Source of the DNA: a virus
Length of the DNA stretch: 64,000 nucleotides
Direction: 5' to 3' (one strand)
IMG/VR virus record: IMGVR_UViG_3300030329_005813
Span: 32,001 to 96,000 of that record
Below the pieces are notes generated by a model. It worked only from the letters and a program-made list of their open reading frames with translations, did no database searches and was not told where the DNA came from. A program made the position numbers and the translations under genes. Numbering within the stretch: the first letter of the stretch is position 1; the number at the start of each line of letters is the position of its first letter. Below, piece by piece: positions 1 to 64,000 of this stretch.

Positions 1-517
1 GAGTAACGCGGTTCATCGTCTCGTTAACGATGGCTTCCTCGTCCAGGACGTCCAAGCCAGGAATCTCGTCGTCTTCAACGGCCTCGGGGCCTTCATCGCC
101 GGGAAGCTCCGCCTCGGGCTCATCCTCGATTGTGGCCTCGCCCTCAACACCGTAGGGAGCGAGGGCCGCGAGCATAGCGTCAGCAGCAGCCTCAACAGCC
201 TGCTCCAGCGCGGAGACGGCCTCGGCAGGGAGTGCATCCTCAGCGGGGGCGTCGTCGGCATCCAAGTCATCCAAGACCGGCTCGTCGGCAGGCTCTTCCA
301 TGGCGTCGTCATGCATCTCCTCTTCCATGCCGTAATCGCCCTCGGCAACGACTTCATCGCCCTCGGCAACCACCTCGTCGCTTTCAGCCACGACTTCTTC
401 CTCTTCCAACGTAGCGGAATAGGTCTCGTTAATAAAATTGTCGGTCAAGCCCTCAATATTGGCATACTTCATAAACTGACGGACAGTTGCTTCACTTAAA
501 AGGTCTTTCTTGCTCAT
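1..517 (-). CDS. Highly acidic probable head/internal protein, runs off the left window edge
   Basis: Not in the ORF track. ATG at 515-517 with a CAGGAGA RBS, translating MSKKDLLSEATVRQFMKYANIEGLTDNFINETY...EEEEVVAESDEVVAEGD.... Open to position 1. Late-type motif at about 551. Confidence 0.75.
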   Translation of the reverse strand, partial: MSKKDLLSEATVRQFMKYANIEGLTDNFINETYSATLEEEEVVAESDEVVAEGDEVVAEGDYGMEEEMHDDAMEEPADEPVLDDLDADDAPAEDALPAEAVSALEQAVEAAADAMLAALAPYGVEGEATIEDEPEAELPGDEGPEAVEDDEIPGLDVLDEEAIVNETMNRVT

Positions 518-550
518 TTAAAAATATCTCCTGAGTTGCGCTCACTACAA

Positions 551-558
551 TAAATAGT
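551..558 (-). promoter_or_regulatory. Putative late promoter ACTATTTA
   Basis: TAAATAGT on the + strand, about 35 nt upstream of the ATG at 517. The same motif precedes many structural genes. Confidence 0.6.
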
Positions 559-580
559 CTTTATAGAATAGAAAAGCACT

Positions 581-922
581 TTAAAAGCTAGAATCTTCTT
601 TTTCTAGAATATCGAAAATACTTTCTATCTCTTCTTGGTCTAGCAGTAACTTATCAAGTGTTTCGCTTCCTTCATTAATTAGTGCCCTAGACTTTTTAAT
701 TTTCTTTTTTTGCTTAGAATTCTTTTGCTTCTCTGCTTTCAATTTGTCAACGAAGTTTAGAATATCTGGATCTTGCATTAGGTATCCTGTTAAGATCCCT
801 CTAAAGAACTTTGCTTGTGATAGACCGTCGTGCGATAATCTTATCTTTAAGTCTGCATATCTTTTATCAGAATCATAAAAGACAATCTTTTTCTTTAGAG
901 TACCGTAAACTGGATCACTCAT
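581..922 (-). CDS. Hypothetical protein, possibly DNA-binding
   Basis: 113-aa basic ORF translationally coupled to guaB. Confidence 0.65.
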   Translation of the reverse strand: MSDPVYGTLKKKIVFYDSDKRYADLKIRLSHDGLSQAKFFRGILTGYLMQDPDILNFVDKLKAEKQKNSKQKKKIKKSRALINEGSETLDKLLLDQEEIESIFDILEKEDSSF

Positions 923-1941
923 AGGCCGTTCCTATGAATATGCGTCGAGCTTTCGACTCGACCTGAGGATGTTTGGCGAATAAACTTTCTTTTCGCTTGT
1001 AGGTCTATGATGCTTTTGGCACCTGTATAAGATAAGCCGCTGCGAATACCAGTTTCTAGATTAGCTAAAACCTGTTTTATTTTGCCTTTATACCTCACTC
1101 GGTGCGAGACTCCTTCCAAAGAAGAGTGTTTACCTCTCCAATCCTGTTGAGCCTCTTTGCTGGCCATGCCTCGATAAGTTTTATAAAATTTGCCGGTATC
1201 ATCGGTTTTTAACTTACCTGGGGTCTCATCTGTTCCGGCCAGCAGTGAACCGAGCATAACAAAGTCTGCACCAGCTGCAAGAGCTTTTACAATATCTCCA
1301 CTATTTCTAATTCCACCATCAGCAATCAAGGTGGCATCCCTCGTCGAACGCGAACAATCTAGAATAGATTGAAAGGTTGGGACGCCATGGCCGGTCTGAA
1401 TCCGGGTAGAGCAAATTGATCCGCCACCAATTCCGACTCTGATTGAATTTGCTCCCCAGTCTGCTAGACTATCGAAGCCCTCAAGAGTGGCCACGTTTCC
1501 AGCCATAATATGTATAGAGTCACCAAATGTTTTTCTCAATGTCTCTAGAGCATATCTCACATTACAGTGGTGTCCGTGAGCCACATCAATACAAAGCATT
1601 CCGGCTTTGCCTTTTTTTACGAGTGCCTGGGCTCTTTCGAGAAAATCACCTGTGGCACCGATGGCGGCGCCGACGATGCATAGATTTTCATCTGCTTTGC
1701 GAACCATTTTAACTTGTTCTTCGATACTATTATAACGATGAATAATACCAAGACCACCTTCACGATACATAGCCATAGCCATCTTTTCTTCTGTCACAGT
1801 GTCCATCGGAGAAGATATAATGGGAATGTCATAATAAACTGAATTTTCCAGATAAGATGAAATACTCACCTCTTTCCTGGAAGTTATTTCAGAATACCTA
1901 GGCTCTAGTAAGACATCATCAAAACTAAGAGCTAGATCCAT
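919..1941 (-). CDS. guaB: IMP dehydrogenase / GMP reductase family protein, no CBS domains
   Basis: [28 protein letters not shown], catalytic loop [23 protein letters not shown]. Likely start MDLALSF at 1941. Confidence 0.9.
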
Positions 1942-2209
1942 ACTTATCCTCCAAATGCTTTTTAAAGTCTTCTGTGATCTTTTTGGCTTTTTCCCAGCAT
2001 TCTGGGCAATAGAGGCGAACAATCTCTTCTTCACCGTGGATAACAACGCTCCAAGTTAAAGCCATTTGTTTATTGCCTTTGTCAAATGGCTTTTCACAAG
2101 TTAGGCACTCATCTGGAATCTTTCCAAACAGGGCTATCTTACTTTCTAGTTCTCTATTACCTTCAGACTTCGCCTCTTTCATGGCTGCTCTCCGTTGTTC
2201 TCGATTCAT
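1925..2209 (-). CDS. Hypothetical Zn-finger protein
   Basis: CLTC...CPEC pairs, MNREQRR start. Confidence 0.65.
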   Translation of the reverse strand: MNREQRRAAMKEAKSEGNRELESKIALFGKIPDECLTCEKPFDKGNKQMALTWSVVIHGEEEIVRLYCPECWEKAKKITEDFKKHLEDKYGSSS

Positions 2210-2730
2210 CACACCCCCCAAATCGAACGATGGGAAGGTGTAGTAGAACTTTTTGGAGTCGTCGGTGCTTCTTTCTTATCGGTGCTTCCTAGCGCACCAT
2301 CGCCGCGATCACTAAGAGTAATCGGATACCAGTCATAAAGATTGTCATCTGGACTCTCCACAAATCGTGCCGGGACAACCGGGATAAGAACAGCCTGGGC
2401 GATTTTGTCACCCGGGTTAATAGTCCAGGAATGATCTGATAAGTTGTGAAGGTTAACAAATACCTCTCCATCATATCCCGAATCAACAACACAAGCACCG
2501 ACCAACCACTTCTTCTTAGCGGCATTACCAGACCTGTTCATGATTTGAAGCATATATCCATGCGGGATTCCAAACTTCAGTCCTGTTGGAATAATTTTAC
2601 TTTCGCCCTTTTCAATATGTAAAGAGGTGCCATTGTGCGAGTTATAACATAGATCCAAGCCTGCATCAGATGGATTTGCTCGCGTTGGACGATGCTTGCA
2701 GTGTGGCATACAATAATATTCTAAAATCAT
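2209..2730 (-). CDS. dut: Trimeric dUTPase
   Basis: DAGLDL, RSG, VVDSGYDGE, GDKIAQ, RGDGALGST motifs. Confidence 0.95.
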   Translation of the reverse strand: MILEYYCMPHCKHRPTRANPSDAGLDLCYNSHNGTSLHIEKGESKIIPTGLKFGIPHGYMLQIMNRSGNAAKKKWLVGACVVDSGYDGEVFVNLHNLSDHSWTINPGDKIAQAVLIPVVPARFVESPDDNLYDWYPITLSDRGDGALGSTDKKEAPTTPKSSTTPSHRSIWGV

Positions 2731-3737
2731 TTTTTACTTCCCTTCCTAGGCCCTTTCTTGGCCCTACGTTTTAAATCACCAACCATAAGTCTCTTTTGCG
2801 CGCCCTTAGACACAGCCAAAAAAGTACCGGGTTGATTTTTCTGGTGTTCGACAATTTCTTGTGCCAATCCAGCAGCCATACGATAAGATTTCGGAAACCC
2901 GCTTCGACAATCGCGTTCTATATTGCTTCCAAACCGATCTGGCACCTTGTTGCCAGCCGACTCTAGAAAAAATTGTTCAAACTCTACTCCGCACTCCCCT
3001 CTTGGGCGTAGCTGTGGGTACGTTGAAAAAAGAATGCACAGGGATCGAAGTAACGGGCCGGCTATGATTTTACTTGGTGCAAGAGGATTTTTACACTTCA
3101 TAATTAAATTTTTGGCCTCGGTCAACATCTGAGGGTCGTCCGCAGCCTGATATGCGGCCTTAAGGTGTCCAAAACGAATTTGAGTGCCCATAGGATCACC
3201 AACGACTCCTCCATCCTCATGACTACAATAAACATATAAGCCTGCATTTTTGCATGCCGTCGCGTATTTAACAACCGATTCATCGCCGGCATGGTAATTA
3301 TGGACGAATATTTGTTCACTGCTAATAGGTGTTTTGCAAGTGGCGTTCGTTTGAACAAATAACTTATGAATTTCCTCTTTACTCTCTACGTCAATTACTT
3401 GAACAGGCATGGTTTTTGCGTCTGGATAAGCAAACATAAATAAATGTTTTGAGTGATCTCCATCAAAAATATAAATTTCACCTGTGGACGCAACTCGGCC
3501 TGCTCTGGGCGCTTGCCACAAAGCCCCATCGAATCCTCCACGAACTTTCATGTTCTTTTTGAGAGATGCCAGCTTTGTATCTCGATTAATTAAAGAAGGA
3601 GTATTGATTGGCAGATCCTCCATCCTGGCAGAATAGTCTGCGGCTGTCTTGGGGGCGTCAAGTAAAATGTTCTTTTTAAGCCCCCTATATTCTCCTTCGG
3701 GAAGGGGAACACCTCCCATCGTAATGCGATTACTCAT
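2727..3737 (-). CDS. Hypothetical protein with ParB/Srx-like (DGQH-like) N-terminal region
   Basis: IYIFDGDHSK resembles the DGQHR motif; weak similarity only. Confidence 0.4.
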   Translation of the reverse strand: MSNRITMGGVPLPEGEYRGLKKNILLDAPKTAADYSARMEDLPINTPSLINRDTKLASLKKNMKVRGGFDGALWQAPRAGRVASTGEIYIFDGDHSKHLFMFAYPDAKTMPVQVIDVESKEEIHKLFVQTNATCKTPISSEQIFVHNYHAGDESVVKYATACKNAGLYVYCSHEDGGVVGDPMGTQIRFGHLKAAYQAADDPQMLTEAKNLIMKCKNPLAPSKIIAGPLLRSLCILFSTYPQLRPRGECGVEFEQFFLESAGNKVPDRFGSNIERDCRSGFPKSYRMAAGLAQEIVEHQKNQPGTFLAVSKGAQKRLMVGDLKRRAKKGPRKGSKK

Positions 3738-4018
3738 GCTCCACCTCGTGCTGCCTTGACGATAGAATCATAAATGGTCACAAACTGATCCATATCAATA
3801 TCATCCTTCATCATTCGGTACGCTTTCACGGTCATAGAAATCTCGTCACCAGTAAGCCAACCCTGACGCTTGAAATCGGCCTTAAGCTCACGCTTTTGCT
3901 CCTTGTAAGGCTCCATAGCCTCCTCAATCGTCTTGAGACTCCTAATATACTCAATCATCTTTTCTGTCTTTTCATCGCGAACTTCTTCTACGATAGCAAT
4001 TTCGTTCTCTGGGAACAT
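3734..4018 (-). CDS. Small dsDNA-binding protein (T4 DsbA / GapR-like)
   Basis: Helical pattern EYIRSLKTIEEAMEPYKEQKRELKADFK..G; size and context fit. Confidence 0.5.
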   Translation of the reverse strand: MFPENEIAIVEEVRDEKTEKMIEYIRSLKTIEEAMEPYKEQKRELKADFKRQGWLTGDEISMTVKAYRMMKDDIDMDQFVTIYDSIVKAARGGA

Positions 4019-4040
4019 CTAACCTCCAAGTTACTTATAT

Positions 4041-4069
4041 AATATAGCATACCTACTTGTACGTGTCAA
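4041..4069 (-). promoter_or_regulatory. Sigma70-type promoter
   Basis: TTGACA-17 bp-TATATT with a TG extension. Confidence 0.75.
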
Positions 4070-5082
4070 GCATATAAATCAAATGTTTCTGGGTTATCCG
4101 AGAAATACAAGGTTGTATCTGGAAAAGCTTTCCCAATATAATCTTTCATTTCCTGCTCATTCTGGAATAGGATCTCGGACTTTGAGTGATCGTTGAGGCG
4201 CAATTTCCAAATACCAATTTCACGTAAGATGTCAATTTTATTAAATACGACGTGAGTTGCGCCATTTGTTCTGATTGACTTGTTTAGCATGTCATAATTG
4301 AGCCAGTTACACTGACGTGGGCGACCAGTTGTGGCGCCAAACTCATTACCAACTTTTTGAATCTTCCTAAACACCTCTTCATTAGGCTGAAATGGCTTTG
4401 ACCCGACATAAGTTTCGTAAATCTTGGCCACACCCCACACATCTCGTACTGACTGCGGAGGAAGGCCGTTTAATAAGGCTCCTGCGGACGTACAGTGGCT
4501 TGAAGTGACATATGGGTAATCGCCGTGGTCAACGTCCAGTTGATAGCCCTGAGCGCCTTCAAATAGCGCTACAACAGGCTTCTCATTATAGTGCATCTCA
4601 TGAAAGAAGTCAATAAGATAAGGCTTTAGGACTTCAACGTCTTGGGCGCGTTGACCCTTTCTGGCGTACTTGTCCCTATATGCTGGGCCATTACCAGTTT
4701 TTGTGGTGCCGATCTTCTTATCCCTGCTGTCTTCGGTAAGATGCTGTTCTTGAATAATATGTACATTATTAGATATATAAATCAAACCGTTCGTATCAAC
4801 GCCATTTTCATTCAACAGTTGAATCTCTTTGAAGAAATTGTTGATGTTTAAAACGCAACCGGGTCCAATAATAGACTTTACTCCAAAGAAAACACCAGCC
4901 GGGACAGCGTGTGTAACAAACTTTTTCCCTTTGTGATAGATGGTATGGCCAGCATTTCCGCCACCATTGTAACGAACACAGTGTGTATATTCTCGCTCTC
5001 TCAAAAGATTATGGGTTATCTTCCCTTTACCTTCGTCACCGGCCTGAAGACCGACTACAATATCTACCGTCAAACTGCTCAC
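4066..5082 (-). CDS. purA: Adenylosuccinate synthetase (short form)
   Basis: GDEGKGK, GGGNAGHT, IGTTKTGNGPAY, FEGAQG, DHGDYPYVTSS, TTGRPR, NKID. Confidence 0.95.
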   Translation of the reverse strand: MSSLTVDIVVGLQAGDEGKGKITHNLLREREYTHCVRYNGGGNAGHTIYHKGKKFVTHAVPAGVFFGVKSIIGPGCVLNINNFFKEIQLLNENGVDTNGLIYISNNVHIIQEQHLTEDSRDKKIGTTKTGNGPAYRDKYARKGQRAQDVEVLKPYLIDFFHEMHYNEKPVVALFEGAQGYQLDVDHGDYPYVTSSHCTSAGALLNGLPPQSVRDVWGVAKIYETYVGSKPFQPNEEVFRKIQKVGNEFGATTGRPRQCNWLNYDMLNKSIRTNGATHVVFNKIDILREIGIWKLRLNDHSKSEILFQNEQEMKDYIGKAFPDTTLYFSDNPETFDLYA

Positions 5083-5105
5083 TAATCACCTCATTTTGTA
5101 TATTT

Positions 5106-5134
5106 ATTATAGCACACTAAAACGTATTACGCAA
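5106..5134 (-). promoter_or_regulatory. Sigma70-type promoter for purA
   Basis: TTGCGT-17 bp-TATAAT with a TG extension. Confidence 0.65.
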
Positions 5135-8100
5135 GTGCTTTCCAAGTTTTATATGCTCGGCCTCGGGTAGAAAATCCCCATTCTAGACTATATTGCGGAC
5201 GAATCATATAGGGCTTATTTATCTGAATGTTATCGCCACCCCTGATATCAACGCCCCAGCACCGCACCCTAATATTAGAAGAGTTGCTGTCTGTTGCTTC
5301 AACAATCAAATAGTCTTTACCGTTCTTTGTCTTTTTAGGTACAATCTTACGAGGAATCAACCAGACAACTTGTAAATCTGGATCGTACTCGGAGATTGGC
5401 GGAATAGCCATAGCACTTAGCTTCGTCATAATCTCAGAATTAATAACTTTATCAATCGGAAACTGCCCGGTTAGGTCGACAAGAGATTGAATCTTCTCTT
5501 CCTCGGTAAAGTCACCTTCGGGAGCATAAAGTTCTATATTGGCCTCAAGGTTCTTAAGCTTTCGAGGACGATCAACAGCAACAGCAGACCAAAAGTGCTT
5601 CAAGCCTGTGAAGCGATTGTCCATAAGCGGTGTCAAGGTGCCTGAGCGAACAAGAACATCAAGCGACTTCTTGTTAAGCTTGGAATAACGTATCTCCTCG
5701 TTAAACAAGAAGCTTTCAACCGAGTCAAAGGGGCGACCGATAAAAATCTGGTCAATAGCGGCGTCCCCAAGGCCCTTGATTGATGTTAGGGGCTGGATAA
5801 GGCGCTTACCGTCTTTGCTAATTTCCCAGACTCTACCGGAAGTATTAATATTTAAGGGCTCAATCTCAAAACCAAACTGCTTGGCGATTGCAATAGCTTT
5901 TTCTTTACGGGTCTCTGGCTCCTTATCGAGAAACGCTGCCATCCAACACTCAGGATAGTAGTTTAGAAGCCAAGCACACTGGAATGAAATCATCGAGTAA
6001 GACACGGCATGTGATTTATTGAAGCCATAGCCAGAGAAGTATTCGAAGGTGTCCCAGAGGCGCTGGGCCTCTTTCTGTGTCATGCCGTGCAGTTCCAAAC
6101 AGCCCTGCATAAACTTCTCATACAAAGCCATCTTAACCTTGGCCGCTTTTCCAGTGCCCTTCTTGGTAAGCACCTTTCGAAGCATATTAGCCTCGTCCAG
6201 AGACAGATCCTTGCCCAACTTATGAGCCAGCATAGCAATCTGCTCTTGGAAAATAAGGAAACCATTCGTCTCCTCGGTCACTTCGCGATGAGTATCGTTG
6301 ATATATCTGACCATACCGGGGCTCTTTCGCGTCTTAACGAAGTCCTTGTCAACGTTCGCCGACAAGGGGCCAGGACGAAAGATAGAAGTGATAGCAGAGA
6401 TATCAATAATGTTTGTTGGCACCACCTGTTTGCAGAGATTCTGTGCTCCGCTTTCTGTGAACTGGAACGTGCCGGCCCACTTACCTGATTGAAATATGTT
6501 TTTGTAGATCTCTTGATCATTAAAGTCGATAACATCAGGATGAAGCATTTGATTGTAATAGTCCTTGACATCGGCGAAAGTTGGCTCTTTAATACCCTTC
6601 TCACGCTTAAGGATGTGCCGGATGGCACCATCAATCATACGCAGGGTAGAGAGGCCCAAGACATCATATTTAATAAAGCCCATAGGCTCCAAGTGCCGAA
6701 CGTTCTGCCCCTCGGACCACGGCGTTTGACGCACGTCCTTCGAGGAGATAAGCGGCATATGATGGTCAAGATTCTCGGCAATCACAACGCCACCAGCGTG
6801 ACGAGAACAGGAACGGACCTGCCCGTATAGAGCATCAACGTGTGTTGCGACATTCGGATACTTAGCCAGGAAAGAGCGAAGAGTCGTTGAGAACTCCTTT
6901 ACTTCCTCGAATGTTGGAGTATACACACCAGCCTTGATACCGTGCTTTTTCTTTGCGGCGGTTGTTGCCTCAAACATCATCTTTCCGGTTACGGCGTTGA
7001 CCTCGTGGAAAGGAATATCATAAAGTTTAGAGATATCCTTGATAAGTGACTTCAACTGGAGTGTATTCCAGTTAGAGATTGGAGCAACAGTGTTGCTGCC
7101 CCACTTCTCCACCAGAAGTTCTTTCAGCTTCATTGGCTCGGCTACATCATAGTCAATATCTGGGTAGTCGGTGGCATCGGAACGAAGGAACCGTGCGAAC
7201 TGAAGTCCATATTTAAGAGGGTCTACCTGGGTAATATCCAAAGCATATGCCACCAGGGAGCCTGCCGCAGAACCACGGCCTGGACCAGTAAGCATCACCT
7301 CGTTGGCGACCTTCGTGATCTCATTCATTGTCAAGAAATACTTGGAGAAACCTCGATCAGAGATAACTGATAGTTCGTGTTCCAAGCGCGAAGTATATTC
7401 TTCGTTTTCGTGCAGATTCTTGGCCCGCAATCCCTCAAAACAAAACTTGCGGAGAGCAGAGTCTGCCGTTTCACCCACAGGAATAACAAAGTCGGGCAGT
7501 CGAACTGTATTATCGGGCATAAACCTTTCGATTCGTTCGTGAGCAATACGATGCGTAGTGGTTATAGAATCAAGAACTAGCTTATCATCATACTCTGTTT
7601 CGCACTGGGCGGAATACTTTTTGTACGACTCCCACATCTGTTCGCCATTCTTAGGATACAACTCGTATCCGATCTCATCGACATCAACGGGAAGTTCCCC
7701 GTTATCAGCCCACGAGGGTCGGCCACGACCAAGCCACCCTAGACGCTTGTAAAGCTCTCTATCCTTCCAGGCGTCGGGGTTCGGATAATGACTGTCAGCC
7801 GTCGAGATCATCTCAACACCAAACTCCTCGCACACTTGGATGATATACTTATTAAGCTCGTGTTGCTCTGGAATGTTGTTCCATTGTAACTCGCCATACC
7901 ATCGATCACCAAAGACTTCCTGCATCCGGCGTGTAACATCACGCATAGCCTCTAGAACGGCTTCAGGGCCTTCCTCACGGTTTTCCCAGTAACACCCAGC
8001 GTAGACCCCACCTAAGCAAGCCGAGGCCGCTATGACCCCTTCAGAGTGCTTAGCGAGCAGGTCATAGTCAAGACGCGGGAAGCGATAAAAATTCTCGGGT

Positions 8101-8579
8101 TCATAGCTCAACGAGATCAACTTAAACAGGTTGTTCAAGCCAGTCTGGTTCTGGGCTAGGAGGACAAGGTGCCTTCGGCGATTTAGGATATTTCTTGCGG
8201 CTTTTTTAGACTCGCCCTCATCCTCGACCGTTGTGCCCTTGGTTTCTGCTTTTTTGGCAGCCCGTGCAGCTTTCTTGTCCTGCATCACGCGATCATAATC
8301 TTCACGCCACTCCGCGATGGAGGGTACAAAGTAAGCTTCCACCCCAAAAATAGGCTTGAAGTCCTTGCCTTCAGCCTGCATCTTCTTGGCGTGCAAAACT
8401 TGCCAAGCTAGACCATTCATATTTCCATGATCCGTAAGAGCTAGCGCAGTCGCACCATTTTCATAGGCAAAATCCATATGCTCTTGTGGATAGCCTAGGC
8501 CATCAAAGATAGAGCCTGCAACGCTGTGTGCGTGCAGACCCACGAATGGAATATCTTTTTTATTCATTGTATCCCCCAA
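5127..8579 (-). CDS. dnaE: DNA polymerase III alpha subunit (family C)
   Basis: PHP domain LHAHS/TDHG, GRGSAAGSLVAY, PDIDYD, RHAGGV, KYDVLGL, YGFNKSHA. No intein seen. Confidence 0.97.
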   Translation of the reverse strand: MGDTMNKKDIPFVGLHAHSVAGSIFDGLGYPQEHMDFAYENGATALALTDHGNMNGLAWQVLHAKKMQAEGKDFKPIFGVEAYFVPSIAEWREDYDRVMQDKKAARAAKKAETKGTTVEDEGESKKAARNILNRRRHLVLLAQNQTGLNNLFKLISLSYEPENFYRFPRLDYDLLAKHSEGVIAASACLGGVYAGCYWENREEGPEAVLEAMRDVTRRMQEVFGDRWYGELQWNNIPEQHELNKYIIQVCEEFGVEMISTADSHYPNPDAWKDRELYKRLGWLGRGRPSWADNGELPVDVDEIGYELYPKNGEQMWESYKKYSAQCETEYDDKLVLDSITTTHRIAHERIERFMPDNTVRLPDFVIPVGETADSALRKFCFEGLRAKNLHENEEYTSRLEHELSVISDRGFSKYFLTMNEITKVANEVMLTGPGRGSAAGSLVAYALDITQVDPLKYGLQFARFLRSDATDYPDIDYDVAEPMKLKELLVEKWGSNTVAPISNWNTLQLKSLIKDISKLYDIPFHEVNAVTGKMMFEATTAAKKKHGIKAGVYTPTFEEVKEFSTTLRSFLAKYPNVATHVDALYGQVRSCSRHAGGVVIAENLDHHMPLISSKDVRQTPWSEGQNVRHLEPMGFIKYDVLGLSTLRMIDGAIRHILKREKGIKEPTFADVKDYYNQMLHPDVIDFNDQEIYKNIFQSGKWAGTFQFTESGAQNLCKQVVPTNIIDISAITSIFRPGPLSANVDKDFVKTRKSPGMVRYINDTHREVTEETNGFLIFQEQIAMLAHKLGKDLSLDEANMLRKVLTKKGTGKAAKVKMALYEKFMQGCLELHGMTQKEAQRLWDTFEYFSGYGFNKSHAVSYSMISFQCAWLLNYYPECWMAAFLDKEPETRKEKAIAIAKQFGFEIEPLNINTSGRVWEISKDGKRLIQPLTSIKGLGDAAIDQIFIGRPFDSVESFLFNEEIRYSKLNKKSLDVLVRSGTLTPLMDNRFTGLKHFWSAVAVDRPRKLKNLEANIELYAPEGDFTEEEKIQSLVDLTGQFPIDKVINSEIMTKLSAMAIPPISEYDPDLQVVWLIPRKIVPKKTKNGKDYLIVEATDSNSSNIRVRCWGVDIRGGDNIQINKPYMIRPQYSLEWGFSTRGRAYKTWKALA

Positions 8580-8584
8580 TTTAT

Positions 8585-8613
8585 ATATTACACGCTTTTG
8601 ATTGCGTTGTCAA
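8585..8613 (-). promoter_or_regulatory. Sigma70-type promoter for dnaE
   Basis: TTGACA-17 bp-TAATAT. Confidence 0.55.
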
Positions 8614-8773
8614 CAATTTTCATAACATTATCGACTGTCTCACGATGTTCACCGGGAAAAGTAAGGTTCATGATGTCCACTCGAATACGTCCGAGCGCTC
8701 GCTCAAGATTTGTTTCGCGCAACTTAGTTTCTTCAAGCTTTTTAAATAGCTCCATTTTAGTTATTGTCGGCAT
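8588..8773 (-). CDS. Hypothetical protein
   Basis: 61-aa ORF with RBS; TTGACA/TATAAT promoter at 8929-8956 inside the upstream gene. Confidence 0.6.
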   Translation of the reverse strand: MPTITKMELFKKLEETKLRETNLERALGRIRVDIMNLTFPGEHRETVDNVMKIVDNAIKSV

Positions 8774-9614
8774 TATTTACTCCTATTGGGTTAAGTTCTC
8801 TATAAGATATGACTAATTTTCCAGGGTGCCTCATCTCGCTCTTTTCCTCAGATCCGAGATATTTGCAATATGAGTCCCAGCTATCAATTTGATAGAACCA
8901 GGGTGTCTCTAACTTTCCCTGCTCTCTTATTATAACACAATCAAATGTTTTGTCAAGAGAAAATTTATTCTTGAAGTATGCTTTTTCATCTTCAAGCTCT
9001 TGGCCTAATAATAGGCTGTTTTCTATTTTGTAAAATTCTTTTTGTATCGTCTTAAGCTGCTTTAAATTAAAGGTAAAACCTAAATAATTTCCTGTTCCAA
9101 CTGATGCGTCTTGATAGGTTAGAAAAAAATTATCTTGCTTATTGATCTCCAGACGATGGGGCCGCAATATGTCCGGAGGGTATACCGCGTATGGGAAGGC
9201 CACATAAAAGACCGATGGGGCCAACCATTTGCTTATGGAGCTGCCAATCTTGTTGGCAACAGAAGCGCCCCTCACGATTGACCAAGATATACAATGTTCT
9301 TTATTGTCGTGCTCGTCGCGACACGGAACATAAAAAATAGGAATCAAAGAACGCTTGTTTGAAGGAAATCTACACTTCCTACCTAACCAAACTGGGTCTT
9401 GTATGTAGTCCCCTAGCCTGTGTCTTACTAATGGTGTAACGTTGTCGTTGGCTACGATCCATATTGTCTTACAGCCGGCATATGCACACTCTAGCACGGC
9501 CCTTTCGATAGCATAATAATTTGGCGCGATGGGCATTAAACAATCGTGCCAATCTAAGTTATAGTCCATAGGCTCTGTAACAATGGGAACTACTCCCACT
9601 AAATGACGATTCAT
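8757..9614 (-). CDS. Divergent nucleotidyltransferase (GT-A/NTP_transferase)-like protein
   Basis: GVVP...CLMPI...IERAVLECAYAGCKTIWIV matches the N-terminal pattern of sugar-phosphate nucleotidyltransferases but lacks GxGTR. Confidence 0.5.
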   Translation of the reverse strand: MNRHLVGVVPIVTEPMDYNLDWHDCLMPIAPNYYAIERAVLECAYAGCKTIWIVANDNVTPLVRHRLGDYIQDPVWLGRKCRFPSNKRSLIPIFYVPCRDEHDNKEHCISWSIVRGASVANKIGSSISKWLAPSVFYVAFPYAVYPPDILRPHRLEINKQDNFFLTYQDASVGTGNYLGFTFNLKQLKTIQKEFYKIENSLLLGQELEDEKAYFKNKFSLDKTFDCVIIREQGKLETPWFYQIDSWDSYCKYLGSEEKSEMRHPGKLVISYRELNPIGVNNADNN

Positions 9615-10465
9615 AGCGCCTCACATAGTTTGCGAAAAAATCCTGTAGGCTTGGTGCCATTCTCTACGATCTGCTCTATAGAGTCATAACAAAACTCAAA
9701 ACGATCATCTGGCTTATAATAGCGTATACTGTTCGAAAATACCTGTCTTTCGGCAGGTTCTACTTTTATTGCGTAGTATTTGTAGCGGTCTGGTCGAAGC
9801 TGATCTCTACCATTTCGAGCCCCACGAATACCGGCTGCTTTCATCATTTTAATAATTTTAAACTTTGCCATCGTATCGGAAAAATCAAAATCTTTCAGTT
9901 CTTCATCGGTCAAGTATGAGATAGCAACTAAATCTTTTAATTTACCACTATCAAGTCGTCCTGAGGTATAAAAAAATATCTCTTTTATAAACTGCTCATC
10001 ACTTTCCAGATAATCAACACCATGCCGGCATCCACTACGAACATTAACCCAATCAATAACTGTATTCTTTCTTTTCTCTTCTTTTGTAACTCTTGGTAGG
10101 CCCGTAATCTTCTCATCGTCAAAAATAACCAATTTGTTAAAATTATACTTAATAACTCTAGAGCCAGAAGAAACAGTTAAACTTTTGTCTTTGACTCTTA
10201 AGGTATTGTCCATCTCATTTACCAACACAAGACCAGAAAGACCCAGAAGAAAAATTAGTTTTTCCCAGATCTCCCTGCTTGTCGTTGTTTCATTTACATC
10301 AATATTCAGTTTCGTTAGATCATCACAAGGAAAAAGATCAAAACGAAAAGGAGGTAAAGGCCCACTGTAAACCACTGGTAGGCTTCGAAGACTTGCGTAC
10401 AGTAGCGCTCTAATACACCCTCCAACCACAATCCTATCTTTTTCAAATTCTAGGTTCCTTTTCAT
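9611..10465 (-). CDS. Hypothetical protein with degenerate Rossmann-like start
   Basis: DRIVVGGCIRALLYA, coupled to the downstream gene. Confidence 0.5.
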   Translation of the reverse strand: MKRNLEFEKDRIVVGGCIRALLYASLRSLPVVYSGPLPPFRFDLFPCDDLTKLNIDVNETTTSREIWEKLIFLLGLSGLVLVNEMDNTLRVKDKSLTVSSGSRVIKYNFNKLVIFDDEKITGLPRVTKEEKRKNTVIDWVNVRSGCRHGVDYLESDEQFIKEIFFYTSGRLDSGKLKDLVAISYLTDEELKDFDFSDTMAKFKIIKMMKAAGIRGARNGRDQLRPDRYKYYAIKVEPAERQVFSNSIRYYKPDDRFEFCYDSIEQIVENGTKPTGFFRKLCEAL

Positions 10466-10473
10466 CTAGCTTA

Positions 10474-10623
10474 TTATGCTTTGCCCTGACCACGATACTT
10501 TTTTCTGTAGCCCTTGGGCACTGTACCGCCAGAGTTCTTTGATTTATACTTAGTATTCTTGCTGTTTCCAATACTTGTTTTTTTAGCCCTCCCATCGGGA
10601 GACCAACCACTTTTAGCTGCCAT
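10474..10623 (-). CDS. Small basic protein (49 aa) ending KKYRGQGKA
   Basis: Translated by hand: MAAKSGWSPDGRAKKTSIGNSKNTKYKSKNSGGTVPKGYRKKYRGQGKA. Coupled to the glutaredoxin stop and missed by the ORF track. Confidence 0.75.
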   Translation of the reverse strand: MAAKSGWSPDGRAKKTSIGNSKNTKYKSKNSGGTVPKGYRKKYRGQGKA

Positions 10624-10943
10624 TATAAACTCCTTCGAAGCCTAGAGACTTCCTCTCTCAAGATTAAAACTTCTTCGCGAATTGCTTTAAGGCGGAAATT
10701 TGAGGATTCGCTTAATTTGACCAAATCATCGCATCCACCAATAAATTCATCTCCCAAAAAGATAACTGGGACTGTTTTTTGGCCCGTGTCTTCAATGATC
10801 ATTTCGCGAAGATTAAGATCTTTCGTGACATCAATTGAGTGTAGGCTGCACTTGAGTTCATTTAAAATCACATCTTTTGCCTTATCACAAAAGGGACATC
10901 CGTCCTTAATGTACATCTTAAACGCCGTTCTATTATCTAACAT
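10623..10943 (-). CDS. Glutaredoxin
   Basis: CPFC, TVPVIF, IGGCDD. Confidence 0.92.
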   Translation of the reverse strand: MLDNRTAFKMYIKDGCPFCDKAKDVILNELKCSLHSIDVTKDLNLREMIIEDTGQKTVPVIFLGDEFIGGCDDLVKLSESSNFRLKAIREEVLILREEVSRLRRSL

Positions 10944-10946
10944 TAC

Positions 10947-11225
10947 TTATTCTCCATTTTCTCGGTTTGAAGTGTCTAAAGGAACATTTTCTATTAAATT
11001 CTCTGGTAACAAGAGCTTCCATAATTCACCATACAAATCTAAAAGAATAGATTTATCCGTATTGGGAATTTGCAACTCGCTGTGTTCTTCTTCTGTGATG
11101 AACCTATTTCTTTTAAGAGTAGTTAATACCATATTTGTCATTAAATTGATATCTTTTTCTTCTAGGTTTGATCCTTCTGGCAAGGCCGCTATTAATGTGG
11201 CTTTAATTTGATCGGTTAAGTTCAA
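10947..11225 (-). CDS. Hypothetical protein
   Basis: 92-aa ORF in operon. Confidence 0.55.
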   Translation of the reverse strand: MNLTDQIKATLIAALPEGSNLEEKDINLMTNMVLTTLKRNRFITEEEHSELQIPNTDKSILLDLYGELWKLLLPENLIENVPLDTSNRENGE

Positions 11226-11446
11226 TCTTTCTTCTCTTGGTCGGGTACTGGGCGCAAATAATAAACTTTTTTCTTATTCGGGGGCTCTTCTTCATATTCT
11301 TGCATTTGACGAAACAAATCTTCAGCAGTTTTTACAGAACCGCGAAAATAACCCTCGTCGTAAGCTGACTTCCAAGTATAACGCTCCACTGCAAATGTCC
11401 ACCCTACAAAACCAGCAATACAAATAATAATTAGTATCTCATTCAC
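11222..11446 (-). CDS. Small membrane protein
   Basis: N-terminal hydrophobic helix; GTG start within the last junction repeat. Confidence 0.6.
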   Translation of the reverse strand: MNEILIIICIAGFVGWTFAVERYTWKSAYDEGYFRGSVKTAEDLFRQMQEYEEEPPNKKKVYYLRPVPDQEKKD

Positions 11447-11808
11447 TCTTCGCACCCCTGTACAACAATAGCCACAAAGTCATCGCCATCGAGAACCCAA
11501 TGACGCCTAGCAACAATCGTGTCTTCTCCAAATGCATTTAAATCTGATAGGGCTTCCTGCAAATAGTCAGGCATTGAACTCCACGGGATAGTACCAATAG
11601 TGGCGAAAAGAGAGCTTGGATCCTTGTCACCTATCGTCTCTACATCTTGCGGTGTCAGCATAGCAGTCATAACCTCTGCTGCGTGATGTGGGCATTCGTA
11701 GTCCATTTCTTTGTGATCAAAAGAAACAAACTGATTGTAAAGTGTACCTCCAACAAAAGTGCCTTCTTTTGGTTTGGACTCGATCCAAAGCGGTCCTTCA
11801 ATTTTCAC
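11443..11808 (-). CDS. Hypothetical cassette protein (ends GCEE)
   Basis: Bounded by junction repeats. Confidence 0.7.
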   Translation of the reverse strand: MKIEGPLWIESKPKEGTFVGGTLYNQFVSFDHKEMDYECPHHAAEVMTAMLTPQDVETIGDKDPSSLFATIGTIPWSSMPDYLQEALSDLNAFGEDTIVARRHWVLDGDDFVAIVVQGCEE

Positions 11809-11993
11809 TCTTCACTCTCCAGTTTATCCGCTAGCTTCTCAAGTTCCTTCATTACCATAACATAACTAATGTTTCCCGGCAAACCATCTGGTAAGACGCG
11901 CTCTATCAAATGAAGGTTCTGAGGCGGGTTTAAACAACCTTTTTTAAGTGCCTCTGCTTGATTCCTTAATATTTCTGCAATAATAAAATTCAT
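11805..11993 (-). CDS. Hypothetical cassette protein (ends ESEE)
   Basis: Bounded by junction repeats. Confidence 0.7.
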   Translation of the reverse strand: MNFIIAEILRNQAEALKKGCLNPPQNLHLIERVLPDGLPGNISYVMVMKELEKLADKLESEE

Positions 11994-12175
11994 TCTTCGC
12001 TCTCCACTCTTATAAGTTCAAACTCTTCATATCTGTAAACAATCGGGTGTTCGCCACTTCGGTCAATGACCAAATCTTTCTTCCCGGTTGATTGCATTTT
12101 CCACTTTGTATTTAAGCGACGAGTATTAGGGCTTTCGTCAGAGACTTCTACTTTTATTTCTGGTAGGTCTTTCAT
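11990..12175 (-). CDS. Hypothetical cassette protein (ends ESEE)
   Basis: Bounded by junction repeats. Confidence 0.7.
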   Translation of the reverse strand: MKDLPEIKVEVSDESPNTRRLNTKWKMQSTGKKDLVIDRSGEHPIVYRYEEFELIRVESEE

Positions 12176-12333
12176 TCTTCGCTTTCCACGTTTAGGAGTC
12201 TTATGAGTTCATCTTCAAGTTCATCAGTTAATTCCTCAAGAGGATAAAGTTCGGGACTAACCATTGTTTTTTTGTATTCTTTGCTAAACTCAACAATCTT
12301 CCAGCAAATACGTCTTAATTCATTGTCGCTCAT
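12172..12333 (-). CDS. Hypothetical cassette protein, 53 aa (ends ESEE)
   Basis: Translated by hand: MSDNELRRICWKIVEFSKEYKKTMVSPELYPLEELTDELEDELIRLLNVESEE. Missed by the ORF track. Confidence 0.7.
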   Translation of the reverse strand: MSDNELRRICWKIVEFSKEYKKTMVSPELYPLEELTDELEDELIRLLNVESEE

Positions 12334-12545
12334 TCTTCGCTCTCCTCACGAAACACGCCGTTTTCTTCTACCAATACCTTAACATCATATCTCTCAAGAA
12401 ACAAGTCCCACATCTCTTCTCCAACGACAGCACACTCTTTTCCAAAGTAGCCCTTTAGCCACTGGTGTCTCTCCCACGAGTTTGGTAGAGGGACAAAAAT
12501 AGAGTTTACTTCATTGCTAGTTCTAATGAACTTGCACTTTTTCAT
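12330..12545 (-). CDS. Hypothetical cassette protein (ends ESEE)
   Basis: Bounded by junction repeats. Confidence 0.7.
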   Translation of the reverse strand: MKKCKFIRTSNEVNSIFVPLPNSWERHQWLKGYFGKECAVVGEEMWDLFLERYDVKVLVEENGVFREESEE

Positions 12546-12772
12546 TCTTCGCTCTCCACAAGTTCAACATCCTCTAAATAGTCTTCGCTTGTATCGCCTG
12601 TCAAGAAGAATGGATTTCCCTCTGGGATTTCGTTGTCCCACTTTATGACGGCATAGAAGAAGCCTTTAGGCTCCTCTTCAATCGGGTGAATCTCCGTAAT
12701 AGTTCCTGTCCCTCTATTAAACTCGCTGTCAAGGTAGAAAAGACGATCACGAACTCTATCACCGACTTTCAT
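12542..12772 (-). CDS. Hypothetical SH3/KOW-like cassette protein (ends ESEE)
   Basis: True start MKVGDRV at 12772 within the repeat; MKVGDRV...G.IT...IKW pattern. Confidence 0.65.
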   Translation of the reverse strand: MKVGDRVRDRLFYLDSEFNRGTGTITEIHPIEEEPKGFFYAVIKWDNEIPEGNPFFLTGDTSEDYLEDVELVESEE

Positions 12773-13463
12773 TCTTCGCTCTCCGATAAGCACCAACCGC
12801 AACAGGCCATAACTCTTCTGCGATCTCCAAGCAAGCCTCAGCAACCTTTTGTATTTCCCATTGCGCCCCTTCGTGCGTGCGGAGGTCAATGAACTTTAGA
12901 AGATTGTTTAGGTTGACTGTGCCATAATACTCGGTGTACATATTTTGAGGCAGAACGCCTCTTGCTTGCTCTCGGCAAACGCCTGCTTCGATGAGGCTGT
13001 TAAATAATTCCAAAGAAATCCTATTATGTCCTAGGAATGCTTCAGAAGCAGCAACCTTATGTGCTCCAGCAAGAAACAAATCTGGATCAATCAACTCTTC
13101 GACGTTGCTTGCCTGTCGGTTGGACTTGTGTTGAGTACGGAATGCTTCGGGCTCGTAGAACTGGATGTTTACGTCAGTATACCGACGAGAAATTTCATTA
13201 TAGCTCCAAGTCCGATGACGATGATGCTGAGAACGAACGAAGAGGGGGACAGTAAAGCGGAAAGTAATAGTATTATGCTCAAACGTAGACGTGTGCCGAT
13301 GCTTAACCAAATAGCTGATAAGTTTTTTATCCTTTTCATCTAATTCTTCCTTGTGCTTCCCAAAACTGACACGAGCACTATTAACAATAGTAAGATCGTC
13401 ACCCATGTATTGCACGAGATCAACTGTTCCAATTCCATCTCCATATAGCTCGATTGATTTCAT
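12759..13463 (-). CDS. thyX: Flavin-dependent thymidylate synthase
   Basis: ARVS, HTSTFEH, RHRTWSYNEISRRY, EQARGVLP, LR...AQWEI. Confidence 0.97.
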   Translation of the reverse strand: MKSIELYGDGIGTVDLVQYMGDDLTIVNSARVSFGKHKEELDEKDKKLISYLVKHRHTSTFEHNTITFRFTVPLFVRSQHHRHRTWSYNEISRRYTDVNIQFYEPEAFRTQHKSNRQASNVEELIDPDLFLAGAHKVAASEAFLGHNRISLELFNSLIEAGVCREQARGVLPQNMYTEYYGTVNLNNLLKFIDLRTHEGAQWEIQKVAEACLEIAEELWPVAVGAYRRAKNESR

Positions 13464-14468
13464 TTATTCGCCCCATAGAGCTGAACAAATAGTGTCGGTT
13501 ACAATAGCCGTAACCTGATACGGGTCACAATTTGCATTTGGTCTCCGATCTTCAATATAGCCTACTCCCTCGATAGCGACTTGCCACGGAATACGAACTG
13601 AAGCGCCTCGGTCTGAAACGCCCCACTTAAACTCCTTATAGGAACAAGTTTCGTGCAGACCGGTTAAACGTTCTTCAATTTTATCTCCATATACGTGTAT
13701 ATGTTCAGAAGCTTTTACGGCTAGTGCTCTTGCTGCCTGCTCGTAAACTCCCTTTTCAGTACGCATCTCAACGGTAGAATAATTAGTGTGACAGCCGGCG
13801 CCGTTCCAATCTCCCTTAACGGGCTTCGGATCCCAACTAACTGATACGCCATACTTTTCGGCTACGCGCTCCAGTAAGTATCGAGCCAGCCACAAATGAT
13901 CAGCAGCCTTAACTGGTCCTAGAGGACCAACCTGAAACTCCCATTGACCCGGCATTACTTCGGCATTGATACCCGAGATGGCCAGTCCGGCTTGAAGACA
14001 TAATTCAAGATGTTCCTCGACAATTTGCCGACCAAATGCATTGGAGGCACCAACGCTACAATAATACTGTCCTTGCGGAGATGGATATCCAGTTTCTGGG
14101 AATCCTAATGGTCGACCGTCCTTAAACAACGTGTATTCCTGCTCTAGGCCGAACCACGATTCGTGTTTTTCGTACTTTTTGGCCAATTCAACACATTGAT
14201 GCCTAGTGTTTGACTTGTGTGGCGTCATGTCAGGGTTAAGTACCTCGCACAATACCAACGTAGAGTTGGGGCCACGGAGCGGGTCTGGAGTAACCGATAA
14301 GACTGGTTTTAAAACACAATCAGAGCTAGAGCCCTCGGCTTGGTTAGTAGAAGAGCCATCAAACCCCCACAGTGATAAATCATCGTTATTACCGATTACT
14401 TTTGTTTTGCTTCTTAATTGTGGTGTCGGCTCTGTGCCATCAATCCAAATATATTCTGCTAATTTCAT
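13464..14468 (-). CDS. glnII: Glutamine synthetase type II (GlnII/eukaryotic-like)
   Basis: AEYIWIDG, LRSKT, WGFDGSST, GLEQEY, NAEVMPGQWEFQVGP, DWNGAGCH, RLTGLHET, RGASVRIP, YIEDRRP. Confidence 0.95.
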   Translation of the reverse strand: MKLAEYIWIDGTEPTPQLRSKTKVIGNNDDLSLWGFDGSSTNQAEGSSSDCVLKPVLSVTPDPLRGPNSTLVLCEVLNPDMTPHKSNTRHQCVELAKKYEKHESWFGLEQEYTLFKDGRPLGFPETGYPSPQGQYYCSVGASNAFGRQIVEEHLELCLQAGLAISGINAEVMPGQWEFQVGPLGPVKAADHLWLARYLLERVAEKYGVSVSWDPKPVKGDWNGAGCHTNYSTVEMRTEKGVYEQAARALAVKASEHIHVYGDKIEERLTGLHETCSYKEFKWGVSDRGASVRIPWQVAIEGVGYIEDRRPNANCDPYQVTAIVTDTICSALWGE

Positions 14469-14499
14469 TTTGTCTTATACTCTCATTAATTCAATAAAT

Positions 14500-14844
14500 T
14501 TAGGCTTCTTTGCCCTTAATAATTTTCCCACAACAGTTGCACTCAAAAGGTTCAGCCAATTTAGATTCGCTCTCATTATAATTGAAAGTAACTTCCTCAT
14601 CGCTCTCTATATCGCGTAAAGACACTACAAAAAAACTGACAACCTTACAAGTAGGATTACAAGAATGATTAATATATCTACCTACCTTGTCCTCGACGTG
14701 ATATTTCTTAGATACTTGAATAGATGTTCTGGTTGGGCCTGGAACTAGCGTGCCGGTAGTCAAATCACATACCACAGCCCCTTTCTTACAAGGTTCTTTG
14801 AGGTATACACCATATACATCATTTTTAGATGCTACGTAAATCAC
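14500..14844 (-). CDS. SET-domain protein (putative lysine methyltransferase)
   Basis: RYINHSCNP, RDI..DEEVTFNY and post-SET F.C.C. Confidence 0.85.
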   Translation of the reverse strand: MIYVASKNDVYGVYLKEPCKKGAVVCDLTTGTLVPGPTRTSIQVSKKYHVEDKVGRYINHSCNPTCKVVSFFVVSLRDIESDEEVTFNYNESESKLAEPFECNCCGKIIKGKEA

Positions 14845-14851
14845 TTTTTAC

Positions 14852-15118
14852 TCACGCCTCAGGAGGAACAGGAAAATGTATTAGATTTTCATAGACGGAA
14901 TCTTCTTCGGGCTCGTCGATATTAAAAGAATCCGTAACGGCTGATATTTTATTTCTTAGTTGGCCTAAGGCTATAATCATATCCATAGTCTGGTCTACGG
15001 TCCACTCTTCTGGTAGATCACCAGTCCTAAGCCAGCGTTTCCAAGTTACTATCGCCATTTCAATACAGCCTTCCAACATATGCAAGTCAGAAAGTCCAAG
15101 ATCCATTGATTTTTTCAA
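14852..15118 (-). CDS. Hypothetical protein
   Basis: 88-aa ORF in operon. Confidence 0.55.
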   Translation of the reverse strand: MKKSMDLGLSDLHMLEGCIEMAIVTWKRWLRTGDLPEEWTVDQTMDMIIALGQLRNKISAVTDSFNIDEPEEDSVYENLIHFPVPPEA

Positions 15119-15399
15119 TTTTCTTCCCTCATAGACGCCATAATATGATTTCGCTCGATCAGGCTAAAAGAATGTGATTCTACTTGTATGTCCCTAATAA
15201 TATGTGTTGGGATAACTAATAGCTCATCTTTCTTGAAGCTGGCCGCCTCATTAGTGGAATCCCGAATCACTTTGACAACTGAATAAGGACTCTCTTTTGC
15301 TTTGAAATCTTCCGGAAGCAAAACCATAGATTCTTTCTTTTCTTCTGGAGCCTTAACAAGCTCTACTAAAATCCAATTATTTTCTGGCTGTATTCTCAC
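15115..15399 (-). CDS. GroES-like co-chaperonin
   Basis: RIQP.N.WILVE...VLLP...LI.RNHIMA. GTG start with GGAGA RBS; promoter at 15419-15447. Confidence 0.7.
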   Translation of the reverse strand: MRIQPENNWILVELVKAPEEKKESMVLLPEDFKAKESPYSVVKVIRDSTNEAASFKKDELLVIPTHIIRDIQVESHSFSLIERNHIMASMREEN

Positions 15400-15418
15400 T
15401 GTCTCTCCATTTGTATAT

Positions 15419-15447
15419 AATATAACACACTCATATCCACAAGTCAA
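15419..15447 (-). promoter_or_regulatory. Sigma70-type promoter
   Basis: TTGACT-17 bp-TATATT. Confidence 0.7.
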
Positions 15448-15452
15448 GTTAT

Positions 15453-16010
15453 TTAAGAATTGTTTTCGGCCACCTTTTTACACATCTCAATAAAATAGTC
15501 TTGTGGAAACTTGTTTTTCATCCTATTTATGTCTTTATGAACGAACTGAATGTTCTCTTTTGTGTAGCCCTTGTTGCTGTCGATTCTGTCTGGTGACCAA
15601 GTATTCTTGTCAAGTTTTACGCCGGAAAGGGCGCAAACAAAGCCACTCTTCTCTAAAGCCTCGTTCATAGCTTGAATGTTTATTTCAAACGGGATGTTCC
15701 TATCCATTGCTTGACGCTCCGTTCTCCGAAACCTCGCACCCGAAATAAGCCCACAACCCTTCCAACTTGGATTACCGGAGCCATAACTATGTTTCACAGA
15801 GCACTCATAACAACGAGTAGAGGCCCCATTTACTAACTGCGTGCAGTCAGTGGGTTTTTCGGCGCCGCATTTACACTTCACCGAATAATAGTAATAGAAA
15901 TTTTTTCCCTTTTTCAACCGGATCGGCTCTGGATCTAATAATTCCCACGAACCGAACTTATGTCCCTTTGGGAATAGATTTTTGTATTTTGTTTGTCCTT
16001 TTCTTGGCAT
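15453..16010 (-). CDS. Free-standing HNH-like (homing) endonuclease
   Basis: G.KFG.W, CKCG, GNPSWKG, CALSG, SPDRIDSNKGY..ENIQFVH..IN.MK. True start MPRKG after the AAAGGAGG RBS. Confidence 0.8.
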   Translation of the reverse strand: MPRKGQTKYKNLFPKGHKFGSWELLDPEPIRLKKGKNFYYYYSVKCKCGAEKPTDCTQLVNGASTRCYECSVKHSYGSGNPSWKGCGLISGARFRRTERQAMDRNIPFEINIQAMNEALEKSGFVCALSGVKLDKNTWSPDRIDSNKGYTKENIQFVHKDINRMKNKFPQDYFIEMCKKVAENNS

Positions 16011-16017
16011 AATAAAA

Positions 16018-16068
16018 CCTCCTTTCAATAATAAGTAGTTCTTCAAAGCCCTTATCACCGAAAGGAGG
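16018..16068 (-). promoter_or_regulatory. RBS-sequestering hairpin with a late promoter in its loop
   Basis: mRNA CCUCCUUUC (16060-16068) pairs with the RBS GAAAGGAGG (16018-16026); ACTACTTA lies between them at 16032-16039. Confidence 0.8.
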
Positions 16069-16089
16069 CTGTTTTTTATTCAGTCGCCA

Positions 16090-17949
16090 TTAGGTAAGTT
16101 CACAACTTCCGTTGCCTCCACAAGCTATTTCGCCCTGAAGATCGGTGTTGTCTTCGACTTCAATGACGTTTGTAAGATCGACATCAACAAGTGTTTTCAT
16201 CAACTCTTCATATTCTTCCTTAGTGCAGTCAGAAAAGGGAGCTTGGATATACGATCCTCCGTCGTAGGGAAGCACAGATAAACCATTGTAATGTTTACGA
16301 TTTTCCCACATCCACTCGCCCGTCTCTTCCCACTCGTCTTCTCGAATACTAACGGTAGCACTAACGTTATGCGTGTTTTGTCCTTTGCTATGGCCGGGTC
16401 GAATCCACTCCATACTTACTTTTTTAACGCGCTCAAGCATTGAAATAGCACTTTCTGAGCGTGTAATAGCGTTTTGTGGAGATTTTTGTGGCGCTGATAT
16501 AACAGCCGTGTCGTGAGGGCGGAAATAATCGTCCTCGACCAACTCCGGATGAAACTCCGCTAAATAACCGTAAATAGCTTCGTTTTTCCCCACTCGGATT
16601 CGTCGAATGTAGTAGTCATTGTGCCACGCGTGAATTCCAGACGAAGTACCTAGTGTTAAGGAGGTTGTTCCAGCCGGCTTGACGCAAGTGCAGCGAGCAG
16701 CCGGATTAATTCCTAACAATTTAGCGACTCGTGCATTTTCTTCTTTAACGACCTTGGCAGCTGCCTTCATATCTAGATTTAAAACTTTACCTGAGGCAAT
16801 ACCGGTCATAGAAACACCGATTAAAGCATCTTTTTCTGTTGTACGTTGCCAGACTGGACGAAGATAGTGAAAATCTGTGTAAGAAGCTTGCAAAGTACCA
16901 ATAAAGGCAGCTGCACGAACTCGATTTTCATATTCTTCCTGCGTATCGATGTCTGAAACATTAACTTCGGTTAAATTACAGAACTGAAACGGGCGCAGAG
17001 CAATTTCACAACACGGGTTTGTACCCCAGTCCTTATCATATGTAAAATAGAACCCAGGCTCCCCTGCACCAGAAGCTTTTACGCGGCTCCAAAGGTCAAG
17101 AAAAAACTCTTTTGTGACCATATGTCGCATTAAAGCAACTGAGTTGTTTGCTCGGCCACGTTGGGGGTTTTCCTCCCACCAGGAACCAGCTTTGGCGGCG
17201 ATCATTTCATCGTTATCAGCAGAAAAAAGACTAATAAGAGCAGCGCGACGAATTCCGCCGGCTAAAACAGCGTCAGCTATATAACAAACCATATCATGCA
17301 CTTCAATCGGACGTAGCTTATCGCCATTTTCCTTAGACTCAAGTATACCCTCAAGCTTAACTAAGCACTCTTTAAGAGGCTGCGGGCCTGGGGCCTTACC
17401 ACCAGATGTTACTAATCTGGCTCCCTTAGGTCTAATGTCCGAGAAATCGAAACGAAGCTTAGAAGTACCACGAAAATAAGAAGTTACAAGCGCCTTTACA
17501 GCGTCGGCCCACCCTTCAATAGAGTCACCAATAAGATATCGGTAGGTTCTCTTGCCATTTGGTTTATTAATCTCTGGCAATTTATCAACGTGGTGATTTT
17601 GTACCGAATAACCAACCCCAGTGCCACCAAGCAGCAAAAACATAATCTCACCAAAAGCACGGGTGTCGTCAATGGGCATATAGGCGCAGTTAAAGATTCG
17701 GTTGGGTGCAACTTCGATGGGTTTGCCGCCGAACTGCATCGATCTCATAGAAGGAAGTACTTTTTTCTGATGTACATATTCATATGCTTCTTCGATTTCG
17801 TCTTTTAGTTCCGGATATCTTTTAATATGCATAACTTTATTTCTATCGGCCAGTTCCGTAAATGATTCACGGCGATAAGCCTCTTTCAAGTATCTCGCAT
17901 ATTTCATATGTACTGTAATATCTGATAAAATACTAGCTGCTAATTCCAT
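16090..17949 (-). CDS. nrdJ: Class II (adenosylcobalamin-dependent) ribonucleotide reductase
   Basis: PSMRS, FNC, GGTGVG, GGIRRAA, GEPG, TNPCCEI, FCNLTEVN, KPAGTTS, C-terminal ACGGNGSC; no nrdB in window. Confidence 0.93.
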   Translation of the reverse strand: MELAASILSDITVHMKYARYLKEAYRRESFTELADRNKVMHIKRYPELKDEIEEAYEYVHQKKVLPSMRSMQFGGKPIEVAPNRIFNCAYMPIDDTRAFGEIMFLLLGGTGVGYSVQNHHVDKLPEINKPNGKRTYRYLIGDSIEGWADAVKALVTSYFRGTSKLRFDFSDIRPKGARLVTSGGKAPGPQPLKECLVKLEGILESKENGDKLRPIEVHDMVCYIADAVLAGGIRRAALISLFSADNDEMIAAKAGSWWEENPQRGRANNSVALMRHMVTKEFFLDLWSRVKASGAGEPGFYFTYDKDWGTNPCCEIALRPFQFCNLTEVNVSDIDTQEEYENRVRAAAFIGTLQASYTDFHYLRPVWQRTTEKDALIGVSMTGIASGKVLNLDMKAAAKVVKEENARVAKLLGINPAARCTCVKPAGTTSLTLGTSSGIHAWHNDYYIRRIRVGKNEAIYGYLAEFHPELVEDDYFRPHDTAVISAPQKSPQNAITRSESAISMLERVKKVSMEWIRPGHSKGQNTHNVSATVSIREDEWEETGEWMWENRKHYNGLSVLPYDGGSYIQAPFSDCTKEEYEELMKTLVDVDLTNVIEVEDNTDLQGEIACGGNGSCELT

Positions 17950-19319
17950 TATTCTTCTCCGTCTTTTTTCTTGGTTTGTCTAAACTTTTTATACTTCTCT
18001 TTTAGTACTTCGCTTTGGTCTTTAGTAGACAATGTATTTTGCTCTTCTCCAGTAGTCTGTAATACTTCTATCTGTACATTTCTTGTGTGCATTGAAACAG
18101 GAAATACTAAACCATCAGGGCCATTTCTGTTTTTAGCAACGAAAATTCTACCCGAATTACTCTGCTTGTCCTCTACGGTTCTCGAAAGCGAAAAAATAAA
18201 ATCTGACACAAAACACTTGTTGTAAGCTTCTGAGATTGATTCCATCGTGATAACTTCAGCATTCAGGCCCGACCTATTTGTTTGAGAAGCGGTCCAGACA
18301 CAGCAATTAAATTCCTTTGCCAAACCTCGCATCTCTTCATAAATAGATTCCAACTCATGTCTTTTCTCATTTTTGACAGAAATTGGCCGCAATAAATCTC
18401 CATAGTCAATAATGACCATATCTGGATTAATATCTCTCATTCTTAGTTTTTCTAGATGAGTTCTAAGAGTTCTCGTGGAGGCTGACTTGGTAGGATATTC
18501 TTTGACAATTAACACTCCTTCCAAGTCTTGAATTGTTTCATAGATCTCTTCTTTAAAGGAATGTAGATTGCCTAGAGGTACCTTAGTTATACAAGAATCA
18601 TAACGACTTGCTGTTATAGTGTCAGCTAACTCAAGAGTATAATGTACTACAGTCTTGCCCAACTTGATAGCTTGTGCTCCTAAATGGACCAAAACCATTG
18701 ATTTGCCAGCGCCTGTGGGGGCGATGACAACTCCAAGCTCCCCTATACCAAGACCACCTTGGCAGATTGAATCGATCTCCTGCCAACCTGTAGTTATCGG
18801 ACTCCGAGCCTTAATCTCAAATCGTCTTTCAAAGTCTTTTAAATAATCATACCCAAAATCAGTAGGATCACCCAGCTTAATTGCATTGTTAATGATTGAA
18901 GCAATTTCATCAAAAGAAGACTTTTGAAGAAGGCCAACCGACTTAATCATCGCTTCCTTAAGTTTTTGCTTTCGACAAAAATCCAGTGCAATGTTTTTAA
19001 TATAATCTGAGCCGTTTACTTTCGTATTATGGATGCGGGCAAAATAGTTTCTAAGTTGCTGCTGTGTGGCAACATTTTCATCTTCCAGATCAGCCCGAAT
19101 TATAGAGATCATAATCTTATAAGTCGGATGAACATCATACTCTTCGCGATATTCAAAAATCTTCTTGATAAATACACGAAGATATCGAAGCTCTAGAAAG
19201 TTAATATCTAGAACCTCCATAATCTGATCAGCAAAAGGCCGATCTTGTAAGATCATCTGACAAAGAGACTCTTGAAAGTCCTTGCCATACTTACTGAAAC
19301 TAGGCTTATCTGTGCCCAC
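17949..19319 (-). CDS. Replicative DnaB/gp41-like helicase
   Basis: APTGAGKS, TLE, IVKEYPT, IIDYGDLL, TASQTNR, KNRNG. Confidence 0.93.
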   Translation of the reverse strand: MGTDKPSFSKYGKDFQESLCQMILQDRPFADQIMEVLDINFLELRYLRVFIKKIFEYREEYDVHPTYKIMISIIRADLEDENVATQQQLRNYFARIHNTKVNGSDYIKNIALDFCRKQKLKEAMIKSVGLLQKSSFDEIASIINNAIKLGDPTDFGYDYLKDFERRFEIKARSPITTGWQEIDSICQGGLGIGELGVVIAPTGAGKSMVLVHLGAQAIKLGKTVVHYTLELADTITASRYDSCITKVPLGNLHSFKEEIYETIQDLEGVLIVKEYPTKSASTRTLRTHLEKLRMRDINPDMVIIDYGDLLRPISVKNEKRHELESIYEEMRGLAKEFNCCVWTASQTNRSGLNAEVITMESISEAYNKCFVSDFIFSLSRTVEDKQSNSGRIFVAKNRNGPDGLVFPVSMHTRNVQIEVLQTTGEEQNTLSTKDQSEVLKEKYKKFRQTKKKDGEE

Positions 19320-19341
19320 TAAAATCCCCCTGTGGCTATTA

Positions 19342-19370
19342 AATATAGCCTATTTTATTGCGCTTGTCAA
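19342..19370 (-). promoter_or_regulatory. Sigma70-type promoter
   Basis: TTGACA-17 bp-TATATT. Confidence 0.7.
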
Positions 19371-20335
19371 GCAGCTTCTTTATTTTTCTCAATCAGTCCA
19401 CGAAGCATCGCCATAAGCTCGGACCAATCATAAGAACCAAAACCGTGCTCAACAGAAGTGCGCTTAAGCTCGGTTGCATTTAGCTCAAATTCAAAATTAT
19501 CGAGCGCAAAGTTAATTTTTTGGCGCCCTTGAACTGAAATGCTAGGAGGGGTAAGATTCATTACTTTGTAGTTTGTCTCTACCGTATTCCAGCCCTCCAC
19601 AATCCTTTCATAGAATTTTAAATTACTGTCAATCTTGGCGCAATGGTCGTAAACCTTATCAAGTGTGTGCATCTTGTCTTCACACAAGAAGTCCAGACGC
19701 TTTGATATGGTCGCCAGTCCGGCTCCACGGATACCTACGAGATTATCGGACTTATCCCCGGCAATAGCTCGGGCAATCACGAAGTTTTCGGGTGAAATGC
19801 CGTATTCTTCAATAACAGTATTTTTGGTCCAAGCTTTCTTCTGGATAGGGCGGTACAGTACCGTCTCTTCATCGAGAAGCTGTAAAAAATCTTTATCCGA
19901 AGAGACAATTACCTTTTGCCAGCCGGCATACTTGGGCGACTGGACGACCATTGAAATAATATCATCTGCCTCGGTCCTATCTAATACTAGCTGCATAATC
20001 GGCATTTCGTTTAGCATTTCCATAAGGATACGCTGTTGCCAGATCATATTCTCTTTCTCAGATTGCTCCGACATGCCCTCGATCTTGTAGTTTTTTCGCA
20101 ATGGCTTTCGACCTTGCTTATACTCCTTGACCACTGTACGGCGCTTTTGAGAGCCACCAGAGCCATCCCAACAGATAATCACTCGGTCTGGCTTGGCTTC
20201 CCTCATAAGCTTCTTAATGGAGTTAATAAAGCCAACAGCGCCACCGATTGGGTTGCCATTGCTTGAGATCATTGGGTTAACAATGTAGTTCCTAATAAAC
20301 ATATTAAGAGCGTCAACTACTAATAATCGCCTCAT
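19367..20335 (-). CDS. 5'-3' exonuclease / T4 RNase H-like flap nuclease
   Basis: LVVDALN, EYKQGR, EADDII, SSDKDFLQL, GDKSDN..GI.G.G. Confidence 0.93.
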   Translation of the reverse strand: MRRLLVVDALNMFIRNYIVNPMISSNGNPIGGAVGFINSIKKLMREAKPDRVIICWDGSGGSQKRRTVVKEYKQGRKPLRKNYKIEGMSEQSEKENMIWQQRILMEMLNEMPIMQLVLDRTEADDIISMVVQSPKYAGWQKVIVSSDKDFLQLLDEETVLYRPIQKKAWTKNTVIEEYGISPENFVIARAIAGDKSDNLVGIRGAGLATISKRLDFLCEDKMHTLDKVYDHCAKIDSNLKFYERIVEGWNTVETNYKVMNLTPPSISVQGRQKINFALDNFEFELNATELKRTSVEHGFGSYDWSELMAMLRGLIEKNKEAA

Positions 20336-20802
20336 TGGCTCACTCCCCACCAATTTGGCACATTGCCGTTTTTCCACTTAGCAATACGCGCCTTGGCACC
20401 AATATAATAGTTTCTATATGATTCCACTGGATCTTCTGTTTTGAATTCGTTTGGCATCGCAAGACGAAATGGTGTTTGGCCAATGGTAGGCAAGTTAATG
20501 TTTAAGTTTTCGGCCCACTCAGTGACAGCTTGTGATTTATGAATCCTTCCATATCGCTTTGTATATTCTTCACACAAGGCGCGAGAATGTTTAACAAGCC
20601 ACTGCCAGTTTTCATAAGACTCGCCAGCCCACAACGTGCAAGGATGCTTAGGATGGGCCGTGCGATAAGGCGCATCAAGACCTTGCTTGCGTGCTACCGT
20701 ACACAACATCTGGTTGGATTCCAGAATCATTTTAACTACGTGCTTATCGCACATCATCTGTGCTGCAACGACCGGATCGTCGTGCAAAACAAAAATATTC
20801 AT
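20332..20802 (-). CDS. Pyrimidine-dimer DNA glycosylase-like protein (DenV/Pyr_excise family)
   Basis: MNIFVL...DKHVVKMILE..QML, HPCTLW, EY..RYG..H, YRNYY. Confidence 0.85.
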   Translation of the reverse strand: MNIFVLHDDPVVAAQMMCDKHVVKMILESNQMLCTVARKQGLDAPYRTAHPKHPCTLWAGESYENWQWLVKHSRALCEEYTKRYGRIHKSQAVTEWAENLNINLPTIGQTPFRLAMPNEFKTEDPVESYRNYYIGAKARIAKWKNGNVPNWWGVSQ

Positions 20803-20823
20803 ACTTTATCCCCCTGTGCTTAT

Positions 20824-20852
20824 AATATAGCACGTATTCTTAATCTAGTCAA
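20824..20852 (-). promoter_or_regulatory. Sigma70-type promoter
   Basis: TTGACT-17 bp-TATATT with a TG extension. Confidence 0.7.
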
Positions 20853-20872
20853 CAGAAAAGATGTCAAGAAAC

Positions 20873-22114
20873 CTAAAACTGCTCAGCTTCGGTTGATTCT
20901 GTTAATGCTAGCGTCGATGACTCACCGCCGGTAATCACTTCTTTAACAGCGTCAAAATAGCCTGTTCCGACCTCTCTCTGGTGTTTTGTAGCGGTATACC
21001 CAAGGCTTTCAGCCTCAAACTCACGCTGCTGGAGGTCAACATAGGCGGTCATCCCCTCATCGCGATAACCAGACGCCAGCTTGAACATACTGTGATTTAA
21101 AGCGTGAAACCCGGCCAAAGTTACAAACTGAAACTTATAGCCCATTTTTCCAAGTTCTTTCTGAAAGATCGCAATTGTTTCGTCATCTAGGTGCTTCTTC
21201 CAATTAAATGATGGAGAGCAGTTATAAGCCAGCAGCTTACCTGGATACTTTGCGTGAATTGCGTCGGCAAACTGCCTAGCTTCGTCCAAGTTTGGCTTCG
21301 AGGTTTCACACCAGATTAGGTCTGCATACGGGGCATACTGTAGGCCACGATTAATGGCCATCTCAATGCCGCCCGTAATCTTATAAAAACCTTCAGCTGT
21401 CCGGACATCATCAGTAATAAATTTGCGATCTTCTTCATCGATATCGGTCGTCAACAACTTAGCGCTGTTTGCGTCAGTTCGTGCAATTAAGACGGTTGGA
21501 ACACGCATAACGTCTGCTGCCAAGCGAGCAGCCTTAAGATTACGAATAAATTGTGATCCTGGAATTAGTACTTTGCCGCCTAAGTGACCACATTTCTTTT
21601 CTGAGCTTAGCTGGTCTTCAAAATGAACTCCCGCCGCTCCAGCTTCAATCATAGCTCTCATAAGCTCGTAAGCGTTAAGTGGGCCACCAAAGCCAGCTTC
21701 GGCGTCGGCAACGATTGGCACCATCCAGTCCTTTGAACTATTCCCTTCAACACTATCAATTTGGTCGGCCCTGTGCAAAGCCTGATTAATCCTTTTTACA
21801 ACGTGAGGCACACTATTCGCTGGATACAAGCTCTGATCTGGGTACATATGGCCAGATAGGTTGGCATCTGCTGCCACTTGCCAGCCGGACAAGTAGATTG
21901 CTTTAAGCCCAGCTTTAACTTGTTGAACTGCTTGATTACCAGTTAGAGCGCCAAGGGCGATGACGGGATCTGGCTCGTGAATAGCATCCCATAGCTTATT
22001 TGCGCCTTGGATTGCCAAAGAGTGATAAATATACACACTTCCGCGCAACCTAGATACATCTTGATTAGTCCAATCTCTTTTAATTCCCTTCCAACGAAAA
22101 GTCTTGTCGCTCAT
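20873..22114 (-). CDS. aceA: Isocitrate lyase
   Basis: [32 protein letters not shown], catalytic [35 protein letters not shown]. Confidence 0.97.
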
Positions 22115-22151
22115 ATTAATTTCCTCTTTATTAAAAAATAGGCTTAAAAGT

Positions 22152-22199
22152 AAAACCCCTCAACATGATTAATATACCATGTTGAGGGGCCGTTGTCAA
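22152..22199 (-). promoter_or_regulatory. Overlapping intrinsic terminator and sigma70 promoter upstream of aceA
   Basis: 12-bp perfect inverted repeat CCCCTCAACATG/CATGTTGAGGGG followed by TTTT; TTGACA (22194-22199)-17 bp-TATATT (22171-22176) overlaps it. Confidence 0.75.
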
Positions 22200-22209
22200 G
22201 TTAAAAAAT

Positions 22210-22500
22210 TTAGCGACGTACTCTAATTCGATGTCCACTTCTAACCACCACAGTTGGTCGAGGCCGAACAACAACGGGTGGCCGGACAACAACCGGCGGT
22301 CGAATAACAACGGGTGGCCGGATAATAACCGAAGGACGAACGTATGTATACACGTTCGGCTGAGCCACCGGGATGTAACGAACCTGCGGGTGCGTATACA
22401 CTGTCACAACTGGCGGGCGCGTTACTTGCGCCACAACCGTTGGGTGCGCCTGTGCTTGGAGACACCCAAACAACATTAAAATGCTAGCAAAAATACTCAT
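22210..22500 (-). CDS. Secreted Pro/Val/Arg-rich repeat protein
   Basis: Signal peptide; tandem RPPVV(I/V) repeats. Confidence 0.65.
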   Translation of the reverse strand: MSIFASILMLFGCLQAQAHPTVVAQVTRPPVVTVYTHPQVRYIPVAQPNVYTYVRPSVIIRPPVVIRPPVVVRPPVVVRPRPTVVVRSGHRIRVRR

Positions 22501-22542
22501 TTCTTATTCCTCCAATATTAATTAGACGCTCGGCATACAGTT

Positions 22543-23667
22543 TTATTCATCTTCGCCATCAATATCATAAAATTCTTTGGCGTCGACTTCTTTCTTCTCG
22601 AATTTAAGAATAACTTCCTGTTCCATAAGTTGCAAAATGCGATTACGAAACTTGTCATCTTGCAACTTACTAATCCAAGTGGCAGACTGAAACTTTTCTT
22701 CTGAGCCATCTTCATACTTAAGCGTAAACCATGCACCGGCATTTGTAATGTGCTTAGAACTCTTAATAGCCTCTAACCAAGATTCTTCATCTTGAATCTT
22801 CACATCATCGCCTGCCCATAAGATCTTAAATGTGCATTCTCGCGCATCAGAGCCAAACCTTGACTTCTTAATCTTAGCCTTAACCTCAGTGCCAACCCTA
22901 AAGCCCTTATCGTCGTAAATGAAGCTAGCTTTTCCTCGACGGGCGGTAAGCCAGATGCGAAGCGAATAAGCGTAGATTGCAGCCTTTCCACCAGGGGTAA
23001 AATAGGGCTCCAAACGGGCTTCTGCGATATTGCTTGTAATGTTGGTCTTAAGTTGGTTTAGGATAAGCAAGGTTGATTGTGAGTTGGCAATCGGCACAGT
23101 TAACTTAGAAAACCCTTTTGACAAAATACGAGGCTTAACCGCCATACTGGATAAAGGATTGAAATCACCATCGATATCCGAAATAGCAGGCGTCATAGCC
23201 AGCGAATCCCAGATAAAAAGCATTTGGTTTTCATTGCCGGCTAATAACTCCTCAATCGTTTCTAGAACAAACTCGACCGATTGAGCCTGGATATAAAGTA
23301 GATTTTCAATATCACAGCCCGCATTTGCCAAAAACTCTGGGTCTACAGCAGACTCAGAGTCAAAATATACCACATCAATCCCCATTTTCTGAGCATTGCC
23401 AGCAACCTGAGCCGCCATATATGACTTACCAGACGCTGAAAGACCAGCAATCTCGCTGATCTTACCCACTGGAATCCCAGCATACCTGCCTCGACAAATA
23501 ATAGAGTTTAACCAACGAGATCCGGTTGGGATCCACTGCTTAACTTCTGTAGGATTTGAATCCCCTAGGTCGTGTGCCACAGTTACGCCGGCCTTTTTAT
23601 TAACAATCTTTCGCATATCAGCGATAGAAAGTTTTCCAGCTTTAGGCTTTTTTGATGTACGTGGCAT
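22543..23667 (-). CDS. uvsX: RecA/UvsX recombinase
   Basis: IPTGS, GLSASGKS, FDSE, IWDSL, LNQ, TPGG.A..YAYSLRI. Confidence 0.93.
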   Translation of the reverse strand: MPRTSKKPKAGKLSIADMRKIVNKKAGVTVAHDLGDSNPTEVKQWIPTGSRWLNSIICRGRYAGIPVGKISEIAGLSASGKSYMAAQVAGNAQKMGIDVVYFDSESAVDPEFLANAGCDIENLLYIQAQSVEFVLETIEELLAGNENQMLFIWDSLAMTPAISDIDGDFNPLSSMAVKPRILSKGFSKLTVPIANSQSTLLILNQLKTNITSNIAEARLEPYFTPGGKAAIYAYSLRIWLTARRGKASFIYDDKGFRVGTEVKAKIKKSRFGSDARECTFKILWAGDDVKIQDEESWLEAIKSSKHITNAGAWFTLKYEDGSEEKFQSATWISKLQDDKFRNRILQLMEQEVILKFEKKEVDAKEFYDIDGEDE

Positions 23668-24135
23668 TTACTTCTCCAAAGTCAAAAGACCGTTCTCAGT
23701 CAGTACTTGTGCTTCCCAGCCACTAAAAGAAAAAGGATGATTTTTAAGATCTTGAACCTTGACATCAAAATCAAGTGTAAAAGTAGTAAAACCTCGCTTG
23801 TGATCGAAACGCTCTGTATGGTGCTCAAACCAATCATAGTCCCAGTGATTATCAGCAATCACCTCGGCCACAAAATCTGTAAAGGTACCATCTCCACGCT
23901 CATAATCATCAAGTAGCCCTTCATCACGCATCTCTTCTAAAATAGCATTGCCATTTAGATACAATGGGCCATCTGTAATTGCTTCTGCTAATGTGTGTGC
24001 GATTCCAGTTTCATGCATAGCGTGAAAAAGAAAGTCATCAGTATAATGATGCACATCACACCCATCTTCATAGCTTACGCGCACTTCTGCATTGTCATCA
24101 AGCCTTAAAGCTTGAAGCTTCTTATAAATACTCAT
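23668..24135 (-). CDS. Hypothetical protein
   Basis: Start MSIYKK after an AGGAGG RBS. Confidence 0.65.
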   Translation of the reverse strand: MSIYKKLQALRLDDNAEVRVSYEDGCDVHHYTDDFLFHAMHETGIAHTLAEAITDGPLYLNGNAILEEMRDEGLLDDYERGDGTFTDFVAEVIADNHWDYDWFEHHTERFDHKRGFTTFTLDFDVKVQDLKNHPFSFSGWEAQVLTENGLLTLEK

Positions 24136-24155
24136 TATCCCTCCTAAAAAAATAC

Positions 24156-24186
24156 GGGGCATCTGTAAACCCATGCCCCCCTGCGG
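24156..24186 (-). other. Repeated intergenic RNA hairpin, copy 1
   Basis: CCGCAG-GGGGGCAT-GGGTTTACAG-ATGCCCC. Confidence 0.7.
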
Positions 24187-24196
24187 TTGGGGGATT

Positions 24197-24460
24197 TTAA
24201 TTATTTGAGTTTTCTTCGATCTCGACCGCGTGATCATCTTCATTCTCGATAATCTTCTCGGCAGTAATCTCGGAAACTTCTGAGGGGTTCTCCTCATTGG
24301 TAATATCGGGAACCTCTTCATTATTCTCGATATTAGTAATATCGGCTGTCACGTCGCTATTTTCTTGATCAAAGCCAACGAAAAAAAACAAAGCCGCAAG
24401 CCCAATGCCAATAAATCCTAAAATGGCAATCTTGTTCTTGTTATTAATCTTTTCAGACAT
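24197..24460 (-). CDS. Single-pass membrane protein with acidic tail
   Basis: N-terminal TM helix, E/N-rich C-terminus. Confidence 0.65.
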   Translation of the reverse strand: MSEKINNKNKIAILGFIGIGLAALFFFVGFDQENSDVTADITNIENNEEVPDITNEENPSEVSEITAEKIIENEDDHAVEIEENSNN

Positions 24461-24485
24461 ATTTTAATTTTCCTTTATATTGTGT

Positions 24486-24517
24486 GAAGGCATCTATAAC
24501 CCCATGCCTTCCTGCGG
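24486..24517 (-). other. Repeated intergenic RNA hairpin, copy 2
   Basis: CCGCAG-GAAGGCAT-GGGGTTATAG-ATGCCTTC; compensatory stem changes relative to copy 1. Confidence 0.7.
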
Positions 24518-24524
24518 GCCACAA

Positions 24525-24782
24525 CTAGTCTTGTGAGTCGGTGTCGGCGTCTGTATCAGCGTCGGTATCCGCGTCCGTATCGGCATCGGTATCCGCATCT
24601 GTATCAGCATCGGTATCCGAGTCCGTATCGGCATCGGTATCCGTATCCGCCTCTACCACGTCAGTGTCATCAGTAACCTCGTCACAAGCGGGATCGCAAG
24701 CAACGATGAAAACAGTGGCAAGAATCGCCCCCATTCCCACAAGCACACCAATAACCATATCACGACTAATAAAGTCAAACAT
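24525..24782 (-). CDS. Membrane/lipoprotein with (DTDA)n acidic repeat
   Basis: Hydrophobic leader ending IVAC, followed by tandem DTDA repeats (12-nt repeat at about 24540-24650). Confidence 0.7.
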   Translation of the reverse strand: MFDFISRDMVIGVLVGMGAILATVFIVACDPACDEVTDDTDVVEADTDTDADTDSDTDADTDADTDADTDADTDADTDADTDSQD

Positions 24783-24797
24783 ACTAACTTTCTCCTT

Positions 24798-25550
24798 TTA
24801 AGCGTTCATCAATTCGTTGAACGCGGCATCAACACTAGTGGTTGACCCATTCTTATCATACTTTACAACATCTTCTGAACCGTCGTCCTCACCGGCCAAC
24901 CATTCATCAAGCATCGTTTGGATCTCCTCTGGGGTCTTCCTGGGGAACAACCCGTCAAAATCCGGAATACTATTCAGAAGCTCGGCGCACTTTTCGGCAC
25001 CGCCGACAGCATCGTCACACAAAGGCGACGTTCGTCGTCGGGGAGTCAAAGTGGTTTGCGGAAACTGTGCTCCTGCCGGCTTACCATATTTGAGAACAAG
25101 GTCGGTACCCGTCTCGACATCAGTAATGTCGCCGTACTCGGGGTTGAGAACAAGATTCAACAACTCCTGATACGCCATCTTACCGAAGCCCCAGATTCGG
25201 ACGCCCTTCTCCTCCTCTCCGCGAACCAAAACAGGTGCAAAGAAGCGTTGACGGGCCATGAGATCCTTGGCCATTTTAATAGACTCTTCGGTCCCTTCAT
25301 TAAACAACTGACGAACAAAATCGTTCAGCGGGTCATCAATACCAAAGTTTCGCTTTGGACTGAGAAACCCGGGGTTCTTACCCAAGTTATAGTGGAACCA
25401 ATACTCCTTGAAGGGGTCTCCATCAGGAGTGGGAACAATACGAATCGTCTGCTCACCATCTTCGGGACGCCAAAAAGCAGAATCTTTCTTTTGTCCTCGG
25501 TTTTGAAGCGCTTCCAGCTTGGAGCGCATTTTATCTAGATCAATAGCCAT
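24798..25550 (-). CDS. Single-stranded DNA-binding protein (gp32-like)
   Basis: FWRP..G...IRIVP, FHY, G..IWGFGK, YGDITD...G.D, acidic C-terminus; 8-bp hairpin at 25578-25601 upstream. Confidence 0.85.
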   Translation of the reverse strand: MAIDLDKMRSKLEALQNRGQKKDSAFWRPEDGEQTIRIVPTPDGDPFKEYWFHYNLGKNPGFLSPKRNFGIDDPLNDFVRQLFNEGTEESIKMAKDLMARQRFFAPVLVRGEEEKGVRIWGFGKMAYQELLNLVLNPEYGDITDVETGTDLVLKYGKPAGAQFPQTTLTPRRRTSPLCDDAVGGAEKCAELLNSIPDFDGLFPRKTPEEIQTMLDEWLAGEDDGSEDVVKYDKNGSTTSVDAAFNELMNA

Positions 25551-25601
25551 TTTTATTTTTCCTTTTATTGTTAGAGTCAGAACAGCAAATATCCTGTTCT
25601 G

Positions 25602-26432
25602 CTAGCTTTGAATTTTTGAACTATAAGCTAAGACGTAGCCATAATCCATTTCGTAGTTGGTAGGAAATACTCCAAATGAAACATTTACTGTTTCGTCCTT
25701 CACTTTTCCTTTCATTTGCGAAACAATCTTCGTATGAAGGTCGCCGTCTTCTCGCAATCTTTCCTCATTTACCCCATAAATATAACTGATTTCTTCAGGG
25801 CTGTCAAGAGGAAAAAACAATTTTTCTTCATCTTTTTCGATATCATAGATTCCAAGTGTACAAATTTTACGAATCTTACTCGGAGGAGATAAAGATCCCA
25901 TAACAGGCTCAGCGTTGTTGAAGATGTTAACCATATGCATCGTATATACAATTAAATCATTCAATTTCTTGTAGTAGCCCATAATCGGTACAGTACCTAA
26001 GATACTCTCTACTAACGTATTTGACACCAAATAAATCTTGTTAATTGCTGCTGAACGAGCATATTGTTGTAATACGTTATAAGTTACTTTTTCGTGGAGT
26101 CGCTTGGGCTCACTTAATAGCTGTGTGTCTGGGTGGACGTACAGTACATTTATAGCGCACGAATCCTTGATTTCTTCCATTATGCGAAGACACATACCAG
26201 ATATGTCGCCAGAGCCACCAATGACGAAAATAGTCTCTCCCTCAATATCTTTAAAAAACTCTTTAAAAGAGGGAGCGTTCTTTTCATACTCCTCTGGTCC
26301 TCGCTGCTTTTCCACACCGTAGCAGGACGGACCCACGAGGCCAACATCAATCTTGAATATTTTATATTCTGGATATTCGCCGAATCTATCGGCAATAGCG
26401 CATCCAGCTTTTCCAAGTCCAATGACATTCAT
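25602..26432 (-). CDS. Divergent tubulin/FtsZ-like protein (PhuZ-like)
   Basis: MNVIGLGKAGCAIAD (T1 loop), GGSGDISG at the T4-loop position, V.P, LVSN, N..I. Confidence 0.7.
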   Translation of the reverse strand: MNVIGLGKAGCAIADRFGEYPEYKIFKIDVGLVGPSCYGVEKQRGPEEYEKNAPSFKEFFKDIEGETIFVIGGSGDISGMCLRIMEEIKDSCAINVLYVHPDTQLLSEPKRLHEKVTYNVLQQYARSAAINKIYLVSNTLVESILGTVPIMGYYKKLNDLIVYTMHMVNIFNNAEPVMGSLSPPSKIRKICTLGIYDIEKDEEKLFFPLDSPEEISYIYGVNEERLREDGDLHTKIVSQMKGKVKDETVNVSFGVFPTNYEMDYGYVLAYSSKIQS

Positions 26433-27616
26433 AGATTTAACGCCCTTAAGTTTCCGAAATCTTTCCCAGCCTTCACGTTTACCATAAATTTGCCCAAGGC
26501 CGTGTTGGAAAAGATTTCAATCATCTCTGGTATAATATACCTCTCTTCATCTGGAATGTCAAGTACAATATTATCGTGAATCGTAAAAGCGATGAAAGAA
26601 CGTCGATCTTTTAAGAAATTATTTATTTTAATCACTTGCCTCAACACAAGGTCGGCAGTGGTGCTTTGGATGATATAGTTCAGGGCATGCTTGTCGTCGG
26701 CTTCAATTTCTCGACCAAACATTGTCTTGACAAGTCCATCGGCCCAATACATCCCTTTTACTTTATCGCGATCATATACGCGTGAAAGGGTAGGGTTAAT
26801 TTTGTTCTCATCATACAGCCACGAGAAGAGCCTTTGCTTAGCCTCTACACGCGTTGTGCCTTTAGGGAACACGTTACCCGCATTCCACTCGTGGATGTCT
26901 TCTAGGGGTGTTGTAGAGCCTCCTAGAGCCATCAGCGTTCGCAGTTCCGCTGCGTTGAAATCAAGCTCAACAAACCAGTCCTGAGTCGGTTTCACGATGG
27001 AACGAAAGTCTTTATCCATTGTCATAATGGGAAAAGAGTCTTTTTGGGTCGTTAACCGCCCAGTTTTCGTTCCAACAATATTATAGCGACAATATGGCTC
27101 AATTTGAGCGTACTTTTTCATTGCCTGACGGAATTTAGGCAAGTGTGCCCGTTCTACCAGGGAAGATGTGTCAATATTTAGCTTCTGATATCGAATACGA
27201 GTCAAAACTTTTGTTAAATCAACCAAAAAGTCGTAATTTTGCGGTTTTTCATAGTTTTCAAACACATATTGAGTGATTTTATTACGAATTTCACAATAAT
27301 CAATCAAAAATGACCTTGGAACAAGGTCAAAAAAACAATTCTCGTTCATATTGACCTTTGCCAACACAAACGAGCGATAAAATGCCTTTAATTTTGTCTC
27401 TACTACAATCCAATCGTCAATTAACGAGCTTGGACAAGCATCATTAAGGCTCCGATTTCCGCAGAGTATACTAGCGTACTCAACATCGTTTTTTTCAAGA
27501 TACTCCGCATACTTCCACGTTTTTGTAATGTCTTCTGGGATGGACCCGAAACACAGTTTTCCATTTTTATAAACTCCTACACATTCGCCTTTGTCATCAA
27601 GCGTTTGAAAATACAA
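26429..27616 (-). CDS. Compact family A DNA polymerase-like protein
   Basis: TKTGRL, motif A LDFNAAELR, DIH, R..AK, TMFGR, NYIIQSTTAD, motif C IHDN; no exonuclease domains. Promoter at 27775-27803. Confidence 0.8.
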   Translation of the reverse strand: MYFQTLDDKGECVGVYKNGKLCFGSIPEDITKTWKYAEYLEKNDVEYASILCGNRSLNDACPSSLIDDWIVVETKLKAFYRSFVLAKVNMNENCFFDLVPRSFLIDYCEIRNKITQYVFENYEKPQNYDFLVDLTKVLTRIRYQKLNIDTSSLVERAHLPKFRQAMKKYAQIEPYCRYNIVGTKTGRLTTQKDSFPIMTMDKDFRSIVKPTQDWFVELDFNAAELRTLMALGGSTTPLEDIHEWNAGNVFPKGTTRVEAKQRLFSWLYDENKINPTLSRVYDRDKVKGMYWADGLVKTMFGREIEADDKHALNYIIQSTTADLVLRQVIKINNFLKDRRSFIAFTIHDNIVLDIPDEERYIIPEMIEIFSNTALGKFMVNVKAGKDFGNLRALNL

Positions 27617-27624
27617 TTTTCCCC

Positions 27625-28923
27625 CTAGAAAAAGATCTTTCTTGTTTTTTTGGCCTGACTAGTAATGTTTTCGTTTGTTTTATTCTCGCCCTCTGGCGAA
27701 ATCCTTTGTCTTGCTTTTTCGTTAGCGTATGCCAACGAGCCCTCATAAAATGTAACGCCCGAAAACTTCTTCTTAATGTAACTCATCGCGGCTCGCGTGT
27801 CAAGGGTTTTTATTATATCTTTTGCAACTTCTGTTATTTTAGTGAGTGCAGGGGCAGAATAGTCTAAACCAGTTTCAATATTTCTGGCTTTTATAAAATA
27901 TTCAACCCAGTAGGAATCATCATATGCATCATCAAACTGACTTCTAGACAGAAACGACCTAGCTTCTCTTGTCTTGGTGGTTCTGGCTGAAGAATGTGTA
28001 ACTGTTATATTAATGGGATTGTCTTTTACAAATTGGTTATAGAGTCTAAAAATGTATGTTTTAAATACTTCCAGTTCTTTCGCGGCTGTTTGTATAAAAA
28101 ATAGATTTGATATATCCAATGGACTGTTGACCGAAGGCTCATAGACTCTAGCGTAATTTATCATAACTTCCGAGTTTATATCCGCCATTAGGCGCCAAGG
28201 GATGTTTTTATCGATTACAAAACCGTGCTTAACTGCTAACTCAGTATAGCACGCAAAGTTGGGGCTGTCAATAAATTTCTTTTTTGCCTCGTCTTCGCTA
28301 TATGGAAGATTTAATATATCAATACCTAAGCCACTAATTAACGGATCGCAAAATCTACTCATAATAAATCCGCTTTTTGTGTACGGAAACCCGCCGGAAG
28401 ATTCAAATAAATAAAACATCTCTCTCATAAAATCGTCTAGATTTTGAATTTTGTGTTTGATATTGTTGATATTGATATGCGTTAAAAAAGAGTTATAGAA
28501 ACTTTTTTGCATTTCATTATACATTCTATCGATTGACACATAGCCCTTTACCGGGACCATCTCCGATAGGTATGGATCATCGGTGGCTAACTTACCTGCG
28601 CGGACATTTAATATATAATCGTTCTGGAATCTTTGGAATGCATCCGACACAAAGTTAAGGACGTTGACTGATCCGGCTTTAGTCGGGATCGGCTTTAAGT
28701 ATGGCAGATAAGGCTCGTGTGGCTCCAAAAAGTTATTTGCACTAACTCTTCCGTAGAATGTTATCTCATTCCACCAAAAGTCTTGAGTATTCGGAGGAAA
28801 TAAAGCTACATTTGGGTCAGTTTGTTCAACGGTTTGTACTCCATAGGCATGATTTCTATAATAGAGTCGTTTATTAAACATTTCTCGTGCTTTTAAATTG
28901 TTTTTTCCTTTAAAATCGGCCAT
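27625..28923 (-). CDS. Hypothetical virion/baseplate-region protein
   Basis: 432 aa at the end of the tail operon. Confidence 0.55.
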   Translation of the reverse strand: MADFKGKNNLKAREMFNKRLYYRNHAYGVQTVEQTDPNVALFPPNTQDFWWNEITFYGRVSANNFLEPHEPYLPYLKPIPTKAGSVNVLNFVSDAFQRFQNDYILNVRAGKLATDDPYLSEMVPVKGYVSIDRMYNEMQKSFYNSFLTHININNIKHKIQNLDDFMREMFYLFESSGGFPYTKSGFIMSRFCDPLISGLGIDILNLPYSEDEAKKKFIDSPNFACYTELAVKHGFVIDKNIPWRLMADINSEVMINYARVYEPSVNSPLDISNLFFIQTAAKELEVFKTYIFRLYNQFVKDNPINITVTHSSARTTKTREARSFLSRSQFDDAYDDSYWVEYFIKARNIETGLDYSAPALTKITEVAKDIIKTLDTRAAMSYIKKKFSGVTFYEGSLAYANEKARQRISPEGENKTNENITSQAKKTRKIFF

Positions 28924-28948
28924 ACAATTATAATCTCCCTACCCTATA

Positions 28949-31900
28949 TTAGTCTGCTGTCAGTGTTGTTGGAGGGTCTTCTGGGCAATCTGTTACATTA
29001 TCTTCATTGGCTGCCGTTATTCTACATCCATCGCCAGATGATTCGTACCGGGCCTTTACGACTGTCTTAAACATTCCAGATTCTATATAGCTCTCAACTC
29101 TTGTAATAATGTGATATCCGCCTAAACCCATAATATTAGATAGACTACTTTTTCTATGAGGCATGCCCAAGGCACCGTGAGATCCTAAACCAAAAGGATT
29201 TAAATATAAATAACTACCTGGATAGAAAAGAGTATTGCCTACCATATCGATTGATAGCTCATACACATCCGAAAGCTGTTGAATTGGGTCGAAGGTTCCT
29301 GCACCCTCTACTCGGGCCTCTCGTATATACGGGGCATCTGTTTTTGAAAAGTTTACCCTCTTAAGTACGCCGGTGCTGCTTCCAATATTTAAATGATGTA
29401 TACCTCTTTCCCTGTCAACCTCGGACGGTTTTTGACCTTCTATATTAGAATTTGGTGCCATACCAGGATAATACAAGCCCGATGGGCCTTGAGCATAGAT
29501 TACAATATATTGATAATAATTTTTTATAGATTTTTCATACGGCGTTTTTGCAAAAATTGGGTTTCGATATGAAACCGCATTTAAATTTAATCGTGCTGTC
29601 GTGCTTTGCTCAGCCTCCTCACCCTCTTCCAAGCCGGCGGTAACAGATTTATTTACGATTGGGTCTTTTCCATCCTCTGTTGCAGGGCCATCAATAAAAG
29701 CAGTCCTAACAATGGCTCTTTGTTTCTGAGTTTCGCCAAAACAATCTGCTCCCAAAGCAGCATAAACTAAGTCGTTAACCATATCTTTTATAAATGTTGC
29801 AAAATTATAAGTATCTTTCTGTTTTAAGATAACTTTTCTATGAAAAAAATCAACAAACAATCGAACGGATATTGGTACGTCTGCCAAGTTAGCTCTAACT
29901 GTGGCTTCTGTTTGAGGATCTTTATACTCAAAAGGCCCCAATAAAACTCTTAGATTTTCAACCTCCCCCTTCTTAAATGCATATTTGTCTTTAAGTGTTT
30001 GATTGTCGGAGTATTTTGAGTTTTCTGCCGTATTATTAAAAACATAACTCGCGATTATATCCACCAAATCACCCAAGTAAAAAAAGTTAATTAGCAGAGT
30101 AGATGGGTCACCAGGATCATATGAAGATAAAGATGTATAATCTTGCAACGAAGAAGCTACTTCACTAGCTTGCGCTGGTACTTGAGACGGTCCAAAGCCA
30201 ATCTTTTCTAGCACACGAGGGGCATATTCAAGCCAACTATTTGCAGCTGCTGTTTTTTCTTGAGAATCTGTTATATAATTGTCTACCTCCCCTACAGGAT
30301 CTCCCTCATATCTATTAATGTCCGACACGTTTACTAACCCTTCATCGCTAGCGGGGCGACGTGCATCGCTGAAAAGACTCAATTCTTCTTGGGTTATAGG
30401 CAATGAATGTATTAATTTTTTTCCTGCATTGACACCACCGGGTGTTGTAGTCGAGGTGCGATAGCCGGTAGTTACCTTTTCACTCTCAAAACCTTTATAA
30501 ATTGTTTCTGGATTCAACAGGGTATCTAACAGGAGAGTACGAGACCTTATCCTCAATTGATCTTTTAAAAGAATCATTTTATCTTTGGTTTTTTTAATTG
30601 TTTCTTGCTTGTAAAAACTATCTTCGCATGAACCATTCTTTTTAAATTCATCTAATATATTTTGAAGCGCGGCAAGATCTTGAAAGGTCTGTGTATCAGC
30701 TGACCCCATTCCCCCGCCGGATAACAGAATATTTGACTTTGGACTTACTAAAATACCATCCATTCGACCTCTATATTCAATTGATAATTCAAAAGTTCCG
30801 TCCTCATTGATTGAAAACTCATGATTTTGTAAAGTCAAAAACAAAGGCACTTGATTAAATCTTAGTGAGTCTATTAAAGCCGGATCGGCGCCTCGGTAAT
30901 CGGACCAGCCAACCACTGCTTTAATCTCATAAAATGACGAATCGTACTGACTACTACCGGGGCCACAAGTTTCTCCGTCCGGTTGATCCTGCTCAATATT
31001 GCCTGAGGCCTCTTTTAAGCCCCTATCGGAACGAAAATTGGGCGCCACAATTAAGTCTAAATAAGAATATGTTTCAGCTGTTTCGCCCAATATTGTTTGT
31101 CGATTTCTGATAAGCTCGTCCATACTTTGAAAGTACAACACTAGCTTGGCTGTAATATCATTTTCGATAGTGTCTGGATTTGTTGATATGTAGGCCCAAT
31201 CGAATGATTTTATGCCGACTCCCATTCTTCCCTGGGCGCCCCCGGGTCTTACCTTTGGATCAAGTACGGAAGTATCGGAATCAGACGCCCAATCTCTATC
31301 GGCCTTCGCTTTAGTAATTGTATGATTATAAAATTTAAAAGGTATTTCTCCTTTAACTTCGCCTTCATCGTTATAAATAATTTTATATAGATTTAATTTC
31401 GGCACCAATTCGGCCAATTGGCTTGTTTTTATGTCTAAAAGGCTTTCCGTACCGGGTCTCATTTTTAATTTTGGGATGACTTCAGATGGGTTACCGTCGA
31501 TTAAATGTGTTTTGTTATATGTAAATCGGGGAATAGGATTATTATCTCCAGCAATACTTGCAGGCACCATAGAATTTACATGCAGTGCAGCCAAGATAGT
31601 AAAGTTCCACATCAAATAACATTGCTCTGCCAATCTTGTTCTAGCTGCTAAAGCTTCTGGATCGTCTTGCTCATCTTGGCGATTTTCATCTTCACTGGCT
31701 TTGGCTTGCTGTCTTAGTGTTGCTTGCTTAACGGCCAAATCGTTTGCTTCATCTAAACTTTGATCTTCTAATATAACGCCTGCTGCTATATCTACACTAA
31801 CAGCGGCCTGTTCGGAGCGCGTCAGAAGACCAAATCTTTCCCTGTCTAAAGGGTCATATCCTAACGTTTCGGCCACAGGAGCAAGCCCGGTGGATTCGGC

Positions 31901-32077
31901 AATAAAAGCGCCGGCGGCCTTTACATATTCACCCTCTCGATAATAATTGTCTGAGACCGAGGCCGAATCTAAAATTAACGCATCTGTTGATTCAACGGTA
32001 ATCGCTTCGTTTACTTCTCTGGGCGTTTCTGATTTGTCTTCAGTGCCAGCGACAATATTTTCGTCCTCTTTTGCCAT
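28949..32077 (-). CDS. Baseplate hub / tail protein
   Basis: 1042 aa; C-terminal ELSIDMVGNTLFYPG...GGYHIITRVES pattern typical of gp27-like hubs; follows the LysM gene. Confidence 0.6.
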   Translation of the reverse strand: MAKEDENIVAGTEDKSETPREVNEAITVESTDALILDSASVSDNYYREGEYVKAAGAFIAESTGLAPVAETLGYDPLDRERFGLLTRSEQAAVSVDIAAGVILEDQSLDEANDLAVKQATLRQQAKASEDENRQDEQDDPEALAARTRLAEQCYLMWNFTILAALHVNSMVPASIAGDNNPIPRFTYNKTHLIDGNPSEVIPKLKMRPGTESLLDIKTSQLAELVPKLNLYKIIYNDEGEVKGEIPFKFYNHTITKAKADRDWASDSDTSVLDPKVRPGGAQGRMGVGIKSFDWAYISTNPDTIENDITAKLVLYFQSMDELIRNRQTILGETAETYSYLDLIVAPNFRSDRGLKEASGNIEQDQPDGETCGPGSSQYDSSFYEIKAVVGWSDYRGADPALIDSLRFNQVPLFLTLQNHEFSINEDGTFELSIEYRGRMDGILVSPKSNILLSGGGMGSADTQTFQDLAALQNILDEFKKNGSCEDSFYKQETIKKTKDKMILLKDQLRIRSRTLLLDTLLNPETIYKGFESEKVTTGYRTSTTTPGGVNAGKKLIHSLPITQEELSLFSDARRPASDEGLVNVSDINRYEGDPVGEVDNYITDSQEKTAAANSWLEYAPRVLEKIGFGPSQVPAQASEVASSLQDYTSLSSYDPGDPSTLLINFFYLGDLVDIIASYVFNNTAENSKYSDNQTLKDKYAFKKGEVENLRVLLGPFEYKDPQTEATVRANLADVPISVRLFVDFFHRKVILKQKDTYNFATFIKDMVNDLVYAALGADCFGETQKQRAIVRTAFIDGPATEDGKDPIVNKSVTAGLEEGEEAEQSTTARLNLNAVSYRNPIFAKTPYEKSIKNYYQYIVIYAQGPSGLYYPGMAPNSNIEGQKPSEVDRERGIHHLNIGSSTGVLKRVNFSKTDAPYIREARVEGAGTFDPIQQLSDVYELSIDMVGNTLFYPGSYLYLNPFGLGSHGALGMPHRKSSLSNIMGLGGYHIITRVESYIESGMFKTVVKARYESSGDGCRITAANEDNVTDCPEDPPTTLTAD

Positions 32078-32088
32078 TTAAATATACC

Positions 32089-32430
32089 TTAATAATACCT
32101 TAGATATTCCAAAACAGTTTGTAGAGGTTTTGGTATAATAATTGTGTCTCCAGTACTCAGCATATTTTCAATCGGTTTTTGATTATACCACGCTATAATC
32201 CACCAATATTTTGCTTCACCATAGTGTTCCGAGGCTAGTTTCCAATAGCGATCTCCAGTTTTCCACGTATGTTTTGTACGAACTAAATTTGTGCGTTCTA
32301 AGGCAGCTGGGTGTCTTAGTCTGGGAGTTTTATATTGATCTATGTGTTTCCGGTCTCTTTTTTCTAGAAACTCTTTATAGATCTTTGAAAAGTTTCTTAC
32401 TACTCTTCTACCTGTATATCTGGATGGCAT
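32089..32430 (-). CDS. LysM-like baseplate wedge protein
   Basis: GDRYWKLA.EHYG...YWWIIA.YN...GD.I.IP. Confidence 0.8.
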   Translation of the reverse strand: MPSRYTGRRVVRNFSKIYKEFLEKRDRKHIDQYKTPRLRHPAALERTNLVRTKHTWKTGDRYWKLASEHYGEAKYWWIIAWYNQKPIENMLSTGDTIIIPKPLQTVLEYLRYY

Positions 32431-32440
32431 ACTATACTTC

Positions 32441-33259
32441 CTATACGCTACCTAAAGTGCTAAATTTATCGGCATTATCATCTGCATCGGTGGTTGTGGT
32501 GGCTGGTTCGGGAGCTTGATCATCATTAATTTTAGGTGTGGCATATGGCCAAGCATTGCCTGTGCCGTCTGACCATTGAAGTTCGTCTCCGTCTTCAACA
32601 TCGGTCCAGCCCATCGTATGTTCGTGCAAAACATCAAAAGTAAAATTAATATTAATTGTTTTTGGGTACAAAGTGCCAGGAAGATCATAGAATCCGTCAT
32701 CTAGGACTGGAGTGAAGCTAAACCCGTTCATCTTTCCTAGTAATCCGCCTCCTCCCGGGCCTCCGTTTCTTATTAGGTTTGCAAATCTAATTCTCAGCAA
32801 AGGAGCACGAGCAATTGTTAAAGCGTTGTCACTTTCATTACCAGCGTAATAAGGATATAGTTTTCTTGCTAAGATGTTTATTTTGGTCAAGTTGCAGCGA
32901 GCACAATCTAAATCAAATGCCGGTATTGAAAGCGCCACTGCAATTTGTCTGGTAGTGTTTTGAAAAGTATATATATCATCCATTCTGCCATAGACAGGTT
33001 CGCTATTCCAATTGGATGTAAAGCTGTCTGAATAATCCGTTAAGATGGCCTTAAATTTCCAGGTTAGACCGGATGGAAGGTGCTCAATATATAAATAATA
33101 GTCTTTAGCATTAGCATACGCTGTAGTCTGGTCCGTTGCTCCCTGGGTGGCTGAAGCTTTACGTGAGTTTGCAAACTGCGGAAAAAGATCTTCGTACTCT
33201 TCATCGACAGTACGCTCAACCGCTTCAGCGTTAAGAGCTTTTCCCGCTCCTACAGTCAT
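32441..33259 (-). CDS. Tail tube initiator / baseplate protein
   Basis: YSDSF...W....YGRMD.I..F.NT.R, P.LRIRFANL; located between TMP and LysM genes. Confidence 0.65.
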   Translation of the reverse strand: MTVGAGKALNAEAVERTVDEEYEDLFPQFANSRKASATQGATDQTTAYANAKDYYLYIEHLPSGLTWKFKAILTDYSDSFTSNWNSEPVYGRMDDIYTFQNTTRQIAVALSIPAFDLDCARCNLTKINILARKLYPYYAGNESDNALTIARAPLLRIRFANLIRNGGPGGGGLLGKMNGFSFTPVLDDGFYDLPGTLYPKTININFTFDVLHEHTMGWTDVEDGDELQWSDGTGNAWPYATPKINDDQAPEPATTTTDADDNADKFSTLGSV

Positions 33260-33305
33260 TTAAACACCCTCCAAAATTAAATAGGTTAAAAAAATAAATA
33301 TATCT

Positions 33306-35204
33306 TTATATATCAAAGGCTTTAAGCTTATTGTCGATCCTTTCATCAACATACTGGCCCATCTCTCTTCCATCAAGCAGAAACTTAATATTGTTGACAA
33401 CTTTAACGTTTGATGCTTTAGTTTGACCAGTTGCTGTTGCTGTTGGTCCCAACGTGGCAGTACCTATTTGCGCGACAGACTCATATGCTGCTGCGGAATC
33501 AAACACTGTTTTTAACATAACGCTTTTGGCAACAGGTAACTCAGTTATAGCAGCTGCCAACTGGGAGACTCCAGAGCTGGCTTTTATAAATTGATCACCG
33601 GATAGTTCAGCCAAAGAACCAGTCAGGTCAGACATAGCATATACAAGAAGTGCTATAGCGCCAGTTGCAATCGCAACGCCTGCTCCAATTGCCAACATAA
33701 CAACTGCTAGTGGTCCTAAGGCTGGTGCGGCCGCACCCAATGCGGTAAGCCCCGCTGCAAGGCCCCCACCACCAGCAGCTGCTGCACCAAGGCCAAGACC
33801 AGAAAATACTTTTACAAGTAACATTCCTGCTGCACCAAGACCTAACATTACTCCAATTGTTTTCCGAATTGGTTCGGGCAGGTTATTAACAAGGTCTAAA
33901 ATAAACTTGAAACCTTGCACAACTGGTAGCATTGTTACCGCAAACGCCTTCATTGTTTGGTCTAGTTCTTCCATAACAGAATTAAATTCTCTATTTTGAT
34001 TCGCTAAATCTAAATACTGCTGTTGATTCATTTCGGCCGAGCCGGCTAGGTGATCAAAATTTCCGGCCATCACAAGAGCCAGTTCGCCGGCGTCTTTAAG
34101 GCCCATTGCCGAAGCAATTGCTTGACGCTCATAATACTCCATATCATCAAAGCTTTTTCCAGCATCCAATACTGCACCTTGAAGCATTCGCATACGCTCA
34201 ATAGGATCTGTTGTGGAAACCATCTCTATTGTATTTAAAAATGGTCCTCCCAGAAGGGCGTTTAGTTCACCAACAGATTTAGCTGCCGAATCAAACTGAT
34301 CAAACTGTTCAATAATAGATATAAGTTGACCAAGTTCTATATTGCTTTTGTGAGCCGAGACTGCTAAATCTAGAAATACGTCAACCGACTGATCACCAAA
34401 CTTCATCATTGTGCTGCGATGTTGTTCAAACTGCCCTAATATTTTTGAGGTTGGCAGGCCAGCATCCTGTAAAAAATTAAACATTCCGGCCTGGAGGTTG
34501 CTGGCTGCTTCGGCACTCATATTCATTCCAGCGGTCATTAAGCCCAAGTTTGCACTGAGGTCAAAAGCACCACCAGTAAATTTATCTAGAACCGCGTTTG
34601 TATTTGCTATAGATTCTTGCTGACTAGCACTTAAATCGGTAAATTGTCCAAAGTTATTGGCCAGATCAGTATAAGATTGGCCCACTTGTCCTACCGAAAC
34701 CCCGAGGCCTCGCAGAGCGCTTTCACTGTTGGCCATCTGATCGGCAAATTTACTAGCCATTCCAGTTGATTTATTAAAAGCTACCGTGGCCTCATCTAAA
34801 GCCGTAGTAAGACTCAAGCTTGTTTGAATCATACTTGTCGTTAGGGAGCCAAGTGTATTGACGGCAACACCAGCTGCTGCACTACTTTTTTCTATTTTTC
34901 CTATGGCATCCGAATAAAGAGCAGCACCAACGGAACCCGATTTCCATTTCGAGCTAATACCAGTAAGAGCATCTGAGACTGCTTCTAAAGTGTCTAATAG
35001 GTCTGTATTGGCTTCTGAAACTTTATTAAGGGCTTCCTCTTGTGCTTTAAGCTCTTGATTAAGTCTAAAGCTGGCTTTAGCAAAATCTTCAGCCGACATC
35101 TCAGTTTCATCATAAGTTTCTTTAAGAAGTCGTAGCTCTTTTTGAATTTCTGCTATTCTAGCAAGTCGTTGGATTTCTTGTTCTTTTTTTGGTCCGTTAG
35201 CCAT
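33306..35204 (-). CDS. Tape measure protein
   Basis: Long helical Ala/Gly-rich protein with hydrophobic segments, LDGREMG at the C-terminus, typical position. Confidence 0.8.
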   Translation of the reverse strand: MANGPKKEQEIQRLARIAEIQKELRLLKETYDETEMSAEDFAKASFRLNQELKAQEEALNKVSEANTDLLDTLEAVSDALTGISSKWKSGSVGAALYSDAIGKIEKSSAAAGVAVNTLGSLTTSMIQTSLSLTTALDEATVAFNKSTGMASKFADQMANSESALRGLGVSVGQVGQSYTDLANNFGQFTDLSASQQESIANTNAVLDKFTGGAFDLSANLGLMTAGMNMSAEAASNLQAGMFNFLQDAGLPTSKILGQFEQHRSTMMKFGDQSVDVFLDLAVSAHKSNIELGQLISIIEQFDQFDSAAKSVGELNALLGGPFLNTIEMVSTTDPIERMRMLQGAVLDAGKSFDDMEYYERQAIASAMGLKDAGELALVMAGNFDHLAGSAEMNQQQYLDLANQNREFNSVMEELDQTMKAFAVTMLPVVQGFKFILDLVNNLPEPIRKTIGVMLGLGAAGMLLVKVFSGLGLGAAAAGGGGLAAGLTALGAAAPALGPLAVVMLAIGAGVAIATGAIALLVYAMSDLTGSLAELSGDQFIKASSGVSQLAAAITELPVAKSVMLKTVFDSAAAYESVAQIGTATLGPTATATGQTKASNVKVVNNIKFLLDGREMGQYVDERIDNKLKAFDI

Positions 35205-35214
35205 TTAAACTCTC

Positions 35215-35559
35215 CTATTTAAACGGCCATATGAGACCAGTAACTTTTTCAAAACTTTTAACTGCACTATCAAGTTTTGCTTTGTTTTTATAAGTTCTGG
35301 GATTGTCTAATCCATAATCTCTTGCTGTTTTAATATATTTGGCTTCGCTGCCCAAAGCATTTTGAAAAGATTTAATTTCTCTTGGTGTGCCACGAACTTT
35401 AAGATTCATAGAAATAAAATTTGTACCAAACATATTATCCAATACCAATTTAATTCTTGAACCAAAAGAAGACCAATAATCTTCATTAAGTTTATTTGAC
35501 CTCAGATCTTCGAAATCAATTACTACTTCTTCTAGCTTATCTTCATTAAGGTTTTGCAT
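35215..35559 (-). CDS. Hypothetical late protein
   Basis: Own late motif at about 35585; ends WPFK. Confidence 0.6.
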   Translation of the reverse strand: MQNLNEDKLEEVVIDFEDLRSNKLNEDYWSSFGSRIKLVLDNMFGTNFISMNLKVRGTPREIKSFQNALGSEAKYIKTARDYGLDNPRTYKNKAKLDSAVKSFEKVTGLIWPFK

Positions 35560-35595
35560 TGTAACAGTTCCCCTATCATATGATAAATAGTTATC

Positions 35596-35631
35596 AAAAA
35601 GAAATAAGGCTGAAAGTCTTCACTTTCAGCC
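35596..35631 (-). terminator. Intrinsic terminator
   Basis: GGCTGAAAGT-GAAG-ACTTTCAGCC followed by TTATTTCTTTTT. Confidence 0.8.
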
Positions 35632-35632
35632 C

Positions 35633-35876
35633 TTAGCTACCACGTTGTGGTCCGGCCGGTGGGCCGTCGCCAACTTCGTATGTTTGACTGCCCTTGGAGG
35701 CTTTTTCCATTTGTTCTTTTTCTCTTGTTAGTTGGTCGGCCAATCTTTGCAAAAACCATCTTCGGATTGTAACTGGAAGATTATAGGCTTCTGTAAAACT
35801 CCACCCACCGTGATATTTTAATAAAAAGAACTCTTCATAAACGTTTGCTATGTATTCATTGCTTAGGCCAAAAAAA
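35633..35876 (-). CDS. Start-less ORF, probable frameshift extension of the tail assembly chaperone
   Basis: FFGLSNEYIANVYEEFFLLKYHGGWSFTEAYNLPVTIRRWFLQRLADQL...GS*. Overlaps the upstream gene at a T7 run; no upstream ATG. Confidence 0.7.
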
Positions 35877-36704
35877 GTCCGCTGTAAACGGAACGGTCAC
35901 CTCCTGCTCAAATCCACAAGAGCCGCAACTATATGTTTGCGTCATATCTACATTAGGAACAACTTTTTCATAAGCTGTCCTAAGGTATCTAGAATCTCTC
36001 GCTGGTAAGCCGTTAATGAATGTCTGGATGGACTTAGAGTCTGTATGACCGTTAACTGAAACAATTAACATTCTTAATTGATCTGTTAGGCTTGACTCTG
36101 GAAGACCTCTTTTCTTTTTATTGGCAAGATGCTTGGCCAAGTATATCTCATCTTTACTGGTTAGCAATCGCACTTCAACATCCACCTTGGTCTGTGGAAG
36201 TGTAATTAAAAACCGATCATCGGAATGCTTCTTGATGGCAAAGTCTTCCCACTCGTTGCCGGCATATACATTTAGCTTTGACAGATCATATGAAAAGTCT
36301 GAAGTTGTAGTGCAGGCTGGGCAGGTTGTTTTTGTCCTATATTCTTCGCCATATCCTGTAATGCGTGCAGCAACAAGGATTGCGTTTTTATCGCCGATAT
36401 ATAATGTATTTGTATCAATTGAACGATCAACAAATATATTTTGTAGAAAACGCTCAATCGCCAAACCTTTCTTTAAAAGTGTTTTGGACGAAAGAATGTC
36501 TTCATCTTTGGCAGTCATATACCGAATTTCAACTTGGCTTACGCCATGAAGTGGATGTCCTTCGGGATAATACTGACCACCAGTAGGCAATTCAACGAAC
36601 TCTGTTGGCGTTGAAAAAGAAAAAGTAGCCTCCGATGGGCCGGTGGTAGGAACTGGATCAGCGGCTGGACGTGCGCTGAGGCGATCCTGATTATTTCTAC
36701 TCAA
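35856..36704 (-). CDS. Tail assembly chaperone / baseplate hub assembly protein (T4 gp26-like)
   Basis: VELPT.G..Y, MTAKDEDIL, GDKNAIL..ARI..YG, CPAC, CGSC, ends FFWP. Confidence 0.8.
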   Translation of the reverse strand: MSRNNQDRLSARPAADPVPTTGPSEATFSFSTPTEFVELPTGGQYYPEGHPLHGVSQVEIRYMTAKDEDILSSKTLLKKGLAIERFLQNIFVDRSIDTNTLYIGDKNAILVAARITGYGEEYRTKTTCPACTTTSDFSYDLSKLNVYAGNEWEDFAIKKHSDDRFLITLPQTKVDVEVRLLTSKDEIYLAKHLANKKKRGLPESSLTDQLRMLIVSVNGHTDSKSIQTFINGLPARDSRYLRTAYEKVVPNVDMTQTYSCGSCGFEQEVTVPFTADFFWPKQ

Positions 36705-36742
36705 TGTTACCTCTAGTTTTTATAGAATTAAATTATCGCGGA

Positions 36743-37312
36743 TTATCCGGTTGGATTAAGCTTGAAGAAGTCGTTTGTCGGGCCGGCAATACCGCTAGCT
36801 GGGTTCGCCGTAACACAATCAGCCCAATCGTATCGGAAAGTTAATGTAATTTCAACCAAACCATCTTGGTCGTATGCTAGGTCCGAATAGCTTACATTAG
36901 TAATAAAAGCTCCGTTAAGAGTCCAAGATTCTATGACTGCTCCATCAGACTGAATCATCTGAATCACAACACCGCCCAAAGCACTAACAGCGCTAGCTTT
37001 TGAGATAGTGGTGGTCTCTGTAAAGTTTCCAGGCGGTTTATAGCCAGCCCCCTGAATAATTGAAAGAGTGTTGGCTAATGCATCCGGAGAAACCGGGTCG
37101 ACCATAGTAACATCCACTGTGTTCCAGGTGACACGTCCGGGATAGTAAAAAGTATGGTTTAAAAACGCATGCTCTGAATGGTTAATCTCAAAGCTAGGTT
37201 TTTGTGCGCTTTTTGCAAACCACTGGGCTCCATCTGGCAAGTTACCTATAGTGACTAGAAATCTATATTGTCTTTTCGGATCCTGTCCAGTTGAGTCAGT
37301 CCAGAATGGCAT
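36743..37312 (-). CDS. Tail tube protein (gp19-like)
   Basis: PKRQYRF, YPGRVTW, W.L.GAF, LTFRYDW; follows the sheath gene. Confidence 0.88.
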   Translation of the reverse strand: MPFWTDSTGQDPKRQYRFLVTIGNLPDGAQWFAKSAQKPSFEINHSEHAFLNHTFYYPGRVTWNTVDVTMVDPVSPDALANTLSIIQGAGYKPPGNFTETTTISKASAVSALGGVVIQMIQSDGAVIESWTLNGAFITNVSYSDLAYDQDGLVEITLTFRYDWADCVTANPASGIAGPTNDFFKLNPTG

Positions 37313-37378
37313 TAGTTGTTACTCCTTACTCTTAGCTATAATAAATAGTGGTGGAGATAGAAAACTACCTCCTTTTAA

Positions 37379-40300
37379 TTAGTCGTCAAAAGAAGCGCCG
37401 GTGCGAGTAATCACAAAGTCAATCGCGATGTATTCGATAGCGCGGGCTGGTTTCAAGAAGATCTTGGCGTACAAGATATTTCTATCAATTAAATCTGGGG
37501 TTGTCGTTGTCTCGTCGAGAACAATCTTATACTCCGTTATTCCAAGTCTAGTCTGCACACTGGCCAAGAACGGGTCCACCTTGTTAATGAATCGAGTCCA
37601 AGTGGCCTGCACATTTTGGTCGAACAGGATCGTTGCAGCCATATAGGAAACTTCTTTCTTCAAGAAGATCATAAGGCGCCGAACATTAATTCTGTCTAGA
37701 GCCGATGGCGTAATCTGAAGTGTCTTCTGTCCGAAGACTACGATGCCTTCGGCCGGGAACTCGGCGATGGGGTTAATATTTGCTGTGTAGAGTCTATCAC
37801 GGTCCTTTCTAATCACTCGCTCGGAGACGCGTGTGACCGGAAGTCCACCAGCGCCATCAGTCAAACCACCTCTTGTAAAGCCAGCAGGCGCAAACCAAAC
37901 TTCTGATTTGGCTTCGGAGCTAGCATATGTTCCAAGCGCGATGACAGAGGGCGGTACCCAAAGAGTCTTAGCAGTATTAGGATCACGAACCTGAACCCAA
38001 GGATAGTACGTTGCAGCGTAGCTAGAGTTTAAGTCTCTGGTTCTCAAAGAATTAATAGCGCTAGTTACAGTACCCAGGTTGGCCTGAAATGATTTTGTGT
38101 TTTCCGTGAAGGGCTCATAGACATCTTCGATATCGATGACGGCCATAGCATCAGCGCGGGCCTCGCACGTATCAATAAGGTGCTTGGTGAGGTTCTTGGC
38201 AGTCAGACCAGGGATAGTCATCAAGTTAGTCTCAACAAACTCAGGATCGGCACAAGTATCAATTGCTCGCTTAACACTATTAAATGCATAGTTGTTATAC
38301 TGAGTATCTGTGGAAACTATTCTAGTATTTCTAAAAGGCTCTGCTTCGAAGATGTCAAAGCCATCAAAACCACCATACAGAGGCGAGGTAAACCGGTCAT
38401 AACCTTCAGTTAAAATCTGCTTATAAGAAGAACTCATAGCCGTAAGCGAGTCGCCATCTCTTCTAGAACCAGACTGAAAGAACGCAGACGGCGCGATATC
38501 GCCATCAATAACAGTTCTCACGTCGTCCAATGAAAAGACCCAAGAATACGCACGGTCAGTTGGTGGGCCGGCTAAAGTATCAACCTGTCCATAACCAGCT
38601 GGAAGGCGACGAAGATAGTCAGGATAGCCAGGATCGTAGTTCGCGTCTGTGTGCGACTTGCCTGTCTGAAGGCCAAAGTAGGCCTCCTTGGGGTCGCCCA
38701 TAGTACCGTCAGAAGCTGAGATTCGGAATAAAGTTCTTGGAAACTCATAGGATGCCGTGTACTGTGAGCAGCCGGTGGCGCCTTGATCCGAATGGACAAA
38801 GCTCTGCGGTCCATGCCTATCGTTATGAGATGCAACAAAGTCCTTGTCAAAACAGACGAAAGAAGAGCCAAGCTGCACACCTGCATTAAAATCAGTATTA
38901 TAAATCTGGGTGGCAGTTGCAACGGTTTTGTCTTGATTTCCAACATTTGTTTTGATTTGAATTCCGGTAGGTCGAATGGGTCCAAAGACGCCGAACGGAA
39001 GAAGCTCAGAATCAGACATTTGGCCCTGGGCAACAGCAGGGTTCATTTCAATTCTTACATACCTGGACTGGTTGACAAACTCACCATACTCACGAAGGCG
39101 ATTTGTTGAATAATCAAAGGCCATATACATATCACCAACTTTTGCAGCAACATAGTCGGCTGAAGCCGGATTTAAACTACAGTTAGTAAATTGCTCTAAG
39201 ATATCAAGTTTGTTGTCGCGATCTGATGCTTTTCTAATTTGTACTGTAAATGAACCAAACGGGTTAGATAAACTGGTCGGAGCCTTAATGTCAGCAATAG
39301 AAATCTTAATATTATTTTGCAACCACTCTCCGCTGTCCAAGCCGTGAAACTTAAACAACTTAGTCATACGCTCGGCGGCGTAGTGTGTATTATCGGTTGA
39401 AAGATCCTGTGAGAAGAACCAACCGGTTTCAGGATTCTTGAATCCCTCGCGGTGATCTTCATACCCGACAACGATACTACCGGATGAATTTTCAAAAGAT
39501 CCACTTGACAGTGGCGCGATAAATCCATAAGATTCGCCAGAGGTACCGCAAACATTAAACAAGTGGCTTTCAAAAGTTTCACCAAGAAAGTAATTACCCC
39601 TGCCTTCCGTAACAGTCGTTGAATCAACAACACTAGTGTTGGTAAGGATTGGATCGGTGTTGAAAACCTTGCGAATGTAGTTTTCTGAGTTCCTATCAAA
39701 ATTAAATTTTGTGGTATAAAGCGGGCTATATGACGTATCTAAAATTTGAGCCTGGAAGGTGTAGCTGGAGTCTTCGGAGTTAATCATAACAGCAGCGCCC
39801 GTAACAGCAGACACATCGGACTGGGGTTGTGAAGAAGCTTGCTTACCTTTAAGAACAATTGCTCCGTCTCGTATATACCAAACAGCTGCCAGAGAGCCAG
39901 TACCTAGTGAGACATCAGGACCAATATTGCCTGATGGGACAATAAATAAACCATAAGCACCACCATTATCGCTAAGTGTTTCCGATGGATTCTTAGCAGT
40001 TCCGGCGGCTGTTTCTGTTCCGGTTGTTGTTGTCCAGCCAGCTTGACCAGCGGTCGTGGCTTGATCGTGCTCATCACCAAGAAGACGAAAAATGTTTGCA
40101 GGAGCCACGCCGGCATTCAACCAAGCAAAAGCAGCGTAAGCAGCATACGTTGGACCGGTCTTATTTCCTTCACGCCAAGTATCACCAGAAGAAGCACCAG
40201 GGATTGGATTACCAAATGTCTCAACAAATTCAGCCAAAGAGCTAACCTTGTAAGGTCTCATCGCCGGACCTTGTGCATATCGTCCGATAATCGTTGGTCC

Positions 40301-40399
40301 CATAGCATCGGGAAGTCTTGGTAACTGTGAGTTATCAACTTCGCGAAGGAAGATGCCCGGGGATACGAATCTAAACTTTCTAGCTAATGATGATGACAT
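37379..40399 (-). CDS. Contractile tail sheath protein (gp18-like)
   Basis: FVSPGIF..EVD, YYPWV, WVPPS, WFAPAG..RG, INPI, GQKTLQ, SALDRINVRRL. Confidence 0.95.
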   Translation of the reverse strand: MSSSLARKFRFVSPGIFLREVDNSQLPRLPDAMGPTIIGRYAQGPAMRPYKVSSLAEFVETFGNPIPGASSGDTWREGNKTGPTYAAYAAFAWLNAGVAPANIFRLLGDEHDQATTAGQAGWTTTTGTETAAGTAKNPSETLSDNGGAYGLFIVPSGNIGPDVSLGTGSLAAVWYIRDGAIVLKGKQASSQPQSDVSAVTGAAVMINSEDSSYTFQAQILDTSYSPLYTTKFNFDRNSENYIRKVFNTDPILTNTSVVDSTTVTEGRGNYFLGETFESHLFNVCGTSGESYGFIAPLSSGSFENSSGSIVVGYEDHREGFKNPETGWFFSQDLSTDNTHYAAERMTKLFKFHGLDSGEWLQNNIKISIADIKAPTSLSNPFGSFTVQIRKASDRDNKLDILEQFTNCSLNPASADYVAAKVGDMYMAFDYSTNRLREYGEFVNQSRYVRIEMNPAVAQGQMSDSELLPFGVFGPIRPTGIQIKTNVGNQDKTVATATQIYNTDFNAGVQLGSSFVCFDKDFVASHNDRHGPQSFVHSDQGATGCSQYTASYEFPRTLFRISASDGTMGDPKEAYFGLQTGKSHTDANYDPGYPDYLRRLPAGYGQVDTLAGPPTDRAYSWVFSLDDVRTVIDGDIAPSAFFQSGSRRDGDSLTAMSSSYKQILTEGYDRFTSPLYGGFDGFDIFEAEPFRNTRIVSTDTQYNNYAFNSVKRAIDTCADPEFVETNLMTIPGLTAKNLTKHLIDTCEARADAMAVIDIEDVYEPFTENTKSFQANLGTVTSAINSLRTRDLNSSYAATYYPWVQVRDPNTAKTLWVPPSVIALGTYASSEAKSEVWFAPAGFTRGGLTDGAGGLPVTRVSERVIRKDRDRLYTANINPIAEFPAEGIVVFGQKTLQITPSALDRINVRRLMIFLKKEVSYMAATILFDQNVQATWTRFINKVDPFLASVQTRLGITEYKIVLDETTTTPDLIDRNILYAKIFLKPARAIEYIAIDFVITRTGASFDD

Positions 40400-40449
40400 T
40401 TATGGCTCTCCTGTTATCGTAGTCTAGCGATATAAAAATGATACTTATA

Positions 40450-40497
40450 TTTGGCCTTTCTCAATATAAATAGTATTTTAAAAGGCGAAAGACCAAA
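40450..40497 (-). promoter_or_regulatory. Late promoter enclosed in an inverted repeat, upstream of the sheath gene
   Basis: TTTGGTCTTTC...ACTATTTATA...GAAAGGCCAAA. Confidence 0.65.
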
Positions 40498-41427
40498 TTA
40501 GTCTTTATAAAAAGTCTTAACGCCTTTCTTGGAATTATGCTGTGGAACGTCACCCACAATTACACGTTCGCGGGGCATTCTAATCTGCACTGCATTCTCT
40601 CTAATGGCTATTTTTGGCCTCTCTTCATTAATGCCACCACCCAAGAGATATCCCAATATTTTAAACTGCATTTTTGCTTCATATGAACTCTCTTCTTCGC
40701 CAGTCACATCTAGAGACTGCTGAAACTCGTTTTGAATAAAACCCTCAAATCGATGACCTTCGTGATTAATAAAAAAGTTATTAATCTGTCCCGTAACTGT
40801 CATAAAGGGTGTTGTTATTTCATTTAACTGTTGTTGATAGTTTGTTCGAACAATAATATCATATGTAACCGATACATACACTGGCATTGGCATAGTAATA
40901 GTTTCATACACGACTTTACCAGGATTTGTAAATGGAAAGTTTTCTTGACCGTGACCAGTTGTAGCTGAACTGATTGTTCCAAACTTTCTTTTAGAATCTG
41001 CATTAACGAAGTTAGAAGTTTTTTCTTGATTGATTCTTCTTGCTACCGTTAAGGCTCCACCTCGTGGACCTCTTAGGCCATCATTCATATTTGGTATATG
41101 AGCGAAGGCCACGCCCTTAAATGCAGGATCTTTAACTATTTCTGTTCTGTTGACTATAAGTAGCGGAAGTTTAAGGACACCATTTGAATCTCTGAGGCTT
41201 TTATCGTTTTTAATTTGATAAGCTCTTTCGGCTGAGATCCAAATGACTGGGACTTTCTTAAACCCTTTGTTTGTTGTAGAGGATGGATTAATCACCTCAT
41301 CCACCCAATTAAAGAAAGCTTGGTCGATTGTTTCAATCGTGGATGGCATAAAAATAATTTCTTTTAACTTACCTGATGCGTCTTTGACCTCTGTATAATC
41401 TCTACTGTAGTTTTTACGTGGCATCAA
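40498..41427 (-). CDS. Tail terminator / sheath stabiliser (gp15-like)
   Basis: VPVI...ER, LP.....R, P.PV...Y; located between neck and sheath genes. Confidence 0.65.
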   Translation of the reverse strand: MMPRKNYSRDYTEVKDASGKLKEIIFMPSTIETIDQAFFNWVDEVINPSSTTNKGFKKVPVIWISAERAYQIKNDKSLRDSNGVLKLPLLIVNRTEIVKDPAFKGVAFAHIPNMNDGLRGPRGGALTVARRINQEKTSNFVNADSKRKFGTISSATTGHGQENFPFTNPGKVVYETITMPMPVYVSVTYDIIVRTNYQQQLNEITTPFMTVTGQINNFFINHEGHRFEGFIQNEFQQSLDVTGEEESSYEAKMQFKILGYLLGGGINEERPKIAIRENAVQIRMPRERVIVGDVPQHNSKKGVKTFYKD

Positions 41428-41911
41428 ATAAACCCTCTCTGGCTCTTACACATTTGGCTGTAATTTCCATCTTATGATCAACTTGACCAAAGATCTGTCT
41501 TGGCTCCGATAAAGTAACTATCTCATAGTATATACTTCCATATAGTACAAAATCCCCTTCTCTAACAAATAGATCTTGATCTTCTGTTAAACGGCGCTTA
41601 TGAAAGTGGACCGAAATTGATGCGTCTTTGTCTAATCCAATATTTGTGTCAAACTTAGTTTGTATTCCTTCATATTCAACAAGCGCATACACTCTTACCG
41701 GTGGGAGAAAAGTTTTATTGATTGCTTCTCCATATAAAGAATGATAATTTGTTTTTGCCAAGTCAATGGGATAATAAACAACTTGTTGGCCGATGACGCG
41801 CTCAATAAGTTCATCATTAACTTGTTTAACAAGATCTCGCTCTTTCTTCCCCAAAAACAAAGGAGGAGGAGGTTGATTTGGCTGTTTCCATTTCTTTTCG
41901 TTCTCGGACAT
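41414..41911 (-). CDS. Head closure / neck protein (gp14-like)
   Basis: ELIE..IGQ..VYY, LYGE, EGD; position. Confidence 0.7.
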   Translation of the reverse strand: MSENEKKWKQPNQPPPPLFLGKKERDLVKQVNDELIERVIGQQVVYYPIDLAKTNYHSLYGEAINKTFLPPVRVYALVEYEGIQTKFDTNIGLDKDASISVHFHKRRLTEDQDLFVREGDFVLYGSIYYEIVTLSEPRQIFGQVDHKMEITAKCVRAREGLFDAT

Positions 41912-41916
41912 TTATA

Positions 41917-43227
41917 TTATCCTTGATAAATTGGAAGTGGTATTTCTTGGTAAACAGTATCAATAGCTGAGACCATTGCTGCATCTTGTTCAGCCAAAGC
42001 TTTATATGTCATTTGATCTAAGACTGTCTTAAGCTCATCCCTTAAAAGATCTTGTTCTGCTTTTGCTTGTGATAGAAGCTCACCAGCATTTAAAGTTACC
42101 GACTCTCCTGGGATGGGAATCGTGGCAAACTTTCCTCTTACTTGTCCGAGTATTTCTTTAGTCAATGCCAAAGCGTACCTACGAATCCACTGCTTTCCTA
42201 TAGAGTTAATATACTTATATGGTACGTTGGGGAAGGGCAATGTATTCATATTATTAATGCCGGCAACACCAGTTTTACGGTCAGCATCTTCTTCCCAAGC
42301 ATCACGATGCATTGTGAACGTAACCCACATTTTCGTTGGTATCTCGGCCTGAGGTATTGGAAATAATCTTAATTTATTATTATGGACCTCAAATGAGTAA
42401 TGTGATAATCTAGTATACAGGTGATCTTCGAAAGCCATAGCTTGAAGTTTATTTTGCCAAGTAGGAATAATTTCAAATGTTGTATCATCAGCAAACTGAC
42501 CATAGTAGTTTAAGTTTCCAACAACATTAAGACCACCATAATAACCATAGAATCTCCAGACTGAGGCTGGGGTTTTATAAAATACTTTACGAATCTTATA
42601 ATTACGATTCATTCTGTCTTGCTGATTAACTGTTAGGTCCACACCAGACTTTTCAAGGCTACCAGTTCCGTATGGATTTGAATCGTTTGTTGAAGAACTG
42701 GATATGATGGTTTGCAAATCATAATCTTGTTGTCCGGCGACAATACTAAATGATGCCGAATATTCCGTCAGATTACCGCCAACTCCAGCTTCTTCGGCCA
42801 ATCCATCAGCCACTCTTTGAGCATAGCTAAACTTATGTCTTGGATACTTAAGGTTAACCAAAGAGCCACTAACAGAATCAAGCTCAGAAGTTGTTGAGTG
42901 CTCACCTTTATGATCGAAGGCGCCTGTTGCCATACCCAGAAGTGATGACAGAACATTTTTGGCTTGATGAATATTAATTTGATAAGAATATTCTAAGCAC
43001 GCTTCTTCATAAGCTGCATAGACATTATCAGCTTTAATCTCAATATCTAATACATCTCCACCAAGCTTTTTATACGTGTATGCTACCTGTGCAGCGGCGC
43101 CGGACTTGAAATCTTCATCGACATATACGCCAAATGGAAGAGCAGCTACAACATCACTTGTGCTGCCAGTAGCCGGCAATATAACAGCACTAGTGGTGCT
43201 GCTTGGAGTTAACTTGGGAGTTGACAT
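41917..43227 (-). CDS. Neck protein (gp13-like)
   Basis: LGG.VLDIE, W.RRYALAL.KEILGQVRGKF..IPIPG..VTLN. Confidence 0.85.
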   Translation of the reverse strand: MSTPKLTPSSTTSAVILPATGSTSDVVAALPFGVYVDEDFKSGAAAQVAYTYKKLGGDVLDIEIKADNVYAAYEEACLEYSYQINIHQAKNVLSSLLGMATGAFDHKGEHSTTSELDSVSGSLVNLKYPRHKFSYAQRVADGLAEEAGVGGNLTEYSASFSIVAGQQDYDLQTIISSSSTNDSNPYGTGSLEKSGVDLTVNQQDRMNRNYKIRKVFYKTPASVWRFYGYYGGLNVVGNLNYYGQFADDTTFEIIPTWQNKLQAMAFEDHLYTRLSHYSFEVHNNKLRLFPIPQAEIPTKMWVTFTMHRDAWEEDADRKTGVAGINNMNTLPFPNVPYKYINSIGKQWIRRYALALTKEILGQVRGKFATIPIPGESVTLNAGELLSQAKAEQDLLRDELKTVLDQMTYKALAEQDAAMVSAIDTVYQEIPLPIYQG

Positions 43228-43262
43228 GCATAAGGCCTCCTATTCATATGTAAATAGTTCCC

Positions 43263-43300
43263 AAAAAAACAAAACCCCCAACCAATAAAGGAAGGGGGCT
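43263..43300 (-). terminator. Probable intrinsic terminator
   Basis: CCCCC...GGGGG stem followed by a T-run. Confidence 0.55.
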
Positions 43301-43324
43301 TGATTAATAAATATGAGTAATTTA

Positions 43325-43768
43325 TTAGCTTAGCGCGGCGTCACCGAATGAACTGTCAGTTGCATCCACGATACCACCGTGTGCCACGTATCGATCACCT
43401 AAGCACACAATTTTGACCATCTCACCAGAGGTTGCGGCGCCTTCGTCAAAACGAATAAAGTCGTTAGAAGTTCCGTTCCCGATTGATGCACCGCCGCCAT
43501 CAGCAGCAGTCAAGATACCGGTGAAAAAACTACCATCAGCAGCGGTAATATTAACGTCCTTGTCAACTGTACCACCATCCTCTTCATCAATCATAACCTC
43601 GCACCACCAGCCAGCGCCAGCCGATGCTGGGGCGGGTAGAGTTAAGGTTGTGTCTGCTGTTGGGTTGATAACATACATCGTACCACACTCTGCTACTGCG
43701 GCTGTATGATCAGCTGTCAGCTCTCTAATTTTAATTCTATTGGCAGAATATCTTCCTAATTTAGCCAT
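43325..43768 (-). CDS. Probable capsid decoration protein
   Basis: Immediately downstream of the MCP gene, own late motif, beta-rich TLTLP domain. Confidence 0.5.
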   Translation of the reverse strand: MAKLGRYSANRIKIRELTADHTAAVAECGTMYVINPTADTTLTLPAPASAGAGWWCEVMIDEEDGGTVDKDVNITAADGSFFTGILTAADGGGASIGNGTSNDFIRFDEGAATSGEMVKIVCLGDRYVAHGGIVDATDSSFGDAALS

Positions 43769-43854
43769 TTAATAATTCTCCTTTATTTTGACCAGTCTAG
43801 TTGGGGCATCTGCCCTTGAACTCATATATAAGTAGTTTGTTACGAATTCAAAAG

Positions 43855-43884
43855 AAAAAAAACCCCGCCTTTTTCAAGGCGGGG
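43855..43884 (-). terminator. Intrinsic terminator after the major capsid gene
   Basis: CCCCGCCTT-GAAA-AAGGCGGGG followed by a T-run. Confidence 0.9.
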
Positions 43885-43912
43885 CTACAGTCTTACTAAA
43901 ACTGTTTAGATA

Positions 43913-45778
43913 TTAGCTAGCGCCGGCTTCGCCGACAAGGCCACGACAGATAACAAGACCGTACATGTCAGGACGCACCATCTTCTTAGCGTAGCGAGTC
44001 ATGACGCCCTTACGCGGCACGAAGTCCTCGACACCAAAAATGGTCGGCGTGACCTGGAGCGGAACATACGGAGCGTAGACATAGCCCGACTCAAGGAAGC
44101 TACCACCCTTGCGACCAACGAGGATCACGTTACGCGGGAAGTAAGGATCGACGTACACGTCGAACTTCTTCGAAAGCGAACCGGTCTTAACAGCACCGAT
44201 AGAACCAGCATCGGCATCAACAGTGACGGATGCACGGAAACCAGCGGTGAACTCAAGGATAGAAGCAACCTCAGGTGAACAAATCACGAAGTTAGCACCA
44301 CCCCGCAGAGTCTTGCGGTGGATTCTCGCGGACACATCATTGATGGTCTCGATCAAGGTCTCATACCACTCTGAGACAGTACCGGTGAAATCCGGAGCGG
44401 CCGAAGACGCACCAATCTCAGCACCAGTCTCGCGGTTGACGAAAAGACCCGGCGAACGTGACCAGTAAAGAGTACCAGCAGTGGCACCCTGAATAAGGTC
44501 GTTCAGGATCTCGCGATCAATCTCAAGAGCAATCTGCTCAGAGAGAATTGACGTCAACTCAACCTCAGCGTCAAGGTTGTGGTAGGCGTTAAGGTCTTGC
44601 CCCAACTCCGGTGTCCACTTAGCCTTGAGCTTCTTGGTGACGGCGGTGACAGCAATACTGTCCACCTTGATGTCGATCTCGGGGATAAACGCTTCATCCT
44701 CAAGACCCCACTCCGACGCAGCAGCAACAACACCGACGTGATCCACCGAAGCGCGTCCAGCAGGATCGCCAGCGAAGTTATCAGCAAGCGGGAAGTGAAT
44801 AGTCAAGTCCGCAGAAACTGCGGTACCGGCGTCGCCAACCACTGTAGATCCAAACGCGGCATCAACACCAACGTAGACCAAGTAAATACGAGTCTCTGTT
44901 CCATCCCAAGAAGATTCAGCAGGGTGATGGTCCTCGCTGCCGAGCGCAGTTAATCGACGAACCTGTGTAGCACTACCAGCCTCGATAATTGTCTCGCCAT
45001 TGGACAACGTTCCAGAAACAGCAATAAGATTTCTCTTATTTAAGAACATTCCGCTAGAGGAAAGGTTCTCAAACTTAGACAGCTCGGTTGAAATAATGTA
45101 GGCAGAGTGTCCATCACCCAAGCCAAGAACATCAGGGTCATAACGAAGAACTTTCTTTGCATTTTCGCTAGGAGCATTCAGGTCAATTAATGCTGTACCT
45201 GTTCCACCACCGGGAGCGTAAGCATCAATATCCGCCTCGCCAATTGTAACAGAACCAGTCGGGGAAGAATAGCCGGTTGAAAGGTTGTAGAAACCAACAT
45301 CGATATCGGCATCGGTAATCGTACCAGCCGCGTTAATTGATTTGGAACCCTCATAACCGAGGTTAACACCACCAGTGATTTCTTGTCCAACCACGCCACC
45401 ACCGTAAACAGACTCGCCGGCGTCAACGCCGCTTCTTTGCCTATTGTGAGTGAAGTCGAGGAAAAAGATGAGGCCCGAGGGCAAGCTCATCGGCTGAACC
45501 GAGACAACATCGTTGGCCAACAGACCACCGAAAACTCGACGGACAAGGGGGAAAGCCACCGAGGCAAAACCCTCGACGTCTCCACCAGCCATTGTGGAAG
45601 CTTCTTTCAGAAGCTGTGACGCCTGATTCTCAAGCAGACGTGCCATGCCTTGACGAGTCACATCGTTGTCAAGGCCCTCAAGGAGACCAGTCTTTTCCCA
45701 CTTGGAGAGAAGCGCAGTGCCTTCCTTCTTAAGATCGCGTGCGACGATCCCTTCAGTTAATTTATCTAATACTGACAT
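43913..45778 (-). CDS. Major capsid protein (gp23-like)
   Basis: KW...GLLEG, LLENQ, VSVQPM..PSGLIF, KLKAKWTPEL.QDL.AYH.LDAE.EL, EIDREI, YAPYVPL, P.KG.MTRY. Confidence 0.97.
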   Translation of the reverse strand: MSVLDKLTEGIVARDLKKEGTALLSKWEKTGLLEGLDNDVTRQGMARLLENQASQLLKEASTMAGGDVEGFASVAFPLVRRVFGGLLANDVVSVQPMSLPSGLIFFLDFTHNRQRSGVDAGESVYGGGVVGQEITGGVNLGYEGSKSINAAGTITDADIDVGFYNLSTGYSSPTGSVTIGEADIDAYAPGGGTGTALIDLNAPSENAKKVLRYDPDVLGLGDGHSAYIISTELSKFENLSSSGMFLNKRNLIAVSGTLSNGETIIEAGSATQVRRLTALGSEDHHPAESSWDGTETRIYLVYVGVDAAFGSTVVGDAGTAVSADLTIHFPLADNFAGDPAGRASVDHVGVVAAASEWGLEDEAFIPEIDIKVDSIAVTAVTKKLKAKWTPELGQDLNAYHNLDAEVELTSILSEQIALEIDREILNDLIQGATAGTLYWSRSPGLFVNRETGAEIGASSAAPDFTGTVSEWYETLIETINDVSARIHRKTLRGGANFVICSPEVASILEFTAGFRASVTVDADAGSIGAVKTGSLSKKFDVYVDPYFPRNVILVGRKGGSFLESGYVYAPYVPLQVTPTIFGVEDFVPRKGVMTRYAKKMVRPDMYGLVICRGLVGEAGAS

Positions 45779-45813
45779 TTTATATCACCTCCTTTATTAG
45801 TATGATTTTAGAT

Positions 45814-46917
45814 TTATAATTTATCAGTTTTTGAAATACCAGCCAAGCGTTGGAAACGCTCTTTCAAAAGGACATCCTTTTGAGTTTTACGAGTCTTCTT
45901 TCTTGGCACAGATAATGAAGGTCTTCTGATAGCTTCGCTCAGTGATTGCGGACCTCTCGAAGAGGACTCCACTGTGCTTTGAAGGGTCTCAAAAATAACC
46001 TTCGCTTCTTCAACTGAATCAGTTTTTTGAATAGATTCGACAATCTTATTTTTTTGTCGCTCATTCAGGGAGGCATTATTCAATGTCCGATTCATGTAAA
46101 GTAATTTAGCATTTGAAAGATTCACTTCTTCAAGCTTCTCTTTCATCGTAATAAGCATTTGCTTATATTTGTCATTTGACTCAGCTAACTCTTGTATAGC
46201 TGATTCAAGCTGCTCTTTCTGCTCTTTGGCTTCCGTAGCAGCAAGTTTTGCGAGTCGAATCTCTTTCGCATACTCGATATCTGAACCGGGGCGTCCAGCC
46301 CAACCGGTCAGTTCGTCGCCTGCGAGATCGACGATTAATTCCTCAACCAAGCTATCAAGATCGATACCCTCGGGAAGCATTACCTCGTCTTCTTCGACTA
46401 CTAATTCTTCTGTTTCAGAAATTTCTGTTCTTTCCTCTTCCTCAGAATCGGGGTACTCAAACAAAAGCTCCTCGTCAATTTCTATTTCCTCTTGCAATTC
46501 TAGAGGGATCTCAATATCCTCTTCCAGCATTGGAGACTCTTCATCACCTTCCTCAGCGCCAAAAACGGCTGCCAAGTCTTCTGCGCCTTCGGGGGCGACC
46601 TCTTCACCGGGCTCCAGTTCAGCAAGAGCATTTTCTAAGTCTTCTAAGTTGAACTCTAAGGTTACCACTTCTTTCTCATCCGGACAGGGACACGCGGTCT
46701 CGCCTTCAGTAGCGGCCAATGGTATTTCGTCCCCCATCATATCCTCTGTTAGTGGCGCAGCGTCGGACTCAACCTCCTCTTCTGCTTCCAATAAGCTGTT
46801 AATAGTGGTCTTTACCTCGGACGCATACTTCTCTAGTATGGCCGATTCGGCATTCTTAAGTGCTGCTTCTTTAAGCGCAGCGGCATCAATTAAAGCTTGT
46901 TCTAACATAGTTGACAT
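45814..46917 (-). CDS. Prohead core scaffold protein
   Basis: Acidic coiled coil directly upstream of MCP; N-terminal MLEQALIDA..LKE.A, C-terminal QRLAGI. Confidence 0.75.
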   Translation of the reverse strand: MSTMLEQALIDAAALKEAALKNAESAILEKYASEVKTTINSLLEAEEEVESDAAPLTEDMMGDEIPLAATEGETACPCPDEKEVVTLEFNLEDLENALAELEPGEEVAPEGAEDLAAVFGAEEGDEESPMLEEDIEIPLELQEEIEIDEELLFEYPDSEEEERTEISETEELVVEEDEVMLPEGIDLDSLVEELIVDLAGDELTGWAGRPGSDIEYAKEIRLAKLAATEAKEQKEQLESAIQELAESNDKYKQMLITMKEKLEEVNLSNAKLLYMNRTLNNASLNERQKNKIVESIQKTDSVEEAKVIFETLQSTVESSSRGPQSLSEAIRRPSLSVPRKKTRKTQKDVLLKERFQRLAGISKTDKL

Positions 46918-47007
46918 ATTTAACATTCCTTGCAAGAAAATATAGTTTTGTCTCACTATTAAGTAGTATCTTACAAAGACAAAATCCGGTTAATTTAAAA
47001 ATGCTTA

Positions 47008-47322
47008 TTAAAGGTCTTTCTTTTGATTATCTTTTTTAATTGCCCTGAGACGCCGAATCGCTTTTCTTCTTCTCTTAACAGATGGCTTAATATAGTAATC
47101 AGTTTTTTCTCTATAAGTTTCTATGATTTTTAACTTCTTGCATTTCTTAAGAAATCTTTTAACAGTCCTTTCAGGGTGTTCGTTGTTACGTGGGACAACG
47201 GTTAGGTTGCTAGGACTTTTACCACAAGATATTGGTGGATGCTTTTGTCGATCTCTATTGCTTCTGTTGTTTCTATAATTTCTATCGTTTCTGTGTTTCT
47301 TGTTTCTATTGTATGACATCAA
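47008..47322 (-). CDS. rpsU: Phage-encoded ribosomal protein bS21
   Basis: V.PR.NE..ER..KRF.KK.KK..II..YR....Y.KPS.KRRRK core with an Asn/Arg-rich N-terminal extension. Confidence 0.85.
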   Translation of the reverse strand: MMSYNRNKKHRNDRNYRNNRSNRDRQKHPPISCGKSPSNLTVVPRNNEHPERTVKRFLKKCKKLKIIETYREKTDYYIKPSVKRRRKAIRRLRAIKKDNQKKDL

Positions 47323-47361
47323 ATCTCCAAGTTATAATTAGTAAGCTAAACAACTTATATA

Positions 47362-48045
47362 CTAAACACCATTAATTTTTTCTATGTCTGCTGTTGCAAC
47401 ACCATCAACCTTCCCTATGTTGGCTGATGCAACACCATTTACATTATTTCCGTAGCCAGCAGTACCCTCGGTATAATCAATATATGGACGACGCGAAGCG
47501 TTTGTATTAGCCAGACTATTCCAGCCTGGACCAGATTTTGTCGAGGCTGCTGTTCCGTCATCATTGTAGTCTGTTATTGTAACAATGGCTAATTTAAATT
47601 CGCTTAGAGATCTCATATCTGAAAGTGCAGTAGAATTTAAAGTAATTGAGTTAAATACATTTCTTTGCCATGTGGTAGTATTAATAGTAATTTCGGCAGA
47701 ATATGCCGTACTCCAATCGATCTGATCAAAATCTCCATCAACAAAAGCGGCGCCCGAGGCACCGGTTGCACCAGCATTAACCTTCATAATAATAATATTA
47801 TTATTCACATTAAAACCGGATCCGCGCATTTTTAAAGTTGCGCTAGCGGGTGTTATAGAAATTCCACTAGTATCGTAGGCCTGCATAGAGCGATATATAT
47901 CATATGGCCCAGTTGCTGTGGCTATTTTTAAAACATGATTCGCCGTCGTAGATACAGTGGCAGAGGTAGCATCTCTGGCTGCATCCCAGCTAGCAGCATT
48001 GTCAACTTTAAAAATACCATCATTGCCTGGATTAATTGTTGGCAT
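47362..48045 (-). CDS. Probable virion protein
   Basis: Ala/Thr-rich beta protein ending GYGNNVNGVASANIGKVDGVATADIEKINGV. Confidence 0.5.
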   Translation of the reverse strand: MPTINPGNDGIFKVDNAASWDAARDATSATVSTTANHVLKIATATGPYDIYRSMQAYDTSGISITPASATLKMRGSGFNVNNNIIIMKVNAGATGASGAAFVDGDFDQIDWSTAYSAEITINTTTWQRNVFNSITLNSTALSDMRSLSEFKLAIVTITDYNDDGTAASTKSGPGWNSLANTNASRRPYIDYTEGTAGYGNNVNGVASANIGKVDGVATADIEKINGV

Positions 48046-48307
48046 CTAATTCATTCACGGACAAGATTGTGCCGTGACCTCCTGATTCTAGTTCTTCTTC
48101 CTCGGTGAAAAAATATTCTAACAAAAATTCTCTTAGAGAATCGACACACTCAGTGGTTCTTAAAGAAATAGAATCTTGCATCAAAGTCAAAAATTCGTCC
48201 GCTGTTAGTGATCTTTGTCTCCAGTCGGGTCCAACCATATGAGGATAATACCAATGCTGGATATGGCCGTTGGCCCACTCAATTTGAACTTCGAAACGTC
48301 GCATCAC
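48032..48307 (-). CDS. Hypothetical protein
   Basis: 91-aa coupled ORF. Confidence 0.5.
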   Translation of the reverse strand: MMRRFEVQIEWANGHIQHWYYPHMVGPDWRQRSLTADEFLTLMQDSISLRTTECVDSLREFLLEYFFTEEEELESGGHGTILSVNELDANN

Positions 48308-50019
48308 TACGCAATCTCCACATGAGTTCCATCCGGATTAAAATAAATTAAAACATCGCCGCCATCGTCATCAATGGCGTATCCAACAACGCGAACAAAA
48401 TCTCCGGATGCTGATGGTGCTGTAAAGTCTAAGTGACCAGCGGTAGTAGAAACGTAAATAGGTAGTCCATCGACGGCGCCCGAGCCAGGAACATTTAAAA
48501 TTTCTGTTGATGGAATTCTTATAAATCCGCGAACAAACAATCCAATGCTCCTAGCATTTCCAATTCCAATTCCAAGTAGTTGTGTCGCCCCAGTTGCTAC
48601 TGCGTCAGCATCTGTTGAATTCCAAGTACCGTCAGTATGCAAAAAGTATAATTGGCCTGCGGTTAAAGTTTCATCGGCGCCTGGAGAATATCTTAGTATT
48701 TCGCCATTGCCCTGGCCGTCTGCAAATATGTTTTCAAAAGTTGAAGCATTAAAATCACTAACCGCTGTAAGTCCGTGCTTTGGATACTCAAAGTTAATAC
48801 CAACAGCATCTGTGCTAGCATCAACATAAATTTGATGAGTATTGTTGTCCGACTCGACGCGAAAGTCACAGTCTATGCCATCATCATTAACACACACTTC
48901 CGGTATGTCTGAGTTTGCTACATCTTCGCCACCAATTGAAAATAATGTATTTTGGCTAGCGCTCCCGGCTGTGCCGCCTGACTGAACCCTAAACTTTATC
49001 AAACCGCCTTCATCGCCGTTTGTAATGTCAGAAGCTTCTACTAGGATTGTAGCGTATACCAACTCGTTGTTACCAGAATCAACACCCTCAAATTGAATCC
49101 TGCCCAGATCCATATTATCTGCTTCTGCCGATGTATCGCTTCTTGTAAACTTTAATACAGCTTCGTTAGTAACCCCAGCATTTGTATTTTTTATTTCAAC
49201 TATGGGGCCAGTATCGGCGGCGCTAGATTCAACTAGCAGAATAGGATTATCTGATGATATTGCATCACTTTTAAGATGCATAACTGTAGTTCCGGTCGCA
49301 GCAGTATTATCGTTAGTAACTTTAACAAGAGTTCTGGTGCTTGTATCTGACGAATCAGAAACTAAGTTTAAAATACCACCTGTTGTGAGAGCATCTGCGG
49401 ACACGGACATCACGGCAGCGGTCGTTAATGCATCGGCTGTTACGCCTATAACGGCTGCATCAATGTTGGCAGCATTGATATCAAGGGCTATTTGATCTGT
49501 GTCATTTGAATTTAACTGAACAAGGGGAACGTTATATGCGCCGGCTGTCGCGTGATTCGTAACTTCTAAAGTTGCAGCGGGAGAATCTGTTGAATCCCCA
49601 ACACTAACTCTATTTGTGCTACCCTCAACAAAAATCATATGCGTTTCGTCAACCGACTCAACGCGAAAATCATTATCATTTCCACTTTCATTAAAGGTGG
49701 CTGAATCATCAACTGAAAAAGTTGTTCCATCGTATGTTATATTGGCCTCACCGTCCAGCTCGGTGGTCGTTGAGCCAATAGTTACCATACGATTTTCGGC
49801 CTGATTGTTAAGGGCAGTAATGGTGCCGCTACCGCCAGACACAGTTTGCCAACTGCAAGTGCCATCACCGTCTTCTCTTAAAAATTTAGTTCCACCAGTT
49901 TCGCCGGTTGAAGCTATTTCAGTGCCTTCAATCGGACGATAGACAGCTAGTGCTTTGGCTATTCTGGGGGCAAATACGTTAAGAGAATTGATAAATAAGT
50001 TTCGAAATTCTTTAGACAT
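48307..50019 (-). CDS. Fibre-like virion protein
   Basis: TKFLREDG, two DFRVES repeats, ADALTT repeats, C-terminal capsid-cement-like domain (YVST.AG....AP.ASGDFVR.VGY). Confidence 0.6.
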   Translation of the reverse strand: MSKEFRNLFINSLNVFAPRIAKALAVYRPIEGTEIASTGETGGTKFLREDGDGTCSWQTVSGGSGTITALNNQAENRMVTIGSTTTELDGEANITYDGTTFSVDDSATFNESGNDNDFRVESVDETHMIFVEGSTNRVSVGDSTDSPAATLEVTNHATAGAYNVPLVQLNSNDTDQIALDINAANIDAAVIGVTADALTTAAVMSVSADALTTGGILNLVSDSSDTSTRTLVKVTNDNTAATGTTVMHLKSDAISSDNPILLVESSAADTGPIVEIKNTNAGVTNEAVLKFTRSDTSAEADNMDLGRIQFEGVDSGNNELVYATILVEASDITNGDEGGLIKFRVQSGGTAGSASQNTLFSIGGEDVANSDIPEVCVNDDGIDCDFRVESDNNTHQIYVDASTDAVGINFEYPKHGLTAVSDFNASTFENIFADGQGNGEILRYSPGADETLTAGQLYFLHTDGTWNSTDADAVATGATQLLGIGIGNARSIGLFVRGFIRIPSTEILNVPGSGAVDGLPIYVSTTAGHLDFTAPSASGDFVRVVGYAIDDDGGDVLIYFNPDGTHVEIA

Positions 50020-50074
50020 CTGAATCCACTACCTGCCTATAAATAGTTAAAACTACCTATAGAAGCTTTATTTA

Positions 50075-50920
50075 TCAATCTGCCCAGGGATCATTCGGGG
50101 TACCTGTGGTGATCAAGTGCCCTTCTACAAGCCACTTGTCGGTTCCCATAAGATAACAATGAATAACTGAACCTGCCATTCGGCCTTTATTGTTAGCATC
50201 CAGTACTATTTTATCATGAGAGGAACCATCTGCGGGAAACGCATCGGATTTTGCCGCGGCTGATATTGAATGCATGCAACCAAGGAACAGATCGTTGTCG
50301 GCTGCTGTTTGAATCGTAAGGGTACCTGTCTGGGTCGTGCCTATGAATATTGTGCAGAAAAAACCGCCGTTAGCGCCTGCGTCATCGGGCAGTGTTATGG
50401 TCATCCCAGAACTAAAGGCGTCAGCCACATGCACTATCAGCCCAGAGTGTTCGGGCTGAAGAGTGAGCGTGGTCCCACTATCGAGAATGTAACGAGGGCG
50501 GCGATGACCCCAGCCCCCCGTCGCGGTCGTGCCCACCATTGGATTCGTTCTTGCGTTTTCAAGTTCGGCGCCTGAATCGCCTTGTAACTTAGTCGTAACG
50601 ATTATCGATGCGTTTTCGGAACCATCAGTAACGTTCATGGATTCGCATCTTATTCTGGACCATCGCAGTTCATCGTCATTACTATTTCTTCCATAAAAAT
50701 CAATAGAACCTAAAACATCAGATGCCTCAACCCCCGTAGCTGGACCGAGAGAAGCGTGGACGGAACCAGAGGGGCTGGAAGAGTTTTTTGTAAACCTAAG
50801 GGAACCTGGGGTTTCATCTGCGTTTCTATTTACTATTTTTACAATTGGCTTATCAGACTTTGCTGAACGAATTGTGGCGCCACCGCGAATAGATGATTTA
50901 GAACTTTGAAACCTACCCAT
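50075..50920 (-). CDS. Fibre/decoration-like virion protein
   Basis: D.LG.I.F.G motif shared with the 48307-50019 protein; C-terminal domain resembles the 43325-43768 protein. Confidence 0.5.
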   Translation of the reverse strand: MGRFQSSKSSIRGGATIRSAKSDKPIVKIVNRNADETPGSLRFTKNSSSPSGSVHASLGPATGVEASDVLGSIDFYGRNSNDDELRWSRIRCESMNVTDGSENASIIVTTKLQGDSGAELENARTNPMVGTTATGGWGHRRPRYILDSGTTLTLQPEHSGLIVHVADAFSSGMTITLPDDAGANGGFFCTIFIGTTQTGTLTIQTAADNDLFLGCMHSISAAAKSDAFPADGSSHDKIVLDANNKGRMAGSVIHCYLMGTDKWLVEGHLITTGTPNDPWAD

Positions 50921-50939
50921 AGCTTACACTCCTAATATA

Positions 50940-51461
50940 TTATGTTGGCTCGTGTGAATCAGTAATACCAGAGCCAGTCAAGTGGTACATTCTGCTTGTA
51001 GAAATATTAGTCAACTCGGCTAATACTTGATAAGTGCTGCTACCTGTTGAGTTTGAAATATAAAACTGTTTACATTTTACATCAAGCGTTATGCTTCCTT
51101 GTCCATCAGGTACCGTGATAAAGTGGTAACCAGATATTACATCAGCATCATCAGTAATTGCTTGCTCTCCCGTAAGACCAGGAGTCGTAAGAGCTGTAAC
51201 CCCAGAACCACTTTGGAAATGTATACGAATATCTCCGGAGTCGGCGGCAGTCGTATTGATGACCGTAAAAGATTTACTTACGAACGGAAACTGAATCAAG
51301 TGTACTTTGTTGGCCGCTGAAAAAGTTGAACCCGTAATGAACGGGTGGCCCGAGACCTGATATGAACCAACATTTCTTAGGCCCGGTTCATTAAACGTGT
51401 GTGCATAACCCGGGGCAGTACCCTGACCGTGATTTGCAACGTAACCTGTTTTATCTCCCAT
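50940..51461 (-). CDS. Probable virion protein
   Basis: GL.NVGSYQVSG.PF.TGS; late motif at about 51481. Confidence 0.55.
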   Translation of the reverse strand: MGDKTGYVANHGQGTAPGYAHTFNEPGLRNVGSYQVSGHPFITGSTFSAANKVHLIQFPFVSKSFTVINTTAADSGDIRIHFQSGSGVTALTTPGLTGEQAITDDADVISGYHFITVPDGQGSITLDVKCKQFYISNSTGSSTYQVLAELTNISTSRMYHLTGSGITDSHEPT

Positions 51462-51489
51462 AATCTACTCCTCTCTCTCTATAAATAGT

Positions 51490-51903
51490 TCAACCCATTA
51501 AAGCTTTCCAGTTTTTTCCACCTAAAGCAACAATTCCTGAAATATCTACGCCAGGATCTCCTGGGGCGGTTGTTGCCAACGGGCTTGCGGCTTGCATTTC
51601 AGATAATTCGGCAGCTGCTGGTTTAGTGCCTTCGAATAAATCAACGCCGTTAAAAGCATCTCTTCCAATTTCATCTAATAATTTTTGTCTTTGCTCTTTC
51701 AGTGCCTGTGACTTTGCTGCAACTATATTAGGTTGCTCCACAATTGGGGCGGCAACTTCTTTCTGCTCTGATATAACTTGACCTCCCAATCCTTTTGCAA
51801 CTTCTGATACAATATTGGATAGGAGTCCGCTTTCAAGAAGAACTTCTTGTACACACTCTTTAACCATCGGTCTAATAATTTTTTTTAACTCTGCTCTTTT
51901 CAT
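51490..51903 (-). CDS. Hypothetical head-module protein
   Basis: MKRAELKKII...VKECVQEVLLE leader. Confidence 0.6.
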   Translation of the reverse strand: MKRAELKKIIRPMVKECVQEVLLESGLLSNIVSEVAKGLGGQVISEQKEVAAPIVEQPNIVAAKSQALKEQRQKLLDEIGRDAFNGVDLFEGTKPAAAELSEMQAASPLATTAPGDPGVDISGIVALGGKNWKALMG

Positions 51904-52517
51904 TTGTCTCTCAAGATATCGTTTAGTGCTCTAAAAATTTTATCTGACTTTGTAAAAATGTTTGGCTCTTTATGTTCTCGCATACCCGACTTGACTTTCA
52001 TAAAGGCGCCTGGGGTAGAGGGCTCGGAAACAAAATCAAAACAAATAAGTTGGAAATCATCTTCCACAATTGTCTGGCCCATATGCTCCCTTACAGACCC
52101 CAAACCTCTAGAGGAGATGCCAAGCGTAACGCCTGAACTGGCCAGCTGTTTGAGAATGTTACCAGAAGGAGTATCAAGAATCTCGACTTTTCCCATCAGG
52201 GCTGGTCCGTCCCACCACATATCAATGACAAGATGGGATGCATTTTTAAGATTAATAACGGAGTCATCAGGATGATCTAACTCGCCTAGGGCACGTCGCT
52301 CTCTTACAAGTTTCCAATAGTTCTCCACCTCTCTTTGAAGAATGTCTTTGGAATAGACCCTACCATTACCATTGGGCGTGTCAAACTTCTGCATACAGCC
52401 TGTCATATAGAACTTCTTGCCAGAAGCCATATCACGCTTTTCTTGCTCTGATAGCAGGTCTTGGCACACCCCTCCATCACAAAGGGCATAATATTCTCGT
52501 AATAGTTGTTTTCCCAT
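51900..52517 (-). CDS. Prohead core protease (gp21-like)
   Basis: NGNGRVY, ALGELDHP, SH, TP.G.I, GISSRGLGS, DFVSEPSTPGA. Confidence 0.95.
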   Translation of the reverse strand: MGKQLLREYYALCDGGVCQDLLSEQEKRDMASGKKFYMTGCMQKFDTPNGNGRVYSKDILQREVENYWKLVRERRALGELDHPDDSVINLKNASHLVIDMWWDGPALMGKVEILDTPSGNILKQLASSGVTLGISSRGLGSVREHMGQTIVEDDFQLICFDFVSEPSTPGAFMKVKSGMREHKEPNIFTKSDKIFRALNDILRDK

Positions 52518-52559
52518 AATGATCTCCAAAACGACATATGCGGGCGCTACCCGCGTGAG

Positions 52560-52610
52560 TTAAGAACCGCTGCAACAGCGGCGAACTCTTGGAATATTTC
52601 TACGTCGCAT
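52560..52610 (-). CDS. Putative 16-aa micropeptide MRRRNIPRVRRCCSGS
   Basis: AAGGAG RBS, ATG and TAA; followed by the GCGGG-TAGCG-CCCGC hairpin at 52540-52554. Confidence 0.45.
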   Translation of the reverse strand: MRRRNIPRVRRCCSGS

Positions 52611-52643
52611 TATTCTTCTCCTTTATTCTTTCTCTTCTTCCGC

Positions 52644-53201
52644 TTACTCTTTCTTTTCTTTTTTTGGAGCGCGGGCGGCTTGTCGGATCTTTCTAGAAAT
52701 CGCCACAGGATCATCTTCGTCGCCGGGTGCCCCACCATATGATGGCTTGCTTAGTGGCTTTGAAGTGACCTCTGCGGCCTGAAGATGTCTAATTTGATCT
52801 TCTAAGTTTAGAACTGCTCTCTCTAGTTGTGTAAATGCATCGTCGCCAAGCCCTAAAATTGATGCATCTTTCTGCACTTTTTTCAATAACACGTCAAGTT
52901 GCTTGTAAAGTTTTACAATTTTTTTACCGTGAGTTTTAGCTAAAGATCTTTTTGCTTTTTCTAAAGCAGCTTTTTCTCTTTCGCCGGCCTTGGCTGTCAT
53001 TTCACCAGCAGCTGTTTGAGCACCTAAGCCACTAGCAGCTTTGGCCCCAAGTCTTGACGCGGCAGCGCCAGCTTTAGAACCCAAACCAACTGCCCTAGCA
53101 CGCAAACGATCAAGAACTCCTTCGCTTAACTTACCTTGTTCAGCTAAAAGAATTAACTCTTCTTTGATAATTTGCTCAAGTTGTGCTTTGGTGATTTTCA
53201 C
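52644..53201 (-). CDS. Probable internal head protein with MKITK leader
   Basis: MKITKAQLEQIIKEELILLAE. Confidence 0.65.
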   Translation of the reverse strand: MKITKAQLEQIIKEELILLAEQGKLSEGVLDRLRARAVGLGSKAGAAASRLGAKAASGLGAQTAAGEMTAKAGEREKAALEKAKRSLAKTHGKKIVKLYKQLDVLLKKVQKDASILGLGDDAFTQLERAVLNLEDQIRHLQAAEVTSKPLSKPSYGGAPGDEDDPVAISRKIRQAARAPKKEKKE

Positions 53202-53471
53202 TGTGATGTTCCTTTAAGCGATTTTAAAGTGGGACTTGGGAACATATTCATAGTTTCCATGCCCGATGACTATTTTTGCCTTGCCATCTTCACCTATTTC
53301 GAGGGTTCTTGTATCCCCGGCCTTAATTGTATTTTCGCCACCGGGTGTATCATAAGTAAAGTCTTTCGTAAACTCGATCTTTTTCTTTCCTTCGGCCAGA
53401 ACTCTTCCAAGCTCTTCTTTGATAATTTGTCTAAGTTGTGTCTTTGTGATTTTCATTGTGATGTTCCTTTA
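53157..53471. repeat. 60-bp direct repeat covering the RBS and leader codons of two adjacent genes
   Basis: 53157-53216 vs 53412-53471, 53 of 60 positions identical by eye. Confidence 0.85.
53214..53456 (-). CDS. Probable internal head protein with MKITK leader
   Basis: MKITKTQLRQIIKEELGRVLAE. Confidence 0.65.
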   Translation of the reverse strand: MKITKTQLRQIIKEELGRVLAEGKKKIEFTKDFTYDTPGGENTIKAGDTRTLEIGEDGKAKIVIGHGNYEYVPKSHFKIA

Positions 53472-53767
53472 TCAATTTTTATACCTTCATCTCCGACGAT
53501 CATTGATAATAAATAAGAAGTTCCAGCTCCAACAAACCCGCAAATGAAAAAGTTTGCTATGGTGTAGTCAAAAGTAAATAGTTCTGTCCACTCGTTAATG
53601 GCAAATAAAAACCAACCTGAATGAAAACCAAAACATAGAGGGCAATGGAATAATTTTCCAAAGCCCCAAAGCCATTCTTTGCTTGGCCGTATTCTGTTAA
53701 AAATGCTTGCATATACGACAAGGAAAGTCAGGCCGTAACAAGCAAGTGTAAACCATAATAGTTCCAT
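53453..53767 (-). CDS. Membrane protein with CxxC (DUF1360-like)
   Basis: S.IF..IR...L..CPLC.GF..G with three TM segments. Confidence 0.6.
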   Translation of the reverse strand: MELLWFTLACYGLTFLVVYASIFNRIRPSKEWLWGFGKLFHCPLCFGFHSGWFLFAINEWTELFTFDYTIANFFICGFVGAGTSYLLSMIVGDEGIKIDKGTSQ

Positions 53768-53775
53768 ACTAAGTC

Positions 53776-54318
53776 CTACTCATAAGTATAGCTTTGATAA
53801 TAAGGTCCATAATTGTAGCCTGGGCGTAGTGTGCCCTTGGAATCTTCGTGTGGCACTTCGCCTAGCTCGGTCGACTCCTCTTCGGTTGGATCTGTAAGCC
53901 TATCTGTGTTCATCTCTTCATACTCTTCTATGAACTCAAAATAAGGCCGCTCTTCATCAATCCACTTACCGATATTAAGAATAGCCAAGTTTATGTTATT
54001 AAACTCTTGAGAAGGTAGAAGCTCTGCCTCAAGAGACCCGTAAATGGAGCCTCCAACTATTGAATCGATTCTAATCAAGCCTTTTTTTCTAAGAAATTTG
54101 TAAAGTCTATTCTGTGCGCCATATACCACTTCAGACATCATATCTTTTGGAAAAGAAACAATTTTTTGCTTCTCCTTCATTACTATGATGTCAATGTCAG
54201 CGTGATCAAAAATCATCACGTCACCATCTAAAGTTCTTCTCATATTTAATTCAACTTTAGATACTGGCTTGGACTCTGCTTGTGATTTATCTGATCCTAT
54301 CTTAATGGTAACGGACAT
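53776..54318 (-). CDS. Hypothetical head-module protein
   Basis: 180-aa ORF. Confidence 0.6.
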   Translation of the reverse strand: MSVTIKIGSDKSQAESKPVSKVELNMRRTLDGDVMIFDHADIDIIVMKEKQKIVSFPKDMMSEVVYGAQNRLYKFLRKKGLIRIDSIVGGSIYGSLEAELLPSQEFNNINLAILNIGKWIDEERPYFEFIEEYEEMNTDRLTDPTEEESTELGEVPHEDSKGTLRPGYNYGPYYQSYTYE

Positions 54319-55142
54319 TATTCATTCGCCTCCTTAATCAGGCTTTGAATTTTTAATACTTTACTTATTAAGTCATCATCTATTTTTTTTGCGCCGAACG
54401 ATTCCAACAGATCTTGCAACTCTTTCATTCTGCTTACCATAACATCATCAGCGGCTACATCTTCTTTTAACATAAGATTTTCAAGTTCTTCCTTAAGAGA
54501 ACTAACTTCTTCGTTCAAATACATTTTAAATTCTAATCCATTATTTGAAAAAGATAAAATATATTTATTTAATAATTTTTGTTGGTTCTCAAGTAGCACA
54601 CCTGAATACTTGTTATTGTAGTTTTTTATAAAGCTACTTAGGGTTAAGTTATTTACGTGTGGCATCTTAGTCTCCACCAAGGGCTGCTTGGTGCCAACCA
54701 TAGTGGACAACAACTTTCTTTCTAACAGAATTAATTCTTTCGTTGTGTTCTTGTTGAGAAAAATTTGATATATGGTAGCTAAGTTTTTATAGTTTGGAAC
54801 AAAGTTATTAAAAGTTTCTTTTCCAATTGACTTGTTAATCTCGTTAATTAAGCTTGTCTGCTCATTAAAAACTTGACCTCGGTCCAACGCGTCAAAATCT
54901 TTCCTAGTCTCGTTAAGTAATCTTTCGGCTGTGTACAAATCAACGGCCACGGTTTCGTTAAGATCACGATATATCTTAAGCTCTTTTCCTAAGATCTTAT
55001 TGGTGCTGAAATATTTTTTAATTGTTTCAACAATAAAGTCTTTTCTTTTTATATTAGATGAAACAACTGCTTTTGTCAACTCTTTGATTAGAACTTCATA
55101 CAAAAAAGCGGTATTTCTTTTTTTATTATGTTTGAATTTCAT
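54318..55142 (-). CDS. Hypothetical head-module protein
   Basis: 274 aa, KHNKKRNTAFLYE, directly after the portal gene. Confidence 0.65.
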   Translation of the reverse strand: MKFKHNKKRNTAFLYEVLIKELTKAVVSSNIKRKDFIVETIKKYFSTNKILGKELKIYRDLNETVAVDLYTAERLLNETRKDFDALDRGQVFNEQTSLINEINKSIGKETFNNFVPNYKNLATIYQIFLNKNTTKELILLERKLLSTMVGTKQPLVETKMPHVNNLTLSSFIKNYNNKYSGVLLENQQKLLNKYILSFSNNGLEFKMYLNEEVSSLKEELENLMLKEDVAADDVMVSRMKELQDLLESFGAKKIDDDLISKVLKIQSLIKEANE

Positions 55143-57081
55143 TCTTGTTTAACTCCGAATTATCTAAGTCTTCTATAAGGCTGGCGACTTCTTGATTAAT
55201 GCTAAGGATTTTACTTTCTTCTAACAAATCTTCTTTATCATAACTAGAATCTCGCTGCTCAAACATCCCTTTAGCCAAAGAATCTAAGCCACCATATCCT
55301 TTTTTCCCTGGAAATATTGTTCTTGGATCGACAGTTGCGCCGGCAACAGACTTTCTGTGACGTTTAACTGCTCCATTTTCGCGCTCATCCCTTTCAACTG
55401 GATAGTACACTTTTCCTTTTGCACCGGGAGTGGTGTATCCATCATCGCGACGTCCAGGTGGCGGGGTTTCAGGGGTAGCCAAAAGCATATCGTCTTCGCC
55501 TTCTGGTTCGGCGCCGGCAAGATCTTCGCCCCCTAACTCATCTCCTCCTAAATCACCACCCAGATCACCTAAGTCCTCATCGCCCAGGTCGCCAGTATCA
55601 AGACCAGCAAGGCCAGCAGCTTCTTCAGCAATAACTTCAGCGACAGCTGCCAGTTGAGCGTCGTACTTGCGATCATAGAAAAGCTCTCTTTGGTTTCTAA
55701 GGAACTCTTCATCTGACATACTAAACAAGTGCTCTGCGATCCAGCGCCGTGAGAAGAAGCCTTCTGTAGCAGAGGCTGCAACGGTAAACTTCTTATCCCA
55801 ATGTTCTAGCTCTTGTAGCTCGGCAATCTTAGATGGATTGTTAAGAGCTAGCTTAAAGTTAACAAGATCGTCTCCCCTAAACCCTAAAGTGTAAAGGTGA
55901 ATGATTCCAACTTTTTCTAGCTCTGAAATAGCCGATCTTTGAAGCCTTTGAATAGTTCTGGCAAATCTTATATCTTTTTGTGCCAAAGTAGTTTTATCTT
56001 CGTCTGCACCCTCACCACGCGACAGATAAGAAGCGGGAATTTTAAGTGCTGAGAATAGTTTATCTCTTAGATACTTAACATCGTCGATATCTCCAGTGAA
56101 TGCACCACCGGGTAAAGTTTCGACTCTAGAGCTTGTTCCGCCTCTTTGTGGAATGTAAATGTCCTCTTCGATGCTAAGAGGATTATAACGCAAATCAACT
56201 CGCCCAGTGCTTTCATCAACAATAGAGTTTCTTTTCATTTGAGTCATAACTTTTTGCATATACTGCTCAACTTCATTGGGAGGAATACTTCCCACGTCGA
56301 CGTAAAAGACTCTTCTTTCTGGAGAACGAACAATACGATATGCCATCATAGCATCTTCTAGTAAGATTAGTTGTCTCCATATTCTTCTAGCTGACTCCAA
56401 TACAGAAGTGCCATACGGGGCGTGCTTATCGTTTCCTAGAATTCTAAAGTGTGCAATCTGCCAGCTTTCAAAAGTCATGCCGGCGGTGTTCCACTGAAAC
56501 TGGACATAATCAGGATTTGTTTGGTCCTCTCCTTCCAATCTTTCAACTTCTTGAATTGGTAGACCAATACCACTTTTTATGCCGTGATTTTCGTCTAAGT
56601 CTAAGTATAAAAAGTAATCTCCGTACTTACACATTGAACGACACCAGCCAAAAAGATTAAATTCAATATTTAATACGTCGTGATACAAAGTGTCTAGTAT
56701 AGCCTTAATTTCTTCGTTCGAACACTTAATAGTTAACATTGGCTGGAGGGCTGAATGTGTGGTCATTTCGTCTGCGTAGATATCTAGGGCTGAAGCAATT
56801 TCTGGCGTATACTCCATCTGGTCAAAATCAACATACCGCTCTGTTCTGTTGTGGCCAGAGACAATTGATGGCTGCATATTGCCAAGTACATTAAACCGAC
56901 TTTTCTTAAACTCTTGGCCACTGGCAGAAAAAATACGATTTGAATACTTATCAAGTTGATGTCGCCGTAAACGACGGCCGGTTTGGCTTCTTCTATTAGT
57001 TAAAGGTCCAGATAAAAGCTTAGTTAAAGACTTAAATAACTCTGATCTTGGGTTCCTAGGATTTCTTGAATTCTTAGCCAT
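55126..57081 (-). CDS. Portal protein (gp20-like)
   Basis: PEI..ALDI..DE, LEDAM..YRI.R.PERRVFY.DVG, ETLPGG, DDV.Y...KL..AL.IP. Confidence 0.95.
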   Translation of the reverse strand: MAKNSRNPRNPRSELFKSLTKLLSGPLTNRRSQTGRRLRRHQLDKYSNRIFSASGQEFKKSRFNVLGNMQPSIVSGHNRTERYVDFDQMEYTPEIASALDIYADEMTTHSALQPMLTIKCSNEEIKAILDTLYHDVLNIEFNLFGWCRSMCKYGDYFLYLDLDENHGIKSGIGLPIQEVERLEGEDQTNPDYVQFQWNTAGMTFESWQIAHFRILGNDKHAPYGTSVLESARRIWRQLILLEDAMMAYRIVRSPERRVFYVDVGSIPPNEVEQYMQKVMTQMKRNSIVDESTGRVDLRYNPLSIEEDIYIPQRGGTSSRVETLPGGAFTGDIDDVKYLRDKLFSALKIPASYLSRGEGADEDKTTLAQKDIRFARTIQRLQRSAISELEKVGIIHLYTLGFRGDDLVNFKLALNNPSKIAELQELEHWDKKFTVAASATEGFFSRRWIAEHLFSMSDEEFLRNQRELFYDRKYDAQLAAVAEVIAEEAAGLAGLDTGDLGDEDLGDLGGDLGGDELGGEDLAGAEPEGEDDMLLATPETPPPGRRDDGYTTPGAKGKVYYPVERDERENGAVKRHRKSVAGATVDPRTIFPGKKGYGGLDSLAKGMFEQRDSSYDKEDLLEESKILSINQEVASLIEDLDNSELNKNEIQT

Positions 57082-57086
57082 CTATA

Positions 57087-58670
57087 TTACCCTTTTAAAA
57101 GCCAAACAAAATCGCCGTATTGTTTTTTAATGTTTCTCTGCTCATTGGTCAATCCTTGATGCACCACTTTGGCGCCTGGATTGTTTGTTTGAAATGTTTT
57201 GTTTTCTATCATCATTGAGTTAACCATTGCTTTTTTGTATTCTACGTCTCTTTGATTGGCTGTAAGTGCCGTGTCCCGTACCCAACAAGCTATAGCCAAG
57301 GCCATAATTAAGTCATCGTGGTATGATCTCATAGCTTGCGCTTTGTTATTATACCATATAAAAGTTTTAAACTCGTTGATAACCCTTGAAGAATATATAT
57401 TAATTAGTTTATTACGAATGAATTCTTCCAACTTAGCAATAATTAAAGGTCTAGTTTTGGTTGAAGTTGTAAAGCCGGGGACTGAATTTGATATTGATTC
57501 GGCCTGAACTTGCTCAATATATTCGTGAGTACCTTTTACAGAGTAGTATAAATTAGGATATTGCCTTTCTATTAACTTTTCTAAAATAGAAATTCCTAAA
57601 CTATTATTTTCGACAACTGCCAAGCAGCCGCCGTACTCTCTTCCTGTGCTGTCAATAGTTGAAGCAAACTGCTCTAAAGTTGGCTTCCCTTGGTATTCTA
57701 CTGCAATTTCCATAGTATTTAGATTTATAAGATGAAATACTGAAAAATCTGACCCATCGCCTCGGGCAACGTCAGCAACTAAAAAATATGTACACGATTC
57801 GTTATACTGTTCCCATATCCACAAATTTCTATCAAAGCCGGTTCTATATAGTGGATCCTTAATACTAGACACCAAATACTCTAAATCTTCAGAGTGGATG
57901 ACCGTTTCACCAGACGAGTTAAAGTTGCACTCAAGCTCTTGTGCTATTTGTCGGCGAGACATATTTTTGGTTTCTTTTTCAAACCATTCTATATCTCTCT
58001 CTGGATGCACATCCCAAGGCAAGTTAACTGGATGGAAGTCATTTGTCTGTTGTTCGGCTTCGATATATGTTTTATGAAACCAGTTTCCAACGCCGTTTGG
58101 TGTTGATAAGGCAATACAGCGACCACCAGTTGACAATGTAGGATACAGGCCGGTCCATAGCTCTTCAAGGCCATCAACGTGGGCGGCCTCATCGATAACC
58201 AATAAAGACAACGCTTCAGAACGACCAGCATCACCGGATGTTGAAGCGGCCTTAACCTCAGAGCCATTTGTTAAAACAAATGAAGTTCTATTGTCAATTT
58301 TAATCTCTGCGATTCTTAGCCAAGGAGGAACATTTTGCATAATGTTCTTTACTTTCTTGACTAAGTTAGCCGCTGTCTGAAACTTTGTCGCTATAACTAA
58401 AACGTTCTTGTCACGATGAAACAGCATTAGCCAGACAATATAGGCAGCTGTAATAGTAGAAATACCTAATTGTCTAGCTTTTAATATAACAGTAAAGCGA
58501 TAATCATTAAAATCATCCAGGAGGTCATCTTGATACGGATACGTCTTGAATGAAATTAAGCCCGAAAGAGGGTGCGAGATTTTTGTATAGTTGTTAATGA
58601 AGTAAGAAGGATCTTTACCGCATTTAACAATTTCCTTAATTGCTTCTTTTTTGGTGAGATGTCGGGACAT
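57087..58670 (-). CDS. Terminase large subunit (gp17-like)
   Basis: KC..DP.YF, KARQLGIST, LVIDEAA, STPNG, QE.EC.F, DVARG.G.D.S, HDDL.MA. Confidence 0.96.
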   Translation of the reverse strand: MSRHLTKKEAIKEIVKCGKDPSYFINNYTKISHPLSGLISFKTYPYQDDLLDDFNDYRFTVILKARQLGISTITAAYIVWLMLFHRDKNVLVIATKFQTAANLVKKVKNIMQNVPPWLRIAEIKIDNRTSFVLTNGSEVKAASTSGDAGRSEALSLLVIDEAAHVDGLEELWTGLYPTLSTGGRCIALSTPNGVGNWFHKTYIEAEQQTNDFHPVNLPWDVHPERDIEWFEKETKNMSRRQIAQELECNFNSSGETVIHSEDLEYLVSSIKDPLYRTGFDRNLWIWEQYNESCTYFLVADVARGDGSDFSVFHLINLNTMEIAVEYQGKPTLEQFASTIDSTGREYGGCLAVVENNSLGISILEKLIERQYPNLYYSVKGTHEYIEQVQAESISNSVPGFTTSTKTRPLIIAKLEEFIRNKLINIYSSRVINEFKTFIWYNNKAQAMRSYHDDLIMALAIACWVRDTALTANQRDVEYKKAMVNSMMIENKTFQTNNPGAKVVHQGLTNEQRNIKKQYGDFVWLLKG

Positions 58671-59203
58671 TATTCCTTGCGCTTATCGTTATCTGGTCTA
58701 GAGCCCCAACCTCCCTGTCCTAAGAAGTCTTTAAACTTAGCATCAACACTATCTTTGCTGTCGCCGGCAATAACTTCAGTATCAGTGTCCACGCCACCAA
58801 TATCATAATAGCATTTGGCTTGGACGAATACTCTTACCTTGGATGTATTTTGAACAATGGCGTCCACCTCGCCGGTCTTCTTAAGAGAAAGAGCACTGCC
58901 GGTTACTTTCTTATATTCCTTTTTGATAAAAGAAGCAACACTTTCTATCATCTGCTCCAAGTCACTTTCGAAGCCGTTAGCATAAACATCTTTAAGCTTA
59001 ATCTCTGAGTGGTAGTGGATGCACAGTTGGGGACCGTGAAACGAAATTTTAAATCCGTCCATCACGCGTGAGTCTGTTATAGGGTTACCTTCTTCTCTTT
59101 TGAGGCCAACTTTAATTGGCTCCCCCTTATCATCCAAAGCTCCGTCATAGCTATTAGCCATAACTTGTGAAATGCCTCTAACGATCTCTAGTGTGGTTGC
59201 CAT
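58670..59203 (-). CDS. Hypothetical protein
   Basis: 177-aa coupled ORF. Confidence 0.6.
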   Translation of the reverse strand: MATTLEIVRGISQVMANSYDGALDDKGEPIKVGLKREEGNPITDSRVMDGFKISFHGPQLCIHYHSEIKLKDVYANGFESDLEQMIESVASFIKKEYKKVTGSALSLKKTGEVDAIVQNTSKVRVFVQAKCYYDIGGVDTDTEVIAGDSKDSVDAKFKDFLGQGGWGSRPDNDKRKE

Positions 59204-59605
59204 TTATTTATCTCCTGCTTGTTCAGGACGCCAGCCTGATCTCCAGCGCTCTTTACGTCCCTCGACCCATTGAATGTAGCAATTATAACAACAATCAAAT
59301 TTTTTCATATAAATATCATCCTTTAAATCAAAAGAATAAGTTTTACATACGGGACAAGTTCTGTTTACATCTTCTCTAGTAAGTAGTTTTTTAGGTATTA
59401 AAACACCATTAACTTCTATTTTCTCATTCATTTCATCCAATGAATCTTGTTTTTTATATAATTTTTGGATTTGTTCTTGATAAATTGCTTCTTTTTCATC
59501 GTTCCAAGACCCTCTTGGATTAGTTATCGTCTCTTCACCATACTTTTCAGATATAGCTTTTTCTAGTTTAGCGACGTAATTTGGATCTTTATATTTTTTT
59601 ACCAT
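59204..59605 (-). CDS. Hypothetical Zn-binding protein
   Basis: CPVC...CCYNC. Confidence 0.6.
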   Translation of the reverse strand: MVKKYKDPNYVAKLEKAISEKYGEETITNPRGSWNDEKEAIYQEQIQKLYKKQDSLDEMNEKIEVNGVLIPKKLLTREDVNRTCPVCKTYSFDLKDDIYMKKFDCCYNCYIQWVEGRKERWRSGWRPEQAGDK

Positions 59606-59607
59606 AG

Positions 59608-60051
59608 CTAGTCCACTACTTGTTTAATTGCATATGCTCCAGCAAAACCTAGAGCAATACCCCCAACAACACTAGCTACTATCACGACTGGCATATTAAC
59701 TTTACGATCTTTTTTAATTATCTTTCTTAGATCTTCAAGCTCTTTATCTCGCGTGTCTACCTCAACTCGATGACGTGCCAATGTCTCTTCAAGGGATATC
59801 CGTAAATTTTGTAATTCTAAGTCATAATCTAAAGTAAGTTTTTCTTTTTCAAAGTCACACTTATGTGATAGCTCCTGGGCTAAAAATTCTTTCCAGGTTA
59901 AAAGTTTTGCCGTGGCCACGTCATCAAAACAAGTTGCTTCGAATGGAACTTGGCCTCCCTTTGGTACCAGCGTAAAACGACCATCTTGGCCATTAGCAAC
60001 TGGACATATAATAAAACTTAAAACTAATAATTTAGTGATTTTACTTAACAT
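59608..60051 (-). CDS. Exported coiled-coil protein with C-terminal TM (spanin-like?)
   Basis: Signal peptide from MLSKITK, coiled coil, C-terminal hydrophobic helix; overlaps the upstream gene. Confidence 0.45.
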   Translation of the reverse strand: MLSKITKLLVLSFIICPVANGQDGRFTLVPKGGQVPFEATCFDDVATAKLLTWKEFLAQELSHKCDFEKEKLTLDYDLELQNLRISLEETLARHRVEVDTRDKELEDLRKIIKKDRKVNMPVVIVASVVGGIALGFAGAYAIKQVVD

Positions 60052-60418
60052 GCTGAAACCCAAACTCTTCTTCGATCCTACCAATAAGTCTTTTTGGATT
60101 TTCTGTTCGAAGAATAACCAACTCATCGACGCGTTCTTGCTTAAGGATTTCTACATTTTGCTTGTATTCTTCGTATTCTTCTTCAAGAATTTTAAGCTTT
60201 TCCTGATACTCTTGCAGGGCTAGATTTTTTCTTTGCGTTTCACGGGCGTGGCTTTCATTTAACAACCTAATTCTATCCTCATAGCTTTTTACGGACGCGT
60301 CATATGCTTTAACAAGAGACCCGTGATCCTGCCACCAAAAAAAGCTAACTACAAATAGCAAAACAGCTAATGCAACTTCTTTCCAGTGTTTAATTAAAAA
60401 AGCTAAAACGGCTTCCAT
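60041..60418 (-). CDS. i-spanin (Rz)-like protein
   Basis: N-terminal TM plus long coiled coil, following the holin-like gene. Confidence 0.5.
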   Translation of the reverse strand: MEAVLAFLIKHWKEVALAVLLFVVSFFWWQDHGSLVKAYDASVKSYEDRIRLLNESHARETQRKNLALQEYQEKLKILEEEYEEYKQNVEILKQERVDELVILRTENPKRLIGRIEEEFGFQHVK

Positions 60419-60609
60419 TAAGCACCCTTCAACTTAACAATAGCGTCTATAACAGATTGGCCACCTATATACAAAGCTGAGATCATTACCCAGTCGGCGC
60501 TATCAAGAAATCCTAGTCCGGCTAGTGCTGTCGCAGTTGCCCACACAAGAAGCTTGCGTGAAACAAGCTTTTCCATACCTTTATCTAATAATGCTTTTGC
60601 CATAGTCAC
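60418..60609 (-). CDS. Holin-like two-TM protein
   Basis: SRKLLV, two TM helices, YIGGQS.ID, MTM possible dual start; late motif at about 60626. Confidence 0.6.
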   Translation of the reverse strand: MTMAKALLDKGMEKLVSRKLLVWATATALAGLGFLDSADWVMISALYIGGQSVIDAIVKLKGA

Positions 60610-60632
60610 ATTACCTCCAATACTATAAATAG

Positions 60633-63600
60633 TTATTGGTTTATAAAAGCATAACCCTCTTTCTTTGAAATGTCAAGAGTAGTATCTACAACATCTTTCA
60701 AAGAATCTAGATGTGAAATAAGAAGGATCGTCTTAAAATATCCCTTAATCATATCTAATAGTTGTGTAAATGCTTGCAAGTGTTCTTCATCCAGTGCAGT
60801 CCCTGGCTCGTCCAAAACCATTATATCACTGGCTGGCAGATTAGATACCGCCAGGAATGCAAGTCGAATCGCCATGGCAGCCATTGTTTTTTCTGCTCCG
60901 GATGCCATAGATAGTGGACGTGGATCATATTCAGGGTGTTTAATAAAGATGTCTAGCCTATTTCCATTCTCTTCAAAGAAGACCTCAAAGGTTGTCAGGT
61001 TAGACAGCACTTTCGCAATCTCTTGATTGATAACTGGCAATTTCTTTTTAATCACATCATAAGCAATACCGTTAGGATGCATACAACGCATATAAAGGTC
61101 GTAGGCTGCAAACTGCTCACGAAGCTCAATGTATTCGTTTTTTTGTTCTTTAATATTTAAAACTTTCTGTTCCAGTGAGCCAACCATCCTGTGGTACTTT
61201 ATAATTTTTTCTTGGCACTTTGTAAAAGATCTCTGAATGGTTTTAAGTTTACTATCTAGCTCACCTTTCTTTGCTAACAAAACTTCAAGATTTTCAATAG
61301 CTTCTTTATTGTCTTCATAAGCTGTTTCTTTGGCCCTAAGAGTTTCTAGTTCGCCAGTTAGACGATTAATGGTATTTTTGTTACGGGCAATTTGAAGCTC
61401 GGTTGCTGTGACCGTCCTAGTGGTTTCATCTTTCTTTTCTATTAGGGACTTATACTTGCGAATGTTTTCTGCCACTACATCCGAGTCCAATGCGGTTCTT
61501 TCCTGCTTCTTTTCTTCTAGCAGCTTTTCTAGTGTGGGAAGATGAGCAAGCGCTTTTTCTGCTTCGTGGAGACACTTGCACCCCTTAATAAAACCCGGGT
61601 CGTCAAGAGTATCAATTTTCTTTTGAATCTCATACATCCCGCGCTCAAAAGTTTCCACATCTTCTTGTATATCAACATACTTGTCCCACTTATTATTAAG
61701 TTCCGCAATGTCGTAATTTTCAAGGAACTCATCAATCTTTACAACAAGCGACTTTTTGTCTTTTAACTCTTTTTTATCTTCAGATAGCTTTGCTTGTGCT
61801 GTAGTTAAAACACTTTGTTTTAAACTAATGTTTGATTTAACTTGTGCAATGTCGATAACTTCTGCTGGAATGGATTCAATTTTCGTTTCGATTTCGGCGA
61901 TCTCGGCAGTTAACTTTTCTATTTTAATCTTTAAGTCTTCACAAGCATCCTTTTGCTCTTCCAAACTTTGTTCACACTCGGCGTGTTCTTCTTCGGCCTG
62001 TTCAATTTCTACATCATATTCTATGCCTTCAAGGCGCTTAAGTGCGCCTTTTGTGTCGGCAGCATCTTCTTTTGCTAGCTTAAACTTCTTTTCAAAGATT
62101 TCCAAATCAAGAAACTTTGCAAGAATTTCTTTTCTTTTTGTGCTTCCTTCGCGAATAAATGAGAGGCTATCTAGCTGACTAGACATACTTGTAAGAAGAA
62201 AATCCTCGATTGTTCCAAACACTTTTCTAATATTCTTATCAGTATCATTCCTTGTTAAACCATTTAGGCTTATCTTTTCTCCGCTTTTATCGATCTTAAA
62301 AAATTCTAAATCGGTCTTAGCTTCAAGAGTTTCCTCTCCTTTTAGCCGGCGAACATATTTTGTTGAACTTCTTCTAATGTAATATTGGTCTTCTCCAATG
62401 GAGATTACCAGTTCCCCCGTTCCCTCTTCTCTATTCTGATTAATGATGTTGACATTTTTTCTTTCATTCTTAGAGGTAGTGTTAAAAATAGTAAAGAGCA
62501 GAGAGTCAATAATAGAAGATTTGCCTGAATAGTTTTTACCGAATATTCCAACTGTTCCATTTAGGCTGGAAAAATCAATGCGATTGCCCTCGCCATAATT
62601 AAATAAGTTGTCCCAACAGAGTTCTTTAACGTTCCATTTAATGTTTCTGGAGATCTCTTCGTTTTCTTCGGCTTTCTTGATATAAAGCGAATTCAAATCC
62701 AAGACTTTTTTCATTAAAGGTTCTTCGACTTGAAAATCTGTTAAGTACTCGCGTATTAATTCTTCTTGGATTGCCGGATCTCTCATATCATCCTGGCTAA
62801 TACCATCGGTAAAGTCTTTTACATTTCCTCTTTCGCCGGCTGCACGGTTAAGAAAGGAAATAGTATCAGGCTTGAAACGATGACGTGCGACTTCTTTTGC
62901 CTTACGCATCGCTTCAAGAGACAGATTATTGTTAGACACTAATCGTAACCGTGAACCCTTTTTCACAGTCAAGCCTTTGGGCATACGCCCGGTGGGGGTT
63001 AGATTTATAGTTATAAAAGGCTTGGGGTTAGGGATTACAATGTGCTCACAAGTAAAGTCATCTTTACCCTGGATATTCCATAGTAAAAATCCTTTGTCGT
63101 CCGTCTCTCCAAAGTTTTGTTGAACTGTGGAGCCTGGATACCGAACTTTTCCTTCATCATCTAACTTTTGGTTTGTTTTGTGAATGTCACCAAGAAATGC
63201 ATAATCAAACCCCTCAAAAATCTCAATGGGATGATCTCCGTGAGTCATTACCCAGCCCGTGTCAGTTTTAACACCGGATACGGATCCGTGGTAAAGAGCA
63301 ATATTAATCTTGTTTGAATCTGTTGGCTTGGTCCAGTTATCTTCATCGAATACAGAAAGCACATTAAGTGCTAACTTGTTGTCAATGATAACTTCCCCGG
63401 CATTCTTTAGCAGATGAAGATTAGAATGATTAAGCGCTTTTGCTATAGGAGTAATTGCATCCTGCCTATGCTCGTTCTTAAGGTTTCCATCGTGGTTCCC
63501 AAGAATAATATAGGTAGGTGCAATATCCGCTAAGTTTTTTAAAAATGAAGTTGCTAGATCAAAGTATTCAGGAGAAAGTTGTGTTTTTGTATGCGCTAAA

Positions 63601-63731
63601 TCACCACAATGAACAATACAATCAACTTTTTCTTTTCTTAACCTATCATAAATCTGATCGAAAATTGCTCGATACTCTTTATGATACTTATAGTTGCGAA
63701 TATGAGTATCCGCAAGATGTGCTATTTTCAA
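60633..63731 (-). CDS. Fused SbcD-SbcC (Mre11-Rad50; gp47-gp46) nuclease-ATPase
   Basis: N-terminal ADTH/CGD/GNHD/GDIH/YPGS phosphoesterase, then Walker A GKNYSGKS, coiled coil, SGAE signature and LDEP, in one ORF. Confidence 0.93.
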   Translation of the reverse strand: MKIAHLADTHIRNYKYHKEYRAIFDQIYDRLRKEKVDCIVHCGDLAHTKTQLSPEYFDLATSFLKNLADIAPTYIILGNHDGNLKNEHRQDAITPIAKALNHSNLHLLKNAGEVIIDNKLALNVLSVFDEDNWTKPTDSNKINIALYHGSVSGVKTDTGWVMTHGDHPIEIFEGFDYAFLGDIHKTNQKLDDEGKVRYPGSTVQQNFGETDDKGFLLWNIQGKDDFTCEHIVIPNPKPFITINLTPTGRMPKGLTVKKGSRLRLVSNNNLSLEAMRKAKEVARHRFKPDTISFLNRAAGERGNVKDFTDGISQDDMRDPAIQEELIREYLTDFQVEEPLMKKVLDLNSLYIKKAEENEEISRNIKWNVKELCWDNLFNYGEGNRIDFSSLNGTVGIFGKNYSGKSSIIDSLLFTIFNTTSKNERKNVNIINQNREEGTGELVISIGEDQYYIRRSSTKYVRRLKGEETLEAKTDLEFFKIDKSGEKISLNGLTRNDTDKNIRKVFGTIEDFLLTSMSSQLDSLSFIREGSTKRKEILAKFLDLEIFEKKFKLAKEDAADTKGALKRLEGIEYDVEIEQAEEEHAECEQSLEEQKDACEDLKIKIEKLTAEIAEIETKIESIPAEVIDIAQVKSNISLKQSVLTTAQAKLSEDKKELKDKKSLVVKIDEFLENYDIAELNNKWDKYVDIQEDVETFERGMYEIQKKIDTLDDPGFIKGCKCLHEAEKALAHLPTLEKLLEEKKQERTALDSDVVAENIRKYKSLIEKKDETTRTVTATELQIARNKNTINRLTGELETLRAKETAYEDNKEAIENLEVLLAKKGELDSKLKTIQRSFTKCQEKIIKYHRMVGSLEQKVLNIKEQKNEYIELREQFAAYDLYMRCMHPNGIAYDVIKKKLPVINQEIAKVLSNLTTFEVFFEENGNRLDIFIKHPEYDPRPLSMASGAEKTMAAMAIRLAFLAVSNLPASDIMVLDEPGTALDEEHLQAFTQLLDMIKGYFKTILLISHLDSLKDVVDTTLDISKKEGYAFINQ

Positions 63732-63756
63732 GTTAACCCCTACTTGAATATATTAT

Positions 63757-63785
63757 AATATAGCATATATTTAATAGCTTGTCAA
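63757..63785 (-). promoter_or_regulatory. Sigma70-type promoter
   Basis: TTGACA-17 bp-TATATT with a TG extension. Confidence 0.75.
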
Positions 63786-63788
63786 GTA

Positions 63789-64000
63789 TTATTTGCCAGC
63801 TTTGTGCTCTTCGGCTGCTTGAACGGCGACTGCCTTAACTTCGGCCGGATCCTTTAGGCCCACTGCTCTTTTAAGGGCGGCTAATGTAATTGTGCCCAAA
63901 ACAACCGGCGTAAAGTTATAAGCTAATTGTCCTAGGGCCTGAAGGATAATACCTAATTTTTCTGCATCTGTCATCAAATCTACGTCAACCTCTTGAATGC
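63789..64000 (-). CDS. Hypothetical protein, 3' part (start probably beyond the window)
   Basis: Open frame reaching the right edge. Confidence 0.45.
   Translation of the reverse strand, partial: IQEVDVDLMTDAEKLGIILQALGQLAYNFTPVVLGTITLAALKRAVGLKDPAEVKAVAVQAAEEHKAGK

Follow-up and report, generated by a model that had tools for sequence, protein, structure and literature searches.

The 16-nt sequence GGAGAGCGAAGAATGA, repeated between small, unrelated genes downstream of thyX, is probably a translational-coupling adaptor that doubles as a recombination linker in uncultured marine T4-like myoviruses. Comparative sequence analysis indicates that, among related phages, genes are gained, lost, swapped and reordered singly at this motif. 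We analysed a 64,000-nt stretch of a 172-kb, 95%-complete phage genome (hereafter the window) together with homologous loci from other viral contigs.

The gene array downstream of thyX

The thyX gene, which encodes a 234-aa FAD-dependent thymidylate synthase (minus strand, 12759..13463; assigned by tblastn to phage ThyX and by Pfam Thy1 on its orthologues), contains in its 3' end the first of seven copies of GGAGAGCGAAGAATGA within 11443-12784, all on the minus strand. A motif search of the window identified four perfect copies, starting at 12769, 12542, 12330 and 11990, and three imperfect ones at 12172 (1 mismatch), 11805 (2) and 11443 (3), compared with 0.79 copies on average, and never more than 3, in dinucleotide shuffles. 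From the thyX end onward the copies are spaced by 227, 212, 158, 182, 185 and 362 bp. Each interval holds a single ORF, and these ORFs are mutually unrelated, the lowest pairwise BLASTP E-value being 1.3. Copy number, spacings and the one unrelated small ORF per interval are as described in the initial annotation. Its statement that the copies near thyX are perfect holds for 12769, 12542 and 12330 but not for 12172, which carries a mismatch (GGAAAG..); the two and three mismatches that it gave for the two distal copies were found again.

All features of the array lie on the minus strand. Copy 1 (12769..12784, perfect) is located within the 3' end of thyX and gives cassette 1 (12542..12772; 76 aa, C-terminus ..VESEE) its Shine-Dalgarno (SD) sequence and ATG. 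Copy 2 (12542..12557, perfect) contains the stop of cassette 1 as well as the SD and start of cassette 2 (12330..12545; 71 aa). Cassettes 3 (12172..12333; 53 aa), 4 (11990..12175; 61 aa) and 5 (11805..11993; 62 aa) follow copy 3 (12330..12345, perfect), copy 4 (12172..12187, one mismatch) and copy 5 (11990..12005, perfect), respectively. The last two copies, 6 (11805..11820, two mismatches) and 7 (11443..11458, three mismatches), provide GTG starts for cassette 6 (11443..11808; 121 aa) and for cassette 7 (11222..11446), a protein of 74 aa, or 77 aa from an upstream GTG, with a hydrophobic N-terminal segment. The TGA stop of each of cassettes 1 to 6 overlaps the following ATG or GTG within the motif, and six window proteins end in ..E(S/N)EE. 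Junctions with a 4-nt overlap account for 27 of the approximately 200 in the phage genome. Cassette 7 does not end in the motif; its 3' end shares a TTGA with the gene that follows, a 92-aa ORF (minus strand, 10947..11225); this purine-rich junction, AGAGAAGAAAGATTGA, has five mismatches and is possibly a decayed motif junction or an ordinary ribosome binding site (RBS). The glutaredoxin gene (minus strand, 10623..10943) is the first of the conserved block located 3' of the array.

In the motif, GGAG lies 8 nt ahead of the ATG and the 8-nt spacer is conserved. No sigma-70 promoter-like site was found on the coding strand from 11222 to 12784, the 16-nt element itself contains no −35 or −10 hexamer, and no terminator-like stem-loop was found on the coding strand within the array. 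On the mRNA, GGAGAGCGAAGAATGA provides an SD (GGAG) and, after a spacer of 8 nt, a start that overlaps the stop (ATGA), and the promoter-less minigenes between the copies would be co-transcribed from the thyX operon and translated in succession by coupling. The exact conservation of the spacer exceeds the needs of an SD followed by ATGA; hitch-hiking with the linker, or an RNA- or DNA-binding factor, can explain it.

Conservation and distribution of the motif

In a sequence logo of 236 distinct copies, information was limited to exactly the 16 positions of the motif, with sharp edges and flanks that are not conserved. The motif is neither a palindrome nor an inverted repeat and has no self-complementarity. 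Outside the array, the 172-kb genome holds only 2-3 further copies, and the motif precedes single genes at genome positions 16165 (a Zn-ribbon gene) and 21885. Start codons in this phage are generally preceded by a weak, purine-rich SD and an A/T spacer, without the CG of the motif. Given this context and the scarcity of further copies, we rejected the possibility that the motif is the generic RBS.

We then considered the reading frames. The upstream ORF stops at the TGA of the motif in 158 of 221 distinct copies; a further 35 are read in the third frame and 7 in the ATG frame, and 21 are intergenic. All these classes are equally perfect. The thyX gene reads copy 1 as ..YRRAKNESR, in a frame other than that of the cassettes, as the initial annotation had noted (RRAKNESR). 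Its orthologues have the motif in the same frame, with a tail beyond it that varies with the following cassette, and two thyX types that are only 24-27% identical both terminate in the motif, in different frames. Since the motif is read in three frames or is intergenic, and two divergent thyX types end in it, it is conserved at the nucleotide level and not as a peptide, which bears out the earlier proposal. The motif is also unchanged although the dS of the cassettes reaches 0.1-1.2, and its position 6 (A or G) is uniform within genomes (permutation p<1e-4).

The comparison set comprised 177 non-redundant loci, retrieved either as exact matches to the 16-mer or as thyX homologues, with up to 7 kb of flanks compared per locus. 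At least two copies are present in 49 of these 177 loci and at least three in 33, the highest number being 12 per locus; arrays of the 16-mer or of its G6A variant occur in at least 49 other viral contigs. In the 177 loci, 281 copies precede 200 distinct proteins that fall into 120 families with a median length of 78 aa. Roughly half of an unbiased sample of 80 thyX orthologues are followed by arrays, and roughly half are without the motif. In a search for near-identical cultured relatives, megablast with the region as query gave no match among 50,697 phage records, and the TerL protein is only 41-45% identical to those of the closest isolates. The comparison sequences are metagenome assemblies throughout. 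Assembly chimeras are an unlikely source of the arrays, identical ones being found in independent samples (L025/L085/L120, L037/L051/L105 and L197/L200/L201); assemblers use k-mers longer than 16 nt, which also counts against chimeric joins at the repeat.

Taken together, the arrays encode a large pool of small proteins, which are under purifying selection. None of the eight small ORFs downstream of thyX matched Pfam or PHROG. The family of the 121-aa cassette 6 is marine, with 21 clusters and a dN/dS of 0.26 (purifying selection); in every relative examined it is preceded by the motif, with a different upstream neighbour each time. This cassette had no tblastn match in isolates, and its family gave a mean pLDDT of 69 with AlphaFold2 and nothing below E = 0.3 with Foldseek against the PDB. 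Variation within the family is greatest in the last four residues (ESEE, ENEE, ENEQ, EGEE, GCEE, ERKKS...), which are disordered in the model. Similar small accessory genes in other phages often serve host take-over or anti-defence.

Breakpoints of cassette exchange

When relatives with conserved flanks were compared, the interval between thyX and the downstream block was found to contain from 0 to 14 genes. In L150 the array is empty, a perfect motif joining thyX straight to glutaredoxin. The order of the cassettes varies as well, with the same families at different ranks, and some cassettes are common to the thyX array and to a second hotspot after a PolA-like gene, where arrays are present in L036, L058, L065, L108 and L110. 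The corresponding junction in the window (minus strand, 26425..26440), where the PolA-like gene (26429-27616) meets the next conserved gene (25602-26432), has an empty array and no motif. Number, content and order vary with breakpoints at the repeat, as had been anticipated, and neither invariant relatives nor a generic RBS scattered over the genome, the two findings that the initial annotation had named as contrary to its proposal, was observed.

In 93 pairs of homologous cassettes with unlike upstream neighbours, identity is 0.82-1.0 within the motif and drops to about 0.3 just outside it, at position −1. Likewise, 174 of the 337 internal ends of BLAST HSPs of at least 90% identity (52%) lie at most 5 nt from a copy, compared with 0.6% expected. 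Two pairs of genomes whose backbones are 97-99.5% identical differ by motif-bounded indels. Between L058 and L108 (99.5%), a 1.4-kb indel of four cassettes is exactly bounded by two copies; because the recombinant retains the left-hand motif variant, the crossover can be placed within the 9 nt shared at the 3' end, where exchange driven by homology would be expected to put it. Between L152 and L167, a two-cassette indel is bounded by motif copies. In L197 and L198, an 80% identical backbone ends exactly at the motif end, and one cassette, 93% identical, occupies a different rank.

The cassettes of the window itself gave the same picture, cassettes 1, 2 and 4 being 91-94% identical at the nucleotide level, from motif to motif, to contigs with far more diverged backbones. 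The homologue of cassette 1 in L013 is 92% identical, compared with only 24% amino acid identity for the L013 ThyX. Cassette 2 matches L036 and L108 from motif to motif (91-94%), and its family is found at array position 1, 2, 3 or last elsewhere. The homologue of cassette 4 in L036 (91.5%) is in the hotspot after the PolA-like gene. No homologue of cassettes 3 and 5 was found among the retrieved loci. Junctions without the motif are also present within the same intervals, and some cassette families have lost it; since about half of the thyX orthologues are also without the motif, it is dispensable for cassette expression.

The initial annotation had further suggested that cassettes are gained at the thyX end. 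This was not borne out: exchanges and indels are found at internal positions and in the second hotspot, and several arrays start only after one or two non-motif genes (L194, L187 and L167). Motif quality tends to drop with distance from thyX, and semi-conserved distal genes explain this decay equally well.

Mechanism, alternatives and known systems

We propose that the copies of GGAGAGCGAAGAATGA on the DNA act as short homology for the general recombination or replication machinery of the phage, for which the UvsX-like recombinase encoded in the window (minus strand, 22543..23667) is a candidate enzyme. Exchange at the motif within a genome would lead to deletion or duplication, and exchange between co-infecting relatives to insertion, replacement or reordering; each product would stay in register and be expressed. 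The exchanges are shown by the comparison of relatives; the enzymology, and any circular intermediate, are inferred. Sixteen nucleotides, and the 9 nt of the L058/L108 crossover, are short for efficient homologous recombination, and a helper factor is for this reason conceivable.

Could the motif instead be mainly a cis-regulatory RNA operator, a repressor or RNase site of the RegA/RegB kind, with recombination as a by-product? The spacer conserved beyond the SD requirement and the motif in front of single genes outside arrays (16165 and 21885), and of some conserved genes in relatives, would be in line with this, as would the fact that RegB of T4 cuts GGAG in the SDs of early genes. We nevertheless regard it as unlikely, as cassette families can lose the motif and an operator alone leaves the shuffling of cassettes unexplained. 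No homologue of RegA (PF01818) or RegB (PF10715) was detected, a weak negative given that the control genomes were also without a match, and the absence of the motif from orthologues of the Zn-ribbon gene in 19 loci is uninformative for a regulator. Such an operator would be compatible with the adaptor and linker functions proposed here. More generally, it is quite unlikely that a dedicated phage factor recognises the 16-mer and co-evolves with the A6/G6 variant, whether as a nuclease/recombinase or as an RNA-binding regulator.

The site-specific form of this idea, a phage nuclease or recombinase acting on the 16-mer in an integron-like manner without IntI, would account for the conservation of the full 16 nt including the spacer, the sharp edges, the uniform position 6 within genomes and the few preferred hotspots. 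It is very unlikely, since no tyrosine recombinase (Phage_integrase, PF00589; 14/14 control genomes matched) and no serine recombinase (Resolvase, PF00239) was found across the genome, a result that extends to 172 kb the absence of an integrase noted for the window; moreover, the motif has no palindromic or inverted-repeat structure, the L058/L108 crossover is homology-like and motif-less junctions occur in the same intervals. A functional C-terminal tag (E-S-E-E) of small proteins, suggested by the 158 of 221 copies read as ..E(S/N)EE and by the six window proteins, is highly improbable and was rejected on frame use and variable tails: 63 of the 221 copies are in other frames or intergenic and equally perfect, thyX reads RRAKNE, and the tail of the 121-aa family is its most variable part and disordered in the model. 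An origin of the array from a single gene that was duplicated in tandem and then diverged, leaving the repeat as a remnant, is scarcely credible despite the head-to-tail ORFs of similar sizes and was rejected, as the window cassettes lack mutual similarity, the cargo comprises 120 families, the motif is invariant compared with the high cassette dS, and single cassettes are common to otherwise divergent genomes.

The adaptor-linker explanation has precedents. The exact 16-mer was found in no paper of the literature searched, and for stop/start linker arrays the relevant papers were only those on PeSLs and boundary sequences. The closest known analogue is the shuffling mediated by PeSL (promoter-early stem-loop) cassettes in T4-type phages, a precedent for exchange at a short element (Arbiol et al. 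2010, PMC2839356; Comeau et al. 2014, PMC4122927). In both cases, small ORFans in hyperplastic regions of T4-like genomes are separated by copies of one short, conserved expression signal, and it is to this element that the indels and replacements seen in related phages map. For both, general recombination at short homology is invoked without an integrase, and the hotspots are close to replication genes, including DNA polymerase. The motif works similarly but is not a member of the PeSL family. A PeSL lies between genes and combines a sigma-70-type promoter with a terminator stem-loop, so that each cassette is its own transcription unit, whereas the motif has neither promoter, stem-loop nor intergenic space, being a partly protein-coding SD/stop/start overlap of 16 nt whose cassettes would rely on upstream transcription and translational coupling. 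No sequence is common to the two elements. Mini-circles are a demonstrated feature of PeSLs, whereas the cassettes described here are known from their sequence.

The motif also resembles the boundary ("linker") sequences of the modular theory (Botstein 1980, in the account discussed in PMC2839356; model summarised in PMC3029335), short sequences at the boundaries of unrelated modules where homologous exchange keeps placement and regulation right. It lies at such boundaries and recombination junctions fall at it; it differs in being one exact 16-mer, at the stop/start overlap, for hundreds of boundaries, many genomes and 120 cargo families. As in ordinary ATGA-coupled operon junctions, the SD is inside the upstream gene before the overlap, but those junctions are not sequence-identical, whereas here all 16 nt are fixed and common to genomes. 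The likeness to integrons and CRISPR arrays drawn in the initial annotation stands for the logic only, their defining parts being apparently absent. Like integron cassettes, those described here are unrelated, promoter-less, in one orientation and variable in number and order, with a presumed upstream expression signal. However, neither IntI nor any other site-specific recombinase could be found in the phage genome, the junction is a sharp-edged, non-palindromic 16-mer and not an attC-type imperfect inverted repeat, there is no attI/Pc platform, exchanges are not limited to the proximal end, and the carrier is a lytic-type myovirus. The intervals differ from CRISPR spacers in being complete ORFs under purifying selection and not non-coding.

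Phage genomes are mosaic, and how small accessory genes move between phages is a long-standing question. To our knowledge, conserved boundary sequences are usually not found in phages, and for this reason there are few clear examples of the linker model. Here, one exact 16-nt stop/start adaptor is found at hundreds of boundaries in an abundant marine phage lineage, and near-identical genomes differ by motif-bounded indels. If a dedicated factor did act at the 16-mer, this would be a true cassette-capture system in lytic marine myoviruses, an integron analogue without a tyrosine recombinase, with several hotspots and more than 100 minigene families in a common pool. As an adaptor and linker, the motif offers a clean, testable system of linker-mediated shuffling that itself provides for the expression of an incoming gene. 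It may serve as a rule to locate accessory-gene hotspots in metagenomic phage genomes, as the basis of a catalogue of mobile minigenes for functional screening, and as a natural design to stack co-expressed genes.

The repeat and the thyX array

The 16-nt repeat GGAGAGCGAAGAATGA, which combines a Shine-Dalgarno sequence, a stop and a start, occurs seven times in the window, on the minus strand only; shuffled sequences gave a mean of 0.79 copies and a maximum of 3. The copies at 12769, 12542, 12330 and 11990 are perfect, and those at 12172, 11805 and 11443 carry 1, 2 and 3 mismatches, respectively. Each interval holds a single minus-strand ORF (76, 71, 53, 61, 62 and 121 aa), and beyond the last copy (11443) lies one of 74 aa; these are cassettes 1 to 7, numbered from the thyX end. 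The cassette ORFs terminate as ..E-S-E-E-TGA within the motif, overlapped by the ATG or GTG of the next ORF, and the Shine-Dalgarno GGAG sits 8 nt ahead of the start codon. The seven proteins are mutually unrelated (pairwise BLASTP, best E = 1.3) and none had a match in Pfam or PHROG. Positions, ORFs and BLASTP all agree with the initial annotation, which had described seven repeats with one unrelated small ORF per interval. Right after glutaredoxin lies a 49-aa, very basic K/R/G-rich ORF (10474-10623, minus strand) with no family match.

The motif had also been proposed to be kept as nucleotides rather than as peptide, and this held: copies read in three frames, or intergenic, are equally perfect. 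Its TGA ends the upstream ORF in 158 of 221 distinct copies, the others being in the third frame (35), in the ATG frame (7) or without a long upstream ORF (21), and motif perfection is equal across all these classes. The thyX gene (12759-13463) reads copy 1 in a different frame, as ..YRRAKNESR before its stop. In its orthologues the motif is translated as ..RRAKN.., after which the next cassette supplies the ending (ESR, E, ERG, DL, EEV, ECS or EHA, each followed by a stop). Another type of thyX, with an identity of only 24-27%, finishes in the same 16 nt in frame 0, as ..ESEE or ..ENEE and a stop, at the same backbone position (loci L011, L021, L034, L037, L051, L090, L098 and L105 of related uncultured viral contigs). 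Since two thyX types occupy one position and the motif leads thyX itself in L072 and L170, thyX may be exchangeable as a cassette. In the 121-aa family (cassette 6), conservation is lowest in the final four residues, which the predicted model shows as disordered. Purifying selection acts on the cassette families (dN/dS 0.06-0.31), and the motif is still intact at cassette dS values of up to about 1. Among the ATG-frame copies is an internal one in L058, read through by a 185-aa ORF (2091-2660, oriented) that resembles two cassettes fused in frame.

Genome setting and distribution of the motif

The window spans bases 32001-96000 of a 172-kb IMG/VR virus record whose completeness is estimated at 95%, and it encodes a terminase, a portal, a major head protein, a UvsX-like recombinase and a DnaB-like helicase. 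The nearest isolates are remote (TerL 45% identical to that of Flavobacterium phage immuto and 41% to that of Microcystis phage Mel-JY01), and the relatives compared are throughout metagenome assemblies, from marine metagenomes, Tara among them. Gene order runs from RNR to a SET-domain protein, a glutamine-synthetase-like gene, thyX, the array and glutaredoxin. The SET-domain protein (114 aa, 14500-14844, minus strand, two genes upstream of thyX; PF00856, E = 1.8e-11) is a minimal, bacteriophage-encoded SET methyltransferase. The glutamine-synthetase-like gene (334 aa, Gln-synt_N and Gln-synt_C, 13464-14468, minus strand) lies directly upstream of thyX. In L019 a member of its family leads straight into a motif array, without an intervening thyX; in L108 it is also without an adjoining thyX, and between it and the motif junction come two small ORFs and a gene of the cassette-2 family. 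Around the thyX region of L129 (3524-11620) there are at least four tRNA-like sequences, with a recurring TAGCTCAGTTGG D-arm motif.

Just two or three copies lie outside the array in the whole genome: an intergenic one at genome position 16165, ahead of a Zn-ribbon gene, one at 21885 with a shifted ATG, and a third with 3 mismatches. The mean start context of about 200 genes of this genome is a weak purine-rich Shine-Dalgarno followed by an A/T-rich spacer, in which the motif's C at -6 and G at -5 are uncommon. Given the few genome copies and this different average context, a generic ribosome-binding site was rejected. The small-gene region near the lone copy at 16165 also holds a 114-aa HNH-type endonuclease-like ORF (CxxC...HH...CHNCH; genome C1 about 15535-15879, L005:871-1215, minus strand), assigned by eye only.

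An exact-match scan of IMG/VR for the 16-mer returned 112 loci, and a motif-blind fetch of thyX orthologues found arrays in roughly half of the best 80 of 574 relatives (71-85% aa identity). Of the 177 non-redundant loci, two or more copies occur in 49 and three or more in 33, with a maximum of 12 per locus; 281 copies lead 200 distinct proteins of 120 families (median 78 aa, 85% of them no longer than 130 aa). In a logo of 236 distinct contexts the information is confined to the 16 motif positions and is zero in the flanks. The G6A variant GGAGAACGAAGAATGA prevails in some genomes (L187, with 11 of 12 copies, L160, L167 and L178) and the G6 form in the window, L194 and L143; this uniformity within genomes is greater than in any of 10,000 permutations. 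The exact 16-mer did not occur in the literature searched.

Variable content and its breakpoints

Both flanks are syntenic among relatives (helicase, RNR, small genes and thyX upstream; glutaredoxin and two genes of about 290 aa downstream), and 0 to 14 genes separate them. In L150 a perfect motif joins thyX straight to glutaredoxin, and in L173, L188, L189 and L193 the downstream block adjoins thyX. Cassette families shift rank: the cassette-2 family heads the array in L010, takes second place in the window and L111 and third place in L066, and comes last in L025 and L049. Behind a PolA-like gene lies a second hotspot (L036, L058, L065, L108 and L110), and some of its families recur in the thyX arrays, among them homologues of window cassettes 2, 4 and 6; in this genome the site, at about 26432, is empty and motif-free. 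Upstream of this hotspot junction the window has two adjoining ORFs of 432 and 395 aa (26429-28923, minus strand), of which the second has no more of a family-A DNA polymerase domain than its C-terminal part; the pair may be a split polymerase.

Four independent lines of sequence comparison place the exchanges at the motif. For homologous cassettes with differing upstream neighbours (93 pairs), identity is 0.82-1.0 over the motif and about 0.3 from -1 upstream; in-motif identity is partly due to copy selection, and the meaningful result is the sharp edge. In BLASTN between non-redundant loci (identity at least 90%), 174 of 337 internal HSP ends (52%) fall within 5 nt of a motif copy, compared with 0.6% predicted from coverage. 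Window cassettes 1 (with L013), 2 (with L036 and L108) and 4 (with L036) are 91-94% identical in nucleotides, with HSPs extending from motif to motif (12542-12774, 12330-12557 and 11989-12188), despite the L013 thyX being just 24% identical in amino acids to that of the window. Near-identical backbones, the fourth line, reveal recent events. L058 and L108 are 99.5% identical as far as the motif and differ by a 1.4-kb four-cassette block exactly between two motif copies; the L108 junction retains the left-hand variant, which puts the exchange within the shared 3' 9 nt. L152 and L167 show a two-cassette difference of the same kind, bounded by motif copies, and the arrays of L030/L121 and L122/L130 (97% identical backbones) differ with boundaries at motif copies. 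The 80% identical backbone of L197 and L198 ends at the motif's last base and resumes at a SAM-lyase gene, and one of their cassettes is 93% identical at a different rank. Indels, HSP ends and rank shifts bear out the expectation that cassette number, content and order vary with breakpoints at the repeat. Two different cassettes of one L197 array are 91% identical over the final 80 nt before the motif (4472-4551 and 5361-5440), which points to gene conversion or to a chimeric cassette that starts out from the junction.

Outward from thyX, the junctions of the window worsen steadily, with 0, 0, 0, 1, 0, 2, 3 and then 5-6 mismatches under strict scoring (4-5 for these last junctions if A is tolerated at position 6), and over the arrays compared, near-perfect junctions make up a falling share as rank increases. 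Gain at the thyX end, as the initial annotation had it, is not demonstrated, because some arrays begin only after one or two motif-less genes, indels are also internal and distal genes are semi-conserved.

Expression and relation to known systems

Within the array the coding strand showed neither a sigma-70-like promoter nor a terminator-like hairpin, so the cassettes do not form autonomous units. The natural reading is that they would be co-transcribed with thyX and translated by termination-reinitiation at ATGA. The integrase reported as lacking from the window is lacking genome-wide: no Phage_integrase or Resolvase domain was found, with controls giving matches. RegA and RegB gave no match in searches run without a working control. 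The suggested analogy with integrons and CRISPR arrays stands as a formal resemblance and does not extend beyond that.

Among described systems, the PeSL (promoter-early stem-loop) cassette of T4-type phages comes closest; there, repeated promoter and stem-loop elements flank ORFans, form mini-circles and mark the indels by which RB49/phi1, T4/PST and KVP40/nt-1 differ (PMC2839356, PMC4122927). The 16-nt element would likewise act as a recombination linker; however, it has neither promoter nor stem-loop, the defining PeSL features, and is therefore a translation-level analogue rather than a member of that family. The modular theory has short conserved boundary sequences, and the 16-mer is a clear example of them.

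Follow-up and report, generated by a model that had tools for sequence, protein, structure and literature searches.

We describe a marine T4-like phage that encodes an intact isocitrate lyase (ICL, the product of aceA), predicted to be catalytically competent, in a genome where its usual partner malate synthase (aceB) was not found by family-model and protein searches. In trees this ICL falls in a clade of phage ICLs that, wherever the upstream sequence is available, are encoded as part of an aceBA pair, and those phages are distant from our genome by their DnaB. We propose that aceA was gained without aceB from another marine phage lineage and that it came to lie immediately behind a composite terminator/promoter hairpin of the PeSL (promoter-early stem-loop) type. 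Taken jointly, the competent AceA, the lateral gain of aceA alone, the insertion behind this element and the expression and physiology set out below make up an explanation that we consider probable.

The window, a stretch of 64,000 nucleotides, belongs to an IMG/VR virus record of 172,361 bp with an estimated completeness of 95%, named G000 in our trees. Positions refer to the window unless stated otherwise; genome coordinates are obtained by adding 32000. G000 is an uncultured marine T4-like myovirus, distant within the T4-like group. Genes for the sheath, a gp23-like capsid protein, the portal and the terminase are also found in the window, with a DNA polymerase gene farther along. The nearest matches of the capsid protein are Flavobacterium phage immuto, Microcystis phage Mel-JY01 and Rhodothermus phage RM378. 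Over the whole genome the minus strand holds 184 of the 199 predicted genes, and the features of the ICL locus described below lie on it.

On the 5' side of the ICL gene, the same strand carries a gp32-like gene and a gene for a RecA/UvsX-like recombinase (22543..23667), both recognised by Pfam; the latter is the upstream anchor of a variable slot between uvsX and the exonuclease gene (exo). On the 3' side follow genes for a DenV-like pyrimidine-dimer glycosylase (20332..20802; Pfam Pyr_excise with 36 bits against a cut-off of 23, phrog_624 with E 6.5e-60), a 5'-3' exonuclease of the RNase H/FEN-like type (19367..20335; Pfam), a DnaB helicase and a class II ribonucleotide reductase (RNR). Between uvsX and the hairpin lies an open reading frame of 96 amino acids (22210..22500) with a signal-peptide-like N-terminus and RPPVV repeats, for which neither Pfam nor PHROG returned a match.

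The aceA coding sequence occupies 20873..22114, TAG stop included, and encodes 413 amino acids. An interval drawn up to 22199, as in an earlier sequence-only reading of this DNA, takes in the promoter; the coding sequence proper ends at 22114. The protein, P0001, matches the Pfam family ICL (PF00463) with E 9e-98. It clears the cut-off of the NCBIfam equivalog NF011645 with 752 bits against 562, over residues 5-413 of 413, and that of the isocitrate lyase equivalog TIGR01346 with 574 bits against 276. An ESM Atlas look-up returned "isocitrate lyase", and the alignment with the solved ICLs 6lrp and 7cmx (E about 1e-195) runs end to end, up to the last residue.

The KKCGH catalytic loop is located at residues 173-177. 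All nine of the nine conserved Mg2+/substrate-binding motifs are found, FVTLAGFH among them, with residue roles that we take to be those of the M. tuberculosis ICL1 structure. Of 187 columns invariant across 33 cellular ICLs, P0001 retains 181. The N-terminus starts some 12-20 residues later than in cellular ICLs, a trait common to other viral ICLs. Altogether, P0001 is an intact, canonical isocitrate lyase (EC 4.1.3.1), predicted from these features to be catalytically competent; the full-length AceA with a KKCGH loop that had been read from the letters is borne out by equivalog scores, end-to-end structure alignments and conserved columns.

Allelic variation points the same way. None of the 12 differences in allele P0007 (97% identity) falls at an invariant column, and in allele P0008 (92% identity) 3 of 34 do, where 45% would be expected by chance (P 5e-6). 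As the differences avoid the invariant columns, the gene is under purifying selection in this lineage. We also considered an identity as 2-methylisocitrate lyase (PrpB) and rejected it. With the model TIGR02317 the score is 106 bits where 354 would be required, the methylisocitrate-lyase models as a group staying near 100 bits with cut-offs near 350, and the protein has 413 residues where PrpB has about 295. Its loop is KKCGH, which marks ICL, and not KRCGH, which marks PrpB (PMC11982470).

The site of aceA could be compared with that of a sister phage, L240, which is about 82-83% identical to G000 in nucleotide sequence across gp32, uvsX, exo and dnaB. A segment of about 1.8 kb (20336..22137) that comprises the ICL leader, ICL, a second promoter and denV is missing at the same site in L240. 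By blastn, L240 positions 7082-7174 correspond to genome positions 54226-54138 of G000, and L240 from 7187 onward corresponds to the genome from 52335 onward. The leader (22115..22140), which by sequence reading is specific to the insertion and bears a Shine-Dalgarno sequence (SD), AAGAGGA at 22128..22122, 8 nt before the ATG, has no counterpart there. Neither has denV, which is absent from all close backbone relatives.

In L240, exo comes after the same hairpin-promoter and a short SD, and the counterpart of the 96-residue reading frame is one of 143 residues with the same C-terminal end. The alignment with L240 also served to correct the start of exo in G000 to the ATG at 20335, which overlaps the denV stop (ATGA); the N-termini in the two phages are aligned as MRRLLVVDALNMF with MKRLLVIDALNMF.

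The slot itself is hypervariable: among 80 IMG/VR UvsX relatives (69-92% identity) the interval between uvsX and exo ranges from 5 to 2533 nt. None of the 80 has ICL in this slot, and it is likewise missing from the contigs of 47 relatives by backbone, two of them with a completeness of 90% or more. It is into this slot that aceA, with or next to denV, would have entered, at a point that would lie immediately 3' of the conserved composite hairpin. On either side of the ICL cassette lies a short repeat, TAAGC (at about 22146 and about 20822); L240 retains TTAAGCC, and the SD after it is similar to that of denV. Such repeats would fit a recombination of one promoter element with the other, being too short to prove it.

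The composite PeSL-type element (22144..22199) consists of a promoter, a hairpin and a T-run. The promoter, TTGACA-17-TATATT with a TG, spans 22199..22171 (-35 at 22199..22194, -10 at 22176..22171), agrees with the consensus at 11 of 12 positions and has an AT-rich stretch, AAATTTTTTAAC, just 5' of the -35. A 16-bp hairpin (22191..22154) overlaps it and places the -10 in the loop; its folding energy is -27.2 kcal/mol (z -6.2), and the T-run follows at 22153..22144. Searching the whole genome with the pattern TTGAC[AT]-N16-18-TA[TC]A[AT]T gave 25 sites against 1.2 expected, 24 of them on the coding strand. Most lie about 22 nt before start codons, and several have small hairpins around the -10. 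Judged by pattern and placement, sites of the TTGAC[AT] type are the predicted early promoters of this phage, for use by host sigma70.

In an exact-match scan, L240 was the sole other viral contig to carry the identical 34-nt stem-loop. At least 17 of the 80 relatives have a promoter, hairpin and T-run directly before exo, with quite different stem sequences. The six closest versions show compensatory changes in four stem pairs: 94.8% of cells are paired in the six-sequence alignment, against at most 51% in controls with slid partners, a covariation result that refers to this alignment with a named structure. RNAalifold run on the 17 hairpin-promoters returned no structure; MAFFT had set the different stems out of register. 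Because the same element precedes exo in relatives, we regard it as a control element that already belonged to the exo-dnaB unit.

We now propose how the locus would be expressed. The element should both end incoming transcripts and begin new ones. Its hairpin would stop transcripts arriving from uvsX, and the transcript of the 96-residue reading frame would end there as well. Host sigma70 RNA polymerase would initiate at the embedded promoter, about 7 nt past the -10 and inside the 3' arm of the stem; given such a start, the new transcript could not form the hairpin. ICL would then head an early unit that extends through denV, exo and dnaB.

The spacer between ICL and denV (20803..20872) contains an SD, GGGGGA, and a second promoter, TTGACT-17-TATATT with a TG (20852..20824), with an extra TTGACA at 20867..20862 and a small hairpin, GTGCTATATTATAAGCAC, of 5-bp stem around the -10. 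No terminator was found 3' of ICL in the spacer sequence. As the spacer offers just a second promoter, transcripts should read on into denV, exo and dnaB. The sequence-only reading had presented aceA as an insulated transcription unit with its own sigma70 promoter fused to a terminator hairpin. The embedded promoter stands; it is not the gene's own, as it drives exo in relatives, and the predicted insulation is confined to the 5' side, the 3' side being free of a terminator.

The earlier remark that no malate synthase is visible in the window can be extended to the entire genome: a six-frame search of all 172,361 bp with PF01274 returned nothing. When three phage aceB proteins were used as tblastn queries to look for an aceB remnant, every match had E 0.2 or worse, and the neighbourhood of ICL had none. 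The 96-residue reading frame upstream was considered as such a remnant and rejected by the same tblastn comparison.

Viral relatives of this ICL were found on 38 other IMG/VR contigs, and a second viral scan with P0012 led to the same contigs. On 17 of the 38, malate synthase A (TIGR01344 equivalog) is encoded directly upstream of ICL, with gaps of -8 to +16 nt between aceB and aceA; the survey of viral databases that had been called for produced both genes side by side. A second, independent viral ICL clade is aceA-only and is formed by Phage C48C1 and L023-L033. Phage C48C1 is a complete genome of 156 kb, in which ICL is annotated as "hypothetical protein".

This phage was the only genuine phage match when deposited phages were searched by tblastn; matches labelled as Salmonella, Escherichia and Acinetobacter "phage" were bacterial contigs or fragments. 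Megablast against cultured and deposited phages found no match, and none of the PHROG families matches the ICL protein. With no PHROG match and a homologue in only one deposited phage genome, ICL is rare in cultured and deposited phages. Metagenomes contain its relatives in over 100 clusters (75-100% identity), whose proteins mostly have 408-417 amino acids and some of which are from Tara. A metagenome scan with P0001 gave relatives of at most 79% identity, mostly cellular-looking, and did not return the alleles at 83-100%.

ICL trees were computed with FastTree (172 rows) and with IQ-TREE under a mixture model (40 rows). The G000 ICL is placed inside a phage clade with a support of 99, together with L003-L009, L034, L134 and L135, and in each member whose contig extends far enough in the 5' direction, aceB directly precedes ICL. 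The nearest named cellular ICL is that of a "Deltaproteobacteria" MAG, also with aceBA, and Bacillota ICLs come next, in a cellular sample that was pattern-searched and biased, made up mostly of Bacillota and this one MAG. An AceA phylogeny had been suggested for inference of donor and host: it points to a phage donor clade.

Two other histories of the locus have to be weighed against a lateral gain. An assembler may have joined a bacterial ICL to phage DNA, or host DNA may have contaminated the record: ICL is a typical cellular gene, P0001 is 72-76% identical to Bacillota ICLs, and the GC content of its gene, 46.5%, is 6 points above the genome mean of 40.7%. This GC value, however, is at the 88th percentile among the phage's own genes, and the codon usage is inside their range. 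The gene is tightly packed between phage neighbours on one strand, with a phage-consensus promoter and an SD on either side, and the two flanks of the insertion match L240 up to both junctions. Exactly the same protein is encoded on 6 contigs, which come from five sources (NCBI, JGI, Logan, ENA and Tara); the clade in which it nests is made up of ICLs that lie beside phage genes on many viral contigs, and the short N-terminus of P0001 is common to viral ICLs, not to cellular ones. We consider a chimera or host contamination a negligible prospect: it is not tenable and is effectively refuted, so that the earlier placement of a phage-encoded ICL among replication genes survives the very check, a chimeric assembly, that had been named against it. 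An exact-match scan with the ICL-denV junction, which covered IMG/VR other than G000's own record, gave no contig.

Vertical descent is the other history: an aceBA-bearing ancestor would have passed on both genes, after which the lineage lost aceB and aceA changed its place, all without any exchange between phages. In its favour, aceBA is found downstream of dnaB in the backbone relatives L022 and L018, so this lineage has had the operon. In the DnaB tree G000 groups with these two (support 100, 62-66% identity, 66% for L022); its DnaB is 38-43% identical to those of the L003 group (40% for L003). Yet for ICL, G000 reaches 79% identity with L003, a phage of distant backbone, and 68-69% with L022 and L018 (69% with L022), whose ICLs fall in a separate well-supported clade. 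Joining the ICL of G000 with the latter is rejected at a cost of 184 log-likelihood units (p-AU 4.7e-97), in an AU test whose group was picked from backbone identities and which followed an inspection of the first tree. Furthermore, none of the 47 closer relatives has an ICL and the genome shows no aceB remnant. We hold vertical descent to be very unlikely. The conflict between the ICL and DnaB trees indicates that ICL moved between phage lineages, and the simplest reading, which we infer from these sequences, is that aceA alone was gained laterally from another marine phage lineage. A possible donor is an unsampled lineage that has aceA only.

ICLs as a family are homotetramers that cleave isocitrate into succinate and glyoxylate; malate synthase then completes the glyoxylate shunt. 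In the infected cell, the phage enzyme would split host isocitrate, and host malate synthase, if present, would finish the shunt. Carbon would be saved at the two CO2-releasing steps of the TCA cycle, NADH production would be cut, and C4 acids would be supplied toward oxaloacetate and aspartate. The shunt is known to bypass CO2 loss and reducing equivalents, and iron limitation induces it in marine heterotrophs (PMC11069385). Companion genes of the phage encode PurA, a member of the IMPDH/GMP-reductase family, dUTPase, glutaredoxin, ThyX, the class II RNR, a GlnII glutamine synthetase and a Cpn10-like protein; with such nucleotide-synthesis genes at hand, a supply of C4 acids toward aspartate and nucleotides seems reasonable.

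The phage might instead keep ICL for a reaction outside the shunt, as a 2-methylisocitrate lyase or as a source of succinate or of glyoxylate (for glycine and purines). It does invest in purine synthesis genes, and aceB is missing both here and in the complete phage C48C1 with its clade. Likewise, 76 of 98 ICL-bearing huge phages are devoid of malate synthase (bioRxiv 10.1101/2025.02.27.640493), and AceA of bacteria can show a secondary methylisocitrate lyase activity (PMC11982470). Against this, P0001 is a canonical ICL with KKCGH that scores far below the PrpB cut-offs, and no phage-encoded enzyme using glyoxylate was found in the genome. No class V aminotransferase is encoded there. The genome's only 2-hydroxyacid dehydrogenase was considered as a glyoxylate user and set aside: it is of a generic kind, its gene belongs to a sugar cluster, and it reaches no equivalog cut-off. 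A host malate synthase would suffice as a simple explanation, and we judge a role outside the shunt improbable.

Alongside the preferred host-completed shunt, a broader idea can be put forward tentatively, as one that we find possible and do not favour: phages may repeatedly keep aceA and drop aceB, with isocitrate cleavage itself as the benefit. It is suggested by the aceA-only state of G000 out of an aceBA clade, by the aceA-only clade of Phage C48C1 and by the majority of ICL-bearing huge phages without malate synthase. If true, the gain from aceA alone would consist in succinate and glyoxylate, in less NADH and CO2, or in iron sparing, and not in a complete shunt.

Central-carbon genes of viruses change carbon handling in infected ocean bacteria, and it is useful to learn which pieces of a pathway are needed. 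In the present locus a gene of the glyoxylate shunt is cleanly parted from its partner in a phage, with the donor clade identified. The case supports the view that metabolic genes of marine T4-like phages move as single-gene cassettes at promoter/terminator hairpins, and in it a PeSL-type element would have captured a metabolic gene of full size beyond the classical T-even phages. G000 can be paired with sister phages that lack ICL and otherwise match it at this site, a near-isogenic comparison provided by nature, and P0001 with its control element offers concrete material for enzyme and reporter assays.

Viral ICL is well known from environmental phages. Both aceA and aceB were described in Pacific Ocean viromes in 2013 (PMC4053976), and an aceBA operon is present in TARA_ERS478052_N000008, a complete Tara virus of 179 kb with T4-like structural genes (Nishimura et al. 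2017, PMC5332604). Further reports of ICL concern viruses assigned to Pelagibacter and Woeseiales (PMC10721903) and, in 2025, 98 huge phages, only 22 of them with malate synthase (bioRxiv 10.1101/2025.02.27.640493). In view of these publications, the description of the gene as an unusual auxiliary metabolic gene had to be dropped. The locus reveals no new kind of enzyme or system; what is newly added is the descent from an aceBA clade without aceB, the conflict with the backbone and the insertion mapped behind a PeSL-type element with an empty-site relative.

The aceBA phages (TARA_ERS478052_N000008; L003-L009, L022, L034 and others) are likewise marine and T4-like, with genomes of about 170-270 kb. 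Their ICLs, 69-79% identical, share with that of G000 the short N-terminus and the location in a replication/nucleotide-metabolism region. In these phages aceA stands directly after malate synthase A in a long operon, whereas in G000 it comes first behind a promoter, in the uvsX-exo slot. ICLs of huge phages and of Pelagibacter and Woeseiales viruses are mostly without malate synthase, as in G000, and sometimes accompanied by glutamine synthetase. Huge phages exceed 200 kb, against 172 kb for G000, which we liken to the published ICL sets by their description.

Bacterial AceA/ICL1 proteins (6lrp, 7cmx, 1f61, 1igw) are about 60-75% identical to P0001 over the full length and have KKCGH, all Mg/substrate motifs and the conserved C-terminus in common with it. 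They possess an N-terminal helix region that P0001 lacks, and the G000 gene is without aceB, aceK and iclR neighbours.

As for the control element, PeSL cassettes have been described in the T4-type phages RB49/phi1, T4/PST and KVP40/nt-1 (Arbiol 2010, PMC2839356; Comeau 2014, PMC4122927). They have the same layout as the element in G000: an AT-rich stretch, a sigma70 promoter, a stem-loop over the spacer and -10, an SD and a start codon. They also have in common with it an indel at the element and promoter elements on both sides of the inserted gene. The predicted G000 element differs in that it belongs to a distant marine T4-like group and has a downstream counterpart with a stem of only 5 bp. 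Finally, the classical cargo of a PeSL is a small ORFan, whereas in G000 it is a metabolic enzyme of 413 amino acids.

Phage isocitrate lyases (ICLs) include a second, independent clade, made up of those of phage C48C1 (OQ984149.1, 7995-9236) and the viral contigs L023-L033. Its enzymes share 57-63% identity with the ICL of the genome under study, and malate synthase is absent from this clade. The C48C1 genome is complete, measures 156 kb and is filed under Kyanoviridae; there the ICL gene carries no label beyond 'hypothetical protein'.

Judging from a further conflict between the DnaB and ICL trees, transfer from one phage lineage to another seems to involve the whole aceBA operon too. In IMGVR_UViG_3300012952_003931 (L016/L228), DnaB clusters with that of the ICL-bearing contig L003, and the aceBA-linked ICL with those of L015, L017 and L022.

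Around ICL in the window, the mechanically called 5'-3' exonuclease ORF (19367-20377, minus strand, 336 aa) starts too early: by comparison with the sister contig L240, the start is the ATG at 20335. This codon overlaps the stop codon of denV (ATGA), so the two genes look as if they are coupled in translation. Upstream of the hairpin-promoter lies a 96-aa ORF (22210-22500, minus strand), with an N-terminus resembling a signal peptide or lipobox (MSIFASILMLFGCLQAQA), tandem RPPVV(V/I) repeats and no Pfam or PHROG matches. At its counterpart position L240 carries a 143-aa ORF that shares its C-terminal end, so the gene is itself variable.

Elsewhere, genes at 4338-12259 and 31897-32517 (genome coordinates; the latter stretch extends into window 1-517) have a GC3 of 55-66%, far above the genome median of 34%. 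Nowhere else in the genome does codon usage deviate as strongly, and this run may be a recent acquisition. A single 1032-aa ORF (window 60633-63731, minus strand) matches nuclease subunit families of both the SbcD-like type (N-terminal) and the SbcC-like type (C-terminal), phrog_100 and phrog_77, and appears to be a fused gp47/gp46-type pair.

The window's nucleotide-metabolism set comprises seven genes, all on the minus strand: an IMPDH/GMP-reductase family protein (919-2046), dUTPase (2209-2730), a short, 338-aa PurA (4066-5082), glutaredoxin (10623-10943), ThyX (12759-13463), a Cpn10-like protein (15115-15447) and class II RNR (16090-17949). Flanked by thyX and the Cpn10-like gene is a GlnII-type glutamine synthetase (13464-14468, minus strand), which scores 562 bits with NCBIfam NF041605, whose cut-off is 500.

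The cargo of the same two slots, aceBA/thyX and uvsX-exo, differs from relative to relative. The backbone relative L231 (IMGVR_UViG_3300025122_000009) has a SAM synthetase (MetK, 12338-13336) immediately downstream of aceBA and thyX. Its uvsX-exo slot is filled by a DUF3108 protein (365-1114), and its aceBA occupies the slot that holds glutamine synthetase in our genome.
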